Source of the DNA: a virus
Lineage: Duplodnaviria; Heunggongvirae; Uroviricota; Caudoviricetes
Direction: 5' to 3' (one strand)
Virus record (IMG/VR): IMGVR_UViG_3300049014_000001
Coordinates: 24,956 to 88,955 of that record
Length of the DNA stretch: 64,000 bases
This document shows positions 1-64,000 of this stretch, piece after piece. The notes beneath the pieces were generated by a model. It saw nothing but the letters and a program-made list of their open reading frames with translations, did not search any database and was not told where the DNA came from. Made by a program: the position numbers and the translations under genes. Positions within the stretch are counted from its first letter, which is position 1, and the number at the start of each line of letters is the position of its first letter.

Positions 1-983
1 CAGTCAGGGTCAGGATACGTTTCACTTGGAACCGAGTGAGCCAAGTCCCATGAACGTACACGTCCTGAAACCTCTGGCGGTGCAAACTGTACTTTATTCA
101 GCCAGCTACGGTTAAATACGCTGCTACCTTCTGGAACAGCAGTCCATGAACCATGCAAGAATCGAAGCTGCGATACACGAGTACCCGATTTCAAGTTCGC
201 CAAATAGCCGGGGTTATTCTTCAACAGGACAGGATTTGAATACACGTCCATTGGAATAAACCTGAATGAGGTAGGGTGATAATCCTTTTCCTTATCCATT
301 CCGAAGCCATGCTTTTCAAACAGATCGTCGTAGCTATCTCCCCAAACTACCTTACCATTCAATACCATGAACCATCGGGTAATATTTTCAGTACCCGGAC
401 GAGGAACACCTGTATCTGGATCAAGGCAATATTGAACGAATGGGAACAGCCAGCTATTGCGGTTCGGGTTACAGGTAATGGTCATCCCCAGCTTACCTTT
501 GTAACGAGCACCACGGCAACGCTCTTTCAATGCTAGAATCTGCTCAAGCGTGAATTCCGCTCCCTCGTCAACGATAATGTTTGTAGCCTGCCATCCCTGC
601 ACCTCAGTAAGGTCTGCTGGCATAGCAACGAACTTAACGATTGCTCCATTAGGGAAGTGCCATTCAAGCGGCTGCAATTTGAATTCTGCACCGAACTGTT
701 TGAACAGATGCTTCGATTCGTCAACAAGGCCACCTACGGCCTTTAGAACAGGGTAGGTAAGACGAACAATAAGAACACGTGCATTCGGGTCTTCACAGAA
801 ATAAAGGGCCTTAAGGAGTGCCAGATAGCTTTTACCACCACCGGCACCGCCTCCAACAAGGAGCATGTCTGTCTGGTTATCTACCAGCATCAGACGTTGT
901 TTTTCGGAGCAAGGGCCAAGAACTACTTGTTCTTCTTCGTGAGCTTGCTCAACTGCTTCTACGATTTTCTTTTTCCTAGCCAT
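1..983 (-). CDS. terL: Terminase large subunit, N-terminal ATPase part (gene continues beyond left edge of window)
   Basis: Minus-strand ORF starting ATG at 981-983 and running off the window edge, so absent from the ORF track. Translation MARKKKIVEAV... contains Walker A LLVGGGAGGGKSY and Walker B IIVDEGAEF typical of TerL. Confidence 0.8.
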   Translation of the reverse strand, partial: MARKKKIVEAVEQAHEEEQVVLGPCSEKQRLMLVDNQTDMLLVGGGAGGGKSYLALLKALYFCEDPNARVLIVRLTYPVLKAVGGLVDESKHLFKQFGAEFKLQPLEWHFPNGAIVKFVAMPADLTEVQGWQATNIIVDEGAEFTLEQILALKERCRGARYKGKLGMTITCNPNRNSWLFPFVQYCLDPDTGVPRPGTENITRWFMVLNGKVVWGDSYDDLFEKHGFGMDKEKDYHPTSFRFIPMDVYSNPVLLKNNPGYLANLKSGTRVSQLRFLHGSWTAVPEGSSVFNRSWLNKVQFAPPEVSGRVRSWDLAHSVPSETYPDPD

Positions 984-988
984 AAATG

Positions 989-1010
989 CAAAAAGCCCCT
1001 ATTGGGGCTA
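989..1010 (-). terminator. Intrinsic terminator (GC hairpin GCCCC-TATT-GGGGC followed by U-run on minus strand)
   Basis: aaaaagcccctattggggct reads as hairpin then UUUUU on the minus strand. Lies between the tRNA trio and terL. Confidence 0.5.
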
Positions 1011-1105
1011 TAGTTAGTTAATCTTGGCAAACCCTCAAGGAATCAAACCTTGTCCATGCACGGCTTTGGAGGCTGGCTGCATATCATATGCTAGGGCTTA
1101 TTGTC

Positions 1106-1182
1106 TGGATACGGAGGTGAGAGTCGAACTCACACTTGATAGGGTCAAAACCTACTGCCTCTGCCAATTGGGCTACTCCGCA
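1106..1182 (-). tRNA. tRNA-Gln (anticodon TTG)
   Basis: Reverse complement folds as a cloverleaf: acceptor TGCGGAG/CTCCGTA, T-arm GTGAG-TTCGACT-CTCAC, anticodon loop TTTTGAC, 3' CCA encoded. Confidence 0.7.
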
Positions 1183-1191
1183 TTAGAATTC

Positions 1192-1267
1192 TGGTGGTGA
1201 AGGATGGGTTCGAACCATCGACCAATGCCTTATCAAGACACTGCTCTACCGACTGAGCTACATCACC
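1192..1267 (-). tRNA. tRNA-Ile (anticodon GAT)
   Basis: Reverse complement GGTGATGTAGCTCAGTCGGTAGAGC...TTGATAA...GGTTCGAACCC...CCA; canonical D and T arms. Confidence 0.8.
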
Positions 1268-1378
1268 ATTCGGCACGGTTACTTTTACCGCGAAGCCATG
1301 TACTTTAGTACCATCACGCCGTTCTTCGCTACGTATCAAATCTACGGCCAACCTATGGACTGCCTCATGATGCAGTTA

Positions 1379-1473
1379 TGGCGGAGGAAGTGAGGCTCAA
1401 ACTCACACACCCCTTTCGGAGCCTTCGGTTTTCAAGACCGCTGCCGCTAGGTCAACGCTCGGCTAATTCCCCC
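1379..1473 (-). tRNA. Class II tRNA, probably Ser (anticodon TGA); acceptor and T-loop slightly atypical
   Basis: Reverse complement has Ser-like D arm GCCGAGCG, anticodon loop CTTGAAA, a long variable arm and CCA; T-loop reads TTTGAGC. The hand fold is imperfect. Confidence 0.45.
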
Positions 1474-1626
1474 CATGTTCTGGCGGAAGACTGACATCCC
1501 GACTGCCATGCGCTTGAAGCACACCAAAGGCTTAGCAAGCCCCGCCAGCGCCCCGGCTGGTTAATCTTCCATGTATTTGAATAATAGCACTACTTCCTCG
1601 TTTTGTCAAGCAGGTAGTGCTACCTA

Positions 1627-1950
1627 TCACTTGGTGATGTCCTGCAACATCTGGAACACACCCTTTGTTACTGTGAATTTCTTCGCCTGTGCATCAGTCA
1701 CTTCAATGTCGAAGTAGAAAATTCCAACGTTGTTTGCTTGCGTATCGTCCATAGAGAACTCCACAACTCCATTCGTCGGAGTTGCCACCGTACCATTCAA
1801 CTGAAACACTTGCTGAGTTGCGTCCACAGGATTACTCTGTTTGTTCACTGTCAGCTTGATTACACACCCGGTGAGATTCAACGGGGAACCTGCGTCTGAC
1901 AGGAACAGAGAGAATGGCTTAGTATCCCCTCTGAACCTTTCAATATTCAT
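1627..1950 (-). CDS. Hypothetical virion-associated protein
   Basis: ORF in track. The better start is the second Met (MNIERF) preceded by GAGAGG RBS, directly downstream of the tail-fibre-like genes. Confidence 0.55.
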   Translation of the reverse strand: MNIERFRGDTKPFSLFLSDAGSPLNLTGCVIKLTVNKQSNPVDATQQVFQLNGTVATPTNGVVEFSMDDTQANNVGIFYFDIEVTDAQAKKFTVTKGVFQMLQDITK

Positions 1951-1960
1951 ATTACCTCTC

Positions 1961-2785
1961 TTAGATAATGCTTGCACCGAAACTACCAGAGATAATTTCA
2001 GCTTTGATTTGATTGATCTGCCGTGCTGAGTAGTTACCAGTCAGGAGCGTTACACTCACACCGCCTCCAGACACTACAAGCCCACTCTGACTGCCATCGC
2101 TCATTACTCCGTTCACCGTGCAGGAACCAGAAGCGTTACAAATCGTTTCAACGATGGTGTGCGTAATGGCCTGCGCTACAGAATTTGCATCAGCACTCCC
2201 TGCTGTAGCCACAATGCATTGCATCTCCGCTGTGACCGTAGACACTCCCGATGCTGAACAAAGCGTCTGAAGGATAGCTTGAGTAACAGCGTTAGCCGAG
2301 CTTGAACCTTCAGATGAACAGTCCATCTGCTCAATTTCGGTCGGTGGAACTGCTGCATCAGTTTCAGCTTGCGCTGTAGACGTTCCGCTAGACGAACACA
2401 CAACCATGACGATCTGCTGCGTGGTAGCACTAGCTTGAGAAGTGCCTACAGAGGCCCCTACAACGCCCCAGATCGCACGAACAGCAGCAGATACGGTTCC
2501 TGCTCCAGACGATGCTCCGTTAGTCTGTGAGATGGCATTTAACATTGCAGCACCTACACTGCTACCTGAACTCGCACAGGATGTTCCAATAATCGCTGCT
2601 GTGGTGCTTCCGGCAGATGACGTTCCTGTTGCAGAGCAATTACTTGCCCACACTACCTGCATCTGAGCGGCAGCAGATGAACTTCCAGCACTAGCCCCAC
2701 TAAGAGAAATTACTTCGAAGCTTTCAGTCTCAAGGCTAAACAGGCCAAGGGGAGTAACCCCAAGTGAAGAAAGTCCAAGTGCCAT
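1961..2785 (-). CDS. Tail-fibre-like protein, Ser/Gly/Ala/Thr-rich low complexity
   Basis: 274-aa ORF with long runs of S/G/A/T/V and repeated CSxSG motifs typical of fibre shafts; sits in the structural cluster. Confidence 0.55.
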   Translation of the reverse strand: MALGLSSLGVTPLGLFSLETESFEVISLSGASAGSSSAAAQMQVVWASNCSATGTSSAGSTTAAIIGTSCASSGSSVGAAMLNAISQTNGASSGAGTVSAAVRAIWGVVGASVGTSQASATTQQIVMVVCSSSGTSTAQAETDAAVPPTEIEQMDCSSEGSSSANAVTQAILQTLCSASGVSTVTAEMQCIVATAGSADANSVAQAITHTIVETICNASGSCTVNGVMSDGSQSGLVVSGGGVSVTLLTGNYSARQINQIKAEIISGSFGASII

Positions 2786-2786
2786 G

Positions 2787-3287
2787 TTATACTCCCGGCC
2801 AACCAGCGTTGTAGTCGTATTGGCAGATTTGTTCGAATGAAGTCATCGCTGCGATGTTATCTCGGTGACGACCATCAACGCCTCCGATATTCGCCTCAAT
2901 AGCTGACAATCTTGCAGAGTTACCTTCTACTTTCGTCACCAAAGCTTCCAATGTAATATTTCTTGCAGTGGCTTCGATATTCAACATAGGACACTGTGCT
3001 GCGTCTCCTGTGGCTCTGTACTTAGCTGCCTCTGCTGCCTTGATCGACCAACTAGCCATCTCACCTACGCTTACAGAGGCAACCACAGCATCACGAAGCC
3101 CTTTGGCTTTCTTTAGAACCTCTGTGATAGCGTATGTCTTTGCATCTTGCACAGAGTAGCCATCGATAATAGCTTGTACGGCTGTATCGTTAGATGAAAC
3201 CCACACGCCATCTTTTTGCATCAGCCAATGTCCAGCACGAGAAATAGCTTCGTGAAGCCCTGCTCCTTTTTCTGTATATGTAATCAT
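2787..3287 (-). CDS. Hypothetical protein (tail-fibre-associated; start re-set to MITYTEK)
   Basis: The track ORF begins inside the upstream gene. The internal ATG at 3285-3287 follows stop TAA at 3290-3292 of the upstream gene. Confidence 0.5.
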   Translation of the reverse strand: MITYTEKGAGLHEAISRAGHWLMQKDGVWVSSNDTAVQAIIDGYSVQDAKTYAITEVLKKAKGLRDAVVASVSVGEMASWSIKAAEAAKYRATGDAAQCPMLNIEATARNITLEALVTKVEGNSARLSAIEANIGGVDGRHRDNIAAMTSFEQICQYDYNAGWPGV

Positions 3288-3289
3288 AA

Positions 3290-4162
3290 TTAATAGTAGA
3301 TAATAGGAAGAGGTGCGAACTGCCCCGGACTCACGCTTGTAACAGTAGGCATGGTACTCGGCAAAGATGTCCATCCACCTGTCATGGCACTGCACGTAGC
3401 GTAGACATTAGGCTGGCCGGGGTCAGTTACACCCAAAGGCCCAGTTTGTGCTAGCGTTGTGTTAGCTGCTCTCAGCGTAACTGCTACGCTTGAAACTACT
3501 CCTAGATAATACCAACCCGGAGGAATCTGACTCTTATTCCCAACTGGCGAAGCTGTCTTCACACCCGTTGTGTCTGTACGCAAATCTCCTGATTCCATTA
3601 CCAGTGGCCCTGCCGATCCGTCAGGAAGCACAGGATAGAATCCAAGACGAACTTTGTCCGTAGACGTTCCACCCGCTGTAGTGACCTGTACACCTAGTCC
3701 AGAAATGCCTTTACCAGCCTCAACACGACATCCAAGTACGAGCATGACATTCGCTGTCAGCCCTTTAGTGTTTGCCACGTTAATATATGGATAAGGAGTA
3801 CATCCTCTATGTGCAGCATTACTGATTGCTGCTGGTACTGCATTAACAATACCCGCATTAGCTGGAATTGCGCAGACAACTTTATATGTTCCTGCTCCCA
3901 AGTTAACTGCGGTAGGGGATACGCTTGTTAGCACTCCACTTACCATAGTCTGGATAATAGCAATTCGCTGCAACGTAGTAGAGTCTGAAAGTTTTCCAAT
4001 CCCTACTTCAACTGGTGTTCCATCACTTTTAAGAATCTCGTAATAGAAAGGCTGTCCAATGGCGAATTGATCTGCGAAAGTCGAATAATTAGTGACAGTA
4101 GCAAGAGTCAAATCTCCAGTACCAGTAGTTGTGGTTGTTTGATAGACCCAATTCGCCAGCAT
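3290..4162 (-). CDS. Tail fibre / receptor-binding protein candidate
   Basis: 290-aa ORF; N-terminus MLANWVYQTTTTTGTGDLTL resembles fibre N-termini; T/G/V-rich beta-type composition. Confidence 0.55.
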   Translation of the reverse strand: MLANWVYQTTTTTGTGDLTLATVTNYSTFADQFAIGQPFYYEILKSDGTPVEVGIGKLSDSTTLQRIAIIQTMVSGVLTSVSPTAVNLGAGTYKVVCAIPANAGIVNAVPAAISNAAHRGCTPYPYINVANTKGLTANVMLVLGCRVEAGKGISGLGVQVTTAGGTSTDKVRLGFYPVLPDGSAGPLVMESGDLRTDTTGVKTASPVGNKSQIPPGWYYLGVVSSVAVTLRAANTTLAQTGPLGVTDPGQPNVYATCSAMTGGWTSLPSTMPTVTSVSPGQFAPLPIIYY

Positions 4163-4164
4163 GA

Positions 4165-4608
4165 TTAATCCTCAGTTACCAGATTGGCAGCAGTGGTTAC
4201 GCGTGGAATAACTCCAGCAGCCATAGTTACGTTAGGAGTCGCAGTTCCTTTGTAAAGAATCTTGCCTGCTCCTGAGCTAGCCGTACCAATACTGAAGTGA
4301 GTAATAGCAGCACCCGGAGATGCCGTGCAAGCAGGGAAGTCTAGATTATTAACTAGATTCACGGCATTAGCTGTGACAGTAAATCCTCCAGTTGTTCGGG
4401 CTACGGCCATTCGCGTATATCCAGTGTATGTGGTTTCGTTTGTCGTTTGATCGCCAGTTTCGCCGGGGTCTGCTGTATGCAGTGCAAAATATAGGCTACC
4501 GGCAGCGGCAGATGGTTGAAGTCCCGAAGCATCCCCGATAAGAGGAATTGCTACGTTGTTGAATACCAGTTTCAGGTAGTCATTTTCGAAGGTATTACCT
4601 TTTGACAT
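4165..4608 (-). CDS. Hypothetical structural protein
   Basis: 147-aa ORF, first gene after the tRNA-array terminator; G/T/A-rich. Confidence 0.55.
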   Translation of the reverse strand: MSKGNTFENDYLKLVFNNVAIPLIGDASGLQPSAAAGSLYFALHTADPGETGDQTTNETTYTGYTRMAVARTTGGFTVTANAVNLVNNLDFPACTASPGAAITHFSIGTASSGAGKILYKGTATPNVTMAAGVIPRVTTAANLVTED

Positions 4609-4629
4609 ATTACGTCCTTTTTGAGATAA

Positions 4630-4664
4630 AGAAAAAGCCCGTAACCTTTTAAGGCACGGGCTTG
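4630..4664 (-). terminator. Intrinsic terminator after tRNA array (minus strand)
   Basis: aaaaagcccgtaaccttttaaggcacgggctt: 8-bp GC stem then U-run on the minus strand. Confidence 0.55.
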
Positions 4665-4699
4665 GTGTTTGAGGACGTTAACCACACTGTCCTCGTGTG

Positions 4700-4772
4700 T
4701 GGAACCAAACCAAGGAGTTGAACCTTGTATCTGCGGTTCGTAGCCGCTGAGCCGATATCCGTCGGGTCTGGT
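4700..4772 (-). tRNA. tRNA-Arg (anticodon ACG), short D-loop
   Basis: T-arm CAAGG-TTCAACT-CCTTG, acceptor ACCAGAC/GTTTGGT, anticodon loop CTACGAA, CCA encoded. Confidence 0.6.
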
Positions 4773-4780
4773 ATTGTTCT

Positions 4781-4854
4781 TGGACACGCTAGCGGGATTT
4801 TAACCCGCCTACGGAGCTTTGCAGGCAACTACCTAGTCACTCGGCCATAGCGTG
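4781..4854 (-). tRNA. tRNA-like element, identity unresolved
   Basis: Perfect acceptor CACGCTA/TAGCGTG and CCA, T-arm GCGGG-TTAAAAT-CCCGC, but the anticodon arm does not fold by hand. Confidence 0.35.
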
Positions 4855-4859
4855 CGTTC

Positions 4860-4942
4860 TGGTGGACTATATCAGGAATCGAACCCGACTTCCCCCGCCC
4901 TACTACCAAGATGTATGGTTAGCGGGTAAATAGCCCATAGTC
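4860..4942 (-). tRNA. tRNA-like element, identity unresolved
   Basis: T-arm TCGGG-TTCGATT-CCTGA and acceptor-like ends GACTATG/TATAGTC; the interior is irregular. Confidence 0.35.
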
Positions 4943-5016
4943 TGGTACTCCGTGAAAGAATCGAACTTTCGTACTCGCCGTGTAAAGACGACGTTCTACC
5001 ATTGAACTAACAGAGC
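4943..5016 (-). tRNA. tRNA-Val (anticodon TAC)
   Basis: GCTCTGT TA GTTC-AATGGTA-GAAC, anticodon arm TCGTC-TTTACAC-GGCGA, T-arm GAAAG-TTCGATT-CTTTC, ACCA 3' end. Confidence 0.75.
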
Positions 5017-5274
5017 ATTGTTCGTGGTTCTTTATTATCCCTTACGAGGATTATTCTTCAACCGGCTAAACGGACTCTTCAATCTAACCCGGACCATTGG
5101 CTAGAGAGGCTACTATACTGCATACGCGTACGTTGCAGTTACGTTTGGTCGTGAGTACGTACCATCTAAGCTTTCACCGCAAGACCCATACGCGCCCATG
5201 CACGAGCTAACGCTGCCCTCCTTGCAACTCCTACTTACTTAGCGGCCCAGTTGCGAACTGGCCTCACGATTGAC

Positions 5275-5351
5275 TTGGTATTGCATAGCGGATTCGAACC
5301 CCTATCCACGGATTGAAAGTCCATGTGTCCTAACCATTAGACGAATGCAAT
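5275..5351 (-). tRNA. tRNA-Glu (anticodon TTC)
   Basis: D arm GTCT-AATGGTTA-GGAC, anticodon arm ATGGA-CTTTCAA-TCCGT, T-loop TTCGAAT, CCA. Confidence 0.7.
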
Positions 5352-5358
5352 ATAAATT

Positions 5359-5445
5359 TGGTGCAGTGACTAGGATTTGAACCTAGACGGAACTAGCCGA
5401 CCTGCGGGTTACAGCCGCGTACCCTACCGAATGGGTGTTCACTAC
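5359..5445 (-). tRNA. tRNA-Tyr (anticodon GTA), class II with long variable arm
   Basis: 87 nt, acceptor GTAGTGA/TCACTGC, anticodon loop CTGTAAC, T-arm CTAGG-TTCAAAT-CCTAG, CCA. Confidence 0.65.
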
Positions 5446-5454
5446 ATTGTTTCT

Positions 5455-5529
5455 TGGTGCACCCGGTTGGTAACGCTCCAACCTCTTGAGGGTTTCAATC
5501 TCACACTAATCTATCTCAGTTACAGGTGC
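5455..5529 (-). tRNA. tRNA-Phe-like (anticodon GAA) with non-canonical T-loop
   Basis: Acceptor GCACCTG/CGGGTGC, D arm ACTG-AGATAGAT-TAGT, anticodon loop TTGAAAC, but the T-loop reads AGCGTTA instead of TTCRANN. Confidence 0.5.
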
Positions 5530-5546
5530 ATAAATGTTCTTAGTTG

Positions 5547-5621
5547 TGGGGTGAGCACTGGGAATTGAACCCAGATAAACGCCTTCACAGGGCGCGTCAC
5601 TAACCGTTGTGATATGCCCAC
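5547..5621 (-). tRNA. tRNA-His (anticodon GTG)
   Basis: D arm TCAC-AACGGTTA-GTGA, anticodon arm GCGCC-CTGTGAA-GGCGT, discriminator C, CCA. Confidence 0.75.
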
Positions 5622-5643
5622 AACTAAAAACATTCTAATACTT

Positions 5644-5731
5644 TGGTACGCGTAGTTGGAATCGAACCAACTCTGGACTTGCGTCTCGGTAGATTAAAAG
5701 TCTACTGCCTACCCACTTCGGCATTACGCGT
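5644..5731 (-). tRNA. Class II-scaffold tRNA with Lys-type anticodon loop CTTTTAA (anticodon TTT)
   Basis: 88 nt; perfect acceptor ACGCGTA/TACGCGT, 3-bp D stem, anticodon arm GTAGA-CTTTTAA-TCTAC, ~17-nt variable stem-loop, T-arm GTTGG-TTCGATT-CCAAC, A73, CCA. Confidence 0.55.
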
Positions 5732-5822
5732 ATAAAACAGCCCTACGCTACAACGGCCACCATTGGAAGAATCCAACACAATGATATAGACGTTACACCG
5801 CAACTTCTGTCAGGCTGTATAT

Positions 5823-5906
5823 TGGTACACAAGGCGAGACTTGAACTCGCAATCCCGAAGGCCACAGGGTTTGAGCCTGCTGCGTATGCCGTTCCGCCAC
5901 TCGTGC
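5823..5906 (-). tRNA. tRNA-Leu (anticodon CAA), class II
   Basis: 84 nt; D stem GCG/CGC, anticodon arm GCAGG-CTCAAAC-CCTGT, long variable arm, T-arm GCGAG-TTCAAGT-CTCGC, CCA. Confidence 0.7.
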
Positions 5907-6034
5907 ATTGTTTAATTTGACTAGGCTATCCTCACGTCGTCTTACTCTTGGATATGCGATACCACTTTGTATGGAGCCGACAGACGATCCGCCCCGTACT
6001 AGGTTCCCTCCGCTAAGAGGCATCAGTCAAAACT

Positions 6035-6118
6035 TGGTAGGCTAGGAGGGATTCGAACCCTCAAAGGCCCTGCTTCTAAGGCAGGTAGGTGTACCAGATT
6101 TCCATTAGCCACCAGCCC
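6035..6118 (-). tRNA. tRNA-like, possibly Leu (anticodon TAG) with irregular D region
   Basis: Anticodon arm CCTGC-CTTAGAA-GCAGG, T-arm GAGGG-TTCGAAT-CCCTC and acceptor GGGCTGG/CTAGCCT are clear; about 7 extra nt lie between the acceptor and anticodon stem. Confidence 0.45.
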
Positions 6119-6274
6119 ATTATATTCTGGCTACAGTTTTGTTCAGGTCGTAGCCACCTGTCCTTGTCGGGAGTTTCCGTCCCATACGGGCCGAAACAGA
6201 TTGTAGATGGCGCTATCGCCAGATCGGACGCACTGCCGTACAGTATCGGAGTTTAACCGTACATCTACAAAACT

Positions 6275-6350
6275 TGGCGCGGGCGACAGGATTCGAACCT
6301 GCAACGAACGGCTTGGAAGGCCGACACTCTGCCACTTGAGCTACGCACGC
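6275..6350 (-). tRNA. tRNA-Gly (anticodon TCC)
   Basis: GCGTGCG TA GCTC-AAGTGGCA-GAGT, anticodon loop CTTCCAA, T-arm GCAGG-TTCGAAT-CCTGT, GCCA end. Confidence 0.75.
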
Positions 6351-6413
6351 ATTGTATTTGCTAGCATACTAACCTACTAGCGGGTGTACCCATCACACTA
6401 CTGGGCCATAACT

Positions 6414-6490
6414 TGGCGCGATGTATCGGTTTCGAACCGATGACCCTCTGCTCGACAGGCAGGCGCTCTAACCATCTGAGCTAACACCGC
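6414..6490 (-). tRNA. tRNA-Asp (anticodon GTC)
   Basis: GCGGTGT TA GCTC-AGATGGTTA-GAGC, anticodon arm CCTGC-CTGTCGA-GCAGA, T-loop TTCGAAA, GCCA. Confidence 0.8.
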
Positions 6491-6498
6491 ATATATTC

Positions 6499-6574
6499 TG
6501 GCTGTGAGGGTAGGCTTCGAACCTACATCAACCTGATTAACAGTCAGGAGCTTTACCAATTAAGCTACTTCACA
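6499..6574 (-). tRNA. tRNA-Asn (anticodon GTT)
   Basis: D arm GCTT-AATTGGTA-AAGC, anticodon arm CCTGA-CTGTTAA-TCAGG, T-arm GTAGG-TTCGAAG-CCTAC, CCA. Confidence 0.75.
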
Positions 6575-6697
6575 ATTGTTCTGTACGGGCTTTGCACCAC
6601 ATTTGAGAGTTTCAGATTCATGCCACTCTTAACTTTGTTCCAGCTACCTCTTCCGTCCCACAGCGCAGGCTTACAGGTTGATTCTCTGGACGTGCTC

Positions 6698-6773
6698 TGG
6701 TTGCGAAGAGTGGGAGTCGAACCCACGACACGAAGGTTATGAGCCTCCTGTTCTACCGCTGAACTATCTCGCA
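6698..6773 (-). tRNA. tRNA-Met (anticodon CAT; elongator, Ile2 or initiator not resolved)
   Basis: D arm GTTC-AGCGGTA-GAAC, anticodon arm GGAGG-CTCATAA-CCTTC, T-arm GTGGG-TTCGACT-CCCAC, 3' GCAACCA; acceptor pairing slightly irregular by hand. Confidence 0.65.
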
Positions 6774-6779
6774 ATTGTT

Positions 6780-6854
6780 TGGCTCCCTGTGTTGGAATTG
6801 AACCAACGTTGTCCATCATTAGCCGGTTTGCGCACAAGTCCGGGTTAAACAGGA
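6780..6854 (-). tRNA. tRNA-like element, identity unresolved
   Basis: T-arm GTTGG-TTCAATT-CCAAC, CCA and acceptor-like ends present; the interior does not fold into standard D and anticodon arms. Confidence 0.3.
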
Positions 6855-6941
6855 AATTATTCGGCCCCTAGATTCTGTTTGTCGGCTCAAGGGTGGCCTC
6901 AGTGAGGGTAGATTAACTCACGCCGCTTCCGCGATTGCTCT

Positions 6942-7021
6942 TGGTGGAGAACATCGGATTCGAACCGATCTGATTAGCCTACTTGCAAGGCAGGTGTCCA
7001 CTCCCAGCAGACCCGATCCCC
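6942..7021 (-). tRNA. tRNA-Ala (anticodon TGC)
   Basis: GGGGATC GG GTCT-GCTGGGAGT-GGAC, anticodon arm CCTGC-CTTGCAA-GTAGG, T-arm ATCGG-TTCGAAT-CCGAT, ACCA. Confidence 0.7.
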
Positions 7022-7140
7022 AATATTTGTTACGTAGTGCTACTATACTACATGCTCAACGATTTGTCAAGCATTTTGAATTCTGGTCAGGGTAGGTGGC
7101 TCTGCCCCACCGTCCTCTCGCTTCCAAGGCGAGCCGTCTA

Positions 7141-7566
7141 CTAGGCTGACAATATACCCTGAGTATTTAGTCCTGCATACCAATTAAATTGTTCAGCAGT
7201 TCTCATAGCATGACAGTTTGCACAAAGCACCTGACATTTAGCTATCTCTTCTTTAATTTTCTTCAAAGCCAGTCCACGCATTTGTGAAACGTTTGCAGAC
7301 TTTGTACTACGATCTATGTGATCGAACTGAAGGCAAGGAACCCTAGCTTCTCCACATTCAACACATGGGTGTTCCAGCAGATAGTCATACACGTATTGCC
7401 AATTGGCTTTACGTAACTCTAATTGTTGATCGTATTTAATTTGCTTCTTTTCCTCGCTTCTGTTTGCGTGATACTTTCTATCATACTCCCGCTTGCAAGG
7501 TCTACATAGTTTAGATCTTTGTCCGTATGGCTCGTACGCCACTTGGCACGAGCTACACGTTCTCAT
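7141..7566 (-). CDS. HNH homing-type endonuclease
   Basis: 141 aa; paired Cys clusters CSSC...CRPC...CVEC and HNH core FDHIDR...N...LCANCH; immediately flanks the tRNA array. Confidence 0.8.
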   Translation of the reverse strand: MRTCSSCQVAYEPYGQRSKLCRPCKREYDRKYHANRSEEKKQIKYDQQLELRKANWQYVYDYLLEHPCVECGEARVPCLQFDHIDRSTKSANVSQMRGLALKKIKEEIAKCQVLCANCHAMRTAEQFNWYAGLNTQGILSA

Positions 7567-7582
7567 ACGCCCTCAAGTTGTT

Positions 7583-7669
7583 TGGTGCTGCCTGTGTGAT
7601 TCGAACACACGTTGGGATTTCTCCGCTGGGTTACAAAGCCAGTGCCTTCAACCTCTCAGCCAAAGCAGC
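7583..7669 (-). tRNA. Class II-scaffold tRNA with anticodon loop TTTGTAA (anticodon TGT, Thr-type)
   Basis: 87 nt; acceptor GCTGCTT/AGGCAGC, Ser-like D arm TG-GCT-GAGAGGTTGAA-GGC, anticodon stem CTGG/CCAG, long variable stem-loop GGA-GAAA-TCC, T-arm GTGTG-TTCGAAT-CACAC, A73, CCA. Confidence 0.5.
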
Positions 7670-7982
7670 ATAAATTCTTCCCGCTTACGTTTATGCGGGG
7701 AATGAAGAATCTTTCATCGCGGATTCAACACACCGTATCGGGCAACCAACCCAAGGAGAACAACGGAAGGACAGTCACCGTGAAGCAATGGAGCAACCCG
7801 TAAAGCTTCACTTCGGGGACGGTTACTGCGCCAAGCGTGGATGCAACAACCACGCCATCGAGATAGGATTACCTCCTTTCGGATGGTGAATCAAGTGGCG
7901 ACTGTCCTAATTCTGCATCTCAGCGGTTTCTTCTGAGAGCTTTATTCGTACTCGATTTCTCAAGTAACGCTATCATACACTA

Positions 7983-8189
7983 TCAAACGCTACTTGTCAA
8001 GTTTTGTGCTTTCTTAGCTTCCTTCTTGTCCTTCTTCAGGATAACTCGGACTTGTCGAAGCTGTTCTGCGATGTCCGTACGACCATTTGCGGTGTAAGTG
8101 CGAATGGCGATGTACAGTGCCTGCCTTGACACTCCCTTAGCGCGCTCTACCGCTTCCTCTAAGGTAAGGTCTTTCCATCGTTGGGCCAT
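7983..8189 (-). CDS. Hypothetical small basic protein, possibly DNA-binding
   Basis: 68-aa ORF in track with a Lys-rich tail. Confidence 0.45.
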   Translation of the reverse strand: MAQRWKDLTLEEAVERAKGVSRQALYIAIRTYTANGRTDIAEQLRQVRVILKKDKKEAKKAQNLTSSV

Positions 8190-8192
8190 TGG

Positions 8193-8531
8193 TTAAACTT
8201 TCTGAATTGTAGTCATGTCCAGTCGTGGGCCAGTAGGCTTCGTATTGCCTGTTGCTGGTACGAGAGGTGTCTTAGGGCCAGTAGCCTTGATTTCTGCGAT
8301 CTGGCGAGTCAGCTCATCCTTGTTGATGGCTTCACTAACGGCAATCTTGTAGTCGATGAGAATGTCTGCACACTTCAATCGTTCCTTCAAGCCTACCTTC
8401 TCATTGCGCATCGTCTCAGCAAGCAGATCAACCGCTTCTGGCGTAACGCTATCTAGTTGTTTCAAAAGGTCAGTAAGCTCATGCTTTCGCTTGATGAACA
8501 TCTGACCTGCTTTCAGTGCTACTACTGACAT
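8193..8531 (-). CDS. Hypothetical protein (start re-set to MSVVALKAGQ with GGAG RBS)
   Basis: Track ORF; the internal ATG at 8529-8531 has an RBS 9 nt upstream. Confidence 0.45.
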   Translation of the reverse strand: MSVVALKAGQMFIKRKHELTDLLKQLDSVTPEAVDLLAETMRNEKVGLKERLKCADILIDYKIAVSEAINKDELTRQIAEIKATGPKTPLVPATGNTKPTGPRLDMTTIQKV

Positions 8532-8820
8532 TGGGTACTCCGTGAAATACTTCGTATCATACACTACTTACCTAATTTTGTCAACTATACGCAACTGTCT
8601 TATATAACTAAGTAATATAACTATGTACACTTACTATATACTATAACATATAATTGTAATATACATAAGTAGTTTATTATTAAATTATCGATTGACTCTT
8701 CCCTTACGGGAGAGTCTTTTAATTTTATTGTTAACTATACCTTAAGTATTATATACTCCCTCACTCGCTGCGCTCGTTCGGTCGTAAGTATATAGCACTA
8801 ACTAGCTTTTGTCAAGTGTT

Positions 8821-8833
8821 GTGCCATTGGCAC
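8821..8833. promoter_or_regulatory. 13-bp palindrome GTGCC-ATT-GGCAC (same family as sites at 13.9-14.4 kb)
   Basis: Perfect inverted repeat just upstream of the 8849 promoter. Confidence 0.4.
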
Positions 8834-8848
8834 GTAAGTAGCTAGTAC

Positions 8849-8878
8849 TTGACAAATACATTGCTTCGCATGTACAAT
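8849..8878 (+). promoter_or_regulatory. Sigma70-like promoter TTGACA-18-TACAAT
   Basis: ttgacaaatacattgcttcgcatgtacaat upstream of the 8910 gene. Confidence 0.5.
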
Positions 8879-8909
8879 GATGTTTTCGTCAAATAAATAG
8901 GAGAGAACG

Positions 8910-9125
8910 TTGGCTAAGCAACAACTTAAAGAGGACATCGAAGAAGGTAGCAATAGCTACAACGTGTACTTCCGCGAAGATAGTGGACATCTTGGCCACA
9001 TCTATGCAGAGAACTACAAAGACCATAAGGAAGCAATCCTTTCTGTCAAGGAAACCCTTGTCGAAGAAGGTGATTGCCTTACAAACAAGGCGGTGCTTGC
9101 CGTCATCAATGGAGGTAAAACTTGA
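8910..9125 (+). CDS. Hypothetical protein (TTG start)
   Basis: Track ORF; RBS TAGGAGAG 6 nt upstream of TTG. Confidence 0.45.
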   Translation: MAKQQLKEDIEEGSNSYNVYFREDSGHLGHIYAENYKDHKEAILSVKETLVEEGDCLTNKAVLAVINGGKT

Positions 9126-9427
9126 AAACTGACTTTTTTGATATCACAGAAACCAATCTTGCAGAATTTGCAAAGAAACTGGAATCGCACCTGTTGGATG
9201 GCTGGGCCATCAGCAAACAGAATCCGGGCGATGTCATCGGACTGTATGGAGGTGTCTATACAATTTCTCTGTATCGCAACGATGAAACCATCAAACGTAT
9301 TCGCACTCGTGTAGCTGGGATTCAGGATGCTCCGAAGCTCGATAGGGCTACGATTCTCGCCAACGCTAGAGCGGCAAAGGCTGCTAAAGCGACAACAAAG
9401 GTTGATATTACGACAATTCGGGAATAA
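9122..9427 (+). CDS. Hypothetical protein (TTG start)
   Basis: Track ORF; RBS GGAGG precedes it; overlaps the previous stop. Confidence 0.45.
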   Translation: MKTDFFDITETNLAEFAKKLESHLLDGWAISKQNPGDVIGLYGGVYTISLYRNDETIKRIRTRVAGIQDAPKLDRATILANARAAKAAKATTKVDITTIRE

Positions 9428-9559
9428 AACAACGGTTTCGTAAAATAATCCTTGGTTTTCTGGCGGAAACATGTAATAGTGTTGTTCGTCGTGCAGGATT
9501 AACGGTTTTTAAACAAATTCTCACACATTATCACACTTGTTCGAAAGGAAATTGATCTA

Positions 9560-9934
9560 ATGGCAACTATGTCTATCCTCCGTCACGCTCTGGCACTGAA
9601 TGCCAAGGAAATCACCGCGATGCAAGCCTCTGTCGCACAATTCAAAGTGGAAGCCAAAGCTTGGCGTGAACAGGGAGAGCAAGCATATGCTGTAGCTGCA
9701 TCAAAAGACGTAGAAAAGCATCGTGCTAGCCTTTCCAAGCTGGTTACGATGCAACGTAAGATAAAAGCAGAGATACATGCTATCGAGCGCAATGAACGTA
9801 TCACTCGTAAGTACGCTATCGTGTTCGGTAAGGCACCTATCTTGCAATCGAAGACTAGCTACGAAATGGAATCGATGCTGGACACACTTCTCGCAGAAAA
9901 ACAAGCGGAAGCTGAAGTAGAAGCCGTGGCATAA
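9560..9934 (+). CDS. Hypothetical protein
   Basis: 124-aa ORF with RBS GAAAGGAAA. Confidence 0.5.
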   Translation: MATMSILRHALALNAKEITAMQASVAQFKVEAKAWREQGEQAYAVAASKDVEKHRASLSKLVTMQRKIKAEIHAIERNERITRKYAIVFGKAPILQSKTSYEMESMLDTLLAEKQAEAEVEAVA

Positions 9935-9942
9935 AAGCCACA

Positions 9943-9972
9943 AAGAAATGTGTTGACACGTCTAGGGTTTAT
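9943..9972 (+). promoter_or_regulatory. Promoter TTGACA-18-TGATAAT containing conserved spacer tctagggtttataca
   Basis: The same 15-mer spacer recurs at 13655-13670 behind another TTGAC box. Confidence 0.45.
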
Positions 9973-10011
9973 ACATGATAATTCCTTCATCAACCAACTG
10001 ACGGAGGAATT

Positions 10012-10716
10012 ATGAAAAAGCTCATCGGCTATGTACGTGTCTCCACCAAGGAGCAAGGCAAGACCAAGAACGGTTTGGAGGCTCAGGCCGAAGCCATCCG
10101 TCTGTTCGCACACTATAACGGCTACGAGCTGATTGACATCGCAGAAGAAGTGATGTCCGGTGCTGATGATAACCGTCCTGTCCTCGCAGAAGTGACACGT
10201 CGAGCTGCCAAACTGGGCGCATACGTGGTCGTCAACAAGCTGGATCGTCTGTCTCGTAATGCCCTGTTCATCCTGAAGTATATCGATCAGAATAGCAAGT
10301 TCATCGTGACCATGCTTGGGGATAACGTAGACCCGTTCATGCTCCACATCTACGCCGGTTTGGCGGAAAAGGAGCGCATGATGATCGCAGAACGCACCAA
10401 GGCAGCTCTGGCCGCTAAAAAGGCCCGTGGTGAAGCTCTGGGGGCGTCTGAAGCTGTGCTGGAGAAGGCAAGGGTCAGTGCTGGAGCTGCCGAAGCCACG
10501 AAGGCAGATGACTTTGCAGCCCGTTTGCGCCCGACTCTGACCCGCATGAAGAAAGATGGCATGACCCTGCGTGAAATGGCTCAGGAATTGAATGCCAGCG
10601 GCACGAAAACGGCTCGTGGTGGCGAATGGCATCCAACAATTTTTAAAAAGGTGGTTTTTCTCTTGGTTGATTGCGGGCTCCGCCCACGCCCCAGTTGGGG
10701 CTTTACAAAAACATAG
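10012..10716 (+). CDS. Small serine recombinase (resolvase/invertase family)
   Basis: N-terminal IGYVRVSTKEQ catalytic-serine motif, ...SGADDNRP..., LDRLSRN, C-terminal HTH; about 200-230 aa. Confidence 0.85.
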   Translation: MKKLIGYVRVSTKEQGKTKNGLEAQAEAIRLFAHYNGYELIDIAEEVMSGADDNRPVLAEVTRRAAKLGAYVVVNKLDRLSRNALFILKYIDQNSKFIVTMLGDNVDPFMLHIYAGLAEKERMMIAERTKAALAAKKARGEALGASEAVLEKARVSAGAAEATKADDFAARLRPTLTRMKKDGMTLREMAQELNASGTKTARGGEWHPTIFKKVVFLLVDCGLRPRPSWGFTKT

Positions 10717-10742
10717 CTAGTACTACTAACCAAGGAGAAAAT

Positions 10743-11339
10743 ATGACCCCTGCACAACGTTGCGCAAAAGTTTCCCAGAACATGGACAACATTGCCCTCA
10801 TCACCTTCGCCATTGGCTTCTGCAAAGCCGCCCACTTCGGCCAGAAACGTAAATGGTCGTTCGAACCTTATTGGACTCACCCTATGGCGGTGGCAAACAT
10901 CCTGCATGAACACGGCCACAATGACCCTCACATGCAAATTGTCGCCCTGCTGCACGATGTAGTAGAGGACACGCCTATCACTCTGGAAGAAATCACTGAG
11001 CACTTTGGCGAAAAGGTAGCTGAAGATGTCCACTGGCTCACGAAAGTGGACTACAGCAAGCACACAGACCCCTTCGGCATGCCCCTGAAACGCGCTGCGA
11101 AGAAATTCCTTGAGAACCTTCGTCTGAGCCGCGCTCCACAGCACGTCAAAACGATTAAGCTTGCCGACCGCTTGCACAACATGACCATTCTCACGGAAGA
11201 CCCGGCTTTTGCTCCGCTCTACGCAGAAGAGACTCGTGAGCTTCTTGACTACGCCTTGAAAGAAGGCTGTCCTGTCCTGTGGGCAAAGCTGGACAAAATT
11301 ATCAAGAATTTCCAAAATCCTATTGACAAGGCTATCTAA
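10743..11339 (+). CDS. HD-domain hydrolase of the RelA/SpoT (p)ppGpp-hydrolase type (small alarmone hydrolase-like)
   Basis: H...HD motif with ALLHDVVEDT signature; start re-set to MTPAQR after RBS AAGGAGAAA. Confidence 0.65.
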   Translation: MTPAQRCAKVSQNMDNIALITFAIGFCKAAHFGQKRKWSFEPYWTHPMAVANILHEHGHNDPHMQIVALLHDVVEDTPITLEEITEHFGEKVAEDVHWLTKVDYSKHTDPFGMPLKRAAKKFLENLRLSRAPQHVKTIKLADRLHNMTILTEDPAFAPLYAEETRELLDYALKEGCPVLWAKLDKIIKNFQNPIDKAI

Positions 11340-11381
11340 GTAGCGCTACTATACTGCCTACCAACTAACCAAGGAGAAGAA

Positions 11382-11558
11382 ATGAATACCATGCAACAAG
11401 AATTCGATGCGGTAGTCGCCCATTTGTACGCTCAAGGGAAGCGTGCAGCAGTACTAGGACGCTGCAAGTATAGGTCTGATGAAGGAACTATGTGTGCGGT
11501 AGGCTGTCGCATTCCTAATAACATGTATAACCCTGCCATGGAAGGGGCGACATCCTGA
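11382..11558 (+). CDS. Hypothetical small Cys-containing protein (58 aa)
   Basis: ORF below track threshold with canonical UTR CTAACCAAGGAGAAGAAATG. Confidence 0.35.
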   Translation: MNTMQQEFDAVVAHLYAQGKRAAVLGRCKYRSDEGTMCAVGCRIPNNMYNPAMEGATS

Positions 11559-11593
11559 CAACTGAAATCAAAGCACTTAGATAAGGAGAAACT

Positions 11594-11785
11594 ATGCAAC
11601 AGATTATTACCTTCCTTCGTAAAGCCAAGAACATGATTCTGGCCCTGCTGATGGGTCTTGCTGTCGTACTGGCGGTAAGCCTTCTTGTTTTCCTGTCGGC
11701 AGCTCTGAAGGGCATGCTCATTCCGCTGATGTTCTTCTGCGGTGGTGTGTACCTCTTCTACCACTGGCTAGAGGGACGACAATAA
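11594..11785 (+). CDS. Small membrane protein
   Basis: 63 aa, two hydrophobic helices, RBS TAAGGAGAAA. Confidence 0.5.
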   Translation: MQQIITFLRKAKNMILALLMGLAVVLAVSLLVFLSAALKGMLIPLMFFCGGVYLFYHWLEGRQ

Positions 11786-11787
11786 GC

Positions 11788-12063
11788 ATGAACGGCCTAC
11801 CTTACAAAGATACCTTCGCAGCTAAAGGTAGCCAGCTCTACGAAGCTATCACGGAAGGACGTGATGAAGATGCAAAGAAAATCTACGCAGATACGACAGC
11901 TCGTTACCATGCCCTGCTGAATGGACTGTCCGTTCCAAAAGTAGTCGTGTCCGAGAAGAATCCTAAAATCTGGGCTATCCTCGCTGACGATGCAGAATAC
12001 GACAAGCAAGGAAGGCTCGTTAAGAAACTAGAGAAAGGAGGGAATGTAGATGTCAAGGTATAA
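11788..12063 (+). CDS. Hypothetical protein
   Basis: Track ORF in tight same-strand array. Confidence 0.45.
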   Translation: MNGLPYKDTFAAKGSQLYEAITEGRDEDAKKIYADTTARYHALLNGLSVPKVVVSEKNPKIWAILADDAEYDKQGRLVKKLEKGGNVDVKV

Positions 12064-12355
12064 AATTGGACAAGAACTGGAAATCCATTCCCTCAAAGGC
12101 TTCGGGAACGCACAAGAGAACGGTAGACGTGTAAGAGTTGTAAAGCTCCCCGGCTTCCATCCTACTTATCAAAGTAACTACCTCGTTCGCTACGTCGATA
12201 ACTCAAGAGAACTAGTAGCACACCCAGACTACCTACGTCCACCTCCACCACCTTCAAATCGTGGAGACATGGACAAGGTGACAAGCTGGGAAGAGTTCGA
12301 ATCTGTCACTCGCATCCCTGCCGATGTCGTACGAGGAACGGACAGTGAACACTGA
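12050..12355 (+). CDS. Hypothetical protein
   Basis: Track ORF; RBS GGAGGGAATG upstream. Confidence 0.45.
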   Translation: MSRYKIGQELEIHSLKGFGNAQENGRRVRVVKLPGFHPTYQSNYLVRYVDNSRELVAHPDYLRPPPPPSNRGDMDKVTSWEEFESVTRIPADVVRGTDSEH

Positions 12356-12372
12356 GAAGGAAGAATACACCT

Positions 12373-12567
12373 ATGAAGCACACGATTTCTCCCTCCGGGT
12401 GGGCGGGAAGAAGTCAGGAAGAGTTGTATGCGCAACGTGTGGCCTTGTACCGTCCAACACTCCATTCACTTTATGGGCAGTACGAATGGGATGCAACAAC
12501 CGCTACCATCCTTCCTACCACAACAAACGTTATGAAACAACCAAACTTTTCTAAGGAGAAACAATGA
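12373..12567 (+). CDS. Hypothetical protein
   Basis: Preferred over the overlapping 12324 ORF because of RBS AAGGAAG. Confidence 0.4.
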   Translation: MKHTISPSGWAGRSQEELYAQRVALYRPTLHSLYGQYEWDATTATILPTTTNVMKQPNFSKEKQ

Positions 12568-12902
12568 GACTACTACTTCAATGTCGTCTTATCAAAACAG
12601 AAAGACGATTGACATTCGATATTCTTTGGCAGAATGACCATCCAGACATCACATGGAACGGAGATGACGATGGAAATTATCACAAATTCACAGCTAGCAA
12701 CGGCTACGAAGTGATTTCCCGTTCCCGAATGGATATCCAAACAGAACGCATCTGGCTACTAGGTGCCAAGCGTAATGAAGAATCCCGCTCAGGAACAATG
12801 GTGTTCTCCAGCAACGAGAAACGTGATGCTGCTTACTGGAACTTCGTCATCGCACTCAAAGAATGGGCCGATCATAACAACGGATTCATAAATATTTTCT
12901 AA
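12564..12902 (+). CDS. Hypothetical protein
   Basis: RBS TAAGGAGAAACA; overlaps the previous stop. Confidence 0.5.
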   Translation: MRLLLQCRLIKTERRLTFDILWQNDHPDITWNGDDDGNYHKFTASNGYEVISRSRMDIQTERIWLLGAKRNEESRSGTMVFSSNEKRDAAYWNFVIALKEWADHNNGFINIF

Positions 12903-12912
12903 GGAGAAACAA

Positions 12913-13245
12913 ATGTCAGAACTGTCACTACCTACCATCGTACGTCATAAAGACGGAAGCATTTTTGCTATGGTAGAAGGAACACTTGAAGACTGGGTGA
13001 GCCTTGTTGTCATTCACGATACAGAACTCAAGCGGAAACCGGGAGAAGGAACTAAGAACTGCTGGCACCAATCCTCCGTCATCGACTGGATTGAAGATGG
13101 CACCTACAACGTAATCCACGGAGGCATCACAAACAAGCTAGAACCAATTCGTATCGAAATCGACTCCAGCCCCGTATCAGCAGCATTGGCAGAAGTGAAA
13201 GAACTGGAAGCTACCCTCCTTCGCGTAAAGAGTATGCTGAAATGA
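12913..13245 (+). CDS. Hypothetical protein
   Basis: RBS TAAGGAGAAACAA; followed by a terminator. Confidence 0.5.
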   Translation: MSELSLPTIVRHKDGSIFAMVEGTLEDWVSLVVIHDTELKRKPGEGTKNCWHQSSVIDWIEDGTYNVIHGGITNKLEPIRIEIDSSPVSAALAEVKELEATLLRVKSMLK

Positions 13246-13251
13246 TATCAG

Positions 13252-13280
13252 AAGGCTCCCTCCGGGGAGCCTTTTTTATT
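13252..13280 (+). terminator. Intrinsic terminator
   Basis: aaggctccc-tccg-gggagcctt hairpin then TTTTTTATTT. Confidence 0.7.
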
Positions 13281-13281
13281 T

Positions 13282-14600
13282 GGGCTAAAATTTCCTAAGT
13301 ATTTGATTCTAAAAATATTTTTTGAAGTACACCCTTCCAACATATCTACAACACTTGTTAGAAAATTATCATACCTACATCCTGACGAAATAGGCAGAAC
13401 TTTTATGGGCCGGGACAATGGGCTAACACTGGATATGAGCGAGGGCTAGCGGATGGCAATCCATGTTTGGCTATGGGTCTAGCGGATGGCTTAATGCGTG
13501 GCGGTGTGGGCACGAGGATGGCTGGGGCCTTCCAAAAATATCATGGCTGCATTTGTTTGAGGTAGGTAAGGGGTAGACATACCCTTTGGCTAAAACGGCT
13601 CAAAACGCGTTTAAATCGATTCTAGCACCATGTGTATAAATCATTGACGTTCGTCTAGGGTTTATACAAGGTAGGATGATAGTTGCACTAGCCACATAGT
13701 GAATCAGCTAGGAACATGGATAGGAACGCATAGGAAGCCCTATGAGGCGTTATCTAGGAGTGGCTAAGGGGTTGGCATAGGTAGGGCTAAATAAACGTCC
13801 TGTAGGGCCTCTACGCTTGCCTGAGTTAGAATTGCAATAAAGCAATGATTAGTGCACTAAACGTTGCATTGGCAGCATTATATGTGCCTGTGGCACGCAT
13901 ATTAATAATAAGAAACAATGTTTCGCGTTCGCTTGCTTTGCAATCGCCCGCCCTCACTGTCCATACACATAGATATAGCCCTGTATATGTGCCACCGGCA
14001 CCCCCTATATATGGCCCTAGGGGCCTCCCTATACACCCCCTCCTACAGAGGGTAGCCCTGTATGTAGTCCCATAGGGACAGCCCATTGTTTTAGATAGTT
14101 TGCTAATACATAGTGCACTATTTAATCGTACTTGAATGATTAGCGTACTAAGTGTTGTTGACAAACAACGAAATGTATGATATGCTATGCGTCGGGGCAT
14201 GAGCGCAGCGAATGCCTAATATACAAGTATTATATAAATGTATATATTATATGTTATATAACTATGTATATATGTGCCTATGGCACGACAGTATGTTAGT
14301 CCCTCTGGGACAGCTAGATATGGTGGCTAACAGCCACGCTATAGCCCCTCTCTCGCCCTTAGTCGGTCGATCAATCGAGGGGTAGCTAGCAAGGGTGTGC
14401 CATAGGCACGTATATACGTTATGTGGCTGTTAGCCACCATATAGCCTAGTCGCTTTGCTGAAAGCGTTTATAGGCCCTAGGAAGCGTTAATACGTGAGTT
14501 GGAATAGGAATATGCCAGAATAGGCGAGGATAGCCCTGTAGGGCCATAGAATGAGAAAAGTCAGCCTTGTTTAAGGGCTGGCTTTGTTGTTTGTGACTTA
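13282..14600. promoter_or_regulatory. AT-rich non-coding island with multiple palindromic protein-binding-type sites and promoter-like elements
   Basis: No credible ORF. GTGCC-N3-GGCAC at 13883-13895, 14274-14286 and 14397-14409. GTGGCTAACAGCCAC at 14323 and its inverse GTGGCTGTTAGCCAC at 14423, exactly 100 bp apart. TTGACA-17-TATGCT at 14158. The tctagggtttataca box is at 13655. Confidence 0.5.
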
Positions 14601-14606
14601 CTTGTT

Positions 14607-15173
14607 TTAAGCTTCTTCTCTCAGCTTTTCAACCCGTGCGGATCGTGCTGGATGAGTGTTTGTAGCTGGCAAAGGCTTAAGCAAGGCTTTCAGGGCTTTA
14701 GCTGGATCAATGCCATATTTGCGCATAATCTTGCCTGCAAAGCTATCGGCTGCATATTCTTGGGAATGGTTCAATTCCCTGTCGCCTTCACCATTACGGG
14801 CAGCTTCACCGTATTTAGCTAGCAGGTCGCTGTCGCTTTCAAATTTAGCGCTAGCCGGTGCGAAGCTTTCCACATACTTGCGGCCATGTCCCATTACCGA
14901 ATGGCCGAATTCATGGGCAAGGGCAAAGAACAGAGCGTTATCGTCCAATTCCTTAGTGTCCCCGAGGTGGATAATGTCCGGCTGGCCGATAACCCATTCA
15001 ACAGAGGCAACACGTACCGAGTAATCAACTAGGTACGTCACTTTGTGACCTGTTTCCTTTTCCAGCGTAGCGGCATACTCGCAAATACGCTTGTCCACCA
15101 TGTTGCAGGCATTCGCCGAAGCCAGCGAGAGGAAAGCGACGATTGCCAGCGAGAATTTAGCGAATGCTTCCAT
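14607..15173 (-). CDS. Secreted zinc metallopeptidase (HExxH; M48/M56-like)
   Basis: N-terminal signal peptide MEAFAKFSLAIVAFLSLASANA; HEFGHSVMGH motif. Confidence 0.7.
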   Translation of the reverse strand: MEAFAKFSLAIVAFLSLASANACNMVDKRICEYAATLEKETGHKVTYLVDYSVRVASVEWVIGQPDIIHLGDTKELDDNALFFALAHEFGHSVMGHGRKYVESFAPASAKFESDSDLLAKYGEAARNGEGDRELNHSQEYAADSFAGKIMRKYGIDPAKALKALLKPLPATNTHPARSARVEKLREEA

Positions 15174-15291
15174 TTTGATATTCCTTTCAGAGAATTAGTA
15201 AAGTGTGTTGCTGAAACTCAATTATACAATGACCATCAGCATACACAAGCGGAATGTTTAACGAGTGTTGTTTATTCTCGCTTTATCCCCC

Positions 15292-15909
15292 TTAGACCGT
15301 AAAATGTTTGATGATGCTCATATTGTCCATCGACAGAAATTCGTCAACAGTGAGAATTTCTTGTTTAATGTCTTCCGCATAGCCTTCGCGGAAGTAAGGG
15401 GCATCTTTGTAATTGATGCTCAAACGGATAGTAACTTGTGGAACATTTTTGTTATTCCAGTAGTCAGAATGATTGAAGCCTTCCACAAACATTTGAAGCT
15501 GCAACACTGCACCGTCGCTGAACCATTCGTTTTCATAGTCCCAATATTTTTCCTTTTCCTCTTGGGACATAGAATCATAGTCAAATGATTCTAGCTTATT
15601 GTCATGCACGTACATTTGTTGGCAAGTCTCCATTTGGCTATTAGCATTATCAGTTTGCTTTTCGGTGAAATGATAGGAGCTATCGCAATCATTGCGATAC
15701 ATCCTAGAGACACTATAGCCACCGTCCTGCTTAGGAATCCAGCCGGATACATAATTCCCCTCAATTTCGTCTGTCCGTGTGTCTGTAAGGCTATCATAGC
15801 CCTTATGCCCGGTTACAAGAGTGCTTTCCCATTCGTTTTCGGCAAGGTTAGCCAATGCTGCCAGTTTGGTTTGAATTGCAGCCGGTACAGTAGATTTAAA
15901 GTGTTTCAT
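15292..15909 (-). CDS. Hypothetical protein
   Basis: 205-aa track ORF in minus-strand array. Confidence 0.5.
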   Translation of the reverse strand: MKHFKSTVPAAIQTKLAALANLAENEWESTLVTGHKGYDSLTDTRTDEIEGNYVSGWIPKQDGGYSVSRMYRNDCDSSYHFTEKQTDNANSQMETCQQMYVHDNKLESFDYDSMSQEEKEKYWDYENEWFSDGAVLQLQMFVEGFNHSDYWNNKNVPQVTIRLSINYKDAPYFREGYAEDIKQEILTVDEFLSMDNMSIIKHFTV

Positions 15910-15978
15910 TTTAAAGATTCCTTTCGTGTGTTAGAACATATGTAAATGGACATTAATAAATGCCCATTGGCCTAGGCT

Positions 15979-16311
15979 CTAGCTTCCGTCCATTAAGTCT
16001 TGCTCATCATTCCCATAAGCCGACTCGATTTTCAGGCCGGTATGAGCACAAAACAGGCTTTCATCCTCCCAGTTAATCTCCATTGCAACGATATTCCAAT
16101 CGTCATGCAAGCAATCAACCTTGCCGCCAGAGTCAACGAAGCGATTGCAGCTAATGATTGCATCCCGGATCAAACCGGCATTCTCTTTTGCTGCTGCAAA
16201 GCTAATTGCCTCCCCATCCTGCGCGATGAAATAAAACGGATAGCCTCCCGGCCATGCATAAGGCCCAATGTCCAATGCTTTGTTAAAGTCAAATACTGTT
16301 TTGATGTTCAT
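15979..16311 (-). CDS. Hypothetical protein
   Basis: 110-aa track ORF. Confidence 0.5.
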   Translation of the reverse strand: MNIKTVFDFNKALDIGPYAWPGGYPFYFIAQDGEAISFAAAKENAGLIRDAIISCNRFVDSGGKVDCLHDDWNIVAMEINWEDESLFCAHTGLKIESAYGNDEQDLMDGS

Positions 16312-16312
16312 G

Positions 16313-16522
16313 TTAATTTCCTCGCAGTTTCATTGCTACAGCCTGCAATGCAATATGATCCATGCTGTATTGATTGCCATTGCGGTAGCGGCGCAATACG
16401 GCTTTATCGTCCATATCAAGCCAGCTAATCTTTTCCGCCTCTTCCAATGCATCCATGTGAAAACTGAGGCCCAAAGCGATGTTATCCAGCTTTTTGATTA
16501 ATGCTTTACGTTCACGTTTCAT
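16313..16522 (-). CDS. Hypothetical protein
   Basis: 69-aa track ORF abutting its neighbours. Confidence 0.4.
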   Translation of the reverse strand: MKRERKALIKKLDNIALGLSFHMDALEEAEKISWLDMDDKAVLRRYRNGNQYSMDHIALQAVAMKLRGN

Positions 16523-17136
16523 ACAATATTCCCTTCAATGTCGAATTCATATTCATTAATTTGAAGGCTCTCGATTACCTGTTCGTCCGAAGTGAGATAG
16601 TCTTGCTCATCTTCTAGGCGCTTATAAATCCAGTCGGCAAAATCACGCATGGATTGAGTAATTTCATCTTCCGCGTCTCCGATATCCCGATACATGCTAT
16701 CAGTATTATGAACGTCAACAGACATACAGCCGGAATGGTAATAATGCCCGCGATGTTTCATTGTACAGGCCAGCTTGTAGAAGTTTCGGCGTTGCGTAGT
16801 TTGCAATTCCTTTGCAATACGCTGCAATTCAATATCTTGCGGAAACTCTTTTGAAATGGCCTGTACAGAGCCTTTAGCGTAGCTGTAAGAGCCTTCAAAA
16901 CATGCCCCGTTCCCTTGTGACCAAAAGCCGTTAAAGTAGATTGTAGGCATGTTTCCGCGTTTAGAATCCAGCAGGATACCTAACAGCACGGCAGCAGCTT
17001 CTGCCTGAATATAAACGCCTTCAAACCAGCTACTATCCGAACAGGCCACGTTTTGTTTATACCAGTCGCGGGCCTTTTCTTTTGCTTTGTCGTTCAATTC
17101 GTCATACTGGAAAACATCTTTGGAAATGGTACGCAT
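16519..17136 (-). CDS. Hypothetical protein
   Basis: 205-aa track ORF. Confidence 0.5.
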   Translation of the reverse strand: MRTISKDVFQYDELNDKAKEKARDWYKQNVACSDSSWFEGVYIQAEAAAVLLGILLDSKRGNMPTIYFNGFWSQGNGACFEGSYSYAKGSVQAISKEFPQDIELQRIAKELQTTQRRNFYKLACTMKHRGHYYHSGCMSVDVHNTDSMYRDIGDAEDEITQSMRDFADWIYKRLEDEQDYLTSDEQVIESLQINEYEFDIEGNIV

Positions 17137-17210
17137 AATAAAATCCTTTCGTGTGAATTCTGTTGTTAAACAATTCCGACAATGCCCACTATTACATGGG
17201 CATTAGCTGA

Positions 17211-17420
17211 CTAGCTTAACCTATGGCTAGGCCATACATGCTTAGTAGGCTTTCCGTCGATTCTAACGACAGTAACCCAGACATATTTAACGCCATGTAC
17301 GTTTGTATTTTCTACATGCTCATAACTGTAGATTTTAGCTATGTATCCGTTATCCCCTCTGTCCGGGGGACATTGGACAATCTTGCCGCATTTCAATTCA
17401 GAGATTTTCATTACAGCCAC
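17211..17420 (-). CDS. Hypothetical protein
   Basis: 69-aa track ORF. Confidence 0.4.
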   Translation of the reverse strand: MAVMKISELKCGKIVQCPPDRGDNGYIAKIYSYEHVENTNVHGVKYVWVTVVRIDGKPTKHVWPSHRLS

Positions 17421-17824
17421 TCCCTTGTGAGTGCATCTCCGTCCCCTTCAAACAAGGAATAGGACAGAGAGTAAACAGTATGGAATCCCATGTCCATTCC
17501 GCATCCGCTTACTTTCAAATACCCGTTATCGTCCGTCCCCCATTGCAGGATGTTATCCGCTAAGCCTGTAATGCCTTCAATATGTCCATTATGGACAATA
17601 AACAGAGACATTTTACGGGACATACCGGACTTGGCAACACTGCGAACGGTGCAGTAAATCTTGCTACCCTTTTGGATCATTTCACGCAAGCGCTTAATGC
17701 TGGCATTTCGCAGTTCCAATTTGCCCTTTTCTTGGCTCAATTGTTCACAGTCTTTGTGATATTCCGGCTTAGTAGTTTTAAAAACAGTACCGTCAACAGT
17801 TTTCAGGTAAGTGTATTTAGACAT
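17411..17824 (-). CDS. Hypothetical protein
   Basis: 137-aa track ORF. Confidence 0.5.
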   Translation of the reverse strand: MSKYTYLKTVDGTVFKTTKPEYHKDCEQLSQEKGKLELRNASIKRLREMIQKGSKIYCTVRSVAKSGMSRKMSLFIVHNGHIEGITGLADNILQWGTDDNGYLKVSGCGMDMGFHTVYSLSYSLFEGDGDALTREWL

Positions 17825-17827
17825 GGC

Positions 17828-18145
17828 TTAATTTCCTTTCAGTTTAAATTCAATGTACGTCACTGGTTGAAATTCAATCCCGTAACGCGTCAAAAACGCA
17901 CCATAGGCGCTTGCAAGCGTTTGGAAGGCGTTAGCATCATCCGACAAGCCTAGAAGCTCTAAACGCTTGTCTATGGCCTTTTCGTAGCACTCTGCGAAGT
18001 ATTCCGGGTTAGCGCCTATGTCCGTGCTGTAGGACGTGCCCATTTCGTTTTTACCAGTGATTCGCAGAACGTAGCTGTTAGCGTTTTGCTTGTGCTTTCG
18101 GAATGTGATTCCGATAGGGCTACCGTCATTATGTAGCAGTTTCAT
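17828..18145 (-). CDS. Hypothetical protein
   Basis: 105-aa track ORF. Confidence 0.5.
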   Translation of the reverse strand: MKLLHNDGSPIGITFRKHKQNANSYVLRITGKNEMGTSYSTDIGANPEYFAECYEKAIDKRLELLGLSDDANAFQTLASAYGAFLTRYGIEFQPVTYIEFKLKGN

Positions 18146-18357
18146 ATTATCCCCTCAAATAGCCGCACAGAGCCGCGACAAGCGTAGCAGCTACAATTAC
18201 AGCAATGTCCCCGGCCAAAGTCGTTTCATAGTTATTCGGGTGCAGTTGGCGAGGTGTAAACAGTTTTGCTCTCAATTTCTGTACTTTAGTACGAATCATT
18301 TGTCTCTCACTTTTGGAGTTAGTCCGTGTATGCCCTCACACAAAGGGCATAAGCTGA

Positions 18358-18546
18358 TTAACTAAAATCTACATCTTTGCTAGTTTTCATACACAAAGAG
18401 CATGAAATGCTGTAGCCCTCTGATTTGGGGAACACCGTTTTAAAATGCTTTACAATTTCTTTTGCGGAATCTTTATGCAAAATGCTACGTTCAGCAGTAG
18501 CAAAGTAATGTTTCCCGTTCTTTGCAACGTTAATTTCATAGAACAT
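18358..18546 (-). CDS. Hypothetical protein
   Basis: 62-aa track ORF. Confidence 0.4.
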   Translation of the reverse strand: MFYEINVAKNGKHYFATAERSILHKDSAKEIVKHFKTVFPKSEGYSISCSLCMKTSKDVDFS

Positions 18547-18665
18547 TTTATTGCCCCTTGATTGCTTGTTTAATTGCTTTGTAAGCCAAGTACGCTTGAT
18601 AGCGTGCGGCCTGATTTTGTGGCGTTACGACATAAGGCATTGTTTAGGCCCTTTCGTTTGATTAG

Positions 18666-18968
18666 TTATTTCTTTTTAAGTTGTCCATTCGATTTAAGGC
18701 GCTTTACCTCTTGCAAGGCAATGATAAGCGAATCAAGGGCATCATCAGAAACATTGATAGTGTCGCCCATGCGAGATGTAATAACCGTAGGCAAATAATC
18801 AAGTGCTAACACTGTAGCAGAATTTAATGCGTCGCCTTTAACGTTAGCGCCTACAGCGTAGATAATTTCCAGCACAGCGCTAGCGGATTCCGTCCTGTTC
18901 ACATATTTTTGGATAGGCATGTTAAACCCCACAGAGAATGAACAAAGCCGATTCGACAGACCATTCAC
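18666..18968 (-). CDS. Hypothetical protein
   Basis: 100-aa track ORF. Confidence 0.45.
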   Translation of the reverse strand: MNGLSNRLCSFSVGFNMPIQKYVNRTESASAVLEIIYAVGANVKGDALNSATVLALDYLPTVITSRMGDTINVSDDALDSLIIALQEVKRLKSNGQLKKK

Positions 18969-19141
18969 GCTTTTTCAAATACAAGGCAGCAACTTTAATA
19001 CCCAGTGTGCGTTTAATGATTCGTGCCCGTTCGATATGAGACACGTTATTTTTCAATTGAATCTTTGCCATGATGTACCCTTTCAAATAAAACATTGCAT
19101 GTAATAACGCACGTTTGATAATGCGTTATGGCCTGAAATGT

Positions 19142-19360
19142 TCAGTCTTTTTCTTTACCGTCAATGATTGTGCAAACCGTGGATTCCGATACATACCAGT
19201 CGCCCATGCCGAAAGCTACAGTAAAGCCACTACCAGAGCGCATAACCCACGCGTTAATGTGGATTGCACATCCTTTGTACTCTTCTGTAAGGCTTTTCTC
19301 TTTTGCCTTAGCTAGAATATTGTCGTAGTCCGGGCCGGAATAAGTGAGAGGGCGATTCAT
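19142..19360 (-). CDS. Hypothetical protein (start re-set to MNRPLTY after GGGGGTGAAA RBS)
   Basis: Track ORF with a better internal start. Confidence 0.45.
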   Translation of the reverse strand: MNRPLTYSGPDYDNILAKAKEKSLTEEYKGCAIHINAWVMRSGSGFTVAFGMGDWYVSESTVCTIIDGKEKD

Positions 19361-19871
19361 TATTTCACCCCCGCGATAAAGGCTTGCATCCATTCAAGCA
19401 TTGCTTGATCGTTAGTTTCAAATTCGATAATCATATTTTCACCTATTGGTGTTGGTTGACAAAATCGAATGACCTATTTCTAAGTCACTCTGTTTTACCA
19501 ACTTGCTAGAGACATTCCCATGTGTCTAGCGTGGTGCGCTGTATTCTCATGTCGTCCCGACATTAGCAGCGCCGAATAATTAGATTGTTAAAGAACTGAC
19601 TTCTTGGCTTTGGCTCTTTTCGCTTTAGCTTCATCTCTCTGGCATCCACCTTTAAGACTCTGCACACTCTAAGAACTACTTGCCTACTTCACCGCAACAG
19701 CGTTTTGTGCTGCGATGTAGGTATATTAGGGCATTCAAAGGGGATATGCAATACCCTTTTCAAATTATTTTTGATACGTTGCGTTTTGTTCCTTCCACGC
19801 TAGCTATAAAGAAATTGCGCACGTGCATACACGCACGCGTAGCAAGTAGCGTGCCAGCACTACATAGCTAC

Positions 19872-20664
19872 TTATCCACAGAATCCACCTAAGTTATACA
19901 CATGCCTCTAGAATCGATTATAAAGGCCCCCGTTTCAACGCAAGGCGTTAGCTAGCTCTCGCTATCAATCAAAGCTTGCGCGTCTCCTAGGCCCCTTAAA
20001 ACGCGTTTAAATGGCATGTGGATAACCACAAAAAGCTGTGGATAAGTAGCGTTTTATGTAAATCCGTCTCTTGAGACATGCAAATTTACATGGCTTGACA
20101 TATAAGTCTTACAGATTATCCGGCAAGGAAAGCGGCAGAGAATTTGCAGAAAATACCTAAATATTCAATGGAATCAACAACTTAAGTCTTCTACAAGAGT
20201 GGCAACAGGTCTTCTATAAGACACAAGACAACTCTTATATAAGACATAGGACTACTCTTGTATATGAGTGACATAAAAGCAACTTTCTAAGTCTTATATA
20301 AGAGTTGCTAGCTAATGGGTAGTTGCCTGTTAGGGAGCTAGGGTAGGCAGGGAGGTAAGCAAAGCAAGGGTATGCCTAATAAGCCTAGTTTCCACCGTTC
20401 GGGCTTGTTAGCATGGTAAGAACAGAAAAGCGTATGTATGCATAGCTGGCATACGTATTGCTTTATACGCTGCTGGCATGGCTTTTGCTATGTAACAATT
20501 GCTCTCATACTTGTACGTATAGCAACGATGTACAGGCATACAGCATTGTTGTATCCAGAGCAAAAAATGTGGATAACATGTCTTCGGGGTAATTTTCGAC
20601 AAAGTTGTCCACAAGGCAGGCCCAAAATCCGTCTAAAACGTTAGTTGTCCACAGCTTATCCACA
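19872..20664. promoter_or_regulatory. Cluster of DnaA boxes (TTATCCACA-type) in a non-coding region
   Basis: Perfect 9-mers at 19872-19880 (+), 20018-20026 (-), 20038-20046 (-), 20568-20576 (-) and 20656-20664 (+); 8/9 matches TTGTCCACA at 20605 and 20645. Confidence 0.65.
20187..20305. repeat. Five iteron-like 13-bp palindromic repeats, four of them phased at exactly 23 bp
   Basis: tcttctacaagag (20187), tcttctataagac (20210), tcttatataagac (20233), tcttgtatatgag (20256), tcttatataagag (20293); consensus TCTTnTAtAAGAs. Confidence 0.7.
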
Positions 20665-20919
20665 GAAACGTTGCGTTTATGCAACTGTGGTGCTAAAGCG
20701 ACAACTACCCCGGATTTCCAGCACCGGACAAGCCTAAGTTGACGCTAAGAAAGAACCTCAAAATTCCCCAGTCCTCGGGCAAATTCCGCCTTTCATTTTC
20801 AAAGTGAAAATCGAAAACGACTTTTGGAGCGTTTAAATTCCTACGGTGGACATTCTCCCCTAAAAAGAAAAACCACGCTCTTTGGCGTGGTTCTGAAGCG
20901 TTCTAGGGCTATTATTTTG

Positions 20920-21321
20920 TCAGACGTATTTCTCAGGCTCAAATGCTTCCATCAGGCCATTGAAATTGTCCGGGTCGCCGTCGCTGTAGGAATAATCGGC
21001 AACCACTTCTGAGCCATCATCGGCATTACCCAGAACGATGAAAATGTAATGCTCTTTGAATCCCTCTTTCCGTACCCATACACTTGATTCGTCCAAGTTG
21101 AAAATCAGCTCCATTGCGTCAGTGATTTGACTGGTTTCGGAGTAGGTCTTTTCCATTGTCTCTCCGTCCCATACGCCAGAAATGCGGAAGCCATTCTTCA
21201 CAAGCATTTCAAGCAAGGCGAACACAACCCGGCGTTCATTCTTGGCACGAATGTGCATTGGTTCATCCTTGTACAGGATAGCGTCGATCTTCAAATCAGG
21301 GACAGCGATAACTTGATGCAT
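20920..21321 (-). CDS. Hypothetical protein
   Basis: 133-aa track ORF. Confidence 0.5.
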   Translation of the reverse strand: MHQVIAVPDLKIDAILYKDEPMHIRAKNERRVVFALLEMLVKNGFRISGVWDGETMEKTYSETSQITDAMELIFNLDESSVWVRKEGFKEHYIFIVLGNADDGSEVVADYSYSDGDPDNFNGLMEAFEPEKYV

Positions 21322-21333
21322 GTTATTTTCCTT

Positions 21334-21648
21334 TCAGTGTGTTGGAGCGTCATAAATCAACCATACTTCACCTTTTACAGCTTCACCCTTACGGGAGACG
21401 AGATTACATCCTATTGGCGCTCCAGCGTGTAATAGAGCCAATGAAGCGTATTCATCCTGATTCCGGCTGAAGCCTATCTTCTGCCTGCGCCTACTCTGGT
21501 ACAGCATTGGAGCTGCGAATAACGGGCCTTCACCCTCTACAGGGCCATCCGTGCCATACACTGTGTGAGCTGCTGTAGGGTTGCCCTTGTCATCCTGTGC
21601 AAAATGTTCCATCAGGATAACATAGTGCTTATATTGCCTAGCCACCAT
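21334..21648 (-). CDS. Hypothetical protein
   Basis: 104-aa track ORF. Confidence 0.5.
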   Translation of the reverse strand: MVARQYKHYVILMEHFAQDDKGNPTAAHTVYGTDGPVEGEGPLFAAPMLYQSRRRQKIGFSRNQDEYASLALLHAGAPIGCNLVSRKGEAVKGEVWLIYDAPTH

Positions 21649-21740
21649 GATAGTCTCCTAGTTGCTGGAACATAAAATTCTAGGCCAAAAATTAACGGCC
21701 CACAAGAGGCCGTTGTATTTAAAATATCACAGGTGAAATA

Positions 21741-22004
21741 TCACTCCACTGGGATGTAGTCCATTGGGTCACGCTTGTACAGGATGTGAATGTCACCGTT
21801 GATGCGACGTTTGATGACAGCGTGCAGTTCGCCAGTATCATCATCCCACACTTCCGCAAGCATTGCTCCGTAGTCGTTCACTTGCATGTGCATGATGCAA
21901 GCAGCCACAGCACGGTTGGCGTTAGAGGACGAATTGGTACGTACCTCGTTTTCATGGGAAGCTACTGGTTTGTTCCAATAGGTTGTCTTGATGTTACGGC
22001 TCAT
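21741..22004 (-). CDS. Hypothetical protein (start re-set to MSRNIKT after GTGGAG RBS)
   Basis: Track ORF with a better internal start. Confidence 0.45.
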   Translation of the reverse strand: MSRNIKTTYWNKPVASHENEVRTNSSSNANRAVAACIMHMQVNDYGAMLAEVWDDDTGELHAVIKRRINGDIHILYKRDPMDYIPVE

Positions 22005-22095
22005 GATGAACTCCACAAGTTTTAAATTATGGAAGCAACACAACGTCGCCTCCGATAAATACATAGTACTACTTACTTACGTACTGAGTCAAGGA

Positions 22096-22320
22096 CTATT
22101 TCGTCCACAAGTGCTCATACCCGCCACAATATGTACGCTGCTGGCAACAGCACGATCCGCACTCTTCTACCTTCGGAGCTGACTTAGTTGGAATCACCAT
22201 CAGCAGGAACAGCAGCAGAGCAATTGCCACTACCATTAAGCCTACTCCAGCTTTCCATATTGGTTGCTGCGAACGTGGATACTTCATGGCACCCTTACTT
22301 GTTTGCCACAGCACGGACAC
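22096..22320 (-). CDS. Small membrane protein with C-terminal Cys cluster
   Basis: 74-aa track ORF; hydrophobic helix LMVVAIALLLFLLMVI. Confidence 0.4.
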   Translation of the reverse strand: MSVLWQTSKGAMKYPRSQQPIWKAGVGLMVVAIALLLFLLMVIPTKSAPKVEECGSCCCQQRTYCGGYEHLWTK

Positions 22321-22469
22321 AGAATGTAGGCGTAGTAGTCCCGGCTACCCGTATAGTCCGTGTCGAAGTCCTGCCTACGCTCAGAGAACGTGTATTTCAA
22401 CAGGCTTGCGCATTGCTTGCACGTGGCGAATTTGTATGCTGCTTCGTTTTTACCGATAATCTCAGGCAT
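22284..22469 (-). CDS. Zinc-ribbon small protein
   Basis: 61 aa with CKQC...CPCC. Confidence 0.4.
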   Translation of the reverse strand: MPEIIGKNEAAYKFATCKQCASLLKYTFSERRQDFDTDYTGSRDYYAYILCPCCGKQVRVP

Positions 22470-22472
22470 GTC

Positions 22473-22685
22473 TTATCCTTTCGCTGCGCAGATGTTCAAC
22501 GCAACAATGCCACGTGCATTACGTGCTGCCAAACTAGCAGCAGACATGCACGCCTCTTTACTGTTAAATTCAACTGCTACACTGGTAACAGGACTTTTCT
22601 GATACTGGTCAGTAACCAGTGCGAAAATGAGAATCCATTTCATTGAAAATTCTCCCACTGACGTTTGGTATCCGTGCGTTCCCAC
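22473..22685 (-). CDS. Small secreted or lipoprotein-like protein
   Basis: Track ORF; the internal start MKWILIFALV has a signal-peptide character. Confidence 0.4.
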   Translation of the reverse strand: MGTHGYQTSVGEFSMKWILIFALVTDQYQKSPVTSVAVEFNSKEACMSAASLAARNARGIVALNICAAKG

Positions 22686-22798
22686 TGCTTGCCACGCTTG
22701 GCCTCTTGGCTACGTTCAGCCTGTTCATTGCCACGTGGTGGACGTGCGTTACGCTCTTTGCGTTGAGTGCGTTCGAAATTAGTATTGCCTTGCATATT
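22640..22798 (-). CDS. Small basic protein (51 aa)
   Basis: ORF below track threshold; RBS AAGGAA-6-ATG; Lys/Arg/Gln-rich. Confidence 0.3.
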   Translation of the reverse strand, partial: NMQGNTNFERTQRKERNARPPRGNEQAERSQEAKRGKQWERTDTKRQWENFQ

Positions 22799-22829
22799 AC
22801 ATTCCTTAAGTTAAATTATTGGCGAGATG

Positions 22830-23039
22830 TTAGCCGACTCGCAGCATTCCACAATCGTTGCAACCGTAGGATAGGTTATCGTCCCACAAGTTCCTGCTAC
22901 CACAACGGTAGCAACGTCCTGTAAAATCCCCGGTCGGTTCATTATTGGGATTGTTGCACTGCATATCCGAAGATTTGCGGAAGTCCCAAGCCTTGTTTGT
23001 ATATGGGTTGTAGCTCATGGTTACAGGTAACGACGGCAT
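22830..23039 (-). CDS. Cys-rich zinc-binding small protein
   Basis: Track ORF; CYRCGS...CNDCG. Confidence 0.4.
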   Translation of the reverse strand: MPSLPVTMSYNPYTNKAWDFRKSSDMQCNNPNNEPTGDFTGRCYRCGSRNLWDDNLSYGCNDCGMLRVG

Positions 23040-23446
23040 TCCATCTTCTCAGCTTTACGAGCCTTACGATTTTGGAAGTCAGGATTAGGCGCAGAGTACA
23101 CCTTACGGCCATACTGCGAACGGACAGGCAATGGGCCAAAGCTACCAGTATAGCGGCCTTCACGCTTGTTACGGCTCATGAACACACGTTCGACGCTCAG
23201 GACGTTGGACAAGGCAGCAGACATACTCTCTGAGGCGATGCAGTGGCCGATGTGAGACAGCTTGTAACCATCAGGGTTATTGACGATATTAACAAGAGGG
23301 GAGCTAACTTCGACAGGAAAATCGGCAGATTCGACAAACCAGCGCTTGCCTTCAGGAGCATCCTTGCCAGCGTCACGTGCGATGTTGCCGGTGTTGGAAG
23401 CGAAGTCACGAGCGAGGGTACGGGTAGCGAAGAAAATTTTGGACAT
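23021..23446 (-). CDS. Hypothetical protein
   Basis: 141-aa track ORF. Confidence 0.45.
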   Translation of the reverse strand: MSKIFFATRTLARDFASNTGNIARDAGKDAPEGKRWFVESADFPVEVSSPLVNIVNNPDGYKLSHIGHCIASESMSAALSNVLSVERVFMSRNKREGRYTGSFGPLPVRSQYGRKVYSAPNPDFQNRKARKAEKMECRRYL

Positions 23447-23623
23447 TTCAATTCCTTTAGAGGTTTGGTTAGTAGCGCTACGTAATGTTGCGCAGTAGTT
23501 GTTGAAGCAATGAGGCCATTATGCACAAGCTTTTTTAGCTTTGCAAGCACTATTTTGAAATATTGGGAATTTTGTACAACAGGATAAAACGACCGGGGCA
23601 TTGCACCCCGGCCTTTGCACAGC

Positions 23624-24364
23624 TTACTTCTTGGCCTTGCCTGAAGACTTCTTAGCTGCTACACGCTTACGGGCTGGAGCACGCTTAGCTACAGGGCGTG
23701 GAGAGACGATAGGAGCCGTGGCAGGCATCGGAGCAACTGGAGACGTTCCAACAGCAGCCAGTGCTGCCTGACGCTCTTTAATCAGAGCTTGTGCTTCTTG
23801 CTCGATGGCAGCATTGTACTTGACAGTGAGGTCAGCATAAGCTACCTTAGCGTTTTCGTAATCGGTCTTGAAAGATTGCAATTGAGTGTTCAGAGACACA
23901 ATTTGTTCCTCCACGCTACCAATGGCAGCTTGCATCTGTTGCAGCCGGTCGTTATCTGCCACAGCTTGACGCCACAGGGCAGCGCTAGGCAATTCACCAG
24001 CCACAGCAACAGGTGGAGTATCAATCGAAGGAAGGGCGCTTGCCGGTTGCAACACAGACGGCAATACCGATTCCGTTGCTGCCCCGGACAACAGGTTAGG
24101 CAGTGGGCGGGACACACGTGGGAGACGTTGACGCAGACGGACAACGGTGTCGCCACGGTTGGTGCTTTGTTTGAAGCGTTCCATCAGTACGCGTTCATCA
24201 GCAGCCGACAGCGGGCCGGTTTGATGGTAGTAGTCCAGTGGAACCCAGACAGGGTTGCCAGTGCCGTTCCACGCCTGAATCTTGTTACCTTTCATGGTAT
24301 CTGCGAGGAACACAACACCTTCTTGTTTAGCAGCGTCGAAACGGCACAGGATGTCGGTAGTCAT
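23624..24364 (-). CDS. Coiled-coil protein with basic KRAPARKRVAAKKSSGKAKK tail (DNA-binding candidate)
   Basis: Track ORF; start re-set to MTTDILC after AAGGAGAA RBS. First gene of the minus block, reading away from the 24.5-24.7 kb divergent region. Confidence 0.5.
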   Translation of the reverse strand: MTTDILCRFDAAKQEGVVFLADTMKGNKIQAWNGTGNPVWVPLDYYHQTGPLSAADERVLMERFKQSTNRGDTVVRLRQRLPRVSRPLPNLLSGAATESVLPSVLQPASALPSIDTPPVAVAGELPSAALWRQAVADNDRLQQMQAAIGSVEEQIVSLNTQLQSFKTDYENAKVAYADLTVKYNAAIEQEAQALIKERQAALAAVGTSPVAPMPATAPIVSPRPVAKRAPARKRVAAKKSSGKAKK

Positions 24365-24766
24365 GGTAGTTCTCCTTAATGGTGGGTAGACACAAAATTT
24401 AAGAGGCTTGCTTACGTCCCTTACTAATGTTCGTCGGACAGAGACAAGTTTAGACTCTTTTTTAAGCAGCGCAAGAAGAATTTCAATCGTGCGCAGCAAA
24501 AGCCACGAAAAATATGCAACGTTAATAATTGGAAAAAGTTGTTAATTATCAAGGAGATAGGTAACACTAGCTACTTATGTATGGGCATCCAGTATTTTCT
24601 TGCGGTGTGACATGAAAACTGCTAATATGTATAGGTGGGCAGAGGCTAAGCCTACGTAGACAGCGATGCTTTGTAAGCTTCGATAGCCGCTGCATTGCCT
24701 AAAACTTAACTAACTTGCTAGGAAGCAAGGTAGTGTTGTATTCTCGCAACGTTAGGCGTTGCCAGC

Positions 24767-25303
24767 ATGGATTTTGATGTCCTGAATGAGGAAGTCTCTC
24801 TAAGAAAGAACCCAAAAATTCCCCAGTTGGCTTGGAAATTTGAGCTGTATGCTGGCTGGAACAATTTTGAAAATAGTTTGGTAGCACTACTTGACAAGCT
24901 ACAAAAACACAGGCAAGATGTCATCTTCGACCAATCAAAGGAGAAACTTATGAACGTAGTAGTAGCGATCATTGATGAAGCATTGTCCCGTCTGTGGAAC
25001 GGGGAAAACGAAAACGACTTCTACATTGAAGGCCAAGTTCAACTTGAACGTTATGCTTGTCATGCAGTAGTTAGGGGAGCAATGGTGGTGCTTGGCATGG
25101 ACTATGACAGTTCTCAAGCACATGACGAAACTCTGAAGATCACCAAACGCATTGAAGATCGTATTGAGTACTACTTCACTGCTACTTCCTACTTGCGGGA
25201 AAAGGATGAGAACTTTGATGAGTCCACAGTGTATGCCCAGAACTTCCGCAAGCAAATGCTGCTGGACATTCGTAACCAACTGATGGAAGAGGCCCAAGGA
25301 TGA
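24767..25303 (+). CDS. Hypothetical protein
   Basis: 178-aa track ORF; first gene of the long plus-strand block. Confidence 0.5.
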   Translation: MDFDVLNEEVSLRKNPKIPQLAWKFELYAGWNNFENSLVALLDKLQKHRQDVIFDQSKEKLMNVVVAIIDEALSRLWNGENENDFYIEGQVQLERYACHAVVRGAMVVLGMDYDSSQAHDETLKITKRIEDRIEYYFTATSYLREKDENFDESTVYAQNFRKQMLLDIRNQLMEEAQG

Positions 25304-25599
25304 ACGCCAACAAAGAAGGTTTGATTGCTCAGATCGAAAGCATCAAATCCAGAATCGTGAAGGATATGTCAGGTTGTCACTACATCTGTGTTCACGCGCA
25401 AGGCGAAGTGTTTGAAGAAGACATTGTTAAGATGGTTCGTCGTCACATCGGGAGGGCATACACGCTAGATGCCTTCCTGAAGAAGAAGTGGAAGATGAAG
25501 GCTTCTGAGGAATTGGACATCGAAGTAGTCAACAGCTATCGCGTCTGCATGCTGAACAACATGATTAAGATGGTGAAAGAAGGCAAGCATCGTGGTTAA
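25300..25599 (+). CDS. Hypothetical protein
   Basis: Track ORF; overlaps the previous stop. Confidence 0.45.
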   Translation: MNANKEGLIAQIESIKSRIVKDMSGCHYICVHAQGEVFEEDIVKMVRRHIGRAYTLDAFLKKKWKMKASEELDIEVVNSYRVCMLNNMIKMVKEGKHRG

Positions 25600-25798
25600 G
25601 CGGTGGGAGCCATTTGCAAACTACACTGACAGGTGGGATGGATACTGGACAGCCACATGTGTTCAAGCCCTGAATGGTAGGTACGTACTACACTCTACCT
25701 ACGTGAACGAGACAGCAAGGCTTCGTGCTCAAATCAAGCGCATGGGCCAGCAAATATCTAATTTACAAACCAAATTGGAGTTAAAATATCATGAGTGA
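25592..25798 (+). CDS. Hypothetical protein
   Basis: Track ORF in tight array. Confidence 0.4.
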   Translation: MVKRWEPFANYTDRWDGYWTATCVQALNGRYVLHSTYVNETARLRAQIKRMGQQISNLQTKLELKYHE

Positions 25799-26447
25799 AG
25801 CACAGGTAGAATTTGATTCGAAAGTAGTCATTCGTGGTGGCTTCCCAGCAGAAGACTACTCGCAGGAGGATATCAAGAATGAGCCGATGTTCTTCAACTG
25901 CGACTTGGATTTTGCTTATAAGCATGGAGGCGAAATTACGAGAGACTTCATCTATTTCATGCCGAGCGATTGGAGGGATAGCAACCCAGTGTTTGATTCC
26001 CGTGTTCATATGCTGATGAAGGATTGGTATCCTTGCATACCCGGCTGGCACCATGACGATATTCCACGCAACACTCCTACAGGGCAACCAAATTACGAGA
26101 ATCCAGCGTATCATTCGGAACACTTGCTGGGACTTGTGAATGCGGAAATCTGTCCAACTCTGTTCATTCAGGACAATGTTATTGTGACGGAGCCTGATAT
26201 CAACGGTCGCGTCTACCAGACGTGGGATGCAGAGATTCGTAGCAAGCAGTACAAAACGTATGAAGCTGAATCTGGTTTGTACCTGCAATTCAATGCAGAC
26301 ACTTTCCACACAGGTACGAAGGCTAAGGAACAAGGCTGGCGCTGGTTTGCTCGTGCATCACGTAATACAGACCGCCAGCGTACTATCACTAACGAAATCC
26401 GGCGTCAGGTTCAGGTATATCTTGAAACACCCGAAGCCGGATGGTAA
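25791..26447 (+). CDS. Hypothetical protein with HxD...H arrangement (cupin/2OG-oxygenase-like?)
   Basis: 218 aa; GWHHDD...FHTG. The oxygenase assignment is very tentative. Confidence 0.5.
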   Translation: MSEAQVEFDSKVVIRGGFPAEDYSQEDIKNEPMFFNCDLDFAYKHGGEITRDFIYFMPSDWRDSNPVFDSRVHMLMKDWYPCIPGWHHDDIPRNTPTGQPNYENPAYHSEHLLGLVNAEICPTLFIQDNVIVTEPDINGRVYQTWDAEIRSKQYKTYEAESGLYLQFNADTFHTGTKAKEQGWRWFARASRNTDRQRTITNEIRRQVQVYLETPEAGW

Positions 26448-27820
26448 CTAAGGAGAAAAGAATGACCCTGTACCAAATTGTAAAGAGCCTCCAGTCGGCT
26501 CAAGGCAACATCGCCAAGCAAGCCATCCTTGATGAAAACAAGGATAATCCACTGTTCAAGCAGTATATGAAGGCTACGTATGACGTAGGTATCAACTACT
26601 TCATCAAGAAGGCCCCGAAGGGACGTAACCATAACAATCTCGATTTCCGTAAAGCGGAGATTGATGAAGCTCTGTTCTATCTTGCTGAGCGTCGTCTCAC
26701 CGGAACTGATGCAAAAGAATGGCTGCAACGTATCATGGACTCGTTGAATCCTGAAGGCCAAGAGCTGATGTCTCTGATGATTGGGCGTTCTATTGGCGCA
26801 TCCGTTGGCGATACGATGGTGTTAAAAACTTGGCCTGATCTGTATTTCATTCCTCCTTACCAGCGCTGCTCACTGCTGGATAAGAAGGCTCGTGAACGCT
26901 TTGCGAAGCTGAAGAAGTTCTACGTACAGACCAAAGCCGATGGCTCGTTTGCGTACGTTGTAAAGCGTATGGATGGCACTGTGGATGTCATCACTCGTCA
27001 GGGCAGTAAGTACCCTCAATGGTTTGCTCAGAAGCTTGCGCATGGCCTTGCACCGGGTAAGGTGCTGGTGGGTGAACTGCTTGTGGACGAAAAGATGGAA
27101 GGCATGGGTATGCAATCGGTGGAGCGTAAGACTGCCAACGGGTTACTGAACTCCTTACTGAAGGATGGTGAAAAATTCGATGAATTCCGATACGTTGTGC
27201 GTATGGAAGCATGGGACTTGCTGACGCAAGAAGAGTTCGAAGCCGGAAAATCTTCTCGCACGTATGAAGAACGATTCGAAGTGCTGGAAACTGCCGTTGT
27301 GTTCGGTGGAAGTGGGAATCATATCTCGTGCATTTTCACCGAAATTGTAACATCGCTGGATGAAGCATTCGCTATCTACCAAGATCACTTGCAACGTGGA
27401 TTGGAAGGTTGTATCATCAAAGACCCTGCTTCCTTGTGGAAGGATGGCACTGCAAAGGACATCGTGAAACTGAAGATCAAGTTTCAAGTGGAGATGCGTG
27501 TCATCGGAATGTATGAGGGAGAGGGCAAGGCAAAGGGAATGCTTGGAGGTGTTGTTATTGTGTCTGAAGACTATGGCATTGAGTGCGCTTGTGGTTCTGG
27601 CTTTAGCGATGCCCAACGTAAAGAGTACTGGAACAAACCGGGACTCATTGAAGGTGAAGTGGTTGTTGTAGAAGCTAACGACATCACTCAGAGCCGGGAA
27701 GCAGGTAAGAAGCCTTCGTTATCTCTGCCGATTTTCGTAGAGGTACGAACCGATAAAACCGAAGCTGACACTACGGAGCGTATCTACGCTCAGTTGGAAG
27801 CTGCTAAACAAGGAGTGTAA
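26441..27820 (+). CDS. ATP-dependent DNA ligase
   Basis: 459 aa; nucleotidyltransferase motif I TKADGSFAYVV (KxDG) and downstream ligase-like motifs. Confidence 0.7.
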   Translation: MVTKEKRMTLYQIVKSLQSAQGNIAKQAILDENKDNPLFKQYMKATYDVGINYFIKKAPKGRNHNNLDFRKAEIDEALFYLAERRLTGTDAKEWLQRIMDSLNPEGQELMSLMIGRSIGASVGDTMVLKTWPDLYFIPPYQRCSLLDKKARERFAKLKKFYVQTKADGSFAYVVKRMDGTVDVITRQGSKYPQWFAQKLAHGLAPGKVLVGELLVDEKMEGMGMQSVERKTANGLLNSLLKDGEKFDEFRYVVRMEAWDLLTQEEFEAGKSSRTYEERFEVLETAVVFGGSGNHISCIFTEIVTSLDEAFAIYQDHLQRGLEGCIIKDPASLWKDGTAKDIVKLKIKFQVEMRVIGMYEGEGKAKGMLGGVVIVSEDYGIECACGSGFSDAQRKEYWNKPGLIEGEVVVVEANDITQSREAGKKPSLSLPIFVEVRTDKTEADTTERIYAQLEAAKQGV

Positions 27821-27821
27821 G

Positions 27822-28184
27822 ATGTACTATTCTTTAGACTTTCTGAGAAAAGTAAAAGCAGGACTTGAACAAATTCGTAACCCGGCTGCTAGGATGAATT
27901 GCACAGGCATTTGTTCTACTCTGGGAGACAGGATGGAATATGAGTACCCAAAAGAACGTAATAACTGGCTAAAGGGTAAGTTTATTACGTGGGACGAATT
28001 TAGCGGGGATGAAGACTACCCTGTAAAATCTGAATGCATCATGTCTCCAGCCAGCAAGTACGACACCTGCTTTGATATGTGGAATAACGATACGACGTAT
28101 GGCCGTGCACGTCTTCGTTTGCTGGAATATCTGATTGAACAAGTAGATGCTGATATCAAAGAAGCAGAGGTACAACGATGGTAG
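27822..28184 (+). CDS. Hypothetical protein
   Basis: 120-aa track ORF. Confidence 0.45.
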   Translation: MYYSLDFLRKVKAGLEQIRNPAARMNCTGICSTLGDRMEYEYPKERNNWLKGKFITWDEFSGDEDYPVKSECIMSPASKYDTCFDMWNNDTTYGRARLRLLEYLIEQVDADIKEAEVQRW

Positions 28185-28405
28185 TAGAAAAACTTACAGG
28201 CCGAACCATGCATCGCTTGCACAGGACACTCTTCGGAAAGAACCTACTGGTGCTACAAGTAGAAGTGCATCGTACTGGAACATATCATTGCCCTGATCCG
28301 CAAGACTGGGGCATGTCGTGGGACGTTGATGAAAAGTTCTGGCGAGATGCGACAGTTACAGACCTTCAAGACATCTGTTGCCGAACATCAAGCCTTGACA
28401 AATAG
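28178..28405 (+). CDS. Hypothetical protein
   Basis: 75-aa track ORF. Confidence 0.35.
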   Translation: MVVEKLTGRTMHRLHRTLFGKNLLVLQVEVHRTGTYHCPDPQDWGMSWDVDEKFWRDATVTDLQDICCRTSSLDK

Positions 28406-28423
28406 ATAGGTAAGTAGTAAGAT
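28395..28423 (+). promoter_or_regulatory. Promoter TTGACA-17-TAAGAT
   Basis: ttgacaaatagataggtaagtagtaagat followed by UTR CAACCAAACAAGGAGAGAACAATG. Confidence 0.5.
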
Positions 28424-28456
28424 AGCGTTTCTTTACAACCAAACAAGGAGAGAACA

Positions 28457-29116
28457 ATGACTGAACAAGTTTTTAAGGTAGGACAAAAAGTGAAGATCGT
28501 AGCGGCGGGTAGCGGTTGCCATCCACGAGACATCGGACAAACTGTGACCATCACTGGTATCAAGGCATACGGTGACGAAATGGGTGTGGAATACGATTGT
28601 AGAAACCTGTATGTTGAACAACTATCCTCTTCAGGCCGTTACGTAGCATCCGTACGGATGTTTGAACCAATCAAGGCTAACCTGAGCTTGCCTGTGTTCA
28701 CGGCTGAAGGCACTCCAGTGGAAATTATCACCGTATCTGGCCGTGACAAGAAGTTCCCAGTGCTGGCATACGAAGGTAAGGCTAAGCTGCCTTCGAAATA
28801 TACGCTGGAAGGCATCAGCAAGAGTGGTGAAGCTCGTCGCAACCTGACCAACGTCCAAGTGACAGATGAGCCTTCTGAGTACAAGGAAGAAGCTGTTGAG
28901 GAAGTAGTGCTGTATGCCAATCTGTACGACGATTCGGAGCGTGGCCTTCGTCGTCTTGATCTTGGCAACGAGTTGTACGAGTCCGTAAATGCAGCCACTG
29001 AAAGCTACAAGGAAGGTCGCATCGAGAACAAGAAACACCCTAAGCGTATCGGTGTGGCAAAGGTAACTCTGGTGAAGGGCAAACTGCCTTCCCGTTTCAA
29101 CAAGGAGGCTAACTAA
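28457..29116 (+). CDS. Hypothetical protein
   Basis: 219-aa track ORF with canonical UTR. Confidence 0.5.
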   Translation: MTEQVFKVGQKVKIVAAGSGCHPRDIGQTVTITGIKAYGDEMGVEYDCRNLYVEQLSSSGRYVASVRMFEPIKANLSLPVFTAEGTPVEIITVSGRDKKFPVLAYEGKAKLPSKYTLEGISKSGEARRNLTNVQVTDEPSEYKEEAVEEVVLYANLYDDSERGLRRLDLGNELYESVNAATESYKEGRIENKKHPKRIGVAKVTLVKGKLPSRFNKEAN

Positions 29117-30270
29117 TGGCTGAAATCAAACGTAAGATGGCGTCTGTACGCCGTATTGACAAGCTGGAAGCTATTCCCGGTGCAGACAAGATCGAAACCG
29201 CATGGATTGGTGGTTGGCCTGTCGTCGTGAAGAAAGGTGAATTCGCTCAAGGTGATCTGGCAGTGTACTTCGAAATCGATTCGTGGGTTCCGAACAAGGT
29301 TGCTCCGTTCCTGACCAAGGAAGGCTATGCCCCGAAGGAATTCAACGGTGTGCAAGGTGAACGCCTGAAGACTATCAAGCTGCGTAAGCAACTGTCACAA
29401 GGTCTGCTGCTGCCTCTGCATACTCTCCCAGCTAGTGTCGGCCCAAATTGCGACGAAGGTGAGGATGTCACAGAGGCTCTTGGTGTGCAGAAGTGGGAGC
29501 AGGAAGAAAAGACTCCTAACATGCCTCAGAGCCAGAAGACCCGTTCGTTCCCGTATTTCATCCGTAAGACGGATCAAGAACGTGCTCAGAACTACGGTCA
29601 CATGATTGCACAAAATCTGGACACTGAGTTTGAAGTGACCGTGAAGAAGGATGGTTCCAGCATCACCGTGTTCCGTGTGAACCCAAGTAGCCCGTATTAC
29701 GAAGATGCTAAACTGATGGTAAAGGGCAAGAAGACCTTCTGGGAACGGGTTGTAGCGTTCTTCAAGCGTGAACAAGACAAGCCAGTGTACGGCATTTGCT
29801 CTCGTAACGTTCTGCTGCCGTTCGAAGGCGATAGTAACTTCCACAAGGCTGCTAAGAAGCTGCTGCCATTCATGGAAGACTTTAATGAAGGCTCCGTAGC
29901 TATCCAAGCTGAGCTGGTGGCACCTGACATTCAAGGCAACTACGAGAAGGTAAGTGGTGTTGAAGTTCACATCTTTGATGTGTTCGACATTGATAAGCAA
30001 GAGTACAAAACTCCACGTGAGCGTACCAGCTTCCTTGGTGTGATGTTTGCACCTAGCTACGTACCACACGCTACCATCGTAGATAAAGGTACACTGCGTA
30101 ACATCCTGCAACTGAAGGAAGGTGAAGACTTCATGGAAAAGCTGCTTACCTACGCTTCCGGCGAAGGTGATAACGAAGGCGTCATGCGTGAAGGTGTGGT
30201 GTTCAAGGCAATGGACAAAGACTTTTCGTTCAAGGTAGTATCGAACGAATACCTGCTGAAGAAAGGCTAA
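29116..30270 (+). CDS. RNA-ligase-like nucleotidyltransferase (KxDG; Rnl family candidate)
   Basis: 384 aa; motif VKKDGSSITVF; similar in size to T4 RnlA; distinct from the DNA ligase at 26441. Confidence 0.55.
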   Translation: MAEIKRKMASVRRIDKLEAIPGADKIETAWIGGWPVVVKKGEFAQGDLAVYFEIDSWVPNKVAPFLTKEGYAPKEFNGVQGERLKTIKLRKQLSQGLLLPLHTLPASVGPNCDEGEDVTEALGVQKWEQEEKTPNMPQSQKTRSFPYFIRKTDQERAQNYGHMIAQNLDTEFEVTVKKDGSSITVFRVNPSSPYYEDAKLMVKGKKTFWERVVAFFKREQDKPVYGICSRNVLLPFEGDSNFHKAAKKLLPFMEDFNEGSVAIQAELVAPDIQGNYEKVSGVEVHIFDVFDIDKQEYKTPRERTSFLGVMFAPSYVPHATIVDKGTLRNILQLKEGEDFMEKLLTYASGEGDNEGVMREGVVFKAMDKDFSFKVVSNEYLLKKG

Positions 30271-30271
30271 T

Positions 30272-30484
30272 ATGGCACGAGTAGAGCATAAATTGTTTGA
30301 CACTATCATCGCAGAATACAACCTGAAGAACGATAGTGAGATGTGCAAACGTCTGGAAGTAACGCCTCCGGTTGTGAGCAAGATGCGTGTCGGTAAGCTG
30401 CCTGTCGGCCCTGTCATGATTCTGAACATCCATGAAACCTTCGGTATGCCTATCAAGCGTATCAAGGAGCTTATCAGGGAATGA
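30272..30484 (+). CDS. Small HTH-like protein
   Basis: 70 aa; KNDSEMCKRLEVTPPVVSKMRVGK resembles an HTH. Confidence 0.4.
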   Translation: MARVEHKLFDTIIAEYNLKNDSEMCKRLEVTPPVVSKMRVGKLPVGPVMILNIHETFGMPIKRIKELIRE

Positions 30485-30951
30485 AGAGGCTACTCCTAGC
30501 TCTCATCCTGTGCATCATATGCCTGCCACTGTCAACGCCTCAACGGCTTGAATACAAGCCTCCTGAAGCTTGGCGGTGCTTGGCGTGGGTTGTCCACGAT
30601 GAGAGCCGTGGAGAGCCTTTAAAGGGCAGCAGAGCCGTTCTAGACGTAGTATTGTGGCGTATGAAGAAGACAGGAAAGACAGCGTGTGAAATTGTGGCAC
30701 AGCCGAAGCAGTTTTCCGGCTACAAAGGTGAAAGACAACTCTACGAACTTAGCGATGAAACACTACGTAGGTTCGTAAAGGTTGCCAAGATGAAGCCTGT
30801 TGCTGTACAATGCACGCACTTTCATGCAACACACGTACGTCCAGCATGGACAACCAAAATGATTCGGTGCTACCAGATAGGTAGGCACATATTTTATAAG
30901 GAGAGAAAACATGGCAACGCCAGCAGAGAAGGCAGGACTGGTAGTAGATAA
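30481..30951 (+). CDS. Cell-wall hydrolase, SleB/CwlJ family (Hydrolase_2)
   Basis: Signal peptide, then LAWVVHDESRGEPLKGSRAVLDVVLWRMKK matching the SleB/CwlJ core. Confidence 0.6.
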   Translation: MKRLLLALILCIICLPLSTPQRLEYKPPEAWRCLAWVVHDESRGEPLKGSRAVLDVVLWRMKKTGKTACEIVAQPKQFSGYKGERQLYELSDETLRRFVKVAKMKPVAVQCTHFHATHVRPAWTTKMIRCYQIGRHIFYKERKHGNASREGRTGSR

Positions 30952-31276
30952 GCGGATGCGAATCACTAAGATCGACAAAGAGGTGCATGATAAGGCTTCT
31001 TGGGGAGTTGATGTTGGTCAGATCATTGAACTGGACAGGGACGATGGCACAACTCATCCATTCGTTAATGTGTACTACCAAGATGGCTCCCCGTATTCGA
31101 AAGGAGAAGTTCTTAATCTTGAAACTGTAGAACTGGAAGACGCTTTCAAAGAAGTCCAAGAGGAAGAATCACTAAACTACAACGTCAGCATCGTTGACAA
31201 CAACACTACCATCGTTCTTCAGAAACGCCTGAGCGTGGAAGAAGTGCATGCCTTCCTGAAAGCGGTAGGTGCATAA
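30911..31276 (+). CDS. Hypothetical protein
   Basis: 121-aa track ORF. Confidence 0.45.
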   Translation: MATPAEKAGLVVDKRMRITKIDKEVHDKASWGVDVGQIIELDRDDGTTHPFVNVYYQDGSPYSKGEVLNLETVELEDAFKEVQEEESLNYNVSIVDNNTTIVLQKRLSVEEVHAFLKAVGA

Positions 31277-31584
31277 TGGCTGTCGTCACTACTTACGTTT
31301 GCGATGTATCAGGCAAGAGTGGAACTGAACGAAAAGACTTCGTAGACGTTCAAATCAGTGCCACTCATCACATCCCTAGCCCACACTACGCTAGCGGGCA
31401 TGTCACGAGTAGCGTTAATGTAAAGAAGCTGATTCACAAATACGTAGCAGCCAAGCTTAACCTGCTTCTTCCGCAAGAACAGGAAAAGAGTGAGGCTCCT
31501 GAAGTGTCCTTGGAGGGCAAGCTGAAGGCTCTGCTGAAGGACTATGTAGCAGAACTGGTTGAAGAACATATGGAGGAACGATGA
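31276..31584 (+). CDS. Hypothetical protein
   Basis: 102-aa track ORF. Confidence 0.45.
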   Translation: MAVVTTYVCDVSGKSGTERKDFVDVQISATHHIPSPHYASGHVTSSVNVKKLIHKYVAAKLNLLLPQEQEKSEAPEVSLEGKLKALLKDYVAELVEEHMEER

Positions 31585-32633
31585 TCGTTGTAGAAGGTAA
31601 ATGCGGCATCAAGGCTACGGTGCTGGCACATAGCGTAAGCCCTCAAGGCATTGAGATGATTACGTTCGAAATCGAGTACCCCCGCCTGATTCTGGCAGAA
31701 CTGAACACTCACCGGGACAAATCTCGTAACAGCTTCAGTAGCCGTGCTGTGCCATTCGAAAAGATGATTCAGCAGCTTACGGGTCGGCCTGTACGCTTCG
31801 GTGCGAACCAAGCGGGTATGCAGGATAAGGGTGAAGATTTCAAAGCTGCGGTGAAGTACAAGAAGAGTCTGCTGAATGGCGTACCTGAAGACATGTCAAT
31901 GGATGTATTCAGTGCGTGGGAGTGGGCCAAGCAAAACGCAATCTGTCACGCAAAGGCGCTGTATGAAGCTGGCTACCACAAGCAAGTGTACAACCGTCTG
32001 CTGGAACCGTTTCAGATGATGAAGACTGTCATCAGTGGTACAGAGTGGGCTAACTTCTGGTGGCTTCGTGATGATGAAGCAGCAGACCCTACGATTGCTG
32101 AACTGGCACGTTGCATGCGTGAAGCCCAGCGTAAGAGTAAGCCTTTCTTGCTACATGCTGGTGAATGGCACTTGCCTTATATTGACATGAACATTGCCAT
32201 CATGCCTGACGGTAGCCGTGAGCAAATCTTCACTATCGATGAGCACTTCATCCTGAAAGGAGAGAACAAGCTGCTGCCGCATTTGACTCTGGAACAGGCC
32301 ATCAAAATTTCCTGTGCTCGTTGTGCAGCCGTGTCCTATCGGAACGAAGGCTACGGACTGGAGAAGAGTCTGGAAGTGTATGACCGTCTGGTAGGAAGCG
32401 AGAAAAAGCATGCTTCTGCGTTCGAACACTGCGCTACGCCGATGGCCACACGGCAAGGAATGCCAATGTCTATCTGTGGCCGCGTGAATCTACCTTTCTC
32501 GCCGGGCACGTGGGAAGAAGGTATTTCGCATGTTGACCGTAAAGGCAACCTGTGGTCGGGCAACCTGAAGGGCTGGATTCAATACCGTAAGCTGATTAAA
32601 GGGGAAAATTATGAAGGGGAAGAAATCGCTTGA
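31581..32633 (+). CDS. thyX: Flavin-dependent thymidylate synthase-like protein
   Basis: 350 aa; N-terminal ThyX-like region with THRDKSRNSFSSR matching RHR-x7-S spacing; sits in the nucleotide-metabolism context. Confidence 0.5.
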   Translation: MIVVEGKCGIKATVLAHSVSPQGIEMITFEIEYPRLILAELNTHRDKSRNSFSSRAVPFEKMIQQLTGRPVRFGANQAGMQDKGEDFKAAVKYKKSLLNGVPEDMSMDVFSAWEWAKQNAICHAKALYEAGYHKQVYNRLLEPFQMMKTVISGTEWANFWWLRDDEAADPTIAELARCMREAQRKSKPFLLHAGEWHLPYIDMNIAIMPDGSREQIFTIDEHFILKGENKLLPHLTLEQAIKISCARCAAVSYRNEGYGLEKSLEVYDRLVGSEKKHASAFEHCATPMATRQGMPMSICGRVNLPFSPGTWEEGISHVDRKGNLWSGNLKGWIQYRKLIKGENYEGEEIA

Positions 32634-33012
32634 GTACCGGCTTCAATGTGCGCTTCGTATTGCTCAGCTTGATCCTAATGCAAGTGTAATCTACGCAACA
32701 GGAAGTGTAGAGAAGGCGAACGATGTGTGGCACACGTTGATTAATCTGGTAGGGAAGCCAAATGGATTCTCATACAGACTAATTCAAAGGGAAGCTCGAC
32801 ATGACGGTGGAGGCTTCTTTAAAGTGCTGCCAGTTTGTGAACCCTACTGGCATTACGGAGGCTGGCAGATGAGTCATCTGTGGTTAGACGAAACACTCTC
32901 ACGTGCAGGAAGAGAAGCAATCTCATCTCGTCATAGAAGCGCAAAGGAGCATAACTACGAGCCTCCGGGTATCTATGATGAGTATGGCGTTACAAGGAGA
33001 ATGGACTACTGA
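32611..33012 (+). CDS. Hypothetical protein
   Basis: 133-aa track ORF. Confidence 0.45.
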   Translation: MKGKKSLEYRLQCALRIAQLDPNASVIYATGSVEKANDVWHTLINLVGKPNGFSYRLIQREARHDGGGFFKVLPVCEPYWHYGGWQMSHLWLDETLSRAGREAISSRHRSAKEHNYEPPGIYDEYGVTRRMDY

Positions 33013-34772
33013 TGCAAAACAAATGGGGCATTGACTTGTCTTACCCTCACAACTGTCAATGTCCTCGTTGTGCCAGAAATGGACGAGACACGGCGAAGGA
33101 CAACCTGCAAGTTTATGGAGAGGGTAAGGGCGCTTACTGCCATGCGTGCGAATTCACAATCTTGAGTGATGCAGAGCGAGAGGCACGCGGGATTGATTTT
33201 GAAGATGAGGAAGAGGAAGTGAGCACAAGAGAGCGACTTACAAAGGAAGAAAATGAAAAGATTAAGAGCTACACCGGCCTCAAGTGCAAGGGCTGGCGGG
33301 GCATCAAGGACGAAACAAATAAGTTCTTTGGTATTCGTTATACCTACGACGAAAACACAGGAGAACCAGATGCACAGTACGTACCAACTACCATCAACGG
33401 AGAGCTGGTTGGTTACAAAGTACGCACCTTCCCAAAGGACTTCTCCAGTCCTGTAGGGTTGGTAGGCAAGGATTGTGATCTTGCTGGACAGTTCCGCTTC
33501 CAGAACGGAGGTAGAACACTTCTGTTGGTGGGTGGTGAGGTGGACTTGGAATCTGCTTACCAAATGCTGGCAGAGTATCAGGCTTCTCGTGGCTATGAGC
33601 CTATCCCTGTGGTATCACCCACTGTTGGAGAGACAGGCTGTGTGAAGCAGGTACAAGCGCAGTATGAGTGGTTCAACAAGTTCGACAAAATCATCATTGG
33701 CATGGATAATGACGCTGCTGGTGAAGCTGCTGTACACAAGCTGGCTAAGGTGCTGCCGAAGAATAAAGTGTACGTGGCAAAGTGGAGCAAGAAAGACCCG
33801 AATGCTATGCTTCAAGCAGGCATGGAGAAGCAGTTCGTCAACGATTACTTTAAGGCTAAGCCGTACACGCCGGATGGTATCGTAGGTGCTGCATCGCTGG
33901 CAGATAAGATTCGTGAAGCAGCAGCAATGCTCAAGATTCCTCTGCCTCCGTTCATGCACCGTCTGCAAACAATGATGGCTGGTGGTATCCCGCTGAAGAC
34001 GATTATCAACCTCGGCTCCGCATCGGGTACAGGCAAGAGCACCATCATTGACGAGATGACCTACTACTGGATTTTCAACAGTCCGTACAAACCGGGGATC
34101 GTTACTCTTGAGAGTGATTCAGGCCAGTATGGTACGAAGATTCTTAGTCGTCACCTTGGACGGAAGATTGACCTGATCGAAGATGTCACCGATAAGCTTG
34201 CGTATCTGGATTCGGACTACGTTCGACAGAAGGAGAAGGAGCTTTACTTCCGTGAAGATGGTAGCGAACGCTTCTATTTGATCGAAGACCGTGACGGTGG
34301 TTTGGATTCGATGAAGGAAAAGATTGAACAGCTCATCATCGCATGTGGATGTCAGCTTATCATTCTCGACCCTCTGCAAGACATCTTGGATGGTATGAGC
34401 AACGAAGATCAAGCAGTGTTCCTTAAGTGGATGAAGGGCATGGTGAAGAGCCACGATGTGACGTTCATCAACGTGAACCACGTACGTAAGAGCCAAGGCG
34501 GCAAGCAAGCTAACTCGACTGGTGCAGACCTGTTCGAAGAAGATATGCAAGGTTCGTCTTCCATCTTCAAGTCTGGTGCATGTAACCTGCTGTTCAACCG
34601 TAACAAGGAAGCAGAAGACGAAATCGAACGTAACACCACTAAGATGAAGGCTTCGAAGATTCGTTGGACTGGTCGTACTGGCGTAGCTGGAGAGTACTAC
34701 TACGACAACGCAACACACACCATGTATGACAAGGAAGATTGGCTGGCAAAGAATGGTGTGAAGGAATTTTAA
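33012..34772 (+). CDS. Bifunctional primase-helicase (T7 gp4-like)
   Basis: Zn finger CQCPRCARNGRD...CHACEF, TOPRIM LLLVGGEVDLES, DnaB-type Walker A GSASGTGKST, Walker B IILDPLQD. Confidence 0.85.
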   Translation: MQNKWGIDLSYPHNCQCPRCARNGRDTAKDNLQVYGEGKGAYCHACEFTILSDAEREARGIDFEDEEEEVSTRERLTKEENEKIKSYTGLKCKGWRGIKDETNKFFGIRYTYDENTGEPDAQYVPTTINGELVGYKVRTFPKDFSSPVGLVGKDCDLAGQFRFQNGGRTLLLVGGEVDLESAYQMLAEYQASRGYEPIPVVSPTVGETGCVKQVQAQYEWFNKFDKIIIGMDNDAAGEAAVHKLAKVLPKNKVYVAKWSKKDPNAMLQAGMEKQFVNDYFKAKPYTPDGIVGAASLADKIREAAAMLKIPLPPFMHRLQTMMAGGIPLKTIINLGSASGTGKSTIIDEMTYYWIFNSPYKPGIVTLESDSGQYGTKILSRHLGRKIDLIEDVTDKLAYLDSDYVRQKEKELYFREDGSERFYLIEDRDGGLDSMKEKIEQLIIACGCQLIILDPLQDILDGMSNEDQAVFLKWMKGMVKSHDVTFINVNHVRKSQGGKQANSTGADLFEEDMQGSSSIFKSGACNLLFNRNKEAEDEIERNTTKMKASKIRWTGRTGVAGEYYYDNATHTMYDKEDWLAKNGVKEF

Positions 34773-34816
34773 CAACCTCGTAGGTAGTGTTAGCTACCTA
34801 CTAACAAGGAGAACAA

Positions 34817-35941
34817 ATGAGTAAAGCAACCAACAAAGTAACTAACCTCTTCCGTAACACTTACGTTGTCATCGGAGACAATGGCCCCGATGAAGACCTT
34901 CAACGCGCAATGTTCCAGATGGGCTTCCGCTGGGGTGGCGATAAGAATCGTAAGATTGATAGGCTTGCACAAAACTACATTCTTGTAGATGAAAATTTCG
35001 AAATGTGGTTTACCAGTGAAAAAGGTATTACTGATCCTAACCACTATAGCTGCAATGAGCCATGTGTCGAAGTCCCTCGGAGTTCTGTTATCAAAGCTTC
35101 CGAGAAAGTACGTAAGATCAAGCGTAAGGAAAGCAAGGAACAGAAGAAGCGGGCTGCACGTCGTAAGTGGGTGAACAACTCCACAATCAACAACGGCCGG
35201 AAACCTGTTGCGGATGACGAACTGGTAACTATTCGTCGGAAAGATGGAGAAATTCGTTCCGGCTTTGCTGGTAGTTTCGATTGGGGTGTTTATGGCTATG
35301 ACCAAGACATCGAAAGCTACAAAGTGCTGAAGCGTAATAAGCATCACCCAGTACCACAAGAAAGGACTGTCACGCTTGAAAAAATGCTGACCGATGTAGC
35401 TTGGGACTTGGGTAAGGGCGTAGCGATTCCTGTGCATGATATGGAGTACAGCGGCAACGTCATCAAAGCACCGGGAGAGTACACGCTTGCACCTATGGCT
35501 GAAATTAAAGGTGAAGCTGTACCCGACACTAACCCTAAGCGTCAGTATGGTGTGGCATCCGTACCGCTGAACATGTGGAGTCCTCTGGCCTCTGCATACG
35601 GCTCTCTGGGCCTGTACAACGGTGCGCTGAAGTATGGCAAGGCTAACTTTGCTAACACTCCGGTGGAGGCTTCGATTTACATTGCTGCTGCATTCCGTCA
35701 CCTGTCGGCTTGGGCATGCGGAGAGGAATACGATCCTGCTGATGGTGTGCCGAATCTGGGCGGTGTGCTGGCTAATATCGCTATCCTGCTGGAGGCTCGT
35801 GCTGCCGGTACGCTGATTGATGATCGACTGAAGATGGCTGGCTACCTGAAGGAAATCGAAAAGCTGAAGGAAATCGTGAAGCACCTGAACAAGCTGCACG
35901 AAGGTAAGAACCCTAAACACTACACGCTGGAGGAAAAATAA
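34817..35941 (+). CDS. Hypothetical protein with basic N-region and C-terminal nucleotide-pyrophosphohydrolase-like helical domain
   Basis: 374 aa; KVRKIKRKESKEQKKRAARRKW; C-terminal KYGKANFANTPVEASIYIAAAFRHLSAWACGEEYD resembles dATP/dGTP diphosphohydrolase-type domains (tentative). Confidence 0.5.
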   Translation: MSKATNKVTNLFRNTYVVIGDNGPDEDLQRAMFQMGFRWGGDKNRKIDRLAQNYILVDENFEMWFTSEKGITDPNHYSCNEPCVEVPRSSVIKASEKVRKIKRKESKEQKKRAARRKWVNNSTINNGRKPVADDELVTIRRKDGEIRSGFAGSFDWGVYGYDQDIESYKVLKRNKHHPVPQERTVTLEKMLTDVAWDLGKGVAIPVHDMEYSGNVIKAPGEYTLAPMAEIKGEAVPDTNPKRQYGVASVPLNMWSPLASAYGSLGLYNGALKYGKANFANTPVEASIYIAAAFRHLSAWACGEEYDPADGVPNLGGVLANIAILLEARAAGTLIDDRLKMAGYLKEIEKLKEIVKHLNKLHEGKNPKHYTLEEK

Positions 35942-36474
35942 TGGCACCAGAAATTATGATGTACAGCGGCAAATACTTCAACTTTCTATCTCCAGAAACC
36001 TCGGAGTTCACGATTGAAGACGTTGCACTTGCCCTGAGCCGCATCAACCGCTACACCGGGCATACGCGCTTCCCTTACTCGGTAGCTCAACACTGTGTGC
36101 TTGGTAGTTTGCAGTTTAAAGACAAGGGCATGGCATTGGAGTTCTTATTGCACGATACGTCTGAAGCGTTTATGGGCGACGTAGCAACTCCGTTGAAGCT
36201 GATGCTACCTGAGTACCAAGCAATCGAGAAACGTGTTGAGAAGGCCGTTGCAGAGCGTTTTGGCACAAACTTCCCGATGCTGCCTGAAATCAAGGAAGCA
36301 GACCTTCGTATGCTGGCTACTGAGGTGATCCAGTTGATGCCTCCAGCGGCACAGCAGTGGGAAATCTTGCGTGGCGTACAGCCATATAAGATCGATATTG
36401 ATCCGTGGTCGCCTGAACATGCTGAATGGCAGTACAAGCGCCGTTTTAACGAACTTACTGGAAAGGAACGCTAA
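35941..36474 (+). CDS. HD-domain 5'-deoxynucleotidase (YfbR-like)
   Basis: AQHCVLGS...LLHDTSEAFMGD HD motif arrangement. Confidence 0.65.
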   Translation: MAPEIMMYSGKYFNFLSPETSEFTIEDVALALSRINRYTGHTRFPYSVAQHCVLGSLQFKDKGMALEFLLHDTSEAFMGDVATPLKLMLPEYQAIEKRVEKAVAERFGTNFPMLPEIKEADLRMLATEVIQLMPPAAQQWEILRGVQPYKIDIDPWSPEHAEWQYKRRFNELTGKER

Positions 36475-36573
36475 TATGTTGGCATTGTTTGGATTCTTGG
36501 TTTGCTGGGCCTTCCAAGCTCCGTGGTACTGGTGGGTGCTGGGCTTCCTGTGCCTTGCCCTTGACGCATAAAT

Positions 36574-36597
36574 AAAGCCCCTTCGGGGGCTTTTCCT
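36574..36597 (+). terminator. Intrinsic terminator
   Basis: aaagcccc-ttcg-ggggcttt then TCCTATTT. Confidence 0.65.
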
Positions 36598-36611
36598 ATT
36601 TATGAGAGGCA

Positions 36612-36640
36612 TTGACTTTATTACGTAGCTAGCGTACACT
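36612..36640 (+). promoter_or_regulatory. Promoter TTGACT-17-TACACT
   Basis: Followed by UTR TTAACCAACTTAGGAGAACCAATG. Confidence 0.5.
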
Positions 36641-36667
36641 ACGTACTTAACCAACTTAGGAGAACCA

Positions 36668-38377
36668 ATGAAGAAAACTGAGCAACAACTGAAGTGTATT
36701 GCTGCGGCAGTGAAGTATGCGCTCGTGAAGATCGAAGCTGGAGCTGGCTCCGGTAAGACCACGACGCTGAAGATGATTAGTGAAGCTATCCCAGAAAGCT
36801 CCCTGTATGTGGCCTTCAACAAGGTAACTGCGGTAGAAGCGACTGAAAAGTTTCCTCGTCATGTCAACTGCAAGACCACACACAGCATCGCTTATGCCAA
36901 GTATGGCAAGCGCCTGCAAGACAAATTGAAACGCCCAACTGGTGGCTACAAGAACGTAGCATTCACCGGCACAGAGATTGCACGCTTCTACAAAGTAGGG
37001 TGCATCATTGATGACATGGGCATCATCGTAACGACCGAGAACGCTATCGGGCTGTTCGTACGTCTGACGGTGGAACGATTCGAACAATCGGCTGACAGCA
37101 CCATCAAGGAAAAGCATCTGCCGAAGCTGGACATGGACAAAACGCTGAAGGCTGATCCAAAGTCCGGGGAGTACGTATTGCGATTGGCTAAGAAGCTGTG
37201 GGAAGATCGTATCGACCCTACCACGGATGTGCTGGCAACGCACGATACGTACTTGAAACAGTTCCAACTGAGCAAGCCGAATCTGGGCTACAAAGTGATC
37301 TATCTTGACGAAGCACAGGACTCCACTCCTTGCGTACTGGACATCGTAATGTCGCAGGAAGCTTACGGAACGAAGATTATCCTCGTCGGTGATCGCAAGC
37401 AGGCTATCTACGGCTGGCGTGGTGCTATCAATGCCATGCAACGTATCGAAGGCCATAGCGAATATCTGACCCAGAGCTTCCGCTTCGGGCAAGGTGTGGC
37501 TGATGTGGCTACTGCTGTGCTGATGGGCCAGATGGTGTTGACAGGCCGAGATGACATGCCATCGAAGATTGGCGGTGAAGGTACGGTGGATAAGAACAAG
37601 CCTTACATGTACCTGTTCCGTACAAACTCTGGCCTGCTGTATTCTGCTGTCAAGGCTATTCAGCGTGGCGAACAGATCAAGCTGGAGATTGACGTAAAAG
37701 ACTTCATTCGTGTGCTGCAATCGGCGTATGCACTGCGTGAAGGTGATATGCGAAACGTCAAACATGAGAACATTCTTCCGTACCCTACGTGGCAAGAGTA
37801 CAAAGAGGAAGCTCAGAAGATGAAGGGTGAGATGATTCGACTGGTGAACATTATTGAAGGTGGAGACTACTTCAAGTTTATCCGTACGCTGGAAGGCTAC
37901 CAGAATCCTACGCATGCTAATACCGTGTACACCACTGCTCACAAGGCAAAGGGACGAGAGCATGACCAAGTGCTGTTGGCAGATGACTTCCCAAGCCACT
38001 ATGACGGTGGTGAGTTCATCGGGCTGGCAGAGATGGAACAGAACCTTCTGTACGTGGCTGTAACTCGTGCTCAACGTGTTCTGGAGCTGAATGATTCTGC
38101 GCGTGAAGCCATCGACTACTACAAGAACGACGGAGCATTCAAGAGCATGATGAAAGGTTTGGAAGCTGATGCACCAGATGGCTATGTTCAGTACGGTGAA
38201 GGTATGCCTTACGATGACCTACGTGGCGATATGGCAATCTATACGCAAGAACTGGAAGAGCGAAGGCAAGCAAGCGAAGAAAGGGAGGCCGTTACGTACT
38301 ACGCTGACGGTTCAGGCTTTCGTCACGCCAGCGGCCCAAGTGGCCCCTTGTACTTTGACAAGTTCGGCAACACCTAA
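36668..38377 (+). CDS. UvrD/Rep-family SF1 DNA helicase
   Basis: Walker A AGAGSGKTTT, Walker B VIYLDEAQD, motif III ILVGDRKQAIYGWRGA. Confidence 0.75.
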   Translation: MKKTEQQLKCIAAAVKYALVKIEAGAGSGKTTTLKMISEAIPESSLYVAFNKVTAVEATEKFPRHVNCKTTHSIAYAKYGKRLQDKLKRPTGGYKNVAFTGTEIARFYKVGCIIDDMGIIVTTENAIGLFVRLTVERFEQSADSTIKEKHLPKLDMDKTLKADPKSGEYVLRLAKKLWEDRIDPTTDVLATHDTYLKQFQLSKPNLGYKVIYLDEAQDSTPCVLDIVMSQEAYGTKIILVGDRKQAIYGWRGAINAMQRIEGHSEYLTQSFRFGQGVADVATAVLMGQMVLTGRDDMPSKIGGEGTVDKNKPYMYLFRTNSGLLYSAVKAIQRGEQIKLEIDVKDFIRVLQSAYALREGDMRNVKHENILPYPTWQEYKEEAQKMKGEMIRLVNIIEGGDYFKFIRTLEGYQNPTHANTVYTTAHKAKGREHDQVLLADDFPSHYDGGEFIGLAEMEQNLLYVAVTRAQRVLELNDSAREAIDYYKNDGAFKSMMKGLEADAPDGYVQYGEGMPYDDLRGDMAIYTQELEERRQASEEREAVTYYADGSGFRHASGPSGPLYFDKFGNT

Positions 38378-38468
38378 GATTCAAACACACGAGGAATGGG
38401 TAGCTGCTCGGAAAGCTGAAGGATATTCAGACGAAGATATAGCAACCCTTCCATTTTAAGGAGAGAAC

Positions 38469-38654
38469 ATGGCAACTAAGTATCGTTTGATAATGCTCCG
38501 ACCGAATCACAAGTACACTGTGTGCTCCCTTCGCACAGAAGATGGGAAGCTGATCGAAGGTGCATGGACTAAGGATCGCTCTCTTGTTGAGAGGACAAAG
38601 GCACAAATTCAGGAAGATTTCCCTGAAGAGACGTATGCAATTTTGGAAGTGTAA
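38469..38654 (+). CDS. Hypothetical small protein
   Basis: 61 aa, RBS TTAAGGAGAGAACATG. Confidence 0.45.
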   Translation: MATKYRLIMLRPNHKYTVCSLRTEDGKLIEGAWTKDRSLVERTKAQIQEDFPEETYAILEV

Positions 38655-38668
38655 GAAAGGAGTAGTGA

Positions 38669-41185
38669 ATGGGAAAGCAAGTAGTATGGGATAAGGAGGC
38701 AAAGAACCTCCTGAACTCAGACTCTATTGATTACCTTGCTTCCCCGTATCGTTTGAAAGACCCGGAGTTCGTTCACTGCACCGGGTTTGTAGATGTCAAT
38801 TCGGATGACGAATGGCTGTTCGGGCCAGAGGATGTGCGCAAGCACAGACACGTTGAGTTCATCATGGAAGAGGTTGACGAACTGATTGGTCACAACACCA
38901 TCAGCTATGACCACTTGCTTGAGAAACTTGACACTGGCCTCAACTACACCATCGGATGTAAGAAGCTTGGCATCCCTGATACGGTGGAATACAAGGGACG
39001 TGTAAAGCCAATCCGCATCACCGATACGCTTGTTATGTCAAAGACGCTCAACCCTGATCGTCTGCAACATAGCATTGAGTACTTCGGTAGCATTCTTGGC
39101 CTTGAGAAGATCAACTGGAGAGCGAAGGCTGTAGAACTGGGCCTGATACTTCCAGACTCCGCTAAAGGTTCTGAATTCCGTGTATGGCACCCAGAGATGG
39201 GCATCTACATGATGCGTGACTGCCACGTCAATAAACGTGTCTATCGCCACCTGATGAAGGAGTGGGGAGACTGGGACTGGGATGACGCCTACGAGCTTGA
39301 GAAAGCTGTGGCTGAAATCATCACCCGACAGGAACATCGTGGATTCGCGTTTAACAAGGCTAAGGCTGTGGAGAACGTTCGATTCCTTGATGCGAAGATG
39401 GAAGAACTGCGACAGCAAGTAGAGCCATTGATTCCTCCTAAGCCGTTGACTAAAACTCGACTGGCTGACATGACGCCTACAGCGAAACAGTTCAAGAAGA
39501 ATGGTGAACCAACTACGCACATTCTGAACTTCGCCAAGAAGCATGGTGGTGAGTTTGTGGAAGTAGATGGAGTGTGGCAAACAGAGCTGTACGGAACCAA
39601 GTATGTACTGCCGATGGAAGCTGAACCTATCCTGACGGAAGAGCCAGCCAAGCTTGACGATACTCTGCACATCAAGCAGTGGCTTGTGTCGATGGGCTGG
39701 ACTCCTACGCAGTATAAGGAACGTGACCTGACGGTAGATAGCAAGAAGAAGAAGCTGACGAAAGAGAAGTTCATCGAAGCTGTAACGAAGTGGGTTGACC
39801 AAACTTTTGACAGTCCGTTCAAAGCGGATAGGTTGGAAGAACTGGAGTACTCCACTCGCGTTGACAAAGCTTACGTGTTGAGGCGTCTACTGGACACCGA
39901 TCACATGAAGCGACCGCTGAAGGTCTACACCAATCCTACGCTAACAATCGGTATGGAGAAGGAGATTGACCCTGAGCTGGAGAAGCTATCGGAGAAGTTC
40001 CCTTACGCCAAGGAGATTTCGCACTACCTGACGTACAAGCATCGTCGAAATTCCATCCTTGGTGGTGGCATTGATCCAGACGATGACGAGGATATGCAGA
40101 AGGGCTGGATGTCGGTTGACAGGATTGATGTTGACGGACGTATCCCAACCCCAGCAGATACTTGCGGCGCTGCTACGAGTCGATTTAAACACCGTCTGGT
40201 GGCTAACATCCCTCGTGTCACTTCGATGTACGGTGCAGAGATGCGTGAGCTGTTTGGCGTTGATGAGTATTTCTACCAGCTTGGCTACGACTTTGACTCG
40301 CTGGAAGCAAAGGTGGAAGCACACTACACCTATCGTTACGAAGGTGGCCCTGAATACGGTGTATCGTTGACCGCTGAGAAGCCTAACGATTGCCACTCTG
40401 TTCTGGCTGCTAAGATCACGGACATTCTGGGACGTAAGTTCCCTCGTTCGACAGCGAAGAATGTGAAGTATGGTTGCTCGTATAACGCTCAGGTTCCACG
40501 TATCGCTAAGACCGTGGGCTGTTCGCTGGACGATGCTGCAATCATCTTCAATACGTTCTGGGAACAGGCGTATCCGTTGAAGGCCCTGAAGGAAGCTATG
40601 CAAGCCTACTGGGAGACGACAGGCGGGAAGAAATTCTTGCTTGGTATTGACGGAAGGAAGCTGCCAATTCGTAGCAAAGGTAACGTGATTAACACTGCGT
40701 TCCAAAGTTGCGGGGTGATCTGTGCCAAGCGTGCTATGGTGCTGCATGACCGCTACCTGAAGGAAGAAGGCTTGTCCGTGGATTACTTCGTGGACGACTG
40801 GAAGCAAATGCTTGCTGATAAGGCTCACTTTGCACAGCAACTGATTGCCTACCACGATGAAGCTCAATGCGAGGTAAGCAAGGCTAGTGTCAAGTTCCAG
40901 ATGTTCAAGTTCGAAGGACCGTACGAGGTGAAGAACGAAGCAGGGGAGATGGAGTTGTCTGCCAATGCCAAGGCTGCTAAGAAGGCAGCACAGGCGTTTA
41001 AAGAGGCTCAAACCGATAAGGTATGGTCTGACATCGGCCACACCGATAAATGCTTCTACGTAGCGTATAACCGTGCTGGAGAGCTTGCAACGAAAGCTGT
41101 TACCGACGCTGGTAAGTACTACAAGCTTAAGGTAGAATTGACCGCTGGCTACATGTTGGGAACCAACTGGGCTACTTGTCACTAA
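38669..41185 (+). CDS. DNA polymerase, family A (with N-terminal 3'-5' exonuclease-like region)
   Basis: 838 aa; motif B RSTAKNVKYGCSYNAQ, motif C AYHDEAQ. Confidence 0.85.
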   Translation: MGKQVVWDKEAKNLLNSDSIDYLASPYRLKDPEFVHCTGFVDVNSDDEWLFGPEDVRKHRHVEFIMEEVDELIGHNTISYDHLLEKLDTGLNYTIGCKKLGIPDTVEYKGRVKPIRITDTLVMSKTLNPDRLQHSIEYFGSILGLEKINWRAKAVELGLILPDSAKGSEFRVWHPEMGIYMMRDCHVNKRVYRHLMKEWGDWDWDDAYELEKAVAEIITRQEHRGFAFNKAKAVENVRFLDAKMEELRQQVEPLIPPKPLTKTRLADMTPTAKQFKKNGEPTTHILNFAKKHGGEFVEVDGVWQTELYGTKYVLPMEAEPILTEEPAKLDDTLHIKQWLVSMGWTPTQYKERDLTVDSKKKKLTKEKFIEAVTKWVDQTFDSPFKADRLEELEYSTRVDKAYVLRRLLDTDHMKRPLKVYTNPTLTIGMEKEIDPELEKLSEKFPYAKEISHYLTYKHRRNSILGGGIDPDDDEDMQKGWMSVDRIDVDGRIPTPADTCGAATSRFKHRLVANIPRVTSMYGAEMRELFGVDEYFYQLGYDFDSLEAKVEAHYTYRYEGGPEYGVSLTAEKPNDCHSVLAAKITDILGRKFPRSTAKNVKYGCSYNAQVPRIAKTVGCSLDDAAIIFNTFWEQAYPLKALKEAMQAYWETTGGKKFLLGIDGRKLPIRSKGNVINTAFQSCGVICAKRAMVLHDRYLKEEGLSVDYFVDDWKQMLADKAHFAQQLIAYHDEAQCEVSKASVKFQMFKFEGPYEVKNEAGEMELSANAKAAKKAAQAFKEAQTDKVWSDIGHTDKCFYVAYNRAGELATKAVTDAGKYYKLKVELTAGYMLGTNWATCH

Positions 41186-41197
41186 TGTAAAGGAGAT

Positions 41198-41356
41198 ATG
41201 ATGTTTGTAGCAGAAGAGTATTACGAAGGGAAGAAGGCTTTCCGAGAGGGTTGGGATATCTCAGAGAATCCCTATCAGGAAAGCACACAAGAGCATCAGG
41301 ACTGGCTTGATGGCTTCGAAGATGCTGAAGGCGAATCATCGTTGGGTGTAGCGTGA
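41198..41356 (+). CDS. Small acidic protein with Rmf-like pattern (52 aa)
   Basis: ORF below threshold with RBS AAGGAGATATG; YYEGKKAFREGWDISENPYQESTQEHQDWLDGFEDAEG resembles the ribosome modulation factor core. Confidence 0.35.
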   Translation: MMFVAEEYYEGKKAFREGWDISENPYQESTQEHQDWLDGFEDAEGESSLGVA

Positions 41357-41547
41357 ACGGATGCGACCTGCAAGTGGCAATCATGTGCGGTATCGTAGGA
41401 TTTATGTTAGGATTCTTTTCGAAAAGGAAATGAAATGGAACTGGTAATCGACGCTATAGTTGATGGTATTGTGAAGACTCTTCTGGTAGTTGCAGCAATC
41501 GGTGCTGTCATCGGCTTCGCAATCGGAAAATTGTTTTAAAATAAGTG

Positions 41548-41576
41548 TTGACAGGTAGGTAGGAAGCTAGTACTAT
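41548..41576 (+). promoter_or_regulatory. Promoter TTGACA-17-TACTAT
   Basis: gtgttgacaggtaggtaggaagctagtactat; downstream UTR CAACCAAGAACGC...TAAGGAGAAAATG. Confidence 0.5.
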
Positions 41577-41624
41577 CTCACCTGTCGCAACCAAGAACGC
41601 AGTGATTAACTAACTAAGGAGAAA

Positions 41625-41804
41625 ATGATGTTTGGAATGCTGGAAAAACTGACCAAAGCTGCCGTTGGCGTAGTGGTCGAAACGCCTCTGGCTGTAGCAG
41701 CCGATGTGGTGACTCTGGGCGGTAGCCTGACTGACAAGGCTAAGCCATACACCGCCACCGCTGTAGAGAAGGTGGTGAAAAATGTGCAACACTCTACCAA
41801 GTAA
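41625..41804 (+). CDS. Hypothetical small protein (59 aa)
   Basis: ORF just below threshold with canonical RBS. Confidence 0.4.
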   Translation: MMFGMLEKLTKAAVGVVVETPLAVAADVVTLGGSLTDKAKPYTATAVEKVVKNVQHSTK

Positions 41805-41880
41805 GGAGCAAATCGTGGTTTATTTCTTTGTCATCGTCGTCGTAGTAGCACTCGTTATGCTGCTGTCACCGGAGAACTAA

Positions 41881-42180
41881 ATGGGTCAAGCTAAACAACG
41901 TGGCACCTTCGAACAACGCCAGCAGCAGGCATACGACCGTATTGATGCAAACATCGAAGTGCGGAAGAAAGAGCTGGAAGAGCTGGAAGCGTTCGAAAAG
42001 CGTCAACTGAACACTATGCAAGACTACGTAACTAACGTAGTTGTCAAGAACATGGAACGTGTGCGTGATCCTGTCGCAAAGGCACTGATTAACGCAGATT
42101 ACAGCCAGCTTGAACTTCGTGTTTTTGCAACACTACCGGCTGAAGAACAACAAAAAATGATTGACAGCTTGCAGAAGTAA
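41881..42180 (+). CDS. Hypothetical coiled-coil protein
   Basis: 99-aa track ORF. Confidence 0.45.
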   Translation: MGQAKQRGTFEQRQQQAYDRIDANIEVRKKELEELEAFEKRQLNTMQDYVTNVVVKNMERVRDPVAKALINADYSQLELRVFATLPAEEQQKMIDSLQK

Positions 42181-42221
42181 GTAGATAATACTGCTTCCTA
42201 ACAACCAACTAAGGAGAAACA

Positions 42222-43016
42222 ATGAAAAAAGTATTCGCAATTATCGCTATGGCCCTGTCCCTGTCTGCTTGCCACATCGTAGACACCGGTAAAGTAGGTC
42301 TGCGCAAGAACTTCAACAAGACCATCGAATCTACTGAGCTGGCCGCTGGCTCCATCAACCAGACCTTCGTTGGTAGCGTCATCGAAGTGCCTGTGAAGGA
42401 AATCAGTGTGGATGTGATTGACCAAACGCCAATCGCCAAGGACAACTCCACGATGTCTGACTTCGATGCCACGATTGTGTACAACATCAATCCAACGGCT
42501 GTGAGCGACCTGTACGTCAACAAGAGCCAGATGTTCCACGAGTACAACAGTGAAGGTGAAGTGCTGCTGATGCATGCGTACCTGAAAACTACCGTACGTA
42601 ACGCTATCTACAAAGTGGCCCGTGAATATGATGCAATGGCGATGAATGACGCTCGACAAGACATCGAGAAGAAAATTCTGGATCAAGTGCATGCAACTCT
42701 GGCAGAAGAAAAGCTGGATACCTCGCTGATTGTCACTCAAGTGCAAGTGAAGAGCATGAAACCTTCGGAAGCTATTACTCGTGCTGCTAACGATTTGGTG
42801 AAAGCTAAGTCTGAGCTGATGGCTAAAGAAGTCGAAGTGAGCACTGCCAAGAAGGAAGCTGAGCGTATTGCCGCCCTGAATGCGAACGCTGGTGCAATCA
42901 ACTACATGAATGCTCAGGCACAGCTTGAAATCGCTCGTGGCATTGCAGCCGGTAAGGTGAACACCATCGTGGTTCCTTACGACTTCAAGGGCATCGTGAA
43001 CGCTGGTAGCAAGTAA
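42222..43016 (+). CDS. SPFH/band-7 (prohibitin/stomatin-like) lipoprotein
   Basis: Lipobox LSLSAC after signal peptide; SPFH-domain composition followed by coiled-coil. Confidence 0.65.
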   Translation: MKKVFAIIAMALSLSACHIVDTGKVGLRKNFNKTIESTELAAGSINQTFVGSVIEVPVKEISVDVIDQTPIAKDNSTMSDFDATIVYNINPTAVSDLYVNKSQMFHEYNSEGEVLLMHAYLKTTVRNAIYKVAREYDAMAMNDARQDIEKKILDQVHATLAEEKLDTSLIVTQVQVKSMKPSEAITRAANDLVKAKSELMAKEVEVSTAKKEAERIAALNANAGAINYMNAQAQLEIARGIAAGKVNTIVVPYDFKGIVNAGSK

Positions 43017-43023
43017 TACTGTC

Positions 43024-43398
43024 GTGCGGCATAGGGCAACAAAAGCTATGGTGGATGCCACCAGAAAGGCCCGTAAAGCGGATTACCTTAAACTGGTGGC
43101 AGCAGCTAGCGAAGTAGTTATCAATTCACGGAGGGGGAGCTTATACGATCAATCCAGAAGCGGGGAGAACGAATATGTATTGGTAGAGTTCCCCTACTTC
43201 GTGAAATTTCAAAGTGGTTTCCCGAAAGGACAAATCATTGAGAAAACAAAAACGAGCAATGTCCACAGAATCAACGCTGTCAGACTTCTCGACTGGTTAC
43301 ACGAACAAGGGTACAGCAAACACTCTGCTACACAGCTAGTGCAACGTACCAAGGGCTACGATAGTTTGTATCGGAGCATTGAGCGAATGTTTGAATAG
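43024..43398 (+). CDS. Hypothetical protein (start uncertain, GTG)
   Basis: Track ORF with no clear RBS. Confidence 0.35.
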   Translation: MRHRATKAMVDATRKARKADYLKLVAAASEVVINSRRGSLYDQSRSGENEYVLVEFPYFVKFQSGFPKGQIIEKTKTSNVHRINAVRLLDWLHEQGYSKHSATQLVQRTKGYDSLYRSIERMFE

Positions 43399-43406
43399 GA
43401 GAACAA

Positions 43407-43799
43407 ATGGAATTCAAAGTAGGTCAACTGGTGTTGGCTCAAAATGCAGCACCCTTGCCAGAACTGGATGGTGCTATGGTAGACTTCATCGGTCGGCTGG
43501 AAAGCATTGATGGTGATGACGTAGTAGTACGTGCTTATGACGGTGAAGCATGGCCTTCGAAGCTGTCTGCTCTGAAGCAAGTGGTACATTATGATGTGAC
43601 CAAGAGCTTTTACGTTGCAAAAGGCAATAATGCAAACGTGTTCGCAATCGACCATCCCGATCCGAGCATTTTCCCGAATGAATGGGTCACTACCTCTGTT
43701 GTGAAAGAAGTTGACCCGTACACCGGCTTCTTCGAAACTCGCAACACTTTGTACATGGCAAGTTACGTGGCAGGCGTGAAATCACCATACCTTCCGTAA
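43407..43799 (+). CDS. Hypothetical protein
   Basis: 130 aa, RBS AATAGGAGAACAAATG. Confidence 0.5.
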   Translation: MEFKVGQLVLAQNAAPLPELDGAMVDFIGRLESIDGDDVVVRAYDGEAWPSKLSALKQVVHYDVTKSFYVAKGNNANVFAIDHPDPSIFPNEWVTTSVVKEVDPYTGFFETRNTLYMASYVAGVKSPYLP

Positions 43800-43805
43800 C
43801 AGCTC

Positions 43806-43834
43806 TTGACAAGAAGCGCTACTTAGTGTAAGAT
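43806..43834 (+). promoter_or_regulatory. Promoter TTGACA-17-TAAGAT
   Basis: cttgacaagaagcgctacttagtgtaagat plus canonical UTR. Confidence 0.5.
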
Positions 43835-43877
43835 AGCGGTTCTAAAGCAACCAACTTTAAATTTTAGGAGAAAACAA

Positions 43878-44498
43878 ATGGCAATTAAGAATATGTCTCT
43901 GCATCGTATCATCGCAGAAATCAAAGCATCAGAAGAAAAGCTGCAAAGTCTGAACCGTGAAACGTTTGTGTTCACCGTTCCAGTGGATGACACCGCGAAC
44001 ATCGCAGAAGGTAAGCGCCTGTCGCAATCCAACTACGATAAGGTAGCGGCACTGCTGGCTAATCTGGCTGTACTGAAAGCTGCCCGCAACAAGGCAAACG
44101 CTGTCACCGAAGTAACCATCGCTGGTGTGAACATGACCATCGATCAAGCTTTGGCGAAGAAATCTGCTAACGTCTACCAACTGAACTTCCTGAATACCCT
44201 GCGTACTCAGTTGAATGCTGGTAAGGCTCAAGTGGATCAAATTCAGAACCAGATTGAAGCGAAGATTGCTCAGCAAGTGTCTGCTGCCTCCCAAGGCACC
44301 AAGAAAGCTTCTGAAGAAGAAATCGCTGTCTTCCGTAAGCTGGCTGAACGTAATACCAAGAAAGAAGTTGTCGTGTTCGATGGTCTGAAAGCAAACGTCG
44401 ATAAGATGGCTGCTGATCTGGAACAGTTCAACATCGAAGTGGACTACGTTCTGTCCGAAGCTAACGCCACTACTAAAGTGGACGTGGAGTTGGTGTAA
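43878..44498 (+). CDS. Hypothetical protein, probably abundant
   Basis: 206 aa, strong promoter and RBS, A/K/E-rich helical. Confidence 0.5.
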   Translation: MAIKNMSLHRIIAEIKASEEKLQSLNRETFVFTVPVDDTANIAEGKRLSQSNYDKVAALLANLAVLKAARNKANAVTEVTIAGVNMTIDQALAKKSANVYQLNFLNTLRTQLNAGKAQVDQIQNQIEAKIAQQVSAASQGTKKASEEEIAVFRKLAERNTKKEVVVFDGLKANVDKMAADLEQFNIEVDYVLSEANATTKVDVELV

Positions 44499-44649
44499 TG
44501 TGGGAATATGTGAATGATACAACCCAACGTCTGCAAGTGCATGGCGGATGGTTGTACCGTACCAAACCTGTTATGTCAGGGCCTAGCACACCATTTGCAA
44601 TGTGCTTTGTGCCAGATGCAAGTGTAGACCGAGCAAACTAAGTAGTAAC

Positions 44650-45040
44650 CTGAGTCCTCATTTACCAGAGGATGTGCATAGCAAAACAAGAATCTATCCC
44701 GTCATAAGCCCTAGGACGGAAACTAAGGGCTAACACTTAAGCTAAGGTATAGCAATCGACTTTTAATCGATGATGCTTCCGGGTAGTTCCGGAAACTGTA
44801 TGGGTTGTAGTTGAAAGTTTGACGCTGAAAGCTTAAAGGTTATGCTAACTCGGGGCGTATTGAGAGACATACGCAGTTAGCATTAAAGTTTGTAATATGA
44901 AAGATTACCCTCCCCTTAGTCGGGAGTTGTAGCTAAACGCTTCTTTAATCTTCCACTACAAGTTTTGACAGCCAAGGATGGAGCTTTATGTTTGATAGGA
45001 AGGTGCTATGCATCGTCCTTTGCTAAATGAGGACTCAAAT
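44650..45040 (+). ncRNA. About 390-nt ORF-free structured element closed by a perfect 14-bp long-range inverted repeat
   Basis: tgagtcctcattta at 44652-44665 pairs with taaatgaggactca at 45024-45037; internal helices such as atgctaact...agttagcat; no ORF on either strand. Confidence 0.4.
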
Positions 45041-45057
45041 TAACCAAAAGGAGAAAT

Positions 45058-45216
45058 ATGAAACGTGCTGACTTTATGACTGCTGCCCAGTCCCGTGCAA
45101 TGGGCAACGCACCTCGTACCCACGAGAACTGCCGCCGCTTGCTGAAAGAAGCAAAGCTGAACCCAGTGAATCGTCCGGGTAAAACTGCAAAAGACCGTGC
45201 TCTGAAGGGCCGTTAA
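45058..45216 (+). CDS. Small basic protein (52 aa)
   Basis: RBS AAAGGAGAAATATG; ends 8 nt before the tRNA-Arg. Confidence 0.4.
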   Translation: MKRADFMTAAQSRAMGNAPRTHENCRRLLKEAKLNPVNRPGKTAKDRALKGR

Positions 45217-45224
45217 TCAATAAT

Positions 45225-45301
45225 GGGACGTTAGTTCAGTGGATAGAACACGGGACTTCTACTCCCGGCTGTCGAGGGTTCGAATCCTTCACGTCCTACC
45301 A
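45225..45301 (+). tRNA. tRNA-Arg (anticodon TCT)
   Basis: GGGACGT TA GTTC-AGTGGATA-GAAC, anticodon arm CGGGA-CTTCTAC-TCCCG, T-arm GAGGG-TTCGAAT-CCTTC, ACCA; an isolated plus-strand tRNA. Confidence 0.8.
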
Positions 45302-45316
45302 ACAAAGGAGAAAACA

Positions 45317-45598
45317 ATGCAAGTAGTAGCTTTTATCGTCGGCCTAGCGGTGTTCTTTTTCAAGGCTTTCGTTGTTCAAACGCTGTTCAATTGGTTCTTG
45401 GCTGGCCCACTGGGAACCCATGTAATGACCTTCACAACGTCTATCATGTTCCTTTGGGTAGTCACAATTGCTTCGTTCAACATTCATGTTAAACATGAGT
45501 CTTACGACAAAGCTGATGAACGAATCTCTGCGCATATCATGGCGTTCTTTGTGTACGCTTTTCTGCTGGGCATTAGCTGGCTGATGCACCTAGTTTAA
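45317..45598 (+). CDS. Membrane protein (93 aa)
   Basis: Start re-set downstream of the tRNA (RBS AAAGGAGAAAACAATG); three hydrophobic helices. Confidence 0.5.
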   Translation: MQVVAFIVGLAVFFFKAFVVQTLFNWFLAGPLGTHVMTFTTSIMFLWVVTIASFNIHVKHESYDKADERISAHIMAFFVYAFLLGISWLMHLV

Positions 45599-45696
45599 GA
45601 GTTAAGAAGGACGAAATAGAGCCGTAAGTGTCCATAAATAAGACGGCATATTGCGTATGAGCGAAAGCCTACGAACCAAATAGTAAAGGAAGCAAA

Positions 45697-46647
45697 ATGA
45701 GTTTGAAACCAAAATCGAATGGCAACGGTGGTAACGGTGGCAATTTCGAAAATCGTAATTTCCCTGTGCCTAAATCCGGTGCTCGTCGTGCTCGTGTCTC
45801 CCTGATCGTTGATCTGGGTACTCAAGAGCGTGATCCGATTTGGCAAGGCCCTGATGGCAAGCTGTGCAAGGAAGATGCACCGGGTGCTGTTAAGAAAGAC
45901 CAAAAGCCAGCGCATCAAATCGCTATTTTCGCTGACCTAGTGAATGACGTTGTGGATTACGGTGGTGACATCGGTGAAGCTCAATACCGTCTGCTGCTGA
46001 ACAAAGCGTTCAAAGGCGACATCCAAGGTATCAACTTCTACCACTGCCCTCCGATGGACAACAAGGGCAACATCATCGAAGGTAAGAAGTGGTCCTACCA
46101 CGCTCAATCTCTGCTGACCAAGCTTGGTGATGCCATCGGTATTGACAACTTCGGTGTGCAAGATGAGACTGATGATGTGGCACTGCTGTTGAACGGCCAG
46201 TTCATCGCTGAAGTGGATGTGAAGGAGACCAACTCCGGTAAGCAGGACAAAGACGGTAACGATATCATCTACAAGAACGTCAACTTCAAGAAGGCTTCCA
46301 AGGTCGCTCCAGACATCAAGGAAGACGAGAACGGCAATGAAATCGAGGTGATCCCAACCTTCGCTAAGCTTCGTCAAGCTCCGCTGCTGATTTCCTTTGA
46401 CGATGCTACGAAAGAACAGGTGAAATTCCTGCGTCGTGACATCATCAAGAAAATCAAGGCATCGAGCGACTACGAAGGTAGCCAGATTCAAAAGGCTATC
46501 GAAGAGTACGAAGCTGAGAACGGTGGTGCAGAAAAGGAAGAAGCTGAGAAGCCAAAAGCTAAACCAGCAGCTACCCCTAAGAAGCCTGCCACTCCGAAGA
46601 AGCCAGTTGTTCAGGACGACGATCCTAACGACGACATTCCTTTCTAA
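45697..46647 (+). CDS. ssb: Single-stranded DNA-binding protein
   Basis: 316 aa, Gly/Asn-rich N-terminus, acidic C-terminal tail ending DDDPNDDIPF (SSB-type DDDIPF tip). Confidence 0.6.
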   Translation: MSLKPKSNGNGGNGGNFENRNFPVPKSGARRARVSLIVDLGTQERDPIWQGPDGKLCKEDAPGAVKKDQKPAHQIAIFADLVNDVVDYGGDIGEAQYRLLLNKAFKGDIQGINFYHCPPMDNKGNIIEGKKWSYHAQSLLTKLGDAIGIDNFGVQDETDDVALLLNGQFIAEVDVKETNSGKQDKDGNDIIYKNVNFKKASKVAPDIKEDENGNEIEVIPTFAKLRQAPLLISFDDATKEQVKFLRRDIIKKIKASSDYEGSQIQKAIEEYEAENGGAEKEEAEKPKAKPAATPKKPATPKKPVVQDDDPNDDIPF

Positions 46648-46720
46648 TAGCTAAGTAACACTAGCTACATACGCCCATCTATCTTAACGGGTAGATGGGC
46701 TTTTTCAATGGGAGAAAGCT

Positions 46721-46942
46721 ATGTCACGAAGTAGTTTCGGGATAAAGATTCTGGCCGCAAGATACAAAGAAGAGATGGAAGCTGCGCAGAGAGGGCTTGA
46801 AAGGGTTCAATCTCAATGTAAGCATCCTTACGCATCTAAGGTCGCAAGGTCAGACACAGGCAACTGGGACAAGTCTGACGATTCATACTGGTATGACTGT
46901 GTATGTCCTGATTGTGGAAAGAAATGGCAGGAGGATCAATGA
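46721..46942 (+). CDS. Zinc-ribbon small protein
   Basis: CKHP...CVCPDCG. Confidence 0.45.
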   Translation: MSRSSFGIKILAARYKEEMEAAQRGLERVQSQCKHPYASKVARSDTGNWDKSDDSYWYDCVCPDCGKKWQEDQ

Positions 46943-47139
46943 GTGAAGCAAGAGATAAGGTAGAGCAAGCCCTGAAAGAGGGGAAATACGTCTACTACCA
47001 TGTATGGGTATTCTACGAAACAGGGTACTCCTGCGGAGAAGGATGCTGTGATGATTCCGGCAATACCTTAGAAGACACGATGGATACCATCGAACGCTTC
47101 TGCGGAGGGGATTGGGAGGATGTGAAAATTGACGACTGA
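46939..47139 (+). CDS. Cys-rich small protein
   Basis: Track ORF; start re-set to MSEARDK overlapping the previous stop. Confidence 0.4.
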   Translation: MSEARDKVEQALKEGKYVYYHVWVFYETGYSCGEGCCDDSGNTLEDTMDTIERFCGGDWEDVKIDD

Positions 47140-48130
47140 AAAACAATTTCCAGAGCTGGTGTGCATTGACGGTGATATTCTCGCCTACCGTGCAGCAGCA
47201 GCGAATGAGAAACGATTTGTAGAAGCTGTCCACAATGAGACAGCAGAGAAATACGAGTTCGATACAGCAACGAAGTTTAAGGAGTGGGCTGGAGACACTA
47301 AAGACGAATACACGCTGACACCGGGACAGAAAGCAGGGAAGCTACAGAATGCTTTCCACATCCTGAACCAGATGATTCAGAACATTGTCACAGCATGCAA
47401 GGCTACCAGCTATCATATCGTCGTAAGCGGTGAAGATAATTTCAGGCTTGATCTTCCACTACCTACCCGGTATAAGGATTCGCGTAAGGACAATATGCGA
47501 CCCCTGCAACTGAAGGATTGCAAGAACTACCTGATTAACATGCACAATGCTGAAACGAGCGTAGGCAAGGAAGCAGATGATGTTCTTGTGGCCTACATGG
47601 TTGCTGGACATACGCAAGCATCGATTGATAAGGATGCCAATCATGGCCCCGGAAACGTGTTCAACTGGGACAACATGACTGAACCTGAATTCATCTCTGG
47701 CTTCGGTGAGCTGATTCTCATCGAGAAGGAGACAGCACGTAAAACTGCTGCGGGTAAGCCTGTCATTGAAAAGAGCGTCAAAGGCAAGGGACGAGTATGG
47801 TTGTACTTCCAGATGATCTTTGGTGATCCTGTAGACGCTTATAAGCCTTGTGAGCTGGCTAAGGCCAAGTTCGGTGAGATTGGAGCGTATGAACTGTTGA
47901 AAGGCTGCAAGAACGATAAGGAAGCTCTGGAAGCTCTTGTTCGCCAGTATAAGCAGTGGTATCCGCAACCAATCACATATCGAGCATGGGACAACTCTTT
48001 GCAAGAAAACAAGAGCTGGTTGGATATCTGGCAACTCTATGCTGATTGTGCATTTATGCAACGTTGGGATGGAGACAGGTTCGTAGTGAAGGATGTACTG
48101 AAGAAGATGGGAATTGAACATGACTGCTAA
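47129..48130 (+). CDS. Flap endonuclease / 5'-3' exonuclease (T5 D15 / T4 RNase H type)
   Basis: N-terminal FPELVCIDGDILAYRAAAA with acidic-residue spacing typical of the FEN family. Confidence 0.75.
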   Translation: MTTEKQFPELVCIDGDILAYRAAAANEKRFVEAVHNETAEKYEFDTATKFKEWAGDTKDEYTLTPGQKAGKLQNAFHILNQMIQNIVTACKATSYHIVVSGEDNFRLDLPLPTRYKDSRKDNMRPLQLKDCKNYLINMHNAETSVGKEADDVLVAYMVAGHTQASIDKDANHGPGNVFNWDNMTEPEFISGFGELILIEKETARKTAAGKPVIEKSVKGKGRVWLYFQMIFGDPVDAYKPCELAKAKFGEIGAYELLKGCKNDKEALEALVRQYKQWYPQPITYRAWDNSLQENKSWLDIWQLYADCAFMQRWDGDRFVVKDVLKKMGIEHDC

Positions 48131-48656
48131 GGCCCCTAAAACGCGCTGTAGCGGGACGATGACCGAAGCAGCATACTTGGCTTGGATTCGTTCTGCTTTG
48201 CGCTCTAAGAGCCTCAGATGGCCTCCTAGGAACGAAGCACTGGTTGCAGCAAGGCGACCTTACAAAGGCCCGAATAAACTCCAGAAATGGGAGTTTGGGT
48301 GTGCAATCTGTAAGCAGTGGTTTAAAGCCAAGGAAGTATGTGTTGACCATTACCCTAAACCAGCCGGGAGCATCCTGTCGGTGGCTGATATTGGCGAGTT
48401 TGCTAATAATCTGTATTGTGAAGTAGACAACTTGCGAGTGTTGTGTGAGCCTTGTCACTCTGTCCACACGCTGGCAGAGGCAGAAGGTGTGACATTCGAA
48501 GAAGCCAAGAAGCTGAAAGAGGCTAACGAAATTTGTAAAAAACCGACGAAACAAGTTCTTGCATTTCTTGAGAAGCATGGGTATAGTGGCGCTGCTGTAA
48601 GTAACGCTACTAAACGAAAGGAACTTGTAACGAAAATTGTGAAGGGAGAGAAATGA
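48114..48656 (+). CDS. Endonuclease VII-like HNH protein (junction-resolvase candidate)
   Basis: CAICKQW...VDHYP...NLRVLCEPCH pattern as in the T4 gp49/HNH fold. Confidence 0.55.
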   Translation: MNMTAKAPKTRCSGTMTEAAYLAWIRSALRSKSLRWPPRNEALVAARRPYKGPNKLQKWEFGCAICKQWFKAKEVCVDHYPKPAGSILSVADIGEFANNLYCEVDNLRVLCEPCHSVHTLAEAEGVTFEEAKKLKEANEICKKPTKQVLAFLEKHGYSGAAVSNATKRKELVTKIVKGEK

Positions 48657-49525
48657 GTAACGTAGAGTGGACAACACTTGCTGTAAAGCTGGATGAAGCC
48701 GGAATGAGCTGGCGGGACATCGCTGACATGCTTAAGAAACCTAAGAGCACCGTTAGCGACTATCTACGTAAGTATCACGAGGTGAAGACAGTAGCTAAGG
48801 CAGATGAGCGCTATCCAGAGGCATATCCAAACAAGATTGAAAAGGTGTGGGACACTTCCCGTATCCTATTCATCTCGGATTTGCACATTCCTTTCCATCA
48901 CGACAAAGCATTCGTGTTCTTGGAAGGGCTTAAGAAGCGCTACGATCCTACGCTTGTGGTGAACGTAGGCGATGAGCTGGACAAGCATGCGGAGAGCTAT
49001 CACGAGCATGATCCAGATTTGCATAGCGCTGGTGACGAGCTGGAAAAGAGTCTGCCGTACATCAAGGAACTTGAGAAGATGTTCCCAGAGATGGAGCTGG
49101 TAGAATCGAACCACGGATCGCTGCATCTGCGTAAAGCTAAGTCTGGAGGATTGAGCCGTCGTTACATCCGTTCCTACAACGAGATTCTTGAAGTGGGATC
49201 AGGATGGACTTGGCATCATGAACTTGTGCTGGATCAGAGCGACTGGGACAAACCGGACATTTATGTCCATCACGGTAAGACCAAGCGTGCAATCATGACT
49301 AGCAAAGCTATGTCGATGTCTCACGTATGCGGCCACTACCATGAATCGTTCGGTATCGAATACTGGGCCAACCCGAAAGGTTTGTACTTCGGTATGAACA
49401 TCGGTTGCCTGATTAACGACAAGCGACTAGCATTCGCGTACAACAAGATCAACCCTCATCGTCCAATCATCGGCACCGGGTTGATTATCGAAGGTGTACC
49501 AGTGCTGGAAGCAATGCCGCTGTAA
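48653..49525 (+). CDS. Calcineurin-like metallophosphoesterase (Ser/Thr phosphatase type)
   Basis: ILFISDLHIPFHHD, VNVGDELD, HHGK metal-ligand motifs; 290 aa. Confidence 0.7.
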   Translation: MSNVEWTTLAVKLDEAGMSWRDIADMLKKPKSTVSDYLRKYHEVKTVAKADERYPEAYPNKIEKVWDTSRILFISDLHIPFHHDKAFVFLEGLKKRYDPTLVVNVGDELDKHAESYHEHDPDLHSAGDELEKSLPYIKELEKMFPEMELVESNHGSLHLRKAKSGGLSRRYIRSYNEILEVGSGWTWHHELVLDQSDWDKPDIYVHHGKTKRAIMTSKAMSMSHVCGHYHESFGIEYWANPKGLYFGMNIGCLINDKRLAFAYNKINPHRPIIGTGLIIEGVPVLEAMPL

Positions 49526-49553
49526 GTAGTACAACCAACTTAAGGAGAACACA

Positions 49554-49778
49554 ATGAGCGCATATGACGTAAGAGAACTTCACGAAGAAGTAGACGAAAT
49601 CATCTTCGCAGAGAAATCAGAAGGCGGGAAATTTGTCGCATATAAAGTCACAAATGCGATGAGGGGCGTATCTATCGTTGATGGCGTTAATGCTTTTGTG
49701 CTTGTAAGGAACAAAGAGCATGCTGACAATCTTCGTAAAGCTCTAGATAAAGCCGAACACCTAGGCTGGCTGAAATGA
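49554..49778 (+). CDS. Hypothetical protein
   Basis: 74 aa with canonical UTR CAACCAACTTAAGGAGAACACAATG. Confidence 0.45.
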   Translation: MSAYDVRELHEEVDEIIFAEKSEGGKFVAYKVTNAMRGVSIVDGVNAFVLVRNKEHADNLRKALDKAEHLGWLK

Positions 49779-50065
49779 GTGACATCACCTTTCTAGAAGT
49801 TCCTGTTTGGGACACTGGACTGGTGCTGGTGTTGCTGTCGAATGGCATGCTAACAGTGGAACGAAGTGTTACCTTTGTTCCTCTGTACGACCTAGCCCCT
49901 AACAAACACGGAGTGGACGGACTGTTCGACTTGGACAGCTTCCGCTTAACAGATCACTATTCTGGTATGCAATGTGAACTGGACTACGGAACGATGTATG
50001 CATACCAAGCTGTGCCATTGCTTAAAGCGTGGCTGATTCAACAAAAACTGGAAATTAAGGAGTAA
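49775..50065 (+). CDS. Hypothetical protein
   Basis: 96-aa track ORF. Confidence 0.45.
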   Translation: MSDITFLEVPVWDTGLVLVLLSNGMLTVERSVTFVPLYDLAPNKHGVDGLFDLDSFRLTDHYSGMQCELDYGTMYAYQAVPLLKAWLIQQKLEIKE

Positions 50066-50067
50066 AT

Positions 50068-50484
50068 ATGAGCATTGCAGAAAAATTTAACGAACTGGTG
50101 TACGAATGCCACGAAGCCTCTTACAACGCTGGCTGGTGGAATCATAGCGCAACTGGTCTTGACCTGAAGCGTGTAGTACTGGCTCCCGCTACTCCCTTTG
50201 AACAACTGCTTGCTGGTGCTCTGGTAGCACAGAAGCTTTGCCTGTCCCACAGCGAAATCAGCGAAGGCATGGAAGGTCATCGCAAAGGTCTGATGGATGA
50301 CAAGCTGCCTCATCGCTCCATGCTGGAAGTCGAGCTGGCTGATTGCGTTATCCGTCTTGCTGACCTTGCCGGTGCGCTGGGTCTTGATCTGGGCGGTGCA
50401 ATCGAAGAAAAGCTGGCATACAACCGTATTCGTCCTGACCACAAGAAGGAAGCACGTGAAGCAGCAGGCGGTAAATCCTACTAA
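50068..50484 (+). CDS. MazG-like nucleoside triphosphate pyrophosphohydrolase
   Basis: HSEISEGMEGHRKG...EVELADCVIRLADLAGALGLDL (EExxE/D helical NTP-PPase signature). Confidence 0.65.
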   Translation: MSIAEKFNELVYECHEASYNAGWWNHSATGLDLKRVVLAPATPFEQLLAGALVAQKLCLSHSEISEGMEGHRKGLMDDKLPHRSMLEVELADCVIRLADLAGALGLDLGGAIEEKLAYNRIRPDHKKEAREAAGGKSY

Positions 50485-50493
50485 GGAGGTGGC

Positions 50494-51048
50494 ATGAAGA
50501 CTATTTCTGTGACGGACTTGAAGCGTATCCCTGAACTGTCACATCTGCGAATGATTGACTTCATTGATCCTCGCAATGATCGACTGGTAGCTCCATACCT
50601 TAAGGTGCTGGGCTTTGATCTGGACTACCCTATCGAGTATATGGCACGTCAGCATCGTAATCTGGCTGGTGAAGTTGTCATCGCTTACATGATCGCTGGC
50701 GAAGTGGAATGTAACGAACGCTTCCTATCCGGCCCATTTGCGACTGCTGAAGATCGCATCATTGCTGCTGGCTACAAAGACCTTGGCTTGGCTAAACAGA
50801 TGTCAAGCGCTTTGTCAACCAGTAGGAACTACGATGCTGGAGTTGTGGAAGGTTTCTCGCCTGAGCTGACTAATCCAGACGAAGCAGCTATCTTGGAACA
50901 ATTGCAAGTGTTGGATAATTTGCTAGAGCAAGTACGTCCTAATCGATACAAGGAAGATGGTAGTTTGAAAACTATTGTTGAGTATCACACTCCAGAGCCG
51001 GAAGTCGTACCTAAGAAGGAACGTAAGAAGCGCTCCGTTGCAATTTAA
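50494..51048 (+). CDS. Hypothetical protein
   Basis: 184-aa track ORF. Confidence 0.5.
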   Translation: MKTISVTDLKRIPELSHLRMIDFIDPRNDRLVAPYLKVLGFDLDYPIEYMARQHRNLAGEVVIAYMIAGEVECNERFLSGPFATAEDRIIAAGYKDLGLAKQMSSALSTSRNYDAGVVEGFSPELTNPDEAAILEQLQVLDNLLEQVRPNRYKEDGSLKTIVEYHTPEPEVVPKKERKKRSVAI

Positions 51049-51084
51049 CGACAGTTATGGTATAATATCTGTCCGATTAACTGA

Positions 51085-51108
51085 CAGGGCTTCGGCCCTG
51101 TTTTATTT
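51085..51108 (+). terminator. Intrinsic terminator
   Basis: cagggc-ttcg-gccctg then TTTTATTT. Confidence 0.65.
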
Positions 51109-51117
51109 CCTAGGAGT

Positions 51118-52167
51118 ATGATGCAAAAAGCAAGAATTATGACTCCTACTGACTCTTATGTCACAGTCTACCCGGAGTTTATCAAGCTGGCTGATACCCA
51201 GTTTGAGGATTGCCGCTGGACTCACAAAGAGATTGCGGTAGAGAAGGATAAGCAAGACATGATGGTGAACGTGAACGATGCTGCACGTCATGCCATCACA
51301 ACCGGCCTGAAACTGTTCACTCGTTATGAGATGTTCGCCGGTATCGAATATTGGAATGGGAGAGTGCTAAAAGCCTTCCCACGTCCTGAAGTACAACGTA
51401 TGGCTACCGTCTTCGGTGCATTTGAGCTGCAAGTACACGCTCCGTTCTACAACAAGCTGAACGAAGTGTTGGGCCTTGATACAGATGAATTCTACACTTC
51501 GTACGTGAACGATCCTGTACTGAACGAACGTGTCAAGTTCTTGGACAAAGCTGTAGATAGTAAAGATGATTTGCTGAGCATCGCTGTGTTCTCCATGATG
51601 GAAGGCGCTGTGCTGTTCTCCAACTTCGCACTGTTCAAGAGCTTCCAAAGCAACGGCAACAACAAGATCGGTAACACCGTTCGTGGTATCGACCAATCCG
51701 TAGTTGATGAAGGTCTGCATCAGATTGGTGGTGCTACGCTGTTCCGTCGAGCGATTGAAGAACTTAAAGAGATTATGTCTCCAGAAAACTTCAAGCGTAT
51801 GTGGAAGAGTCTGTGCAATAAGATTCGTCGCGCTGGCAAGAAGCTGGCTGAACACGAGTTCCGTATCACGGACATGCTGATGTCAAAGGGCGACATTGGT
51901 ACTGGCATTACTGCCGAGAGCATGAAGCAATTCGTCATGAGCCGTATCAACATCTGCTTAAACGATCTGGGCGTACCTGTGTTGTACACCAAGAAGCAAA
52001 TTGGAGCCAATCCGATTGCTGGATGGTTCTACGGTGGTGTTCAGAAGTTCCAGATGAATGACTTCTTCGTAGGCAAAGGACGCGAGTACACAACAACATG
52101 GAATGAACGAGCCTTCACATGGTTCGTAGAGGATAAGAAACCGGAGACAACTAATGAGCAAGTATGA
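51118..52167 (+). CDS. nrdB: Ribonucleotide reductase class I small subunit
   Basis: 349 aa; ferritin-like motifs SMMEGAVLFSNFALFKSF and RGIDQSVVDEGLHQ. Confidence 0.7.
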   Translation: MMQKARIMTPTDSYVTVYPEFIKLADTQFEDCRWTHKEIAVEKDKQDMMVNVNDAARHAITTGLKLFTRYEMFAGIEYWNGRVLKAFPRPEVQRMATVFGAFELQVHAPFYNKLNEVLGLDTDEFYTSYVNDPVLNERVKFLDKAVDSKDDLLSIAVFSMMEGAVLFSNFALFKSFQSNGNNKIGNTVRGIDQSVVDEGLHQIGGATLFRRAIEELKEIMSPENFKRMWKSLCNKIRRAGKKLAEHEFRITDMLMSKGDIGTGITAESMKQFVMSRINICLNDLGVPVLYTKKQIGANPIAGWFYGGVQKFQMNDFFVGKGREYTTTWNERAFTWFVEDKKPETTNEQV

Positions 52168-53905
52168 ACAACTGAGTGAAGCACGTAAGAAAGGTCAAGC
52201 AGAAGGCACTGTCCCTGAGTGGATGCCTACGGCTGGCTATCAGATGTTCATGGAACGGTATCTGTACGAAGCAGAGAATCCACGCGAACAGTTCATCCGT
52301 ATTGCTCAAACTGCTGCTAAGCATGCTCCAGACGCATATTTGCCGCATGATGACATTGCAGCCGATGTTGCAGCAGGCAATATGATGCTTTCACCGAAGT
52401 CATACTGGACTGATAAGTTCTTCGAAATCCTGTGGAAGGGCTGGATGGCTTGCTCTACTCCAGTGTTGGCGAACATGGGTACAGATCGTGGCCTTCCTGT
52501 GTCGTGTGCTGGATCGGAGATGGACAACTCTATCTTCGGCTTCTACGATAACCTGAAGGAAATGGCTCTGCTGTCTAAGCATGGCTTCGGTACGGCTACT
52601 GACCTGTCACCTGTCCAACCTCGTGGCTCTCGTATGCGTACTGGTGGCAAGGCTAACGGTGTGATGCCTGTAATTGAAGACCACATCATCATGTCTCGTA
52701 AAGTAAGTCAGGGCAGTGCTCGACGTGGTGCATGGGCCGCTTACCTTAATGTGATGCATGGAGACTTCTGGGAAGTGATTGACTACCTTGAACGCCACGA
52801 TGATGACTTCAACATCGGCTGGATCGTTCACGATGACTTCATTGCCAAGCTAAACAAAGGTAATGTAGAAGCACACAAGCGTTTCCAACGCATGATGCGT
52901 GTGAAGATGCAAACTGGTAAGGGTTACTTCTTCTTCATCGACAAGGTGAATCGTAACCGTCCACAGATGTACAAAGACTTGGGCCTGATGGTCAAGGCTT
53001 CTCAGCTCTGCACGGAAATCTTCCTGCACAGCGATGCCACCAAGTACACCTACACCTGTGTGCTAGCTTGGATGAACGCTTCGAAGTACGACGAGTACAA
53101 AGACACTGATGCTGTTCAAGTAGCCACTGTGTTCCTTGATTGCGTTGTGTCAGAGTTCCTTGAACGTGCCCGTAAGATTCCGGGACTTGAAAAGGCTGTA
53201 GCGTCTACTGAAGCTGGTAGGGCAATCGGTCTTGGTGCTGGTGGTCTTCACACCTATATGCAAGAACACATGATGCCTGTAGACTCGTTGGACGCTTACA
53301 TGTTCAACGCAGAGTTCTTCAAGCATCTGAATGCTGAATCGCTGAAGGCTTCTCAATGGCTTGCAAAAGAACTCGGTGAACCTGAGTGGTGCAAAGGCTA
53401 TGGTGTACGCTTTACACACCGTATGGCTGTAGCTCCTACCAAGTCCACTGCATTGATTTACGGTGGCATTTCGGAAGGTCGTGGACTTGACACTGCGATG
53501 AGCTTTACGCAGAAGACATCTGCCGGTGAAGTAGATCGTGTGAACCCTCCACTGCTTGCTCTGATTAAGCGCAAAGGATTGAACGTTGAGAAGTGCATCA
53601 AGGACGTGGTTGAAGGCTACGGATCGGTGCAGCACGTAGACTGGCTGAATGACGAAGAGAAGCTTGTCTTCCGTACTGGCTTTGAATACGATCAACGTGT
53701 TGTGCTTCGTCTTGCTATCGCTGCTCAGAAAGAGATTGACCAAGGCCAGAGCATCAACGTGTACATTGCCAAGGGCACTACCGAACAAGAGATTGCTGAT
53801 CTTCACAAGTTCGCATTCGAACAAGAGATGATTCACAGCTTGTACTACATCTACTCCAGCCGTGCAGTTATCTCGGCAAAGAGTGAGTGTGTAGCTTGCC
53901 AATGA
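52154..53905 (+). CDS. nrdA: Ribonucleotide reductase class I large subunit (short form)
   Basis: 583 aa; VLANMGT, active-site region ASQLCTEIFL (NxCxE), C-terminal Cys pair ECVACQ. Confidence 0.75.
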   Translation: MSKYEQLSEARKKGQAEGTVPEWMPTAGYQMFMERYLYEAENPREQFIRIAQTAAKHAPDAYLPHDDIAADVAAGNMMLSPKSYWTDKFFEILWKGWMACSTPVLANMGTDRGLPVSCAGSEMDNSIFGFYDNLKEMALLSKHGFGTATDLSPVQPRGSRMRTGGKANGVMPVIEDHIIMSRKVSQGSARRGAWAAYLNVMHGDFWEVIDYLERHDDDFNIGWIVHDDFIAKLNKGNVEAHKRFQRMMRVKMQTGKGYFFFIDKVNRNRPQMYKDLGLMVKASQLCTEIFLHSDATKYTYTCVLAWMNASKYDEYKDTDAVQVATVFLDCVVSEFLERARKIPGLEKAVASTEAGRAIGLGAGGLHTYMQEHMMPVDSLDAYMFNAEFFKHLNAESLKASQWLAKELGEPEWCKGYGVRFTHRMAVAPTKSTALIYGGISEGRGLDTAMSFTQKTSAGEVDRVNPPLLALIKRKGLNVEKCIKDVVEGYGSVQHVDWLNDEEKLVFRTGFEYDQRVVLRLAIAAQKEIDQGQSINVYIAKGTTEQEIADLHKFAFEQEMIHSLYYIYSSRAVISAKSECVACQ

Positions 53906-53906
53906 T

Positions 53907-54194
53907 ATGCAAGTGTACGTTGTGGAGTTTGAGAAGCATCCCGGCTTGTTCAAGATTGGACTGAGCAAAGATGTGAAGCAAAGGCTTCCGCAACTCAAAG
54001 TCTCCCACGGTGAACCACTGAACATGAAACGGTGGACTGTGGGAGCTAGGTACAGGATAATTGAGAGGGCTTTGCATAAAGCCTTTTCGTCCTACCGTAA
54101 GCCTGTACCCGGAGAGGGAGGCACAGAATTTTTTGATGTGGTCGTAAGACCGAACGTAGAAAGGATATTGGACGATGAAGTTGACTGTGTATAG
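53907..54194 (+). CDS. T5orf172 / GIY-YIG-like domain small protein
   Basis: MQVYVVEFEKHPGLFKIGLSKDVKQRLPQLK...TEFF; inserted between nrdA and nrdH. Confidence 0.5.
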   Translation: MQVYVVEFEKHPGLFKIGLSKDVKQRLPQLKVSHGEPLNMKRWTVGARYRIIERALHKAFSSYRKPVPGEGGTEFFDVVVRPNVERILDDEVDCV

Positions 54195-54399
54195 TATGGA
54201 AGGTTGTGCTGCTTGTGTATCGGCTGCTAACCTGTTGAAGGCCAAGGGCATTGATTTCGAAGTAGTGAAGATTGACGAGAACCCGGAAGCATGGGAGTTC
54301 TTGAAGAAGGAAGGCCATCGGGCTATGCCTCAGATTTACGAAGGTGACAAGCTGTTTGTAGTTGGTGGCTTCCAAGGGCTGCTGAAGCACTTCAAATAA
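54175..54399 (+). CDS. nrdH: Glutaredoxin-like NrdH redoxin
   Basis: 74 aa, CAAC redox motif, follows the RNR genes. Confidence 0.7.
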   Translation: MKLTVYSMEGCAACVSAANLLKAKGIDFEVVKIDENPEAWEFLKKEGHRAMPQIYEGDKLFVVGGFQGLLKHFK

Positions 54400-54402
54400 T
54401 TG

Positions 54403-54431
54403 TTGACAACGTAAGAAAGGCTATGTAAGAT
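54403..54431 (+). promoter_or_regulatory. Promoter TTGACA-17-TAAGAT
   Basis: ttgacaacgtaagaaaggctatgtaagat plus UTR AGCCAAGGAGAACAAATG. Confidence 0.5.
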
Positions 54432-54463
54432 GTAGTCTTTCTTATCTAAGCCAAGGAGAACAA

Positions 54464-54889
54464 ATGAATACTCAAAACGCAAAAGTAGGTGACATCATCC
54501 GCTACGTAGGCAATCTTCGTGACTTGTCAAACGGAGGGCTGTACTATGTCCATGCCACGGAGCAACGTGACTCTGACACTCTCGCAGTTTTCATTGATGA
54601 GAATGGGCGTCGTCGTGCACTGTGGACTCCCGACAAATACGAAGTAGTAGGTAAATTGGCCAATACATCAGAAGTATCGCTTCCTCTCGTGTTGGATTTG
54701 CTTGGTAAAGAGTTGAATGAAGGCGATACCATTGTTTACCCTGTAAGCATTGATTGCATGGAAATTCTCCGCATCGAGAGCATGAACCGTGCTACAATGA
54801 CCGCTGTATGTACCTATGTAGGTAACGCTATTTCTGGCACTATAACCGTCGGTTGTCTGGAAAATCGTGCGGTAAAAATCGAGCAATAA
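54464..54889 (+). CDS. Hypothetical protein
   Basis: 141-aa track ORF. Confidence 0.5.
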   Translation: MNTQNAKVGDIIRYVGNLRDLSNGGLYYVHATEQRDSDTLAVFIDENGRRRALWTPDKYEVVGKLANTSEVSLPLVLDLLGKELNEGDTIVYPVSIDCMEILRIESMNRATMTAVCTYVGNAISGTITVGCLENRAVKIEQ

Positions 54890-54946
54890 TCAAGGGCTGG
54901 AGGGAGGCAAAGCCTTTCTCTGGCCTTTTCTTTTGGAGGACACTGA

Positions 54947-55105
54947 ATGAAGTTCTTTTGCATGCTAGGAGTGCATGATTGGGAATATGGGCCTGTGTAT
55001 ATGGGAACTCCCAACGGCTACGCAGCTAAGTACTATGTACAAAACAAAGTTTGCCAGTGCTGCAACAAAACAGAAGTCGTATTTTCCGCAGGAGGCTCAA
55101 TGTGA
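54947..55105 (+). CDS. Cys-rich small protein (52 aa)
   Basis: ORF below threshold; RBS GGAGGACACTGAATG. Confidence 0.3.
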   Translation: MKFFCMLGVHDWEYGPVYMGTPNGYAAKYYVQNKVCQCCNKTEVVFSAGGSM

Positions 55106-55395
55106 ATATCGGATTTGACTACGATGATACGTTCACTCGTGATCCTGCTGGATGGTCGCAGATTATCAATTTCCTTACCAAGCGAGGGCACAAAGTGTAC
55201 ATCGTTACATGGCGCACCACAGCAGAGTGCATGCGTGTCCACGCAGAGATGCAGTATTGGAAAGTAGATATCGAAGGTATCTTTGCAACGCATAGGACAG
55301 CTAAAGAGCCTTACATGAACCAGCGTGGTATCATCATTGACGTTTGGGTTGATGACAATCCTCGTGCGGTAATTAAAGACATGGAGAAGTTGTAA
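55102..55395 (+). CDS. HAD-superfamily phosphatase (5'(3')-deoxyribonucleotidase-like), GTG start
   Basis: Motif I GFDYDDTF (DxDxT) and motif IV DVWVDDNP; RBS GGAGG before GTG. Confidence 0.6.
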   Translation: MNIGFDYDDTFTRDPAGWSQIINFLTKRGHKVYIVTWRTTAECMRVHAEMQYWKVDIEGIFATHRTAKEPYMNQRGIIIDVWVDDNPRAVIKDMEKL

Positions 55396-55811
55396 TGAAC
55401 AAGATTGATTCGTTTAGCGGAGGCTATCGCTTCCTGTCTAACTTCTGGTACAACCCAGATGGCTATACCAATGAGCATCGCTTCCAAGCAGCTAAGGCTA
55501 AACATAAGGAACACTACGACTGGATTATGGAATCCAAGTCTCCCGGTGAGGCCAAACGTCGTGGTCGGCAAGTGCCAATGCGTGAAGACTGGAATGACAT
55601 TCGCATCGGCGTTATGCTGGAACTTACTACTGAAAAGTTTAAAGACCCAGCGCTACGTGCTCAGTTGCTTGCTACTGGGGATGCTGAACTCATCGAAGGC
55701 AATACATGGGGTGATCGGTTCTGGGGCGTCTGCGACGGTGAAGGTCAGAACTGGCTTGGCCAATGCCTGATGAACGTCCGTGAGGGCATTCGAAATGTGC
55801 AAGGTAGTTAA
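55395..55811 (+). CDS. NADAR-domain protein (YbiA-like N-glycosidase acting on ADP-ribose derivatives)
   Basis: FLSNFWYNP...EHRFQAAKAK...W(x)I...GDRFWG signature of DUF1768/NADAR. Confidence 0.65.
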   Translation: MNKIDSFSGGYRFLSNFWYNPDGYTNEHRFQAAKAKHKEHYDWIMESKSPGEAKRRGRQVPMREDWNDIRIGVMLELTTEKFKDPALRAQLLATGDAELIEGNTWGDRFWGVCDGEGQNWLGQCLMNVREGIRNVQGS

Positions 55812-56079
55812 CAAACGCTACCAAGCATATGATGTCTACATAGGAAGGGGAAGCCCTCTTGGTAATCCTTTTCCTATTGACGAGAACACAGGACAAACAC
55901 GAAGCGTCGTTATCGAGAAGTACAGACGATGGTTGTGGGAAGAGATGAAGGCTGGTAGAATAACTAAGGAGTACTTGCTATCGTTGGACGGGAAGGCTCT
56001 TGGATGTTTTTGCGCACCTTCACCTTGTCACGGTGATGTTATTGTACAAGCGGTAAATTGGATTAAGGAAAACAAATAA
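55795..56079 (+). CDS. DUF4326-domain protein (frequent NADAR partner)
   Basis: YDVYIGRGSPLGNPF...KYRRWL...GKALGCFCAPSPCHGDV. Confidence 0.55.
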   Translation: MCKVVNKRYQAYDVYIGRGSPLGNPFPIDENTGQTRSVVIEKYRRWLWEEMKAGRITKEYLLSLDGKALGCFCAPSPCHGDVIVQAVNWIKENK

Positions 56080-56294
56080 TGGATATTTATGCACAAAAAG
56101 GAAGTAAGGTACGCTACCTAGGAACTGGGGGATATCAGGGTGAACGTGATCGCATTGAAGCTCTTGGGGTGAAGAAGGGAGACATCCTAACCGTTCGTTA
56201 CACTAATGTTGACAACTGGCATACGGATGCCTACTTCTTTGAAATCGAAAGAGGCCACAACTCAGTCATGTTTGAGGATGTTGAAAATGACTAA
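56079..56294 (+). CDS. Hypothetical protein
   Basis: 71-aa track ORF. Confidence 0.4.
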   Translation: MDIYAQKGSKVRYLGTGGYQGERDRIEALGVKKGDILTVRYTNVDNWHTDAYFFEIERGHNSVMFEDVEND

Positions 56295-56351
56295 AGAGCA
56301 GCATGAACAGGCTCGTAGAGAGCTTGGATGGCCCATTAAAGGGAGAACACG

Positions 56352-56828
56352 GTGAAGCTAGTAATCGCAGGTAGTCGTTCCATCAAGGACTATCATATAA
56401 CTCGCCAAGCTTTCCTTGAAAGTGGTCTATGGGATAAGTACAAAAAGAAGCTTGAAATTATTTCTGGGGAAGCAGAAGGCCCAGATAAGCATGGTGAAAT
56501 CATCGCTGAAAAAGCTGGACTGAAGCTCCACAGGAAGCCCGCTGACTGGGGCAACGTCAAAGCGAAGGGTGCTGTAATTCGTCATAACAGCCGTGGAGCT
56601 TACAACGCTCTTGCTGGACACTGGCGTAACGAAGAGATGGCTCACATGGCAGACTGTGCTCTAATCGTCTGGGATGGCAAATCTACTGGCAGCTTGGATA
56701 TGCTTCATCGGATGATCGCTCTGGAGAAGCGTGCTATCCTGTACCCTCTTCGTATCAGCGCTGATGCTCTGGACTCGCTGCAAGATAAGTGCGAAATTAT
56801 TTTTCCAAACCAGTTGACAAGCACGTAA
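56352..56828 (+). CDS. SLOG-superfamily (DUF2493 / DprA-LOG-like Rossmann) protein
   Basis: MKLVIAGSRS...IISGEAEGPDKHGEIIAEKAGL matches the GxAxGxD nucleotide-binding SLOG pattern. Confidence 0.5.
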   Translation: MKLVIAGSRSIKDYHITRQAFLESGLWDKYKKKLEIISGEAEGPDKHGEIIAEKAGLKLHRKPADWGNVKAKGAVIRHNSRGAYNALAGHWRNEEMAHMADCALIVWDGKSTGSLDMLHRMIALEKRAILYPLRISADALDSLQDKCEIIFPNQLTST

Positions 56829-56843
56829 GTAGTGCTGCATAAT
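56814..56843 (+). promoter_or_regulatory. Promoter TTGACA-18-CATAAT
   Basis: cagttgacaagcacgtaagtagtgctgcataat plus UTR CAACCAAGGAGAATAGAAATG. Confidence 0.45.
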
Positions 56844-56876
56844 GCTTGTCATTGAACACAACCAAGGAGAATAGAA

Positions 56877-57254
56877 ATGAACTACAAAGAACTCGTCGTA
56901 GAACTGAAGGAAGCTAAGTCCCTGATCGACTCCCCTGAGAAATGGACTCAACATAAATTCGGTAGGGATGCTTGGGGGCATGGCCTGAGTACTAATGAGT
57001 GGAGCGATACTCCGCCAGCATGCATGTGCTCCGTTGGTGCTATCTACGAAGTAAATCGTCGTAAAGACCCTACTGTGTGCTTGTACAAAGTAAGCTCCAC
57101 CAGAAGCGACAATGCTGCCAGCTTCCTTACTCGTGTCGCTGGGGAAGTTATTACCCGCTTCAATGATAGCCACTCTCACGCTGAAGTAATGGCTCTCTGG
57201 GACAAAGCAATTGCTAAGGCGGAAAAACTGGCAGCAGAAGGAGAAGAAAAATGA
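56877..57254 (+). CDS. Unknown-function protein, paralogue A of a tandem pair
   Basis: Shares SPxKW(x)Q, C(M/F)CS(V/L)GA and FNDSxxH(x)EV...DKAIA(x)AE blocks with the next gene. Confidence 0.55.
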   Translation: MNYKELVVELKEAKSLIDSPEKWTQHKFGRDAWGHGLSTNEWSDTPPACMCSVGAIYEVNRRKDPTVCLYKVSSTRSDNAASFLTRVAGEVITRFNDSHSHAEVMALWDKAIAKAEKLAAEGEEK

Positions 57255-57571
57255 AGGTAAGCCAACAACTGAAAGCAGCAAAAGCCATCATTGCCTCTCC
57301 TAGCAAGTGGCTTCAAGGGGCGTATGCTAAGGATGCAGATGGCTTTTACATGCGTGGCAACAATACCAATGCAGTTTGCTTCTGCTCGTTGGGAGCTTTG
57401 CAAGCTGTGAATCAAACCGACAGTGATGCTCCATCTCAGCCAGCTATCGCCGTTTTGAAGCAGTTCATGGGAGGGGATGTTCCAGAATTCAATGATAGCG
57501 CCACTCACGAGCAAGTGTTGGAGGCATTTGATAAAGCTATCGCTGCTGCGGAGGAACAGGAGGCAGCGTGA
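57251..57571 (+). CDS. Unknown-function protein, paralogue B of a tandem pair
   Basis: Same conserved blocks as 56877-57254. Confidence 0.55.
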   Translation: MKVSQQLKAAKAIIASPSKWLQGAYAKDADGFYMRGNNTNAVCFCSLGALQAVNQTDSDAPSQPAIAVLKQFMGGDVPEFNDSATHEQVLEAFDKAIAAAEEQEAA

Positions 57572-57739
57572 CAATTCATCAAGATTGGCAAGAGTACGCT
57601 ACGTACTTAGACAGCTTCAAGAAGGAACGTAGCGAACGCTGCCAATGTGACGTAGAATTCGGGACATGTCCCGGCCCAACCAACTGTCCATATTCGGACG
57701 TAGAAGGAGAAGATATTGAAAGTAACCCAGAGTCGCAAT
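57568..57739 (+). CDS. Cys-rich small protein (GTG start, 57 aa)
   Basis: Strong RBS AGGAGGCAGC before GTG; CQCD...CPGPTNCP. Confidence 0.3.
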
Positions 57740-57919
57740 AAACGTGAAGGTAAGTACATCTCCCGTTGGTGCTATAACCCCGGCATCAAAGGCTTCAACA
57801 AGAAGACTAATCAATACACCTACAATATTCGCGCTGGTGCTCACTTTGATCTAGTAAAGGTGAAGCACGCCCAGCTTGGTATTGTTCTGTTACGTAAAGT
57901 ACGAAAGGAATTCGAATGA
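57716..57919 (+). CDS. Small basic protein (TTG start)
   Basis: Track ORF; RBS GAAGGAGAAG. Confidence 0.4.
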   Translation: MKVTQSRNKREGKYISRWCYNPGIKGFNKKTNQYTYNIRAGAHFDLVKVKHAQLGIVLLRKVRKEFE

Positions 57920-58734
57920 GCATCCGTATCGTAGGCTATCCAGAAGCCTTTACCAAAACAACTTTCCCCGGTGGAGAGTCGTGCATCCGTGTCACCATGA
58001 ACACTCCAATGGAGCCTGACCTGACGCTGGAACTGGCATTCGAAAACAACGGTGATCTATTCGACTTGGCCTTGCTGGCTGACGCACTTCGACGTAAGTT
58101 CCCAGAGAAGAAGCTGAAACTCTGGATGGGTTACACTCCTTATGCACGTCAGGATCGCGTATGTAACGAAGGTGAAAGCCTGTCCATTAAAGTTGTGGCA
58201 GATTTCATCAACTCGCTGAAGTTCGAAGCTGTGTGTATCATCGACCCTCACTCGGATGTCACTCCTGCGCTGTTTGAACGTGCTATGGTGATCGAACAGA
58301 AGTGGCTGTGTACTCGTCCACAGTTGCGTACGAATCCTAGTAACACTATCATCGTAGCTCCTGATGCCGGTGCAGCAAAGAAAGCTCGTGCATTCGCTCA
58401 ACTCGGTGGCTTCGCTGGGCTGGTACAAGCTGAGAAAGTTCGTGAGCTTTCTACTGGTAACATTCTGGAAACTCGTGTACAATCTGAACACATTGGTGAT
58501 AAGGACTTCCTCATTGTGGATGACATCTGCGATGGTGGCCGTACCTTCACCGAATTGGCAAAGGTGCTTCGTCCTCTTACCAATGGCAAGATTAAGCTGT
58601 TCGTAACACACGGTATCTTCTCGGCGGGTGAAAAAGTATTTGACAACCTGATTGATGAAGTGTACACTGCTAATCCTGTCGGGGCTACTGGACGAGCAGC
58701 CGTAGAAAGTGGTATCAAAGTAGTCCGTATCTAA
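57916..58734 (+). CDS. Ribose-phosphate pyrophosphokinase-family enzyme (Prs-like; candidate ADPR-pyrophosphate synthetase Adps)
   Basis: GYTPYARQDR, IIDPHSD, IVAPDAGAAKKARAFA, PRTase motif FLIVDDICDGGRT, VTHGIFSAGE. Confidence 0.75.
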   Translation: MSIRIVGYPEAFTKTTFPGGESCIRVTMNTPMEPDLTLELAFENNGDLFDLALLADALRRKFPEKKLKLWMGYTPYARQDRVCNEGESLSIKVVADFINSLKFEAVCIIDPHSDVTPALFERAMVIEQKWLCTRPQLRTNPSNTIIVAPDAGAAKKARAFAQLGGFAGLVQAEKVRELSTGNILETRVQSEHIGDKDFLIVDDICDGGRTFTELAKVLRPLTNGKIKLFVTHGIFSAGEKVFDNLIDEVYTANPVGATGRAAVESGIKVVRI

Positions 58735-58770
58735 CGCTACGTATGTAGCAAACTAACCAAGGAGAATTAA

Positions 58771-59157
58771 ATGAAAAAGCTTTTCGCTCTGTTGCTGGTG
58801 GCTGTATCTCTCGTTGCTTGCGGCCCTGATCGTCCACCTGTCCCGGTGATTAACCAAGAAGGCCAACCTGTGGCTCAACAAGCTCAAGGCGGTGGTGATG
58901 GCTTTGACACTGGTGACGCCGCTGTAGGCGCTCTGGCCGGTGCTGCTGCTGGTTACATGATGGGCAAGTCGTCCAACAGCCAGCCACAACGCACCGTGAT
59001 CGTGGACAATCGTAGTCCATACTACGGCCCAAGCTACCGCAACTACGGTAGCCCGTATGGTCGTAAATCTGTGACCACTACTACGACTACTACCAAGCGC
59101 AGTGCATTCGGTGGCCGTACCACTACCACCACTCGCAGCGTAACTCGTCGTCGTTAA
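58771..59157 (+). CDS. Glycine-zipper lipoprotein (Pcp/SlyB-like)
   Basis: Lipobox LVAC, GALAGAAAGYMMG glycine zipper, Thr-rich tail. Confidence 0.55.
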   Translation: MKKLFALLLVAVSLVACGPDRPPVPVINQEGQPVAQQAQGGGDGFDTGDAAVGALAGAAAGYMMGKSSNSQPQRTVIVDNRSPYYGPSYRNYGSPYGRKSVTTTTTTTKRSAFGGRTTTTTRSVTRRR

Positions 59158-59170
59158 TTAAGGAGAGCAA

Positions 59171-60829
59171 ATGAAAATCAAACCACACCTGATTCTGGAT
59201 TCGTACAAGCTGGGCCACATCGACCAATACCCTGAAGGTACTCAGTACGTGTACTCCAACCTGACCGCTCGTTCTGCTGCTCACGCTAAGATGGGCAACA
59301 TGTTCGACAACAAGGTGGTGTTCTTCGGTCTGCAAGGTTTCATTCAAGAATTCCTGATCGAAGCATGGAACGAACACTTCTTCGCTCGTCCTAAAGACGA
59401 AGTGATTGTGGAGTACAAGCGCCGTTGTGATAACTTCCTCGGCCCTGATGCTGTTCGTACTGACCACATCGCAGCACTGCATGATCTTGGCTACCTGCCT
59501 ATCTTCATCAAAGCTCTGCCTGAAGGCTCCCGTGTGAACATCAAGGTTCCGTTCCTGACGATTCGTAACACGCTGCCTCAGTTCTACTGGCTGACGAACT
59601 ATCTGGAAACCGTGCTGTCGGATGAACTGTGGCAAATGTGTACCGTAGCTACCATTACCTACGAGTACCGTCGAATCCTGAACAAATATGTCGAACTGAC
59701 TGGCTCGTCCAAAGAGTTCGCTGACTGGCAGATTCATGACTTCTCGATGCGTGGTATGGCTGGCTGGCATGCTTCGGCTAAGGCCGGTGCTGCTCACTTG
59801 CTGTCGTCCCGTGGCACTGATACTCTGCCAGCAGTGGATTATTTGGAACAGTACTACGGTGCTGATGTTACGAAGGAACTGGTTGCTGGCTCCGTACCAG
59901 CTACGGAACACTCCGTAATGTGCATGGGTGGCATGGGTGAAGCAGAATTGGAAACCTTCCGTCGTCTGATTACCAAGACCTACCCACAAGGTATCGTGTC
60001 TATCGTGTCGGATACGTGGGACTTCTGGACTGTCATCACCAAGTACACGGTGGCACTGAAGGAAGAAATCTTGAACCGTAAGGAGAACGCTCTAGGCATG
60101 GCTAAAGTTGTGTTCCGTCCTGACTCCGGTGATCCTGTGAAGATCGTTGCTGGTCTGCGTGTGAAGGATATTTCTGATGCACGTTTCAATACAGATGCCG
60201 ATGGCAAAGTGTTCGTCAACGTTGACGATGTACTTAAACTTGTTGAGAGCTACGATGCGGTACGTATCTTCGGTAAAGTGTTTGAATTCGATGCAGCTCG
60301 TGGCTGGGGAATCTTCCTCGGTCGAGAAGTAGCTGACCACGAAGTGAAAGGTGCTGTGGAATGCCTGTGGGATGTGTTCGGTGGTGACATCACTGAGAAG
60401 GGCTACAAGACGCTGAACCAGCGTGTGGGCCTGATCTACGGGGATAGCATCACTCTGGAACGTGCAGAACAAATCCTGCAACGCCTGAGGGATAAAGGCT
60501 TCTCGGCCGGTAACATCGTGTTCGGTGTAGGCTCGTTCACCTACCAGTACATGACGCGTGACACCTTCGGCATGGCTGTAAAGGCTACGTGGGGTCAAGT
60601 GAACGATGAAGCTCGTGACATTCAGAAAGACCCTGCTACTGGCGATGGTATGAAGAAGTCTGCTACCGGCCTGTTGCGTGTTGAAAAAGTGGATGGCAAC
60701 TACTACCTGTTCGACCGTCAGAATATCGTAGAAGAGATGTACGGTGAACTTAAAGAAGTATTCCTTGACGGTAAGGCATACAACACTCAGAGCTTTGCTC
60801 AGATCGTAGAACGTCTGAAGAAAGACTAA
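59171..60829 (+). CDS. Nicotinamide phosphoribosyltransferase-family enzyme (Nampt/NadV or Namat)
   Basis: 552 aa; N-terminus ILDSYKLGHIDQYPEGTQYVYSNLTARS matches the Nampt start (DSYK...QYP); type II PRTase length. Confidence 0.7.
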   Translation: MKIKPHLILDSYKLGHIDQYPEGTQYVYSNLTARSAAHAKMGNMFDNKVVFFGLQGFIQEFLIEAWNEHFFARPKDEVIVEYKRRCDNFLGPDAVRTDHIAALHDLGYLPIFIKALPEGSRVNIKVPFLTIRNTLPQFYWLTNYLETVLSDELWQMCTVATITYEYRRILNKYVELTGSSKEFADWQIHDFSMRGMAGWHASAKAGAAHLLSSRGTDTLPAVDYLEQYYGADVTKELVAGSVPATEHSVMCMGGMGEAELETFRRLITKTYPQGIVSIVSDTWDFWTVITKYTVALKEEILNRKENALGMAKVVFRPDSGDPVKIVAGLRVKDISDARFNTDADGKVFVNVDDVLKLVESYDAVRIFGKVFEFDAARGWGIFLGREVADHEVKGAVECLWDVFGGDITEKGYKTLNQRVGLIYGDSITLERAEQILQRLRDKGFSAGNIVFGVGSFTYQYMTRDTFGMAVKATWGQVNDEARDIQKDPATGDGMKKSATGLLRVEKVDGNYYLFDRQNIVEEMYGELKEVFLDGKAYNTQSFAQIVERLKKD

Positions 60830-60837
60830 GAGGAAGT

Positions 60838-61113
60838 ATGACTCTCGACCGCTTCGGAGAAGAGCTGTACATCGGTGATATTGTGGTGTACGCAGACACA
60901 AATGTAAGCGGTGATGGTGTGATTTCGTTGGATGTCTACAACGTGATTGAGCTGATTGATGTAAATACATGCATAGGTCAGCTCATGAACGGAAGGTATG
61001 CAGGTAACACTTTCTACCTAACAGAGACAACCAACCGTTGCGCTTACATGTATGAATCCAATCCTGAGCCTGAAGAAGGTGATGAGGATTTGGTAAAACC
61101 AATTTTTAACTAA
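60838..61113 (+). CDS. Hypothetical protein
   Basis: 91-aa track ORF. Confidence 0.45.
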   Translation: MTLDRFGEELYIGDIVVYADTNVSGDGVISLDVYNVIELIDVNTCIGQLMNGRYAGNTFYLTETTNRCAYMYESNPEPEEGDEDLVKPIFN

Positions 61114-61126
61114 GGAGAAATAACAA

Positions 61127-62473
61127 ATGGCAAAACAATCGAAAAACTACATCGGCTTCGTGAACGATCACTCCGGTTCCATGTCCTCGCTGGCTGTTGC
61201 TGCTGCCCGTGACTACAACACGAACATCGCTGCAATCAAGGATGCTGCAACTCGTGAAATGCTGGATACTGTTGTCAGCGTCGTAGGTATCGGTCTGGGT
61301 GCAGGCGTTGAACGTCAAGTAGTCGTATCCAATCCTCACGTTCTGAAGCCTATCGCTAGCTGGCCTACTCCGGGTGGCACCCCACTGTACGATGGTATTG
61401 GCGACATGATCGACCTGCTGCAATCGCTGCCAGATTCGAATGAGTCTCACGTTTCGTTCCTGATTATGATTACCACTGACGGTCAGGAAGAACACTCCCG
61501 GAAATATGATAAGGTAGCCCTGCGTAACAAAATCGAAGCCCTTAACAAGGATGGTCGTTGGACTCTGGTGTTCCGTGTTCCTCGTGGTAAAGGCTACACT
61601 GTGACGGGTCTTGGCGTTCCATCTGGTAACATCCAAGAATGGGATACCACGACTAAAGGCATGGAGCAATCCACTGTACTGAATACGCAGGCTGTTGATA
61701 CCTACTTCGCTACTCGTTCGGCTGGTGGCAAGTCGTCTAACGTGTTCTACACCAACACTGCTTCTGTGAACACTTCGGCTCTGGTGGACATCAGCGCAAA
61801 GACTTCGCTGTACGTGGTTGACCAATTCCATAATGGTGCTCAGATTCGTGACTTCATCCTGTCGAAACGCACTGAATACCTGATTGGTGCAGCGTTCTAC
61901 CAGCTCACCAAAACTGAGCCTAAAGTGGCCCCTTCGAAGCTGATTCTGATCCGCGAGAAGACTACTGGCAAAGTGTACGCTGGCCCTGACGCCCGTAAGA
62001 TGCTGGGTCTGGATACCGTTAACAACGCTCGTATCCACCCTAACCACGGCAACGGCGAGTACGACATCTTCATCCAGTCGGAGTCGGTGAATCGTAAGCT
62101 GGTGGCTGGTACTGGCGTTCTGTACTGGGCCGAGAAAGGTCGTCCTGTAACTCAAGCCGATCTGGAACGCTACGCTGGGCAGAACAAAGCTGCTGCTCCT
62201 GCTGTGCCTGTGCTGGCTCAAGCTCCTGCTACTGGCAAACCTACGCCTAGCCCGGTAGCTGCTAAGAAGATCGCTGCCAAGCCTGTCAACTCGACTAAGC
62301 CAGTAGCAATCATTCCTAGCGACGGTGGCCGTGTGCGTTACCACATTGCTCCGGCAAACGCTGCGTTCTACGCCACTCGTGACATGGCCCGTGCTCAAGC
62401 ACTGGTGCAAGGCAAGAAGTCGTATGATGCAGGCCCAACCGCTGGTAAAGGCTTCCGCTTCTACGTAGCATAA
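61127..62473 (+). CDS. von Willebrand factor A (vWA) domain protein with Pro/Ala-rich linker
   Basis: MIDAS-type DHSGSM ... TPLYDG ... ITTDGQE; C-terminal AAPAVPVLAQAPATGKPTPSP low-complexity region. Confidence 0.6.
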   Translation: MAKQSKNYIGFVNDHSGSMSSLAVAAARDYNTNIAAIKDAATREMLDTVVSVVGIGLGAGVERQVVVSNPHVLKPIASWPTPGGTPLYDGIGDMIDLLQSLPDSNESHVSFLIMITTDGQEEHSRKYDKVALRNKIEALNKDGRWTLVFRVPRGKGYTVTGLGVPSGNIQEWDTTTKGMEQSTVLNTQAVDTYFATRSAGGKSSNVFYTNTASVNTSALVDISAKTSLYVVDQFHNGAQIRDFILSKRTEYLIGAAFYQLTKTEPKVAPSKLILIREKTTGKVYAGPDARKMLGLDTVNNARIHPNHGNGEYDIFIQSESVNRKLVAGTGVLYWAEKGRPVTQADLERYAGQNKAAAPAVPVLAQAPATGKPTPSPVAAKKIAAKPVNSTKPVAIIPSDGGRVRYHIAPANAAFYATRDMARAQALVQGKKSYDAGPTAGKGFRFYVA

Positions 62474-62510
62474 TTCGCTTGACAACGTTGATAGGTAGTG
62501 TACAATAGCT
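62469..62510 (+). promoter_or_regulatory. Promoter TTGACA-16-TACAAT with 12-bp inverted-repeat operator bracketing the -10 box
   Basis: gttgataggtag (62477-62488) and ctgcctatcaac (62499-62510) are inverted repeats (11 of 12) flanking TACAAT. Confidence 0.45.
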
Positions 62511-62534
62511 GCCTATCAACATTGAGAGGATGAG

Positions 62535-62702
62535 ATGATTAAATTAACATTGGTAAGCATTAGGCGTGGTACGGTACGTAAGAGTTTCTTCTTACCTTGT
62601 CTGTACCGTGATGGAAAGGCAATCATCTCTCTTGAACAGTATGGAGAGGTAATCCGCAAGTCAGGATTTCCTGATGGAACACAGATTAGTTTTTGTACCT
62701 AG
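62535..62702 (+). CDS. Hypothetical small protein (55 aa)
   Basis: ORF below threshold, first after the operator-bearing promoter. Confidence 0.3.
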   Translation: MIKLTLVSIRRGTVRKSFFLPCLYRDGKAIISLEQYGEVIRKSGFPDGTQISFCT

Positions 62703-62710
62703 GAGGAACA

Positions 62711-63010
62711 ATGATCGAGACTAAAGAAGCAATTGCAAACTGGGGTTGGGATGCTTATGACCAAATCCTGTATGAACTGGACGGAGCTGAAATACTGTTC
62801 GCAGAATATCGCTACGAATTCTATGAAGGTAACGCTCTGGTTGTATGGCTGAAAGATGGCAAACTGTATGAAGCTCATGGAAGCCATTGCTCCTGCTACG
62901 GTCTGGAAGGTCAGTGGAGCGCTGAAGAAACTTGTATTGAGGCTTTGGAGCTGCGTTCGTACATGACCCAAGAAGGCTTGCAACGAATTCGTGAGGCCGT
63001 AAATGGCTAA
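62711..63010 (+). CDS. Hypothetical protein
   Basis: Track ORF; start re-set to MIETKEA after RBS TAGGAGGAACAATG. Confidence 0.45.
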   Translation: MIETKEAIANWGWDAYDQILYELDGAEILFAEYRYEFYEGNALVVWLKDGKLYEAHGSHCSCYGLEGQWSAEETCIEALELRSYMTQEGLQRIREAVNG

Positions 63011-63084
63011 GAAGTGCAGTGATAACTGCCCCTACTGTGTCAAGATGGGCAACGTAAAGAAACTAAAGAAGGAGAGCAAGTAAC

Positions 63085-63561
63085 ATGACATTGAAGATCG
63101 AAACCGGCGACGTGTTCAACGAGCTGTATTTCAAAGCAGAGAAGGGTGAGCCTGTCATCTTCGTCCACGGCTGCAATGCTAGAGGTGTGATGGGAAGTGG
63201 CGTAGCAGCTCTCGTCAAGAAGCTCTATCCGTTTGCCTACGATGCGTACAAGAAGGAGTACAACGACTACGGTTTCGACCTTGGCTTTGCTCAGTTCTGC
63301 GACGACACATCTACGTCTGTCACTGTGGTGAATGCCATCACCCAAAAGAACTTCGGGAAAGATGGCAAGCTGTACGTAGATTACGACGCTGTAATCAAAG
63401 CTCTTGAGCTGGTAGCTAGCGTAGCTAAGACTCGCAACCATCCTGTCTACCTGCCTATGATTGGCGGTGGCCTTGGTGGTGGAGATGTAAAACGACTCAC
63501 AGCGATTTTCCAAGCTGTGTTCCACGATGTAGATGCAACCCTGTACTTGAAGGAGGATTAA
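63085..63561 (+). CDS. Macro-domain protein (ADP-ribose binding / hydrolase)
   Basis: FVHGCNARGVMGSGVAALVKKLYP ... MIGGGLGGG matches macro-domain ADP-ribose pocket motifs. Confidence 0.65.
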   Translation: MTLKIETGDVFNELYFKAEKGEPVIFVHGCNARGVMGSGVAALVKKLYPFAYDAYKKEYNDYGFDLGFAQFCDDTSTSVTVVNAITQKNFGKDGKLYVDYDAVIKALELVASVAKTRNHPVYLPMIGGGLGGGDVKRLTAIFQAVFHDVDATLYLKED

Positions 63562-63735
63562 ATGTTTCAAATTGTCGTGTTCGGAATCTTGGTAGCTGCT
63601 ATTGGTGGCTACATTGCAAACATCGTCAAACTGATTGGCCTGATTGGGCATGATTTCGGTCTGTTGGCAGTGCTGCGTATTGTCGGTGTTCTCACCGGCC
63701 CATTCGGTAGCATCATGGGCTTCATCCCTAACTGA
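63562..63735 (+). CDS. Small membrane protein (57 aa)
   Basis: RBS GAAGGAGGATTAAATG; two hydrophobic helices. Confidence 0.4.
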   Translation: MFQIVVFGILVAAIGGYIANIVKLIGLIGHDFGLLAVLRIVGVLTGPFGSIMGFIPN

Positions 63736-63767
63736 AAATTTATCAACTTAAACCTTAAGGAGAACAC

Positions 63768-64000
63768 AATGACCACTCAACGTAACGAACCATCTTTCAT
63801 CGGCAACCTGTTCTGTTCCAAGCCTACCAGCGTCGATGCTGTGATGGATACCTTCCACAAGGCTATCGCTGATCTGGAAGCAGTTGAATCTCACTGCCGT
63901 AGTGCAGCAGCAGAGCACGCTCAGGCAATCAAAGAACGTGAAGCTCGTATGGCTGCTGCCGTAGTCGAAGCAGACCGTGCATCTACCATCGCTGGTAAGA
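63768..64000 (+). CDS. Hypothetical protein, N-terminal part (runs off right edge)
   Basis: Canonical UTR CTTAAGGAGAACACAATG; ORF open to the window end. Confidence 0.45.

Follow-up and report, generated by a model that had tools for sequence, protein, structure and literature searches.

Organization of the Locus

The DNA analyzed in this work (hereafter, the window) is a stretch of 64,000 nucleotides from a virulent phage of ~90 kb, a distant relative of the Pakpunavirus/Vandenendeviridae group, which is present in the samples SRR35217228 and JGI 3300071358. The window harbors a gene-free region, island A (13246–14606), placed between two convergent operons, each of which ends in a terminator (Table 1). 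A previous reading of this DNA, based on the sequence only, had set the region at 13282–14600; the gene-free stretch was retrieved as described, and its borders were corrected according to the two terminators. The convergent, terminator-bracketed layout is shared by the window and L033, and also by L002, L003, and L008. Of the two convergent junctions of the genome, only this one holds a long interval devoid of genes, the gap at the other being 55 nt.

The longest ORFs of island A code for 124 (− strand) and 76 (+ strand) residues, and neither is conserved as a protein, in agreement with the region having been described as devoid of credible ORFs. Their similarity to the two closest relatives is weak and frame-broken on both strands, and it is absent in more distant relatives, where the true neighboring proteins match at 40–71% identity; a protein-coding reading was thus rejected. 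Homologous islands were found in nine other genomes from metagenomes, and the gene-free stretch is kept in at least ten related genomes. Among the window, L002, L003, and L008, the nucleotide identity of the island is 54–68%, though the flanking gene content differs. A lack of conservation of the palindromes in relatives had been named beforehand among the findings that would refute the idea; their positions are kept in the nine further genomes. Megablast and blastn did not retrieve any match to island A from known phages, and no Rfam family reached the gathering score, only sub-threshold terminator-like matches being obtained (E = 0.1–0.2). This evidence supports island A as a conserved non-coding, cis-acting region.

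Table 1. Features of island A and of the associated loci (positions refer to the window).
Feature	Position	Strand	Sequence and conservation
Outlying hairpin element, between two back-to-back early sigma-70 promoters	8821–8833	.	GTGCCATTGGCAC
Leftward promoter flanking the outlying element	8815–8810 (TTGACA)	−	TTGACA, spacer 17, TATACT
Rightward promoter flanking the outlying element	8850 (TTGACA)	+	TTGACA, spacer 18, TACAAT
Intrinsic terminator, end of the rightward early operon (8910–13245), left island border	13250–13275	+	11-bp stem, then T run; kept in L002 and L003
Three 15-nt direct repeats, ~33 nt spacing	13443–13522	+	GGGCTAGCGGATGGC; at least one copy kept in L002 and L003
Ultra-conserved core module	13562–13668	+	Invariant columns in the four-genome alignment
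ATAGG-rich block	13700–13815	+	GCATAGGAAGCCCTA..GGCATAGGTAGGGC..AAACGTCCTGTAGGGCC; near-invariant run across four genomes
Left hairpin cluster	13884–14079	.	GTGCCTGTGGCAC (13884), GTGCCACCGGCAC (13989), GGCCCTAGGGGCC (14013), GTCCCATAGGGAC (14067)
Sigma-70 promoter	14158–14186	+	TTGACA-17-TATGCT; conserved in window, L002, L003, L008, L033
Promoter plus 6-bp-stem hairpin at the predicted transcript 5' end	14158–14216	+	GGGCAT..ATGCCT
55-bp almost pure A+T stretch, directly 3' of the promoter hairpin	14218–14272	.	AT-rich in window, L002, L008
Right hairpin cluster	14274–14442	.	GTGCCTATGGCAC (14274), GTCCCTCTGGGAC (14299), GTGGCTAACAGCCAC (14323), GTGCCATAGGCAC (14397), GTGGCTGTTAGCCAC (14423)
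Central long palindromic element of the right cluster	~14346–14383		CCCCTCTCTCGCCCTTAGTCGGTCGATCAATCGAGGGG
Bidirectional terminator, end of the leftward operon (19393 to 14607), right island border	14557–14585	.	AAAGTCAGCCTTGTTTAAGGGCTGGCTTT; near-identical in L002, L003, L008, L033
Island B, non-coding, with DnaA boxes, iterons, and a split core copy	19400–20920	.	

An Array of Covarying Hairpin Elements

The 13-bp palindrome GTGCC-N3-GGCAC had been counted three times in the island, with a fourth copy at 8821; its recurrence was confirmed, the island actually embedding four copies (13884, 13989, 14274, and 14397) and the one at 8821 being the fifth. The pattern GTGCCNNNGGCAC has five matches in the 64 kb versus 0.07 expected, a number that none of 100 shuffles reached. 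Furthermore, it falls in a wider class, N3-CC-N3-GG-N3' (usually CC-WWW-GG), which also takes in the palindromes at 14013, 14067, and 14299. Nine perfect CC-N3-GG 13-mers occur in the whole window, seven of them in the island and one at 8821, while GC-rich 5-N3-5 palindromes, whose background is ~0.4 per kb, number nine within 13884–14436. The arrays range from 9 elements (window) to ~16 (relatives). Scanning IMG/VR with a three-hairpin pattern retrieved mainly members of the clade; the arrays of L046 and L054, obtained in the same scan, were discarded as coding tandem repeats.

The elements of the window are arranged in two clusters. At the positions of L002, L003, and L008 homologous to the left cluster, palindromes with different yet complementary arms are found. 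In the right cluster, the orientation of the elements flips across the central long palindromic element, and the cluster folded as single-stranded DNA has z = −6.2 versus shuffles. The two GTGGC-N5-GCCAC palindromes at 14323 and 14423 do lie exactly 100 bp apart, as previously reported, each being the core of one arm of an inverted repeat that is perfect over 20 nt (14318–14337/14423–14442). Long-range pairing of this repeat and of a 21-nt one (14266–14286 with 14397–14417) was rejected, as the arms interleave instead of nesting and L002 does not preserve the inverted relation; what counts are the local palindromes alone.

The stems were described from 105 CCWWWGG sites, taken without selection from the A islands of nine genomes. 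Watson–Crick pairs were found in 99 of the 105 sites at pair 1, in 99 at pair 2 (four pair types, 31 expected), in 77 at pair 3, and in 13 at pair 4, i.e., pairing stops at the fourth position. The covariation score is 0.400, versus 0.137 ± 0.016 in shuffles, none of 500 reaching the observed value. In L033, for instance, 14 sites display eight different outer triplets, the arms matching within each site. What all sites have in common is CC-WWW-GG only, the outer three positions varying between sites and matching within a site.

Moreover, the element is oriented. Strict and asymmetric flanks, 5'-TA-[N3-CC-AT(T/A)-GG-N3']-A-3', are present in about a third of the perfect elements, and the strict flank class agrees with the loop class in 26 out of 28 sites (16 + 10 in agreement, 1 + 1 in disagreement). 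Once corrected for orientation, the loop is A-T-W, with elements present in both orientations. A stem that is free in sequence and strictly kept in complementarity suggests DNA hairpins or cruciforms, not a dimer that reads sequence; judging from these substitution patterns, the elements would act as extruded DNA structures, and neither as ordinary operators nor as RNA.

This bears on the proposal of a regulator-binding array, in which a phage DNA-binding protein, such as the 68-residue HTH-like product of 7983–8189, would bind the 13-bp dyads, controlling the divergent early promoters at 8821 and using the island either as a high-capacity sink or nucleation site, as in operator arrays and plasmid centromeres, or as a chromosome-folding anchor. 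The copy at 8821, previously placed beside an early promoter, actually lies between the −35 boxes of two back-to-back sigma-70 promoters, and the same layout recurs in L033, with a copy at 8803 (TCGCCATTGGCGA). The spacing of the sites within clusters (23–28 bp) resembles that of cooperative operator arrays, and the half-sites show a preference for CCA over CCT that looks like dimer recognition (CCT on both halves, i.e., TAA/TTA centers, was found in 0 of the 105 sites). The leftward early operon codes for a candidate HTH-like peptide, and Hi-C data on phage PAK_P3 suggest a structure built by some DNA-binding factor and anchored at gene-free sequences. However, the stems differ between sites and their arms match within each site, which a protein reading the sequence of the duplex would not require, and the promoter-proximal copy was found in only two of the six genomes examined at that locus. 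Half-sites sharing one consensus across the sites of a genome, as expected for an operator array, were not retrieved, only CC-WWW-GG being common. Classical HTH-dimer operators do not fit stems that vary within a genome yet stay complementary, and the array as a whole is unlikely to be a regulator-binding one; a regulatory role is still possible for the copy at 8821, given its position between divergent early promoters and its recurrence in L033.

The Core Module, the Internal Promoter, and Island B

The core module reads, in order, GGGGTAG, AAAACGGCTCAAAACGCGTTTAAATCGATTCTAG, a DnaA-type box (TGTGTATAA, 13631–13639; TTATACACA on the − strand), and ACGTTCGTCTAG..TTATACA. The DnaA-type box is the single one in island A, and AAAACGGCTCAAAACGCGTTTAAATCGATTCTAG consists of the overlapping palindromes AAACGCGTTT, TTTAAA, and ATCGAT. 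The left half of the core resembles a hix half-site. Within the module, a 22-nt core (13599–13620) was found with an exact match in 11 further contigs (L014, L015, and L016–L024), one of which (L015) is the same contig as L008; the other ten are otherwise unalignable, the flanks of the core being 37–45% identical. The search of the 22-nt core in GTDB genomes, carried out as a clue to the host, did not retrieve any sequence. The module is followed by the ATAGG-rich block; CATAGG is 15-fold over-represented (21 on the + strand versus 9 on the − strand). A core at which the serine recombinase of the phage (10012–10716) would cross over, in a Cre/lox-like cyclization, was set aside rather than disproved for this clade: the odd center of the 13-bp dyads is a poor fit to serine recombinases, and in Limnohabitans phage DC31 the core is present in degenerate form, with no homologue of the recombinase.

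Two promoters had been suggested within the island. The one at 14158 is a good sigma-70 promoter, whose −35, spacing, and −10 are all kept in the genomes given in Table 1, and the hairpin that follows it is fully compensated in L003 (CCGTAC/GTACGG) and L033 (CCGTAT/ATACGG). The second, the tctagggtttataca box at 13655, turned out to be a conserved block and not a credible promoter, as the upstream TTGACG lies at a distance of 13 nt and varies among the relatives. Promoters on the − strand overlapping the hairpins were rejected for lack of conservation. The promoter at 14158 would fire a short, hairpin-capped transcript into the 55-bp AT tract, and this transcript may help to open the region.

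Such an arrangement might also belong to a replication origin, in which RNA from the 14158 promoter would invade the AT tract as an R-loop, the flanking hairpins would load a T7-gp4-like primase-helicase or represent single-strand initiation signals, and the core with its DnaA box would recruit host DnaA. The T7 primary origin and oriF/oriG of T4 are parallels for R-loop initiation. Promoter, hairpin, and AT tract do occur in that order; the hairpin orientation flips across the central element; the DnaA-type box adjoins the core; and the phage encodes a Toprim/AAA primase-helicase. Island A has its single DnaA box and, 580 bp from it, the AT tract. However, the true cluster of DnaA boxes and iterons lies 6 kb away, in island B, where all five DnaA boxes of the window that match TTATCCACA exactly are found, together with two TTGTCCACA ones (seven boxes), five iterons with 23-bp spacing (TCTTATATAAGA, 20184–20303), and a rearranged, split copy of the core (19894–19919 and 19995–20012). 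The DnaA boxes of island B are kept in L002 and L003, and in L019, L022, and phage DC31 the core is directly beside the same iteron and DnaA boxes, which speaks for an origin. Against it, TTGACAA (the −35 hexamer plus one base) is missing from the island in L034, L035, L037, and L038 despite the kept hairpin array; most hairpins lie upstream of the promoter and are not on the strand to be displaced; and a convergent, terminator-to-terminator junction is an unusual site for an origin. According to these data, island B is a stronger origin candidate than island A, for which we regard this function as rather improbable.

It had also been proposed that the island carries ncRNA transcription units. 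One short unit, i.e., the 14158 promoter with its covarying hairpin, is plausible. A structured RNA (or RNAs) whose many 5-bp triloop hairpins would capture an RNA-binding protein, be it of the host or of the phage, is, in contrast, very unlikely. The conserved promoter with its fully covarying 5' hairpin, a G·U pair of the window that fits only an RNA of the + strand, the bidirectional terminator ~390 nt downstream, the strong predicted fold of the right cluster (computed, however, with DNA parameters), and the small RNAs known in PAK_P3 all speak for it. However, besides the lack of an Rfam match, the stems do not tolerate wobble (no G·T at pairs 1 and 2, and as many G·T as A·C at pair 3), the elements are in both orientations, and most of them are located 5' of the only conserved promoter, past a terminator; the absence of wobble pairs and the upstream position make an RNA role for the array unlikely. 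A CsrA/RsmA sponge was rejected, since GGA motifs are not enriched (18 observed versus ~19 expected).

Island A as a Putative Genome-End Region

Among the options put forward by the sequence-only reading (regulator-binding array, ncRNA units, and packaging or replication cis element), the packaging part of the third is the best supported, purely by analogy with the mapped or predicted ends of related phages. As expected of a DTR region (a gene-poor island of ~0.6–2 kb), the island of the window and its relatives lies among small early genes, and the flanking genes point inward, a layout also found in vB_PseuGesM_254 and PaP1. The TerL of this phage is 42% identical, a low identity, to that of Pakpunavirus (PAK_P1, Otagovirus-like, and similar phages), and its PolA is 47–51% identical to that of the Pakpunavirus/Vandenendeviridae group. 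In vB_PseuGesM_254, a DTR (direct terminal repeat) of 628 bp was determined by PhageTerm, and the two ends of its record are non-coding for 838 and 885 nt, the flanking genes reading towards the ends. In PaP1, a terminal redundancy of 1190 bp was mapped by run-off sequencing; this repeat lies in a region with few genes, into which blocks of small genes converge from both sides and which has recurring GATAGC..GCTATC palindromes. A DTR of 1165 bp is known in Adele. In PAK_P3, a gene-free gap of 0.9 kb (62817–63739), full of different short GC-rich palindromes, was called the predicted genome terminus, and gp113, predicted in this gap, is the one predicted gene that is not transcribed.

Furthermore, the terminal repeats of giant Caulobacter phages contain homologues of genes from the block next to the island, and other homologues are found beside putative T5 pre-early homologues (a weak Pfam match to A2; dNMPase) in T5-like contigs; in these contigs, genes like the M48-like gene adjoining the island are located next to the A2/dNMPase-like genes. 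All the assembled contigs run straight through island A, with no sign of a terminus, which is expected for a collapsed repeat and is thus uninformative on the termini. The L036 contig ends ~300 nt before the island, inside a coding sequence, which is likewise uninformative.

On the basis of these analogies, we consider that island A has about an even chance of being the collapsed DTR region of this phage, i.e., its genome-end region, equipped with a clade-specific hairpin array, and this is the most likely reading of the conserved module. It would then hold the sites for concatemer processing, packaging, and the handling of incoming DNA ends, and the extruded DNA hairpins or cruciforms might be read by a structure-specific phage factor. 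Against a genome-end region, the link to PaP1, PseuGes_254, and PAK_P3 is one of position and style, not of sequence: tblastn did not retrieve homologues of the flanking genes from the ends of vB_PseuGesM_254 or from DC31, and blastn gave no match either. In PaP1, it is the replication/nucleotide-metabolism arm that precedes the repeat; in this phage, the tRNA/early arm is on one side of the island and a further early block on the other. Lastly, a replication origin would be equally compatible with the core and its DnaA box and with the promoter and its AT tract, and the copy at 8821, between divergent promoters, points towards transcription control.

A broader proposal, which we put forward tentatively, is that the N3-CC-AT(T/A)-GG-N3' elements are previously undescribed, structure-specific DNA signals, i.e., extruded hairpins read on one strand by a phage factor (as N4/RSF1010-like promoters or single-strand initiation signals) or genome-folding anchors (as hinted by the Hi-C 'hairpin' of PAK_P3), which might form, together with the 22-nt core and DnaA-box module, a genome-end/entry control cassette across Pakpunavirus-like and possibly T5-like phages. 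For decades, stretches devoid of genes and rich in palindromes have been noticed at the termini of virulent phages, as in the injection-stop region of T5, the terminal repeats of Pakpunavirus, and the Hi-C anchors of PAK_P3, with no mechanism attached to them. This clade represents an unusually clean natural experiment, with more than 100 copies of an oriented element in which selection keeps the pairing of the arms and not their sequence. What was a vague repeat region could thereby become a defined and mutable DNA signal (stem, loop, and flanks), with possible effects on packaging, end protection, early transcription, or genome folding. A second point of entry, into a function that many phages of fresh water and soil have in common, is the 22-nt core, exact in otherwise unalignable phages and always near DnaA boxes. 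In addition, several Pakpunavirus relatives are used therapeutically, and cis-acting end signals matter for engineering them.

Comparison with Known Systems

REP/BIME sequences are clusters of hairpin palindromes whose orientation alternates; they have short flanks that are conserved, show compensating changes, and are typically placed between convergent genes. All these aspects (clustering of short palindromes, alternating orientation, flanks, convergent-gene site, and compensated pairing) are shared by the array of island A. However, REPs are 20–40 nt long, conserved in sequence within a genome, and scattered genome-wide, whereas the elements described here are 13–17 nt long, have differing stems, and are confined to one island; a search for a RAYT/HUH gene, itself incomplete, did not retrieve any.

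The early promoters of the N4 virion RNA polymerase are DNA hairpins that extrude from supercoiled DNA, their stems being of 5–7 bp and their loops of 3 nt. They require pairing and leave the stem sequence free; they are oriented, with conserved flanks and a central purine in the loop, and occur as three co-oriented copies. The elements of island A have likewise a 5-bp GC-rich stem and a 3-nt loop, keep pairing rather than sequence, and are oriented, with conserved flanks, near a presumed genome end and an early promoter region. They differ in the loop, A-T-(T/A), which has a central pyrimidine, and in being present in 9–16 copies in both orientations; moreover, neither a giant virion RNA polymerase nor another phage RNA polymerase was found among the proteins of the genome parts examined.

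The left terminal repeat of T5 contains Repeat Regions 1–3 (the 'injection stop signal' region), which are non-coding and 0.2–1.2 kb long, Repeat Region 3 being the largest (1.2 kb) (bioRxiv 10.1101/866236). As in the islands described here, they are packed with nested direct repeats, inverted repeats, palindromes, and DnaA boxes (10.1101/866236) and are more conserved than the neighboring ORFs. One of them spans the boundary of the terminal repeat (10.1101/866236), and two bracket an early-gene block, as islands A and B do in this phage. On the other hand, the T5 palindromes are not of the CC-WWW-GG type, and the terminase encoded here is of the Pakpunavirus type, not of the T5 type. Homology of the core to Repeat Region 3 was rejected, the alignment scores being within the range of the shuffled controls. 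The Pfam scan of 10 neighboring ORFs (15292–24499) did not reveal any A1, A2, or dmp/dNMPase family, and the T5-type paired DnaA/DnaA* boxes in an IRD'-spacer-IRC' arrangement with a 52-bp spacer were found neither in island A, with its single box, nor among the seven of island B.

The termini of the Vandenendeviridae type differ from island A in that they share with it neither nucleotide similarity nor common flanking genes, and their position is mapped or predicted, whereas the ends of the phage studied here are placed by analogy. The sequences of PaP1, vB_PseuGesM_254, and PAK_P3 that were examined showed neither a uniform N3-CC-WWW-GG-N3' element nor the 22-nt core nor a sigma-70 promoter inside the island, and in PAK_P3 the genes flanking the gap are co-directional, not convergent. 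In spite of these differences, both kinds of region represent gene-poor islands of ~0.9–2.3 kb within small early genes, with convergent flanking genes in PaP1 and vB_PseuGesM_254; both carry short direct repeats and dense, short, GC-rich palindromes of several sequences; and the phages harboring them have related terminases and DNA polymerases.

Genomic context of island A

Among the convergent junctions of this genome, island A alone forms a large gene-free gap, and the last gene of the leftward operon, next to it, encodes an M48-peptidase-like protein. Its longest ORFs (124 residues on the minus strand, 76 on the plus strand) show only weak similarity in the two nearest relatives, on both strands and split across frames, and none in more distant relatives, where the true neighbouring proteins were found at 40–71% identity. 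They are not conserved as proteins, in agreement with the sequence-only reading, which had seen no credible ORF here.

The phage is virulent. The window, part of an 89-kb contig, carries 16 tRNA genes and genes for a family-A DNA polymerase, a primase-helicase, a ligase, and a ribonucleotide reductase; the polymerase is 47–51% and the large terminase 42% identical to those of Aeromonas and Pseudomonas myophages of the Pakpunavirus type. Fifteen tRNA genes form a minus-strand cluster (1106–7669) with an HNH endonuclease gene among them (7141–7566), and an isolated tRNA-Arg gene (45225–45301) lies inside the replication module. Two Logan contigs from SRR35217228 stop at 3819 and 10685, so the tRNA/early region between them is unassembled there, possibly owing to strain variation or repeats. 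The window also encodes a small serine recombinase of the resolvase/invertase type (10012–10716, plus strand, 234 aa), which is unusual in a virulent phage.

A search of 50,697 deposited phage genomes gave no nucleotide match to island A, and syntenic metagenomic genomes were reached through homologues of the genes flanking it: L002, L003, and L008 via the M48-like protein, and L033–L038 (contigs of 46–92 kb, four of them 89–92 kb) via the recombinase, which is kept at 67–77% identity in every clade genome fetched by means of it. The order rightward operon, terminator, island, terminator, leftward operon is common to all genomes examined for layout (window, L002, L003, L008, L033). The flanking genes vary, the M48-like gene adjoining island A in the window versus lying 4 kb off in L002. 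Beside its DNA ligase gene, L003 encodes a ProQ/FinO-C-like protein (2402–2755), a possible phage RNA-binding protein.

Features of island A and related loci (window positions)
Feature	Position	Strand	Remarks
Island A	13246-14606		gene-free, between two convergent transcription units
Left-border terminator	13250-13275	+	closes rightward operon 8910-13245
Core module	13562-13668		22-mer CTCAAAACGCGTTTAAATCGAT at 13599-13620, invariant in four aligned genomes
Promoter P14158	14158-14186		TTGACA-17-TATGCT, kept in five genomes
GTGCCNNNGGCAC copies	13884, 13989, 14274, 14397; 8821		four in island A, one outside
ATAGG-rich blocks	island A		conserved
Right-border bidirectional terminator	14557-14585		closes leftward operon 19393 down to 14607
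Back-to-back early sigma-70 promoters	8800-8890	- and +	TTGACA-17-TATACT (-), TTGACA-18-TACAAT (+); hairpin element separates -35 boxes
Island B	~19400-20920		gene-free; DnaA boxes, iterons, core copy

A family of conserved palindromes

The window contains five copies of the palindrome GTGCCNNNGGCAC, where 0.07 would be expected. The recurrence described in the sequence-only reading therefore stands, while its count of three island copies does not, the copy at 8821 being the fifth. The GTGGC-N5-GCCAC pair that it had placed 100 bp apart was found at 14323 and 14423, where its members form the core of each arm in a perfect 20-nt inverted repeat. These palindromes are the most conspicuous members of a broader family. 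The interval 13884–14436 contains nine that are GC-rich, each with 5-bp arms around a 3-nt centre, compared with a background density of about 0.4 per kb; perfect CC-N3-GG 13-mers number nine across the 64 kb, with seven in island A and one at 8821. A further conserved hairpin-type site lies in the leftward operon (17898–17910; GCGCCATAGGCGC, in the window version GCACCATAGGCGC) and has counterparts in four relatives (L002, L003, L008, L033), some 3.3 kb rightward of island A.

The islands of four genomes align at 54–68% identity, with long invariant blocks, and palindrome positions are kept across the relatives; for this reason, the lack of conservation that had been named as counting against the palindromes was not observed. 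At homologous sites the arms vary and complementarity stays: at one such site, three genomes have GTGCC/GGCAC and the fourth has GGGCC/GGCCC; at another, the readings are GGCCC, GTCCC, GCCCC, and GCCCC. The feature is real, strongly conserved, and far from chance.

Covariation and form of the element

All CCWWWGG matches in the island A sequences of nine genomes were taken, whether symmetrical or not (105 sites). Counting outward, Watson–Crick pairs were found in 99 of 105 sites at the first flanking pair and in 99 at the second (31 expected from column composition; GC 40, TA 32, CG 18, AT 9), with no G·T at either; the third was paired in 77, with G·T as frequent as A·C. The fourth (13 of 105) falls below the 31 expected, indicating that the stem pairing stops there. 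The covariation score was 0.400 versus 0.137 ± 0.016 in shuffles, none of 500 shuffles attaining it, and collapsed when the partner column was slid; the 105 rows comprise paralogous and orthologous copies and hence are not independent events, but the signal is still very large.

Where the flanks are clear, the element is asymmetric, TA-[N3-CC-AT(T/A)-GG-N3']-A on either strand; of 28 sites that could be classified strictly, 26 agree in flank class and loop class. None of the 105 sites has TAA or TTA as its centre triplet. L033 has ten sites of one orientation upstream of the promoter and a mixture downstream of it; 14 sites of this one genome show eight different outer triplets. Since stems differ within a genome while their arms match, what is maintained would be arm pairing rather than a duplex half-site read by a protein. 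The absence of wobble pairs from the stems, together with the location of most sites upstream of the sole conserved promoter and behind a terminator, argues for elements acting as DNA hairpins or cruciforms rather than as RNA.

Promoter, core, and island B

P14158 is followed by a hairpin with a 6-bp stem and then by a 55-bp AT tract. The stem, GGGCAT/ATGCCC, is fully compensated in L003 (CCGTAC/GTACGG) and L033 (CCGTAT/ATACGG), and a short RNA from this promoter is plausible.

The 22-mer of the core comprises the overlapping palindromes AAACGCGTTT, TTTAAA, and ATCGAT, and in island A the core is followed by a DnaA-type box, TTATACACA. The 22-mer is exact in 11 further viral or metagenomic contigs (L014–L024), one of which (L015) is the contig of L008; in the ten others its flanks are unalignable (37–45% identity). 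It lies near DnaA boxes in the more distant contigs examined and adjoins terminase genes in L023. The cultured Limnohabitans phage DC31 has a degenerate form (L025, 7001–7039).

All five exact TTATCCACA DnaA boxes in the window fall in island B, together with two near-boxes TTGTCCACA, five iterons TCTTATATAAGA at 23-bp spacing, and a split, rearranged copy of the core. Island B and its DnaA boxes are conserved in L002 and L003, and the island probably represents a replication origin or an element like T5 iss. Iterons, DnaA boxes, and core are adjacent in L019, L022, and DC31. The last shares the overall gene layout of our phage and has neither the hairpin array nor a recombinase homologue, which indicates that the array is specific to the ~90-kb clade and that the core is not tied to the recombinase.

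Possible functions of island A

In the Pakpunavirus/Vandenendeviridae group, phage genomes carry exact direct terminal repeats, 1190 bp long in PaP1 (run-off sequencing), 1165 bp in Adele, and 628 bp in vB_PseuGesM_254 (PhageTerm). Deposited records place the repeat within a gene-poor island, towards which the small flanking genes point: the vB_PseuGesM_254 record ends are non-coding over 838 and 885 nt, and the PaP1 repeat area (~2 kb) holds only doubtful small ORFs and one insert, with recurring GATAGC..GCTATC palindromes. In PAK_P3, the predicted terminus is a gene-free 0.9-kb gap, formerly the place of gp113, the one predicted gene without transcription; it is rich in direct repeats and in different short GC-rich palindromes, and the authors proposed an unknown DNA-structuring factor.

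This likeness, with the status of island A as sole large convergent gap, makes a collapsed genome-end (terminal-repeat) region its most likely identity. Two genes of the adjoining block point the same way, since their homologues lie in terminal or first-injected DNA. Giant Caulobacter phages, among them CcrBL9 and CcrSC, carry homologues of a 205-aa protein (PHROG 5162; 16519–17136, minus strand) within their annotated long terminal repeats, in two copies per record. The M48-like gene (14607–15173, minus strand) has 65%-identical homologues in T5-like contigs (L004–L007). There, a 1.4-kb gene-free gap adjoining the small terminase gene carries TTATCAACA boxes along with a CGCGTTTAAAC motif, and the M48-like gene is the first one beyond it, ahead of putative homologues of the T5 pre-early genes A2 (weak Pfam match) and dNMPase (Pfam match) and of a 583-aa ORF. 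Island A showed no sequence homology to the mapped repeats, nor did its flanking genes match the ends of vB_PseuGesM_254 or DC31, and we consider the genome-end reading, which is drawn by analogy, about equally likely to be right or wrong.

In favour of a regulator-binding array are the copy at 8821, which the sequence-only reading had placed beside an early promoter and which sits exactly between two early -35 boxes, an arrangement repeated in L033, and a half-site preference resembling that of a dimer. However, stems free to change provided that they match are hard to square with duplex reading, and the promoter copy is known from two genomes only. The rightward operon starts there with TTG at 8910, so the longer minus-strand ORFs at 8798–9472 are probably spurious. 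A replication origin is suggested by the succession of promoter, hairpin, and AT tract, the orientation flip of the hairpins, and the DnaA box; but island B is a much better candidate, the TTGACAA of P14158 was not found in four clade members retaining the array, and the hairpins lie mostly upstream of the promoter. Least likely, given the pairing and placement of its stems, is an array acting as structured RNA. These readings are not mutually exclusive, and one structure-specific protein could bind hairpins at both the end region and the early promoters.

Relation to known systems

Among known systems, island A comes closest to the Pakpunavirus-type terminal regions, whose size, position, and style it shares, and to the untranslated repeat regions in the terminal repeat of T5. 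Davison (bioRxiv 10.1101/866236) describes the latter as holding nested repeats, inverted repeats, palindromes, and DnaA boxes, as more conserved than neighbouring genes, and as working by no known mechanism. The likeness to T5 is confined to architecture: the core scored no higher against T5 than shuffled controls did, and the scanned ORFs near island A included no A1, A2, or dmp homologues.

N4 virion-polymerase promoters are oriented hairpins with a 3-nt loop that require pairing rather than a particular sequence. The island A element is alike in its 5-bp stem, 3-nt loop, orientation, and dependence on pairing, but differs in its loop rule, many copies, and occurrence in both orientations; no phage RNA polymerase was seen in the genome parts examined. 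REP/BIME elements, hairpins between convergent genes with uniform sequence and genome-wide spread, share that theme with island A, but not size, sequence uniformity, or distribution. In kind, then, island A is an ordinary phage end-type non-coding region; what is unusual is its uniform, much-replicated DNA hairpin element with clear compensatory evolution, as well as a deeply conserved core linked to DnaA boxes.

Follow-up and report, generated by a model that had tools for sequence, protein, structure and literature searches.

Theta-type origins built on iterons, such as P1 oriR, pSC101, RK2 oriV and F oriS, combine DnaA boxes (on both flanks in P1) with an IHF site, repeats set at intervals of about two helical turns and, next to them, an AT-rich stretch at which the duplex melts. 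In the lambda-type origin, palindromic iterons lie within the O gene, with a P-type helicase loader encoded downstream. Other phage origins are activated by transcription, including the T7 primary origin (tandem promoters and an AT-rich tract), the lambda origin, activated from pR, and that of lactococcal phage c2, a transcription-primed origin in the intergenic region between early and late genes. The T7 replisome works without DnaA.

T5 and T5-like phages carry in their left terminal repeat an 'injection stop signal' (iss), where a 1662-bp untranslated region holds about eight DnaA boxes, with pairs in long inverted repeats and two clusters that are variably spaced (Davison, bioRxiv 10.1101/866236). 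An HNH gene (ORF9) is inserted between the repeat regions, the T5 origins are argued to lie elsewhere, and a role for DnaA in T5 is put forward as a hypothesis only (bioRxiv 10.1101/866236). In the T5 record AY587007, one box cluster lies between divergent pre-early promoters. Judged by analogy of arrangement, this region is the closest documented analogue of the locus described here.

The locus lies in a 64-kb stretch of phage DNA, here called the window, beyond which roughly 26 kb more of the phage genome extends. The gene content of the window is of the lytic type (tRNAs, ligases, RNR, NAD salvage) and includes a T7-gp4-like primase-helicase (33012-34772) and a family-A DNA polymerase (38669-41185), the replication genes beginning 4 kb from the locus. 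The whole locus sits inside a gap of 1526 bp in the ORF list, flanked on either side by minus-strand ORFs (Table 1); a preliminary description had recognised this stretch as non-coding, as it is, but had put it at about 800 bp, roughly half its extent. Small ORFs within the gap showed no conservation in an alignment of relatives. Comparison of the locus with Rfam returned nothing credible even at E<=1, the window's matches being tRNAs only, and RNA folding did not support a structured RNA, neither in the right half (z=-2.3, attributable to the inverted DnaA boxes) nor in the leader hairpin (z=-0.4). A nucleotide search with the locus and 23 kb of flank against 50,697 phage records gave no match.

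Five perfect TTATCCACA DnaA boxes in both orientations, as first described, are located in the gap, and the 64 kb hold no others. By chance about 0.56 would be expected per window and 0.013 per gap, giving a Poisson probability of at least five in the gap of ~2e-12, or ~7e-11 after correction for 42 windows. Three boxes matching at eight of nine positions, one more than had been counted, accompany them. Together, the boxes form two clusters, one on each side of an IHF-consensus site and an iteron array, and they are linked by long-range inverted repeats, in which 20033-20056 pairs with 20634-20657, and 20036-20050 with 19867-19881. The WATCAANNNNTTR pattern occurs twice in 64 kb, once at the predicted IHF site. 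A near-palindrome in the left part of the locus is kept in all aligned relatives that cover it (L005-L007 and L009; L008 begins further right). By eye, blocks similar to the one that contains it can also be seen in the unrelated loci L046, L025 and L055.

Table 1. Features of the locus, in window coordinates.
Feature	Position	Strand	Remarks
Non-coding gap	19394..20919		between minus-strand ORFs 19142-19393 and 20920-21321; ORF list
Putative sigma-70 promoter toward ORF 19142-19393	19723..19775	-	read by eye
Terminator-like GC-rich hairpin with T-run	19817..19838	-	directly past the leftward sigma-54-like element; kept in relatives
Sigma-54-type element TGGCACGCTACTTGCT	19841..19856	-	reads leftward; followed by conserved ACGCGTGCG leader
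DnaA box, perfect TTATCCACA	19872..19880	+	16 bp upstream of the leftward sigma-54-like element
DnaA box, 8/9 TTATACACA	19894..19902	+	aligned position perfect in L005
Near-palindrome TTAAAACGCGTTTAAA in block CCCCTTAAAACGCGTTTAAAyGGCA	19996..20011		palindrome I17; alignment
DnaA box, perfect	20017..20025	-	motif scan and alignment
DnaA box, perfect	20037..20045	-	within 15-24-nt long-range inverted repeat
Inverted repeat ATGTAAAT...ATTTACAT	20056..20091		alignment A1; ATGTAAATC invariant
Degenerate DnaA box TTATCCGGC	20116..20124	+	same alignment column is a perfect box in L006-L009
IHF-consensus site AATCAACAACTTA	20172..20184	+	directly abuts first iteron; AATCAA..ACTT invariant in all six aligned phages
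Iteron array, five 12-bp palindromic cores; extended unit TCTTATATAAGACATAGGA	20187..20303		AT-rich; repeat and stability analysis
Sigma-54-type -24/-12 element TGGCATACGTATTGCT	20447..20462	+	motif scan
Second sigma-54-type element TGGCATGGCTTTTGCT	20474..20489	+	tandem, 27 bp after the first; repeats D4/D5
DnaA box, perfect	20568..20576	-	first of right-hand cluster; invariant TGTGGATAAC in alignment
DnaA box, 8/9 TTGTCCACA	20605..20613	+	motif scan and alignment
Tandem DnaA boxes TTGTCCACA-gc-TTATCCACA	20645..20664	+	8/9 box, then perfect box from 20656; start-to-start spacing 11 bp
Intrinsic terminator	20869..20894	-	ends upstream leftward operon (genes 24499 to 20920)

The palindromic repeats likewise bear out what had been reported of them: the five cores (TCTTnTAnAAGA) start at 20187, 20210, 20233, 20256 and 20292, at spacings of 23, 23, 23 and 36 bp. 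Each repeat is a palindrome of 12-16 bp rather than an asymmetric iteron. Five of the seven core matches in the window (up to two mismatches allowed) fall in the locus, against 2.06 expected per window, and none of 100 shuffles reached seven. The array, with a GC content of 28-40%, is also the least stable duplex of the locus. For 60-mers at 20140-20305 the dG is -68 to -69 kcal/mol, where the window averages -81.8 +/- 4.3, so that duplex stability falls about 3 SD short of the mean.

The repeat unit, GTCTTATATAAGACATAAGA, matches three-quarters of a published bacterial operator, that of SdhR, a HutC-subfamily GntR regulator of sdhCDAB and mdh in Betaproteobacteria, whose motif is given as TCTTATGTCTTATATAAGACATAAGA (Suvorova et al. 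2012, as quoted in PMC4494728). This operator is a 26-bp palindrome with four TCTTAT half-sites, two forward and two reverse; in phage units, three of these are present and are placed relative to one another as in the operator, and the oriented phage consensus aGTCTTATATAAGACATAAGA corresponds to the right-hand 19 nt of the operator. Perfect matches to these 19 nt were found in 73 of 228 phage units, and the best unit of the window matches at 18 of the 19 positions. In bacteria, the 26-bp operator is almost confined to Betaproteobacteria, and 58 of the 80 loci examined have it between a GntR+UTRA gene and sdhC/mdh. The bacterial sites are single or double and have no DnaA boxes or sigma-54-like motifs nearby, whereas phage units come in 2-6 copies phased at 23 bp. 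Searches for an SdhR-like protein by tblastn and with a profile HMM built from 56 SdhR proteins returned nothing from the window, 90 phage loci or the complete genome of the iteron-bearing phage MW202796. Because the repeat matches the SdhR operator and no such protein is encoded in the phage sequence examined, the protein that would occupy the iterons is probably an SdhR-type protein of the host. To our knowledge, none of the consensus sites of NrdR, Fis, HutC, RcsB, TyrR or LacI-family proteins fits the repeat.

Promoter-like elements facing outward, of sigma-54 and sigma-70 type, flank the array. A scan with the -24/-12 consensus TGGCAC-N5-TTGCW found three sigma-54-type elements in the window, against 0.23 expected, all of them in the locus. 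The leftward element with its leader recurs in 56 IMG/VR stretches, and 64 sigma-54-type elements lie beside phage iterons, against about 2.6 expected (~25-fold); bacterial sdhR control loci yielded five matches in 886 kb. The tandem elements, at spacings of 26-36 bp, are too close together to act as independent promoters. Pseudomonas phage YuA provides a precedent for the use of sigma-54 promoters by a phage; a domain scan found no Sigma54_activat or enhancer-binding ATPase in the window's ORFs, and none is annotated in MW202796. The sigma-70 promoter has a -10 element TAATAT (19723-19728) and a -35 element TTGCAT (19746-19751) separated by a 17-bp spacer, with an A/T-rich, UP-like tract at 19756-19775; it scored below the threshold of the automatic scan and was read by eye, and is thus putative. 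In the oriented sequences, its spacing, also read by eye, is the same in the window, L005, L006, L009 and L082. At the other edge of the locus, the intrinsic terminator that ends the upstream leftward operon would insulate the locus from read-through.

About nine related viral contigs of ~90 kb have the same layout, in which (-)(-)(+) boxes are followed by the IHF site, the iterons, a spacer and (-)(+)(+)(+) boxes, although their proteins are only 65-79% identical and the spacers fall to 61% column identity. The repeats are thus kept in related phages; their absence there had been named in the preliminary description as an outcome that would count against its reading. Right-cluster boxes in relatives, two to four in number, keep an 11-bp register, and the copy numbers of boxes and iterons differ from one relative to another. 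In the closest relative (L004), an HNH endonuclease gene (4658-5218) lies between the iterons and the right box cluster, indicating that the two halves need not lie at a fixed distance from each other. The retention of DnaA-box clusters, phased iterons, IHF-consensus site and least stable duplex at this level of protein divergence supports, from comparison of sequences, a functional locus with an origin-like build.

At least 80 unrelated viral contigs carry these phased repeats too, in many cases within a few bp of DnaA boxes, and an identical repeat was found in at least 14 phage groups that share no protein with the window near the repeat. In several unrelated groups (L046, L020, L076, L025 and L058), boxes lie 0-90 bp from the iterons and mostly point at them; box-iteron order, orientation and close abutment (0-11 bp) are kept both within and between phage groups. 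Of the 80 listed loci, about 28 have perfect boxes no further than 1.5 kb from the array, and mostly no further than 500 bp, where about two such loci would be expected by chance according to our own calculation. In small genomes, the module is situated where the early and late arms diverge. With an independent anchor, 13 of 51 unrelated loci were seen to contain arrays of co-oriented DnaA boxes, followed in turn by two to four sigma-54-like elements, a sigma-70 promoter that is strong, and the earliest gene of the early region. The only phage record that the iteron array matched was the metagenomic phage MW202796, which otherwise shares only an exonuclease with the window, and no match was found among 72,556 plasmids. 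The ORFs that flank iteron loci, when clustered, yielded no protein common to all loci but only terminase, portal and GP88-type ones, and terminase relatives were uninformative as to the host. The earlier reading had missed that this module is spread across unrelated phages, and had overlooked its sigma-54-like elements, its promoters and terminators and the precedent of the T5 iss.

A published 'DnaA-box origin' in a distant relative, vB_PseuGesM_254 (PMC11512268), was considered as a counterpart of the locus and rejected, since that region contains AT tandem repeats and no consensus DnaA box; Aeromonas phage phiA047 also yielded no consensus DnaA box.

Compared with the T5 iss region, the window likewise presents a gene-free stretch of ~1.5-1.7 kb in a large, lytic, tRNA-rich phage, about eight boxes of which about half are consensus and which often form close pairs, boxes placed within long-range inverted repeats, two clusters whose separation varies among relatives, and many further repeats and palindromes. 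In both, some members have an HNH endonuclease gene between the repeat blocks (ORF9 in T5, the gene noted above in L004), one box cluster adjoins early promoters, and the region is more strongly conserved than the surrounding genes. However, there is no sequence homology between the two, the window has no homologues of the dmp/A1/A2 pre-early genes, and the T5 region has three perfect boxes rather than five and lacks TCTTATATAAGA iterons and sigma-54-like elements.

Resemblance to the other systems is more partial. With the theta origins of P1, F, pSC101 and RK2 the window shares DnaA boxes, a predicted IHF site, an AT-rich region of low stability by the iterons and repeats phased at 23 bp, but its repeats are palindromic and identical across unrelated phages, no cognate Rep was found, and the locus has no partition or copy-control elements and an array without a plasmid match. 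Palindromic repeats are common to the lambda origin as well, but those of the window are non-coding and no O/P-like genes were found. The T7, c2 and lambda origins, like the locus, have tandem promoters near an AT-rich stretch in non-coding DNA at or near the head of early transcription, with a T7-type primase-helicase and a family-A polymerase of the phage being served; none of them brings together clusters of consensus DnaA boxes, arrays of a host regulator's operator and sigma-54-type elements. Finally, datA and DARS have high-affinity DnaA-box clusters and an IHF site outside an origin, but match the locus in neither sequence nor arrangement and lack its phage context, iterons and promoters.

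Conservation in related phages and recurrence in many unrelated ones suggest that the locus is probably a host-dependent replication origin or an early control region. The reading that we favour, with a probability of about 0.4, is a conserved nucleoprotein hub that most likely serves as a host-factor-dependent, transcription-coupled replication origin. Host DnaA would fill the boxes and oligomerise toward the repeats, IHF would bend the DNA, and a dimeric winged-helix protein, probably the host's SdhR-type GntR/HutC regulator, would occupy the repeats. Melting of the AT-rich array would be gated jointly by DnaA, IHF and the repeat-bound protein, transcription from the flanking promoters would aid opening or priming, and the phage's T7-gp4-like primase-helicase and family-A DNA polymerase would then take over. 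An origin is favoured by DnaA boxes far in excess of chance and, as perfect boxes, confined to the locus; by a box, IHF and iteron layout that is kept, with an invariant predicted IHF site, while the spacers diverge; and by an iteron array that is the least stable duplex. Boxes close to, and pointing at, the same iterons in unrelated groups argue in the same direction, as do the position at the early/late divergence in small genomes, which is also that of the phage c2 origin, the terminator and promoter that bracket the locus, and replication genes only 4 kb away. Against an origin stand the lack of an initiator gene in the window, the relatives' flanks and MW202796; a T7-like replisome, which in T7 is independent of DnaA; the strikingly similar T5 region, considered not to be the origin; the HNH insertion in the closest relative; and a cumulative GC-skew minimum at ~23 kb, away from the locus, although this is confounded by gene orientation. 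Furthermore, related modules with DnaA-box arrays directly upstream of early promoters fit a role in transcription or DNA entry equally well.

Such a role, in a T5 iss-type control hub for early transcription or DNA entry that is no origin, is possible, if somewhat doubtful. The hub would stand between the immediate-early operon (24499 to 20920) and a second block (19393 to ~13.8 kb), both of them leftward. As the DNA enters, it would be bound by DnaA, IHF, the GntR-type protein and sigma-54/sigma-70 RNA polymerase, which would halt or anchor it, or would open or close the second block in response to host state. The window parallels all the structural points of the T5 precedent, its left boxes precede the leftward sigma-54-like element, the hairpin and the sigma-70 promoter by 16-190 bp, and the 13 of 51 unrelated loci keep the order of box array, sigma-54-like element, sigma-70 promoter and first early gene; YuA makes phage use of sigma-54 promoters credible. 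Yet the AT-rich, phased repeats are left unexplained by this role, the DnaA function in T5 is itself hypothetical, T5 and the window each lack the other's distinctive parts (iterons and sigma-54-like motifs in the one, dmp/A1/A2 homologues in the other), and the sigma-54 enhancer-binding ATPase is missing from the window and from the annotation of MW202796. All recognisable motifs being sites for host proteins, with no phage partner found, the locus might alternatively act as a host-factor decoy, a 'non-coding auxiliary metabolic element', through which the amplifying genome would draw off DnaA, the TCA-cycle repressor and sigma-54 holoenzyme from the host, stopping host replication initiation and derepressing sdh/mdh and possibly DnaA-controlled genes. 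The consensus that equals 19 nt of the 26-bp SdhR operator (perfectly so in about a third of units, 73 of 228), the placement of that operator between regulator gene and sdhC/mdh in Betaproteobacteria, the variable copy numbers and the tolerated insertion between the halves all accord with titration. We nevertheless regard it as improbable, since independent decoys need neither a conserved order and orientation nor an abutment of 0-11 bp, and the conserved predicted IHF site, the AT-rich phasing and the promoters and terminators within the locus speak for an assembled complex; moreover, sites are few per genome, and titration of the repressor would presuppose that the host has SdhR.

The preliminary description had likened the locus to the P1/F/pSC101 class (and to oriC/datA), with a plasmid-prophage lifestyle as one reading; a phage Rep would then act on the repeats. 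What stands of this is the origin-like architecture of boxes, iterons, IHF site and weak duplex, which is conserved; membership of the class is not supported, given that no Rep was found among the ORFs scanned and that the palindromes match a host regulator operator. The DnaA sink that the description also offered might still apply. Flanking boxes, an IHF site and 23-bp-phased repeats make up a parts list that is shared superficially with such plasmids, and the window does encode the small serine recombinase reported at 10 kb (10012-10716; Resolvase N-terminal domain, E=5.5e-28). This gene, however, lies in a separate plus-strand island, and small recombinases of the resolvase/invertase type are usually not integrases. 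When the window's ORFs were scanned against Pfam and PHROG, no Rep/RepA, Rep_3/TrfA, O-like, DnaD-like or ParA/ParB protein turned up, nor did the flanks of relatives (+/-10 kb) or the complete MW202796 contain an initiator, Rep, O-type or partition protein; repressor and integrase-type genes were likewise missing from all three. The palindromic repeats are sites for dimers, a repeat that stays identical across at least 14 groups runs contrary to the rapid joint divergence of Rep and iterons, and the lack of a plasmid match and the lytic gene content also speak against this class, so that an iteron-plasmid origin is largely refuted and very improbable. Equally remote is an array for packaging (pac/cos) by the small terminase subunit, or a mark of the genome end. 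Iterons lie 400-800 bp upstream of terS-terL-portal in 29 of 80 loci and ~70 bp from terS in the L046 group, and many arrays are found at contig ends, where tandem repeats are an expected cause of assembly breaks. A pac site was rejected, since an identical repeat adjoins TerS proteins of different families (cluster 1 and phrog_51) and the terminase genes of the window and its relatives are not near the array; we know of no packaging role for DnaA boxes.

For almost all uncultured large lytic phages, the sites at which replication and early transcription start are obscure, and this locus offers a concrete, conserved and testable candidate. Its 'iterons' are not private to one phage; at least 14 otherwise unrelated groups of viral contigs have the repeat in common, and its consensus equals 19 nt of the operator of a host metabolic repressor. 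A broader reading, rather unlikely as it still seems, is that a portable cassette of non-coding DNA, made up only of host-protein sites (consensus DnaA boxes, phased SdhR operator arrays and sigma-54 docking elements), is present in many uncultured phages, whose hosts would probably be freshwater Betaproteobacteria. Through it, replication or early expression would be wired to the replication and metabolic state of the host, or host regulators would be titrated as the genome amplifies, in both cases with no need for a phage initiator. The repeat motif could mark phages of Betaproteobacteria for host prediction. If a GntR-type regulator, DnaA and sigma-54 polymerase of the host do assemble here, phages would read host physiology through non-coding DNA alone. 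They would then depend on the host by a route not described before, the locus would be an 'auxiliary metabolic' element of a new type, and the DnaA-box region of phage T5, long without explanation, would become easier to understand.

The gene-free gap that houses the locus spans 1526 bp (19394–20919) rather than the roughly 800 bp of the preliminary description, and the five perfect TTATCCACA DnaA boxes noted there were all recovered within it, with no others in the whole 64 kb (Poisson P ~2e-12). Three 8/9 boxes were detected instead of two, together with one degenerate box that aligns to a perfect box in relatives. Between the left and right box clusters lie five palindromic TCTTnTAnAAGA cores (starts 20187, 20210, 20233, 20256 and 20292), confirming the 23-bp spacing of four of them; outside the locus, the window contains only two core matches, each with two mismatches (8598 and 54440). 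Within the locus, duplex stability is lowest across the repeats and the flank to their left (-68 kcal/mol per 60-mer vs -81.8 +/- 4.3 for the window), and several boxes lie within long-range inverted repeats, such as 20033–20056 with 20634–20657.

Features of the locus and of the surrounding window
Feature	Position	Strand	Remarks
Small serine recombinase	10012-10716	+	Resolvase domain; plus-strand island
HD_4-domain protein	10671-11339	+	plus-strand island
A/T tract with -35/-10 pair	19723-19775	-	17-bp spacer; ~100 nt past ACGCGTGCG hairpin; conserved; found by eye, below automatic scan threshold
Sigma-54-type element	19841-19856	-	TGGCAY-N5-TTGCW
IHF-consensus site	20172-20184		AATCAAnnACTT
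Sigma-54-type element	20447-20462	+	TGGCAY-N5-TTGCW
Sigma-54-type element	20474-20489	+	TGGCAY-N5-TTGCW
Strong terminator	20869-20894	-	ends upstream operon
T7-gp4-type primase-helicase	33012-34772
Family-A DNA polymerase	38669-41185
NADAR-domain protein and DUF4326 protein	just upstream of nicotinamide phosphoribosyltransferase		coordinates approximate
Nicotinamide phosphoribosyltransferase	59171-60829

Six related contigs, mostly ~90 kb, were obtained from IMG/VR by searching with the neighbouring 133-aa protein and the ligase (protein identity 59–79%), and motif searches brought three more (L048, L082 and L224). At the syntenic position, all nine carry three to seven perfect DnaA boxes, grouped into two clusters with TCTTATATAAGA repeats between them, so that the repeats first noted in the window recur throughout its relatives, in a 23-bp register in six, at 16 bp in L008 and L009, and in degenerate form in L224. 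Boxes and repeat cores are invariant in the alignment, against an overall column identity of 61%, and the IHF-consensus site, a block CCCCTTAAAACGCGTTTAAA and an inverted repeat ATGTAAAT...ATTTACAT are also invariant or strongly conserved; this conservation argues that the locus is functional. The closest relative, L004 (IMGVR_UViG_3300049191_000018), has an HNH homing endonuclease gene (4658–5218; phrog_953, E=4.5e-58) that separates the repeats from the right-hand boxes and takes the place of the stretch which, in the window, bears the two tandem sigma-54-like elements, indicating that the two halves tolerate separation.

Just right of the right-hand boxes, CAAAATTCCCCAG (window 20700–20790) shows practically no variation across the aligned relatives. 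In the distant relative Pseudomonas phage vB_PseuGesM_254, the published Ori-Finder 'origin with DnaA boxes' (L010 20537–20930; record 70536–70927) has AT-rich tandem repeats between divergent genes and no consensus TTATCCACA box.

The window holds three sigma-54-type elements against 0.23 expected, all within the locus, and the phage loci together yielded 64 matches against ~2.6 expected by our calculation, most of them no more than a few hundred bp from an array. Downstream of the leftward element lie the conserved ACGCGTGCG hairpin and then a T-run, and the putative -35/-10 pair beyond them is directed at the leftward gene block. With the combination of a sigma-54-like element and ACGCGTGCG as an independent anchor, we collected 56 IMG/VR stretches, with 51 new loci. 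One to six consensus DnaA boxes lie upstream of the anchor in 13 of these 51, in most cases as co-oriented arrays of at least three, and most of the 13 have one or two more sigma-54-like elements upstream; the spacing of these elements is 28–36 bp in L215, L235 and similar loci, and in L215, L235 and L255 a sigma-70 promoter and then the first early gene follow the anchor. TCTTATATAAGA repeats are also present in just one of the 51. Within one podovirus family, the same slot is occupied by boxes with TCTTATATAAGA repeats (L030) or boxes with sigma-54-like repeats (L215). Because the elements are tightly spaced in tandem and no phage activator was found, they may be either true promoters or docking sites; Pseudomonas phage YuA provides a precedent for sigma-54 use by a phage.

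A recurrent cassette among the unrelated uncultured phages of L214–L264 (for example L215, L235 and L255) runs from two to six co-oriented consensus boxes through two to four tandem sigma-54-type elements 28–36 bp apart, with ACGCGTGCG after the last of them, to a strong sigma-70 promoter, beyond which lies the first early gene. Some of its box arrays arose by a 61-bp tandem duplication.

The repeats are not confined to this phage: TCTTNTANAAGA-N11-TCTTNTANAAGA occurs in at least 80 IMG/VR stretches, on contigs of 4–268 kb with a GC content of 23–61%, and the 80 listed iteron loci form at least 14 groups by shared flanking ORFs. In ~28 of these 80, the array has perfect DnaA boxes no more than 1.5 kb away (mostly no more than 500 bp), against ~2 expected by our calculation; often they are 0–90 bp from it and directed toward it. 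In 29 of the 80, the array is upstream of terS-terL-portal; it lies ~70 bp from terS in the L046 group and comes after the tail-spike gene in the L025/L012 group. Near these arrays, relatives of window proteins are confined to the phage's own family and a few scattered matches, none of them widely shared (17828–18145 to L082, 18922–19095 to L045, and the primase-helicase to L054 and L088), and only an exonuclease is common to the window and the complete metagenomic phage MW202796 (43.8 kb). In podovirus-like loci, the interval from the iteron/DnaA module to terS contains a conserved G-run GGGGAGGGG and a motif GGTACCCTCCCAGATACAAAA, each in ~27–28 loci (for example L030 5240–5330, L076 880–950 and L213 18350–18370), which may be an end or packaging signal. 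In 14 loci, including L030, L047, L065 and L086, the first sizeable early-side gene by the array encodes a cysteine-rich GP88-family protein of ~217 aa (PF17338, E=2.8e-30), which is absent from the window.

A literature search with the repeat led to the operator of SdhR, a HutC-subfamily GntR regulator, quoted as TCTTATGTCTTATATAAGACATAAGA in PMC4494728. The consensus of 228 flank-oriented phage units, aGTCTTATATAAGACATAAGA, equals the right-hand 19 nt of this operator; 73 of the units match that consensus perfectly, and those of the window read TCTTATATAAGACATAGGA and TCTTCTATAAGACACAAGA. The 26-bp operator was found in at least 120 bacterial genome stretches, nearly all of those listed being from Betaproteobacteria, and in 58 of 80 bacterial loci examined it lies beside a GntR + UTRA gene with sdhC, sdhD, sdhA and mdh adjoining. 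DnaA boxes are missing from these bacterial loci, where sigma-54-like motifs do not exceed chance, and the combination is therefore specific to phages. No SdhR-like protein was detected by tblastn in the window or in the phage loci that it covered, nor by an SdhR profile HMM in the window, these loci or the whole of MW202796. The simplest reading is that the repeats would be bound by a conserved SdhR-type protein of the host.

The source phage is uncultured and lytic-looking; none of 50,697 deposited phages matches it at the nucleotide level, and its polymerase shares only 47–51% identity with those of Aeromonas Plateaulakevirus and Pseudomonas PAK_P3/KPP10-type phages. Besides the primase-helicase and polymerase, it encodes an ATP-dependent DNA ligase, thymidylate synthase, a helicase, ribonucleotide reductase, an RNA ligase and nicotinamide phosphoribosyltransferase, along with 16 tRNA genes, 15 in a minus-strand cluster at 1.1–7.7 kb (1106–7669) and one at 45225–45301. 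Between ~24.5 and 13.8 kb the genes point leftward, and from 24.77 kb on they point rightward. The minus-strand block contains a plus-strand island (9560–13245), with overlapping ORFs on the opposite strand, where the recombinase reported at 10 kb is indeed present next to a protein of the HD_4 family, to which the RelA/SpoT-type (p)ppGpp hydrolases belong. By coordinate arithmetic, another assembly of this phage (Logan SRR35217228_20152, 53,316 nt) apparently ends at window ~10685, the junction of these two genes, which would fit an invertible or mobile segment. A likely NAD-salvage and ADP-ribose gene set occupies 56352–60829, including an ORF (57916–58734) that resembles PRPP synthetase, judged by sequence alone. 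Among the few DNA-binding candidates is an ORF (48653–49525) with an N-terminal helix-turn-helix (HTH_23/HTH_3-like) and a calcineurin-like phosphoesterase domain, without counterpart in other iteron-bearing phages.

By structural comparison, the closest documented analogue of the locus is the T5 injection-stop (iss) region, whose analysis by Davison (bioRxiv 10.1101/866236) we reached by searching phage papers for TTATCCACA. That region is a 1662-bp untranslated stretch in the left terminal repeat with ~8 DnaA boxes, paired and embedded in inverted repeats, that form two clusters separated by a variable distance, and in T5 itself an HNH gene is inserted between the repeat regions (10.1101/866236); in the annotated T5 record (AY587007), one box cluster lies between divergent pre-early promoters. 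The window locus resembles it in every structural point, whereas the window lacks homologues of the pre-early genes dmp, A1 and A2, and the T5 region lacks these iterons and sigma-54-like elements. Davison proposes, without proof, that membrane-bound DnaA halts DNA entry, and argues that the T5 origins lie elsewhere (10.1101/866236).

We tentatively favour, at a probability of about 40%, a host-factor-dependent, transcription-coupled replication origin, for which several features argue: consensus boxes in helical register that converge on a phased, AT-rich array of repeats with an IHF site on its flank, insulation from read-through transcription, putative flanking promoters and the position of the module at the early/late divergence in small genomes, exactly so in MW202796. 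Several points stand against it: no initiator was found, the phage's replisome should work without DnaA, T5 offers a contrary precedent, the HNH insertion is tolerated, and in other phages DnaA arrays lie close to promoters. A T5-like early-transcription or DNA-entry hub is a serious though still doubtful contender, and the two readings are not mutually exclusive. That the boxes and operator-like repeats act as a host-factor decoy seems unlikely. The iterons might recall a classical Rep/iteron plasmid origin, which we consider highly improbable: a search for the Rep/RepA-like initiator or partition gene that a plasmid-prophage lifestyle would suggest found none among the window's scanned ORFs, nor any O-type, DnaD-type or sigma-54-activator protein. 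Hardly any weight falls on a packaging site, and part of the probability is given to none of these readings.

DnaA-box-rich non-coding regions of lytic phages, as in T5, and iteron/DnaA origins are already known. What is new is that the repeat consensus is, over 19 nt, identical to the operator of a host metabolic regulator, that the repeats are associated with sigma-54-type elements, and that the cassette, for which no phage-encoded partner was found, recurs in numerous unrelated uncultured phages. On a more radical reading, the locus may serve control or titration by host factors only.
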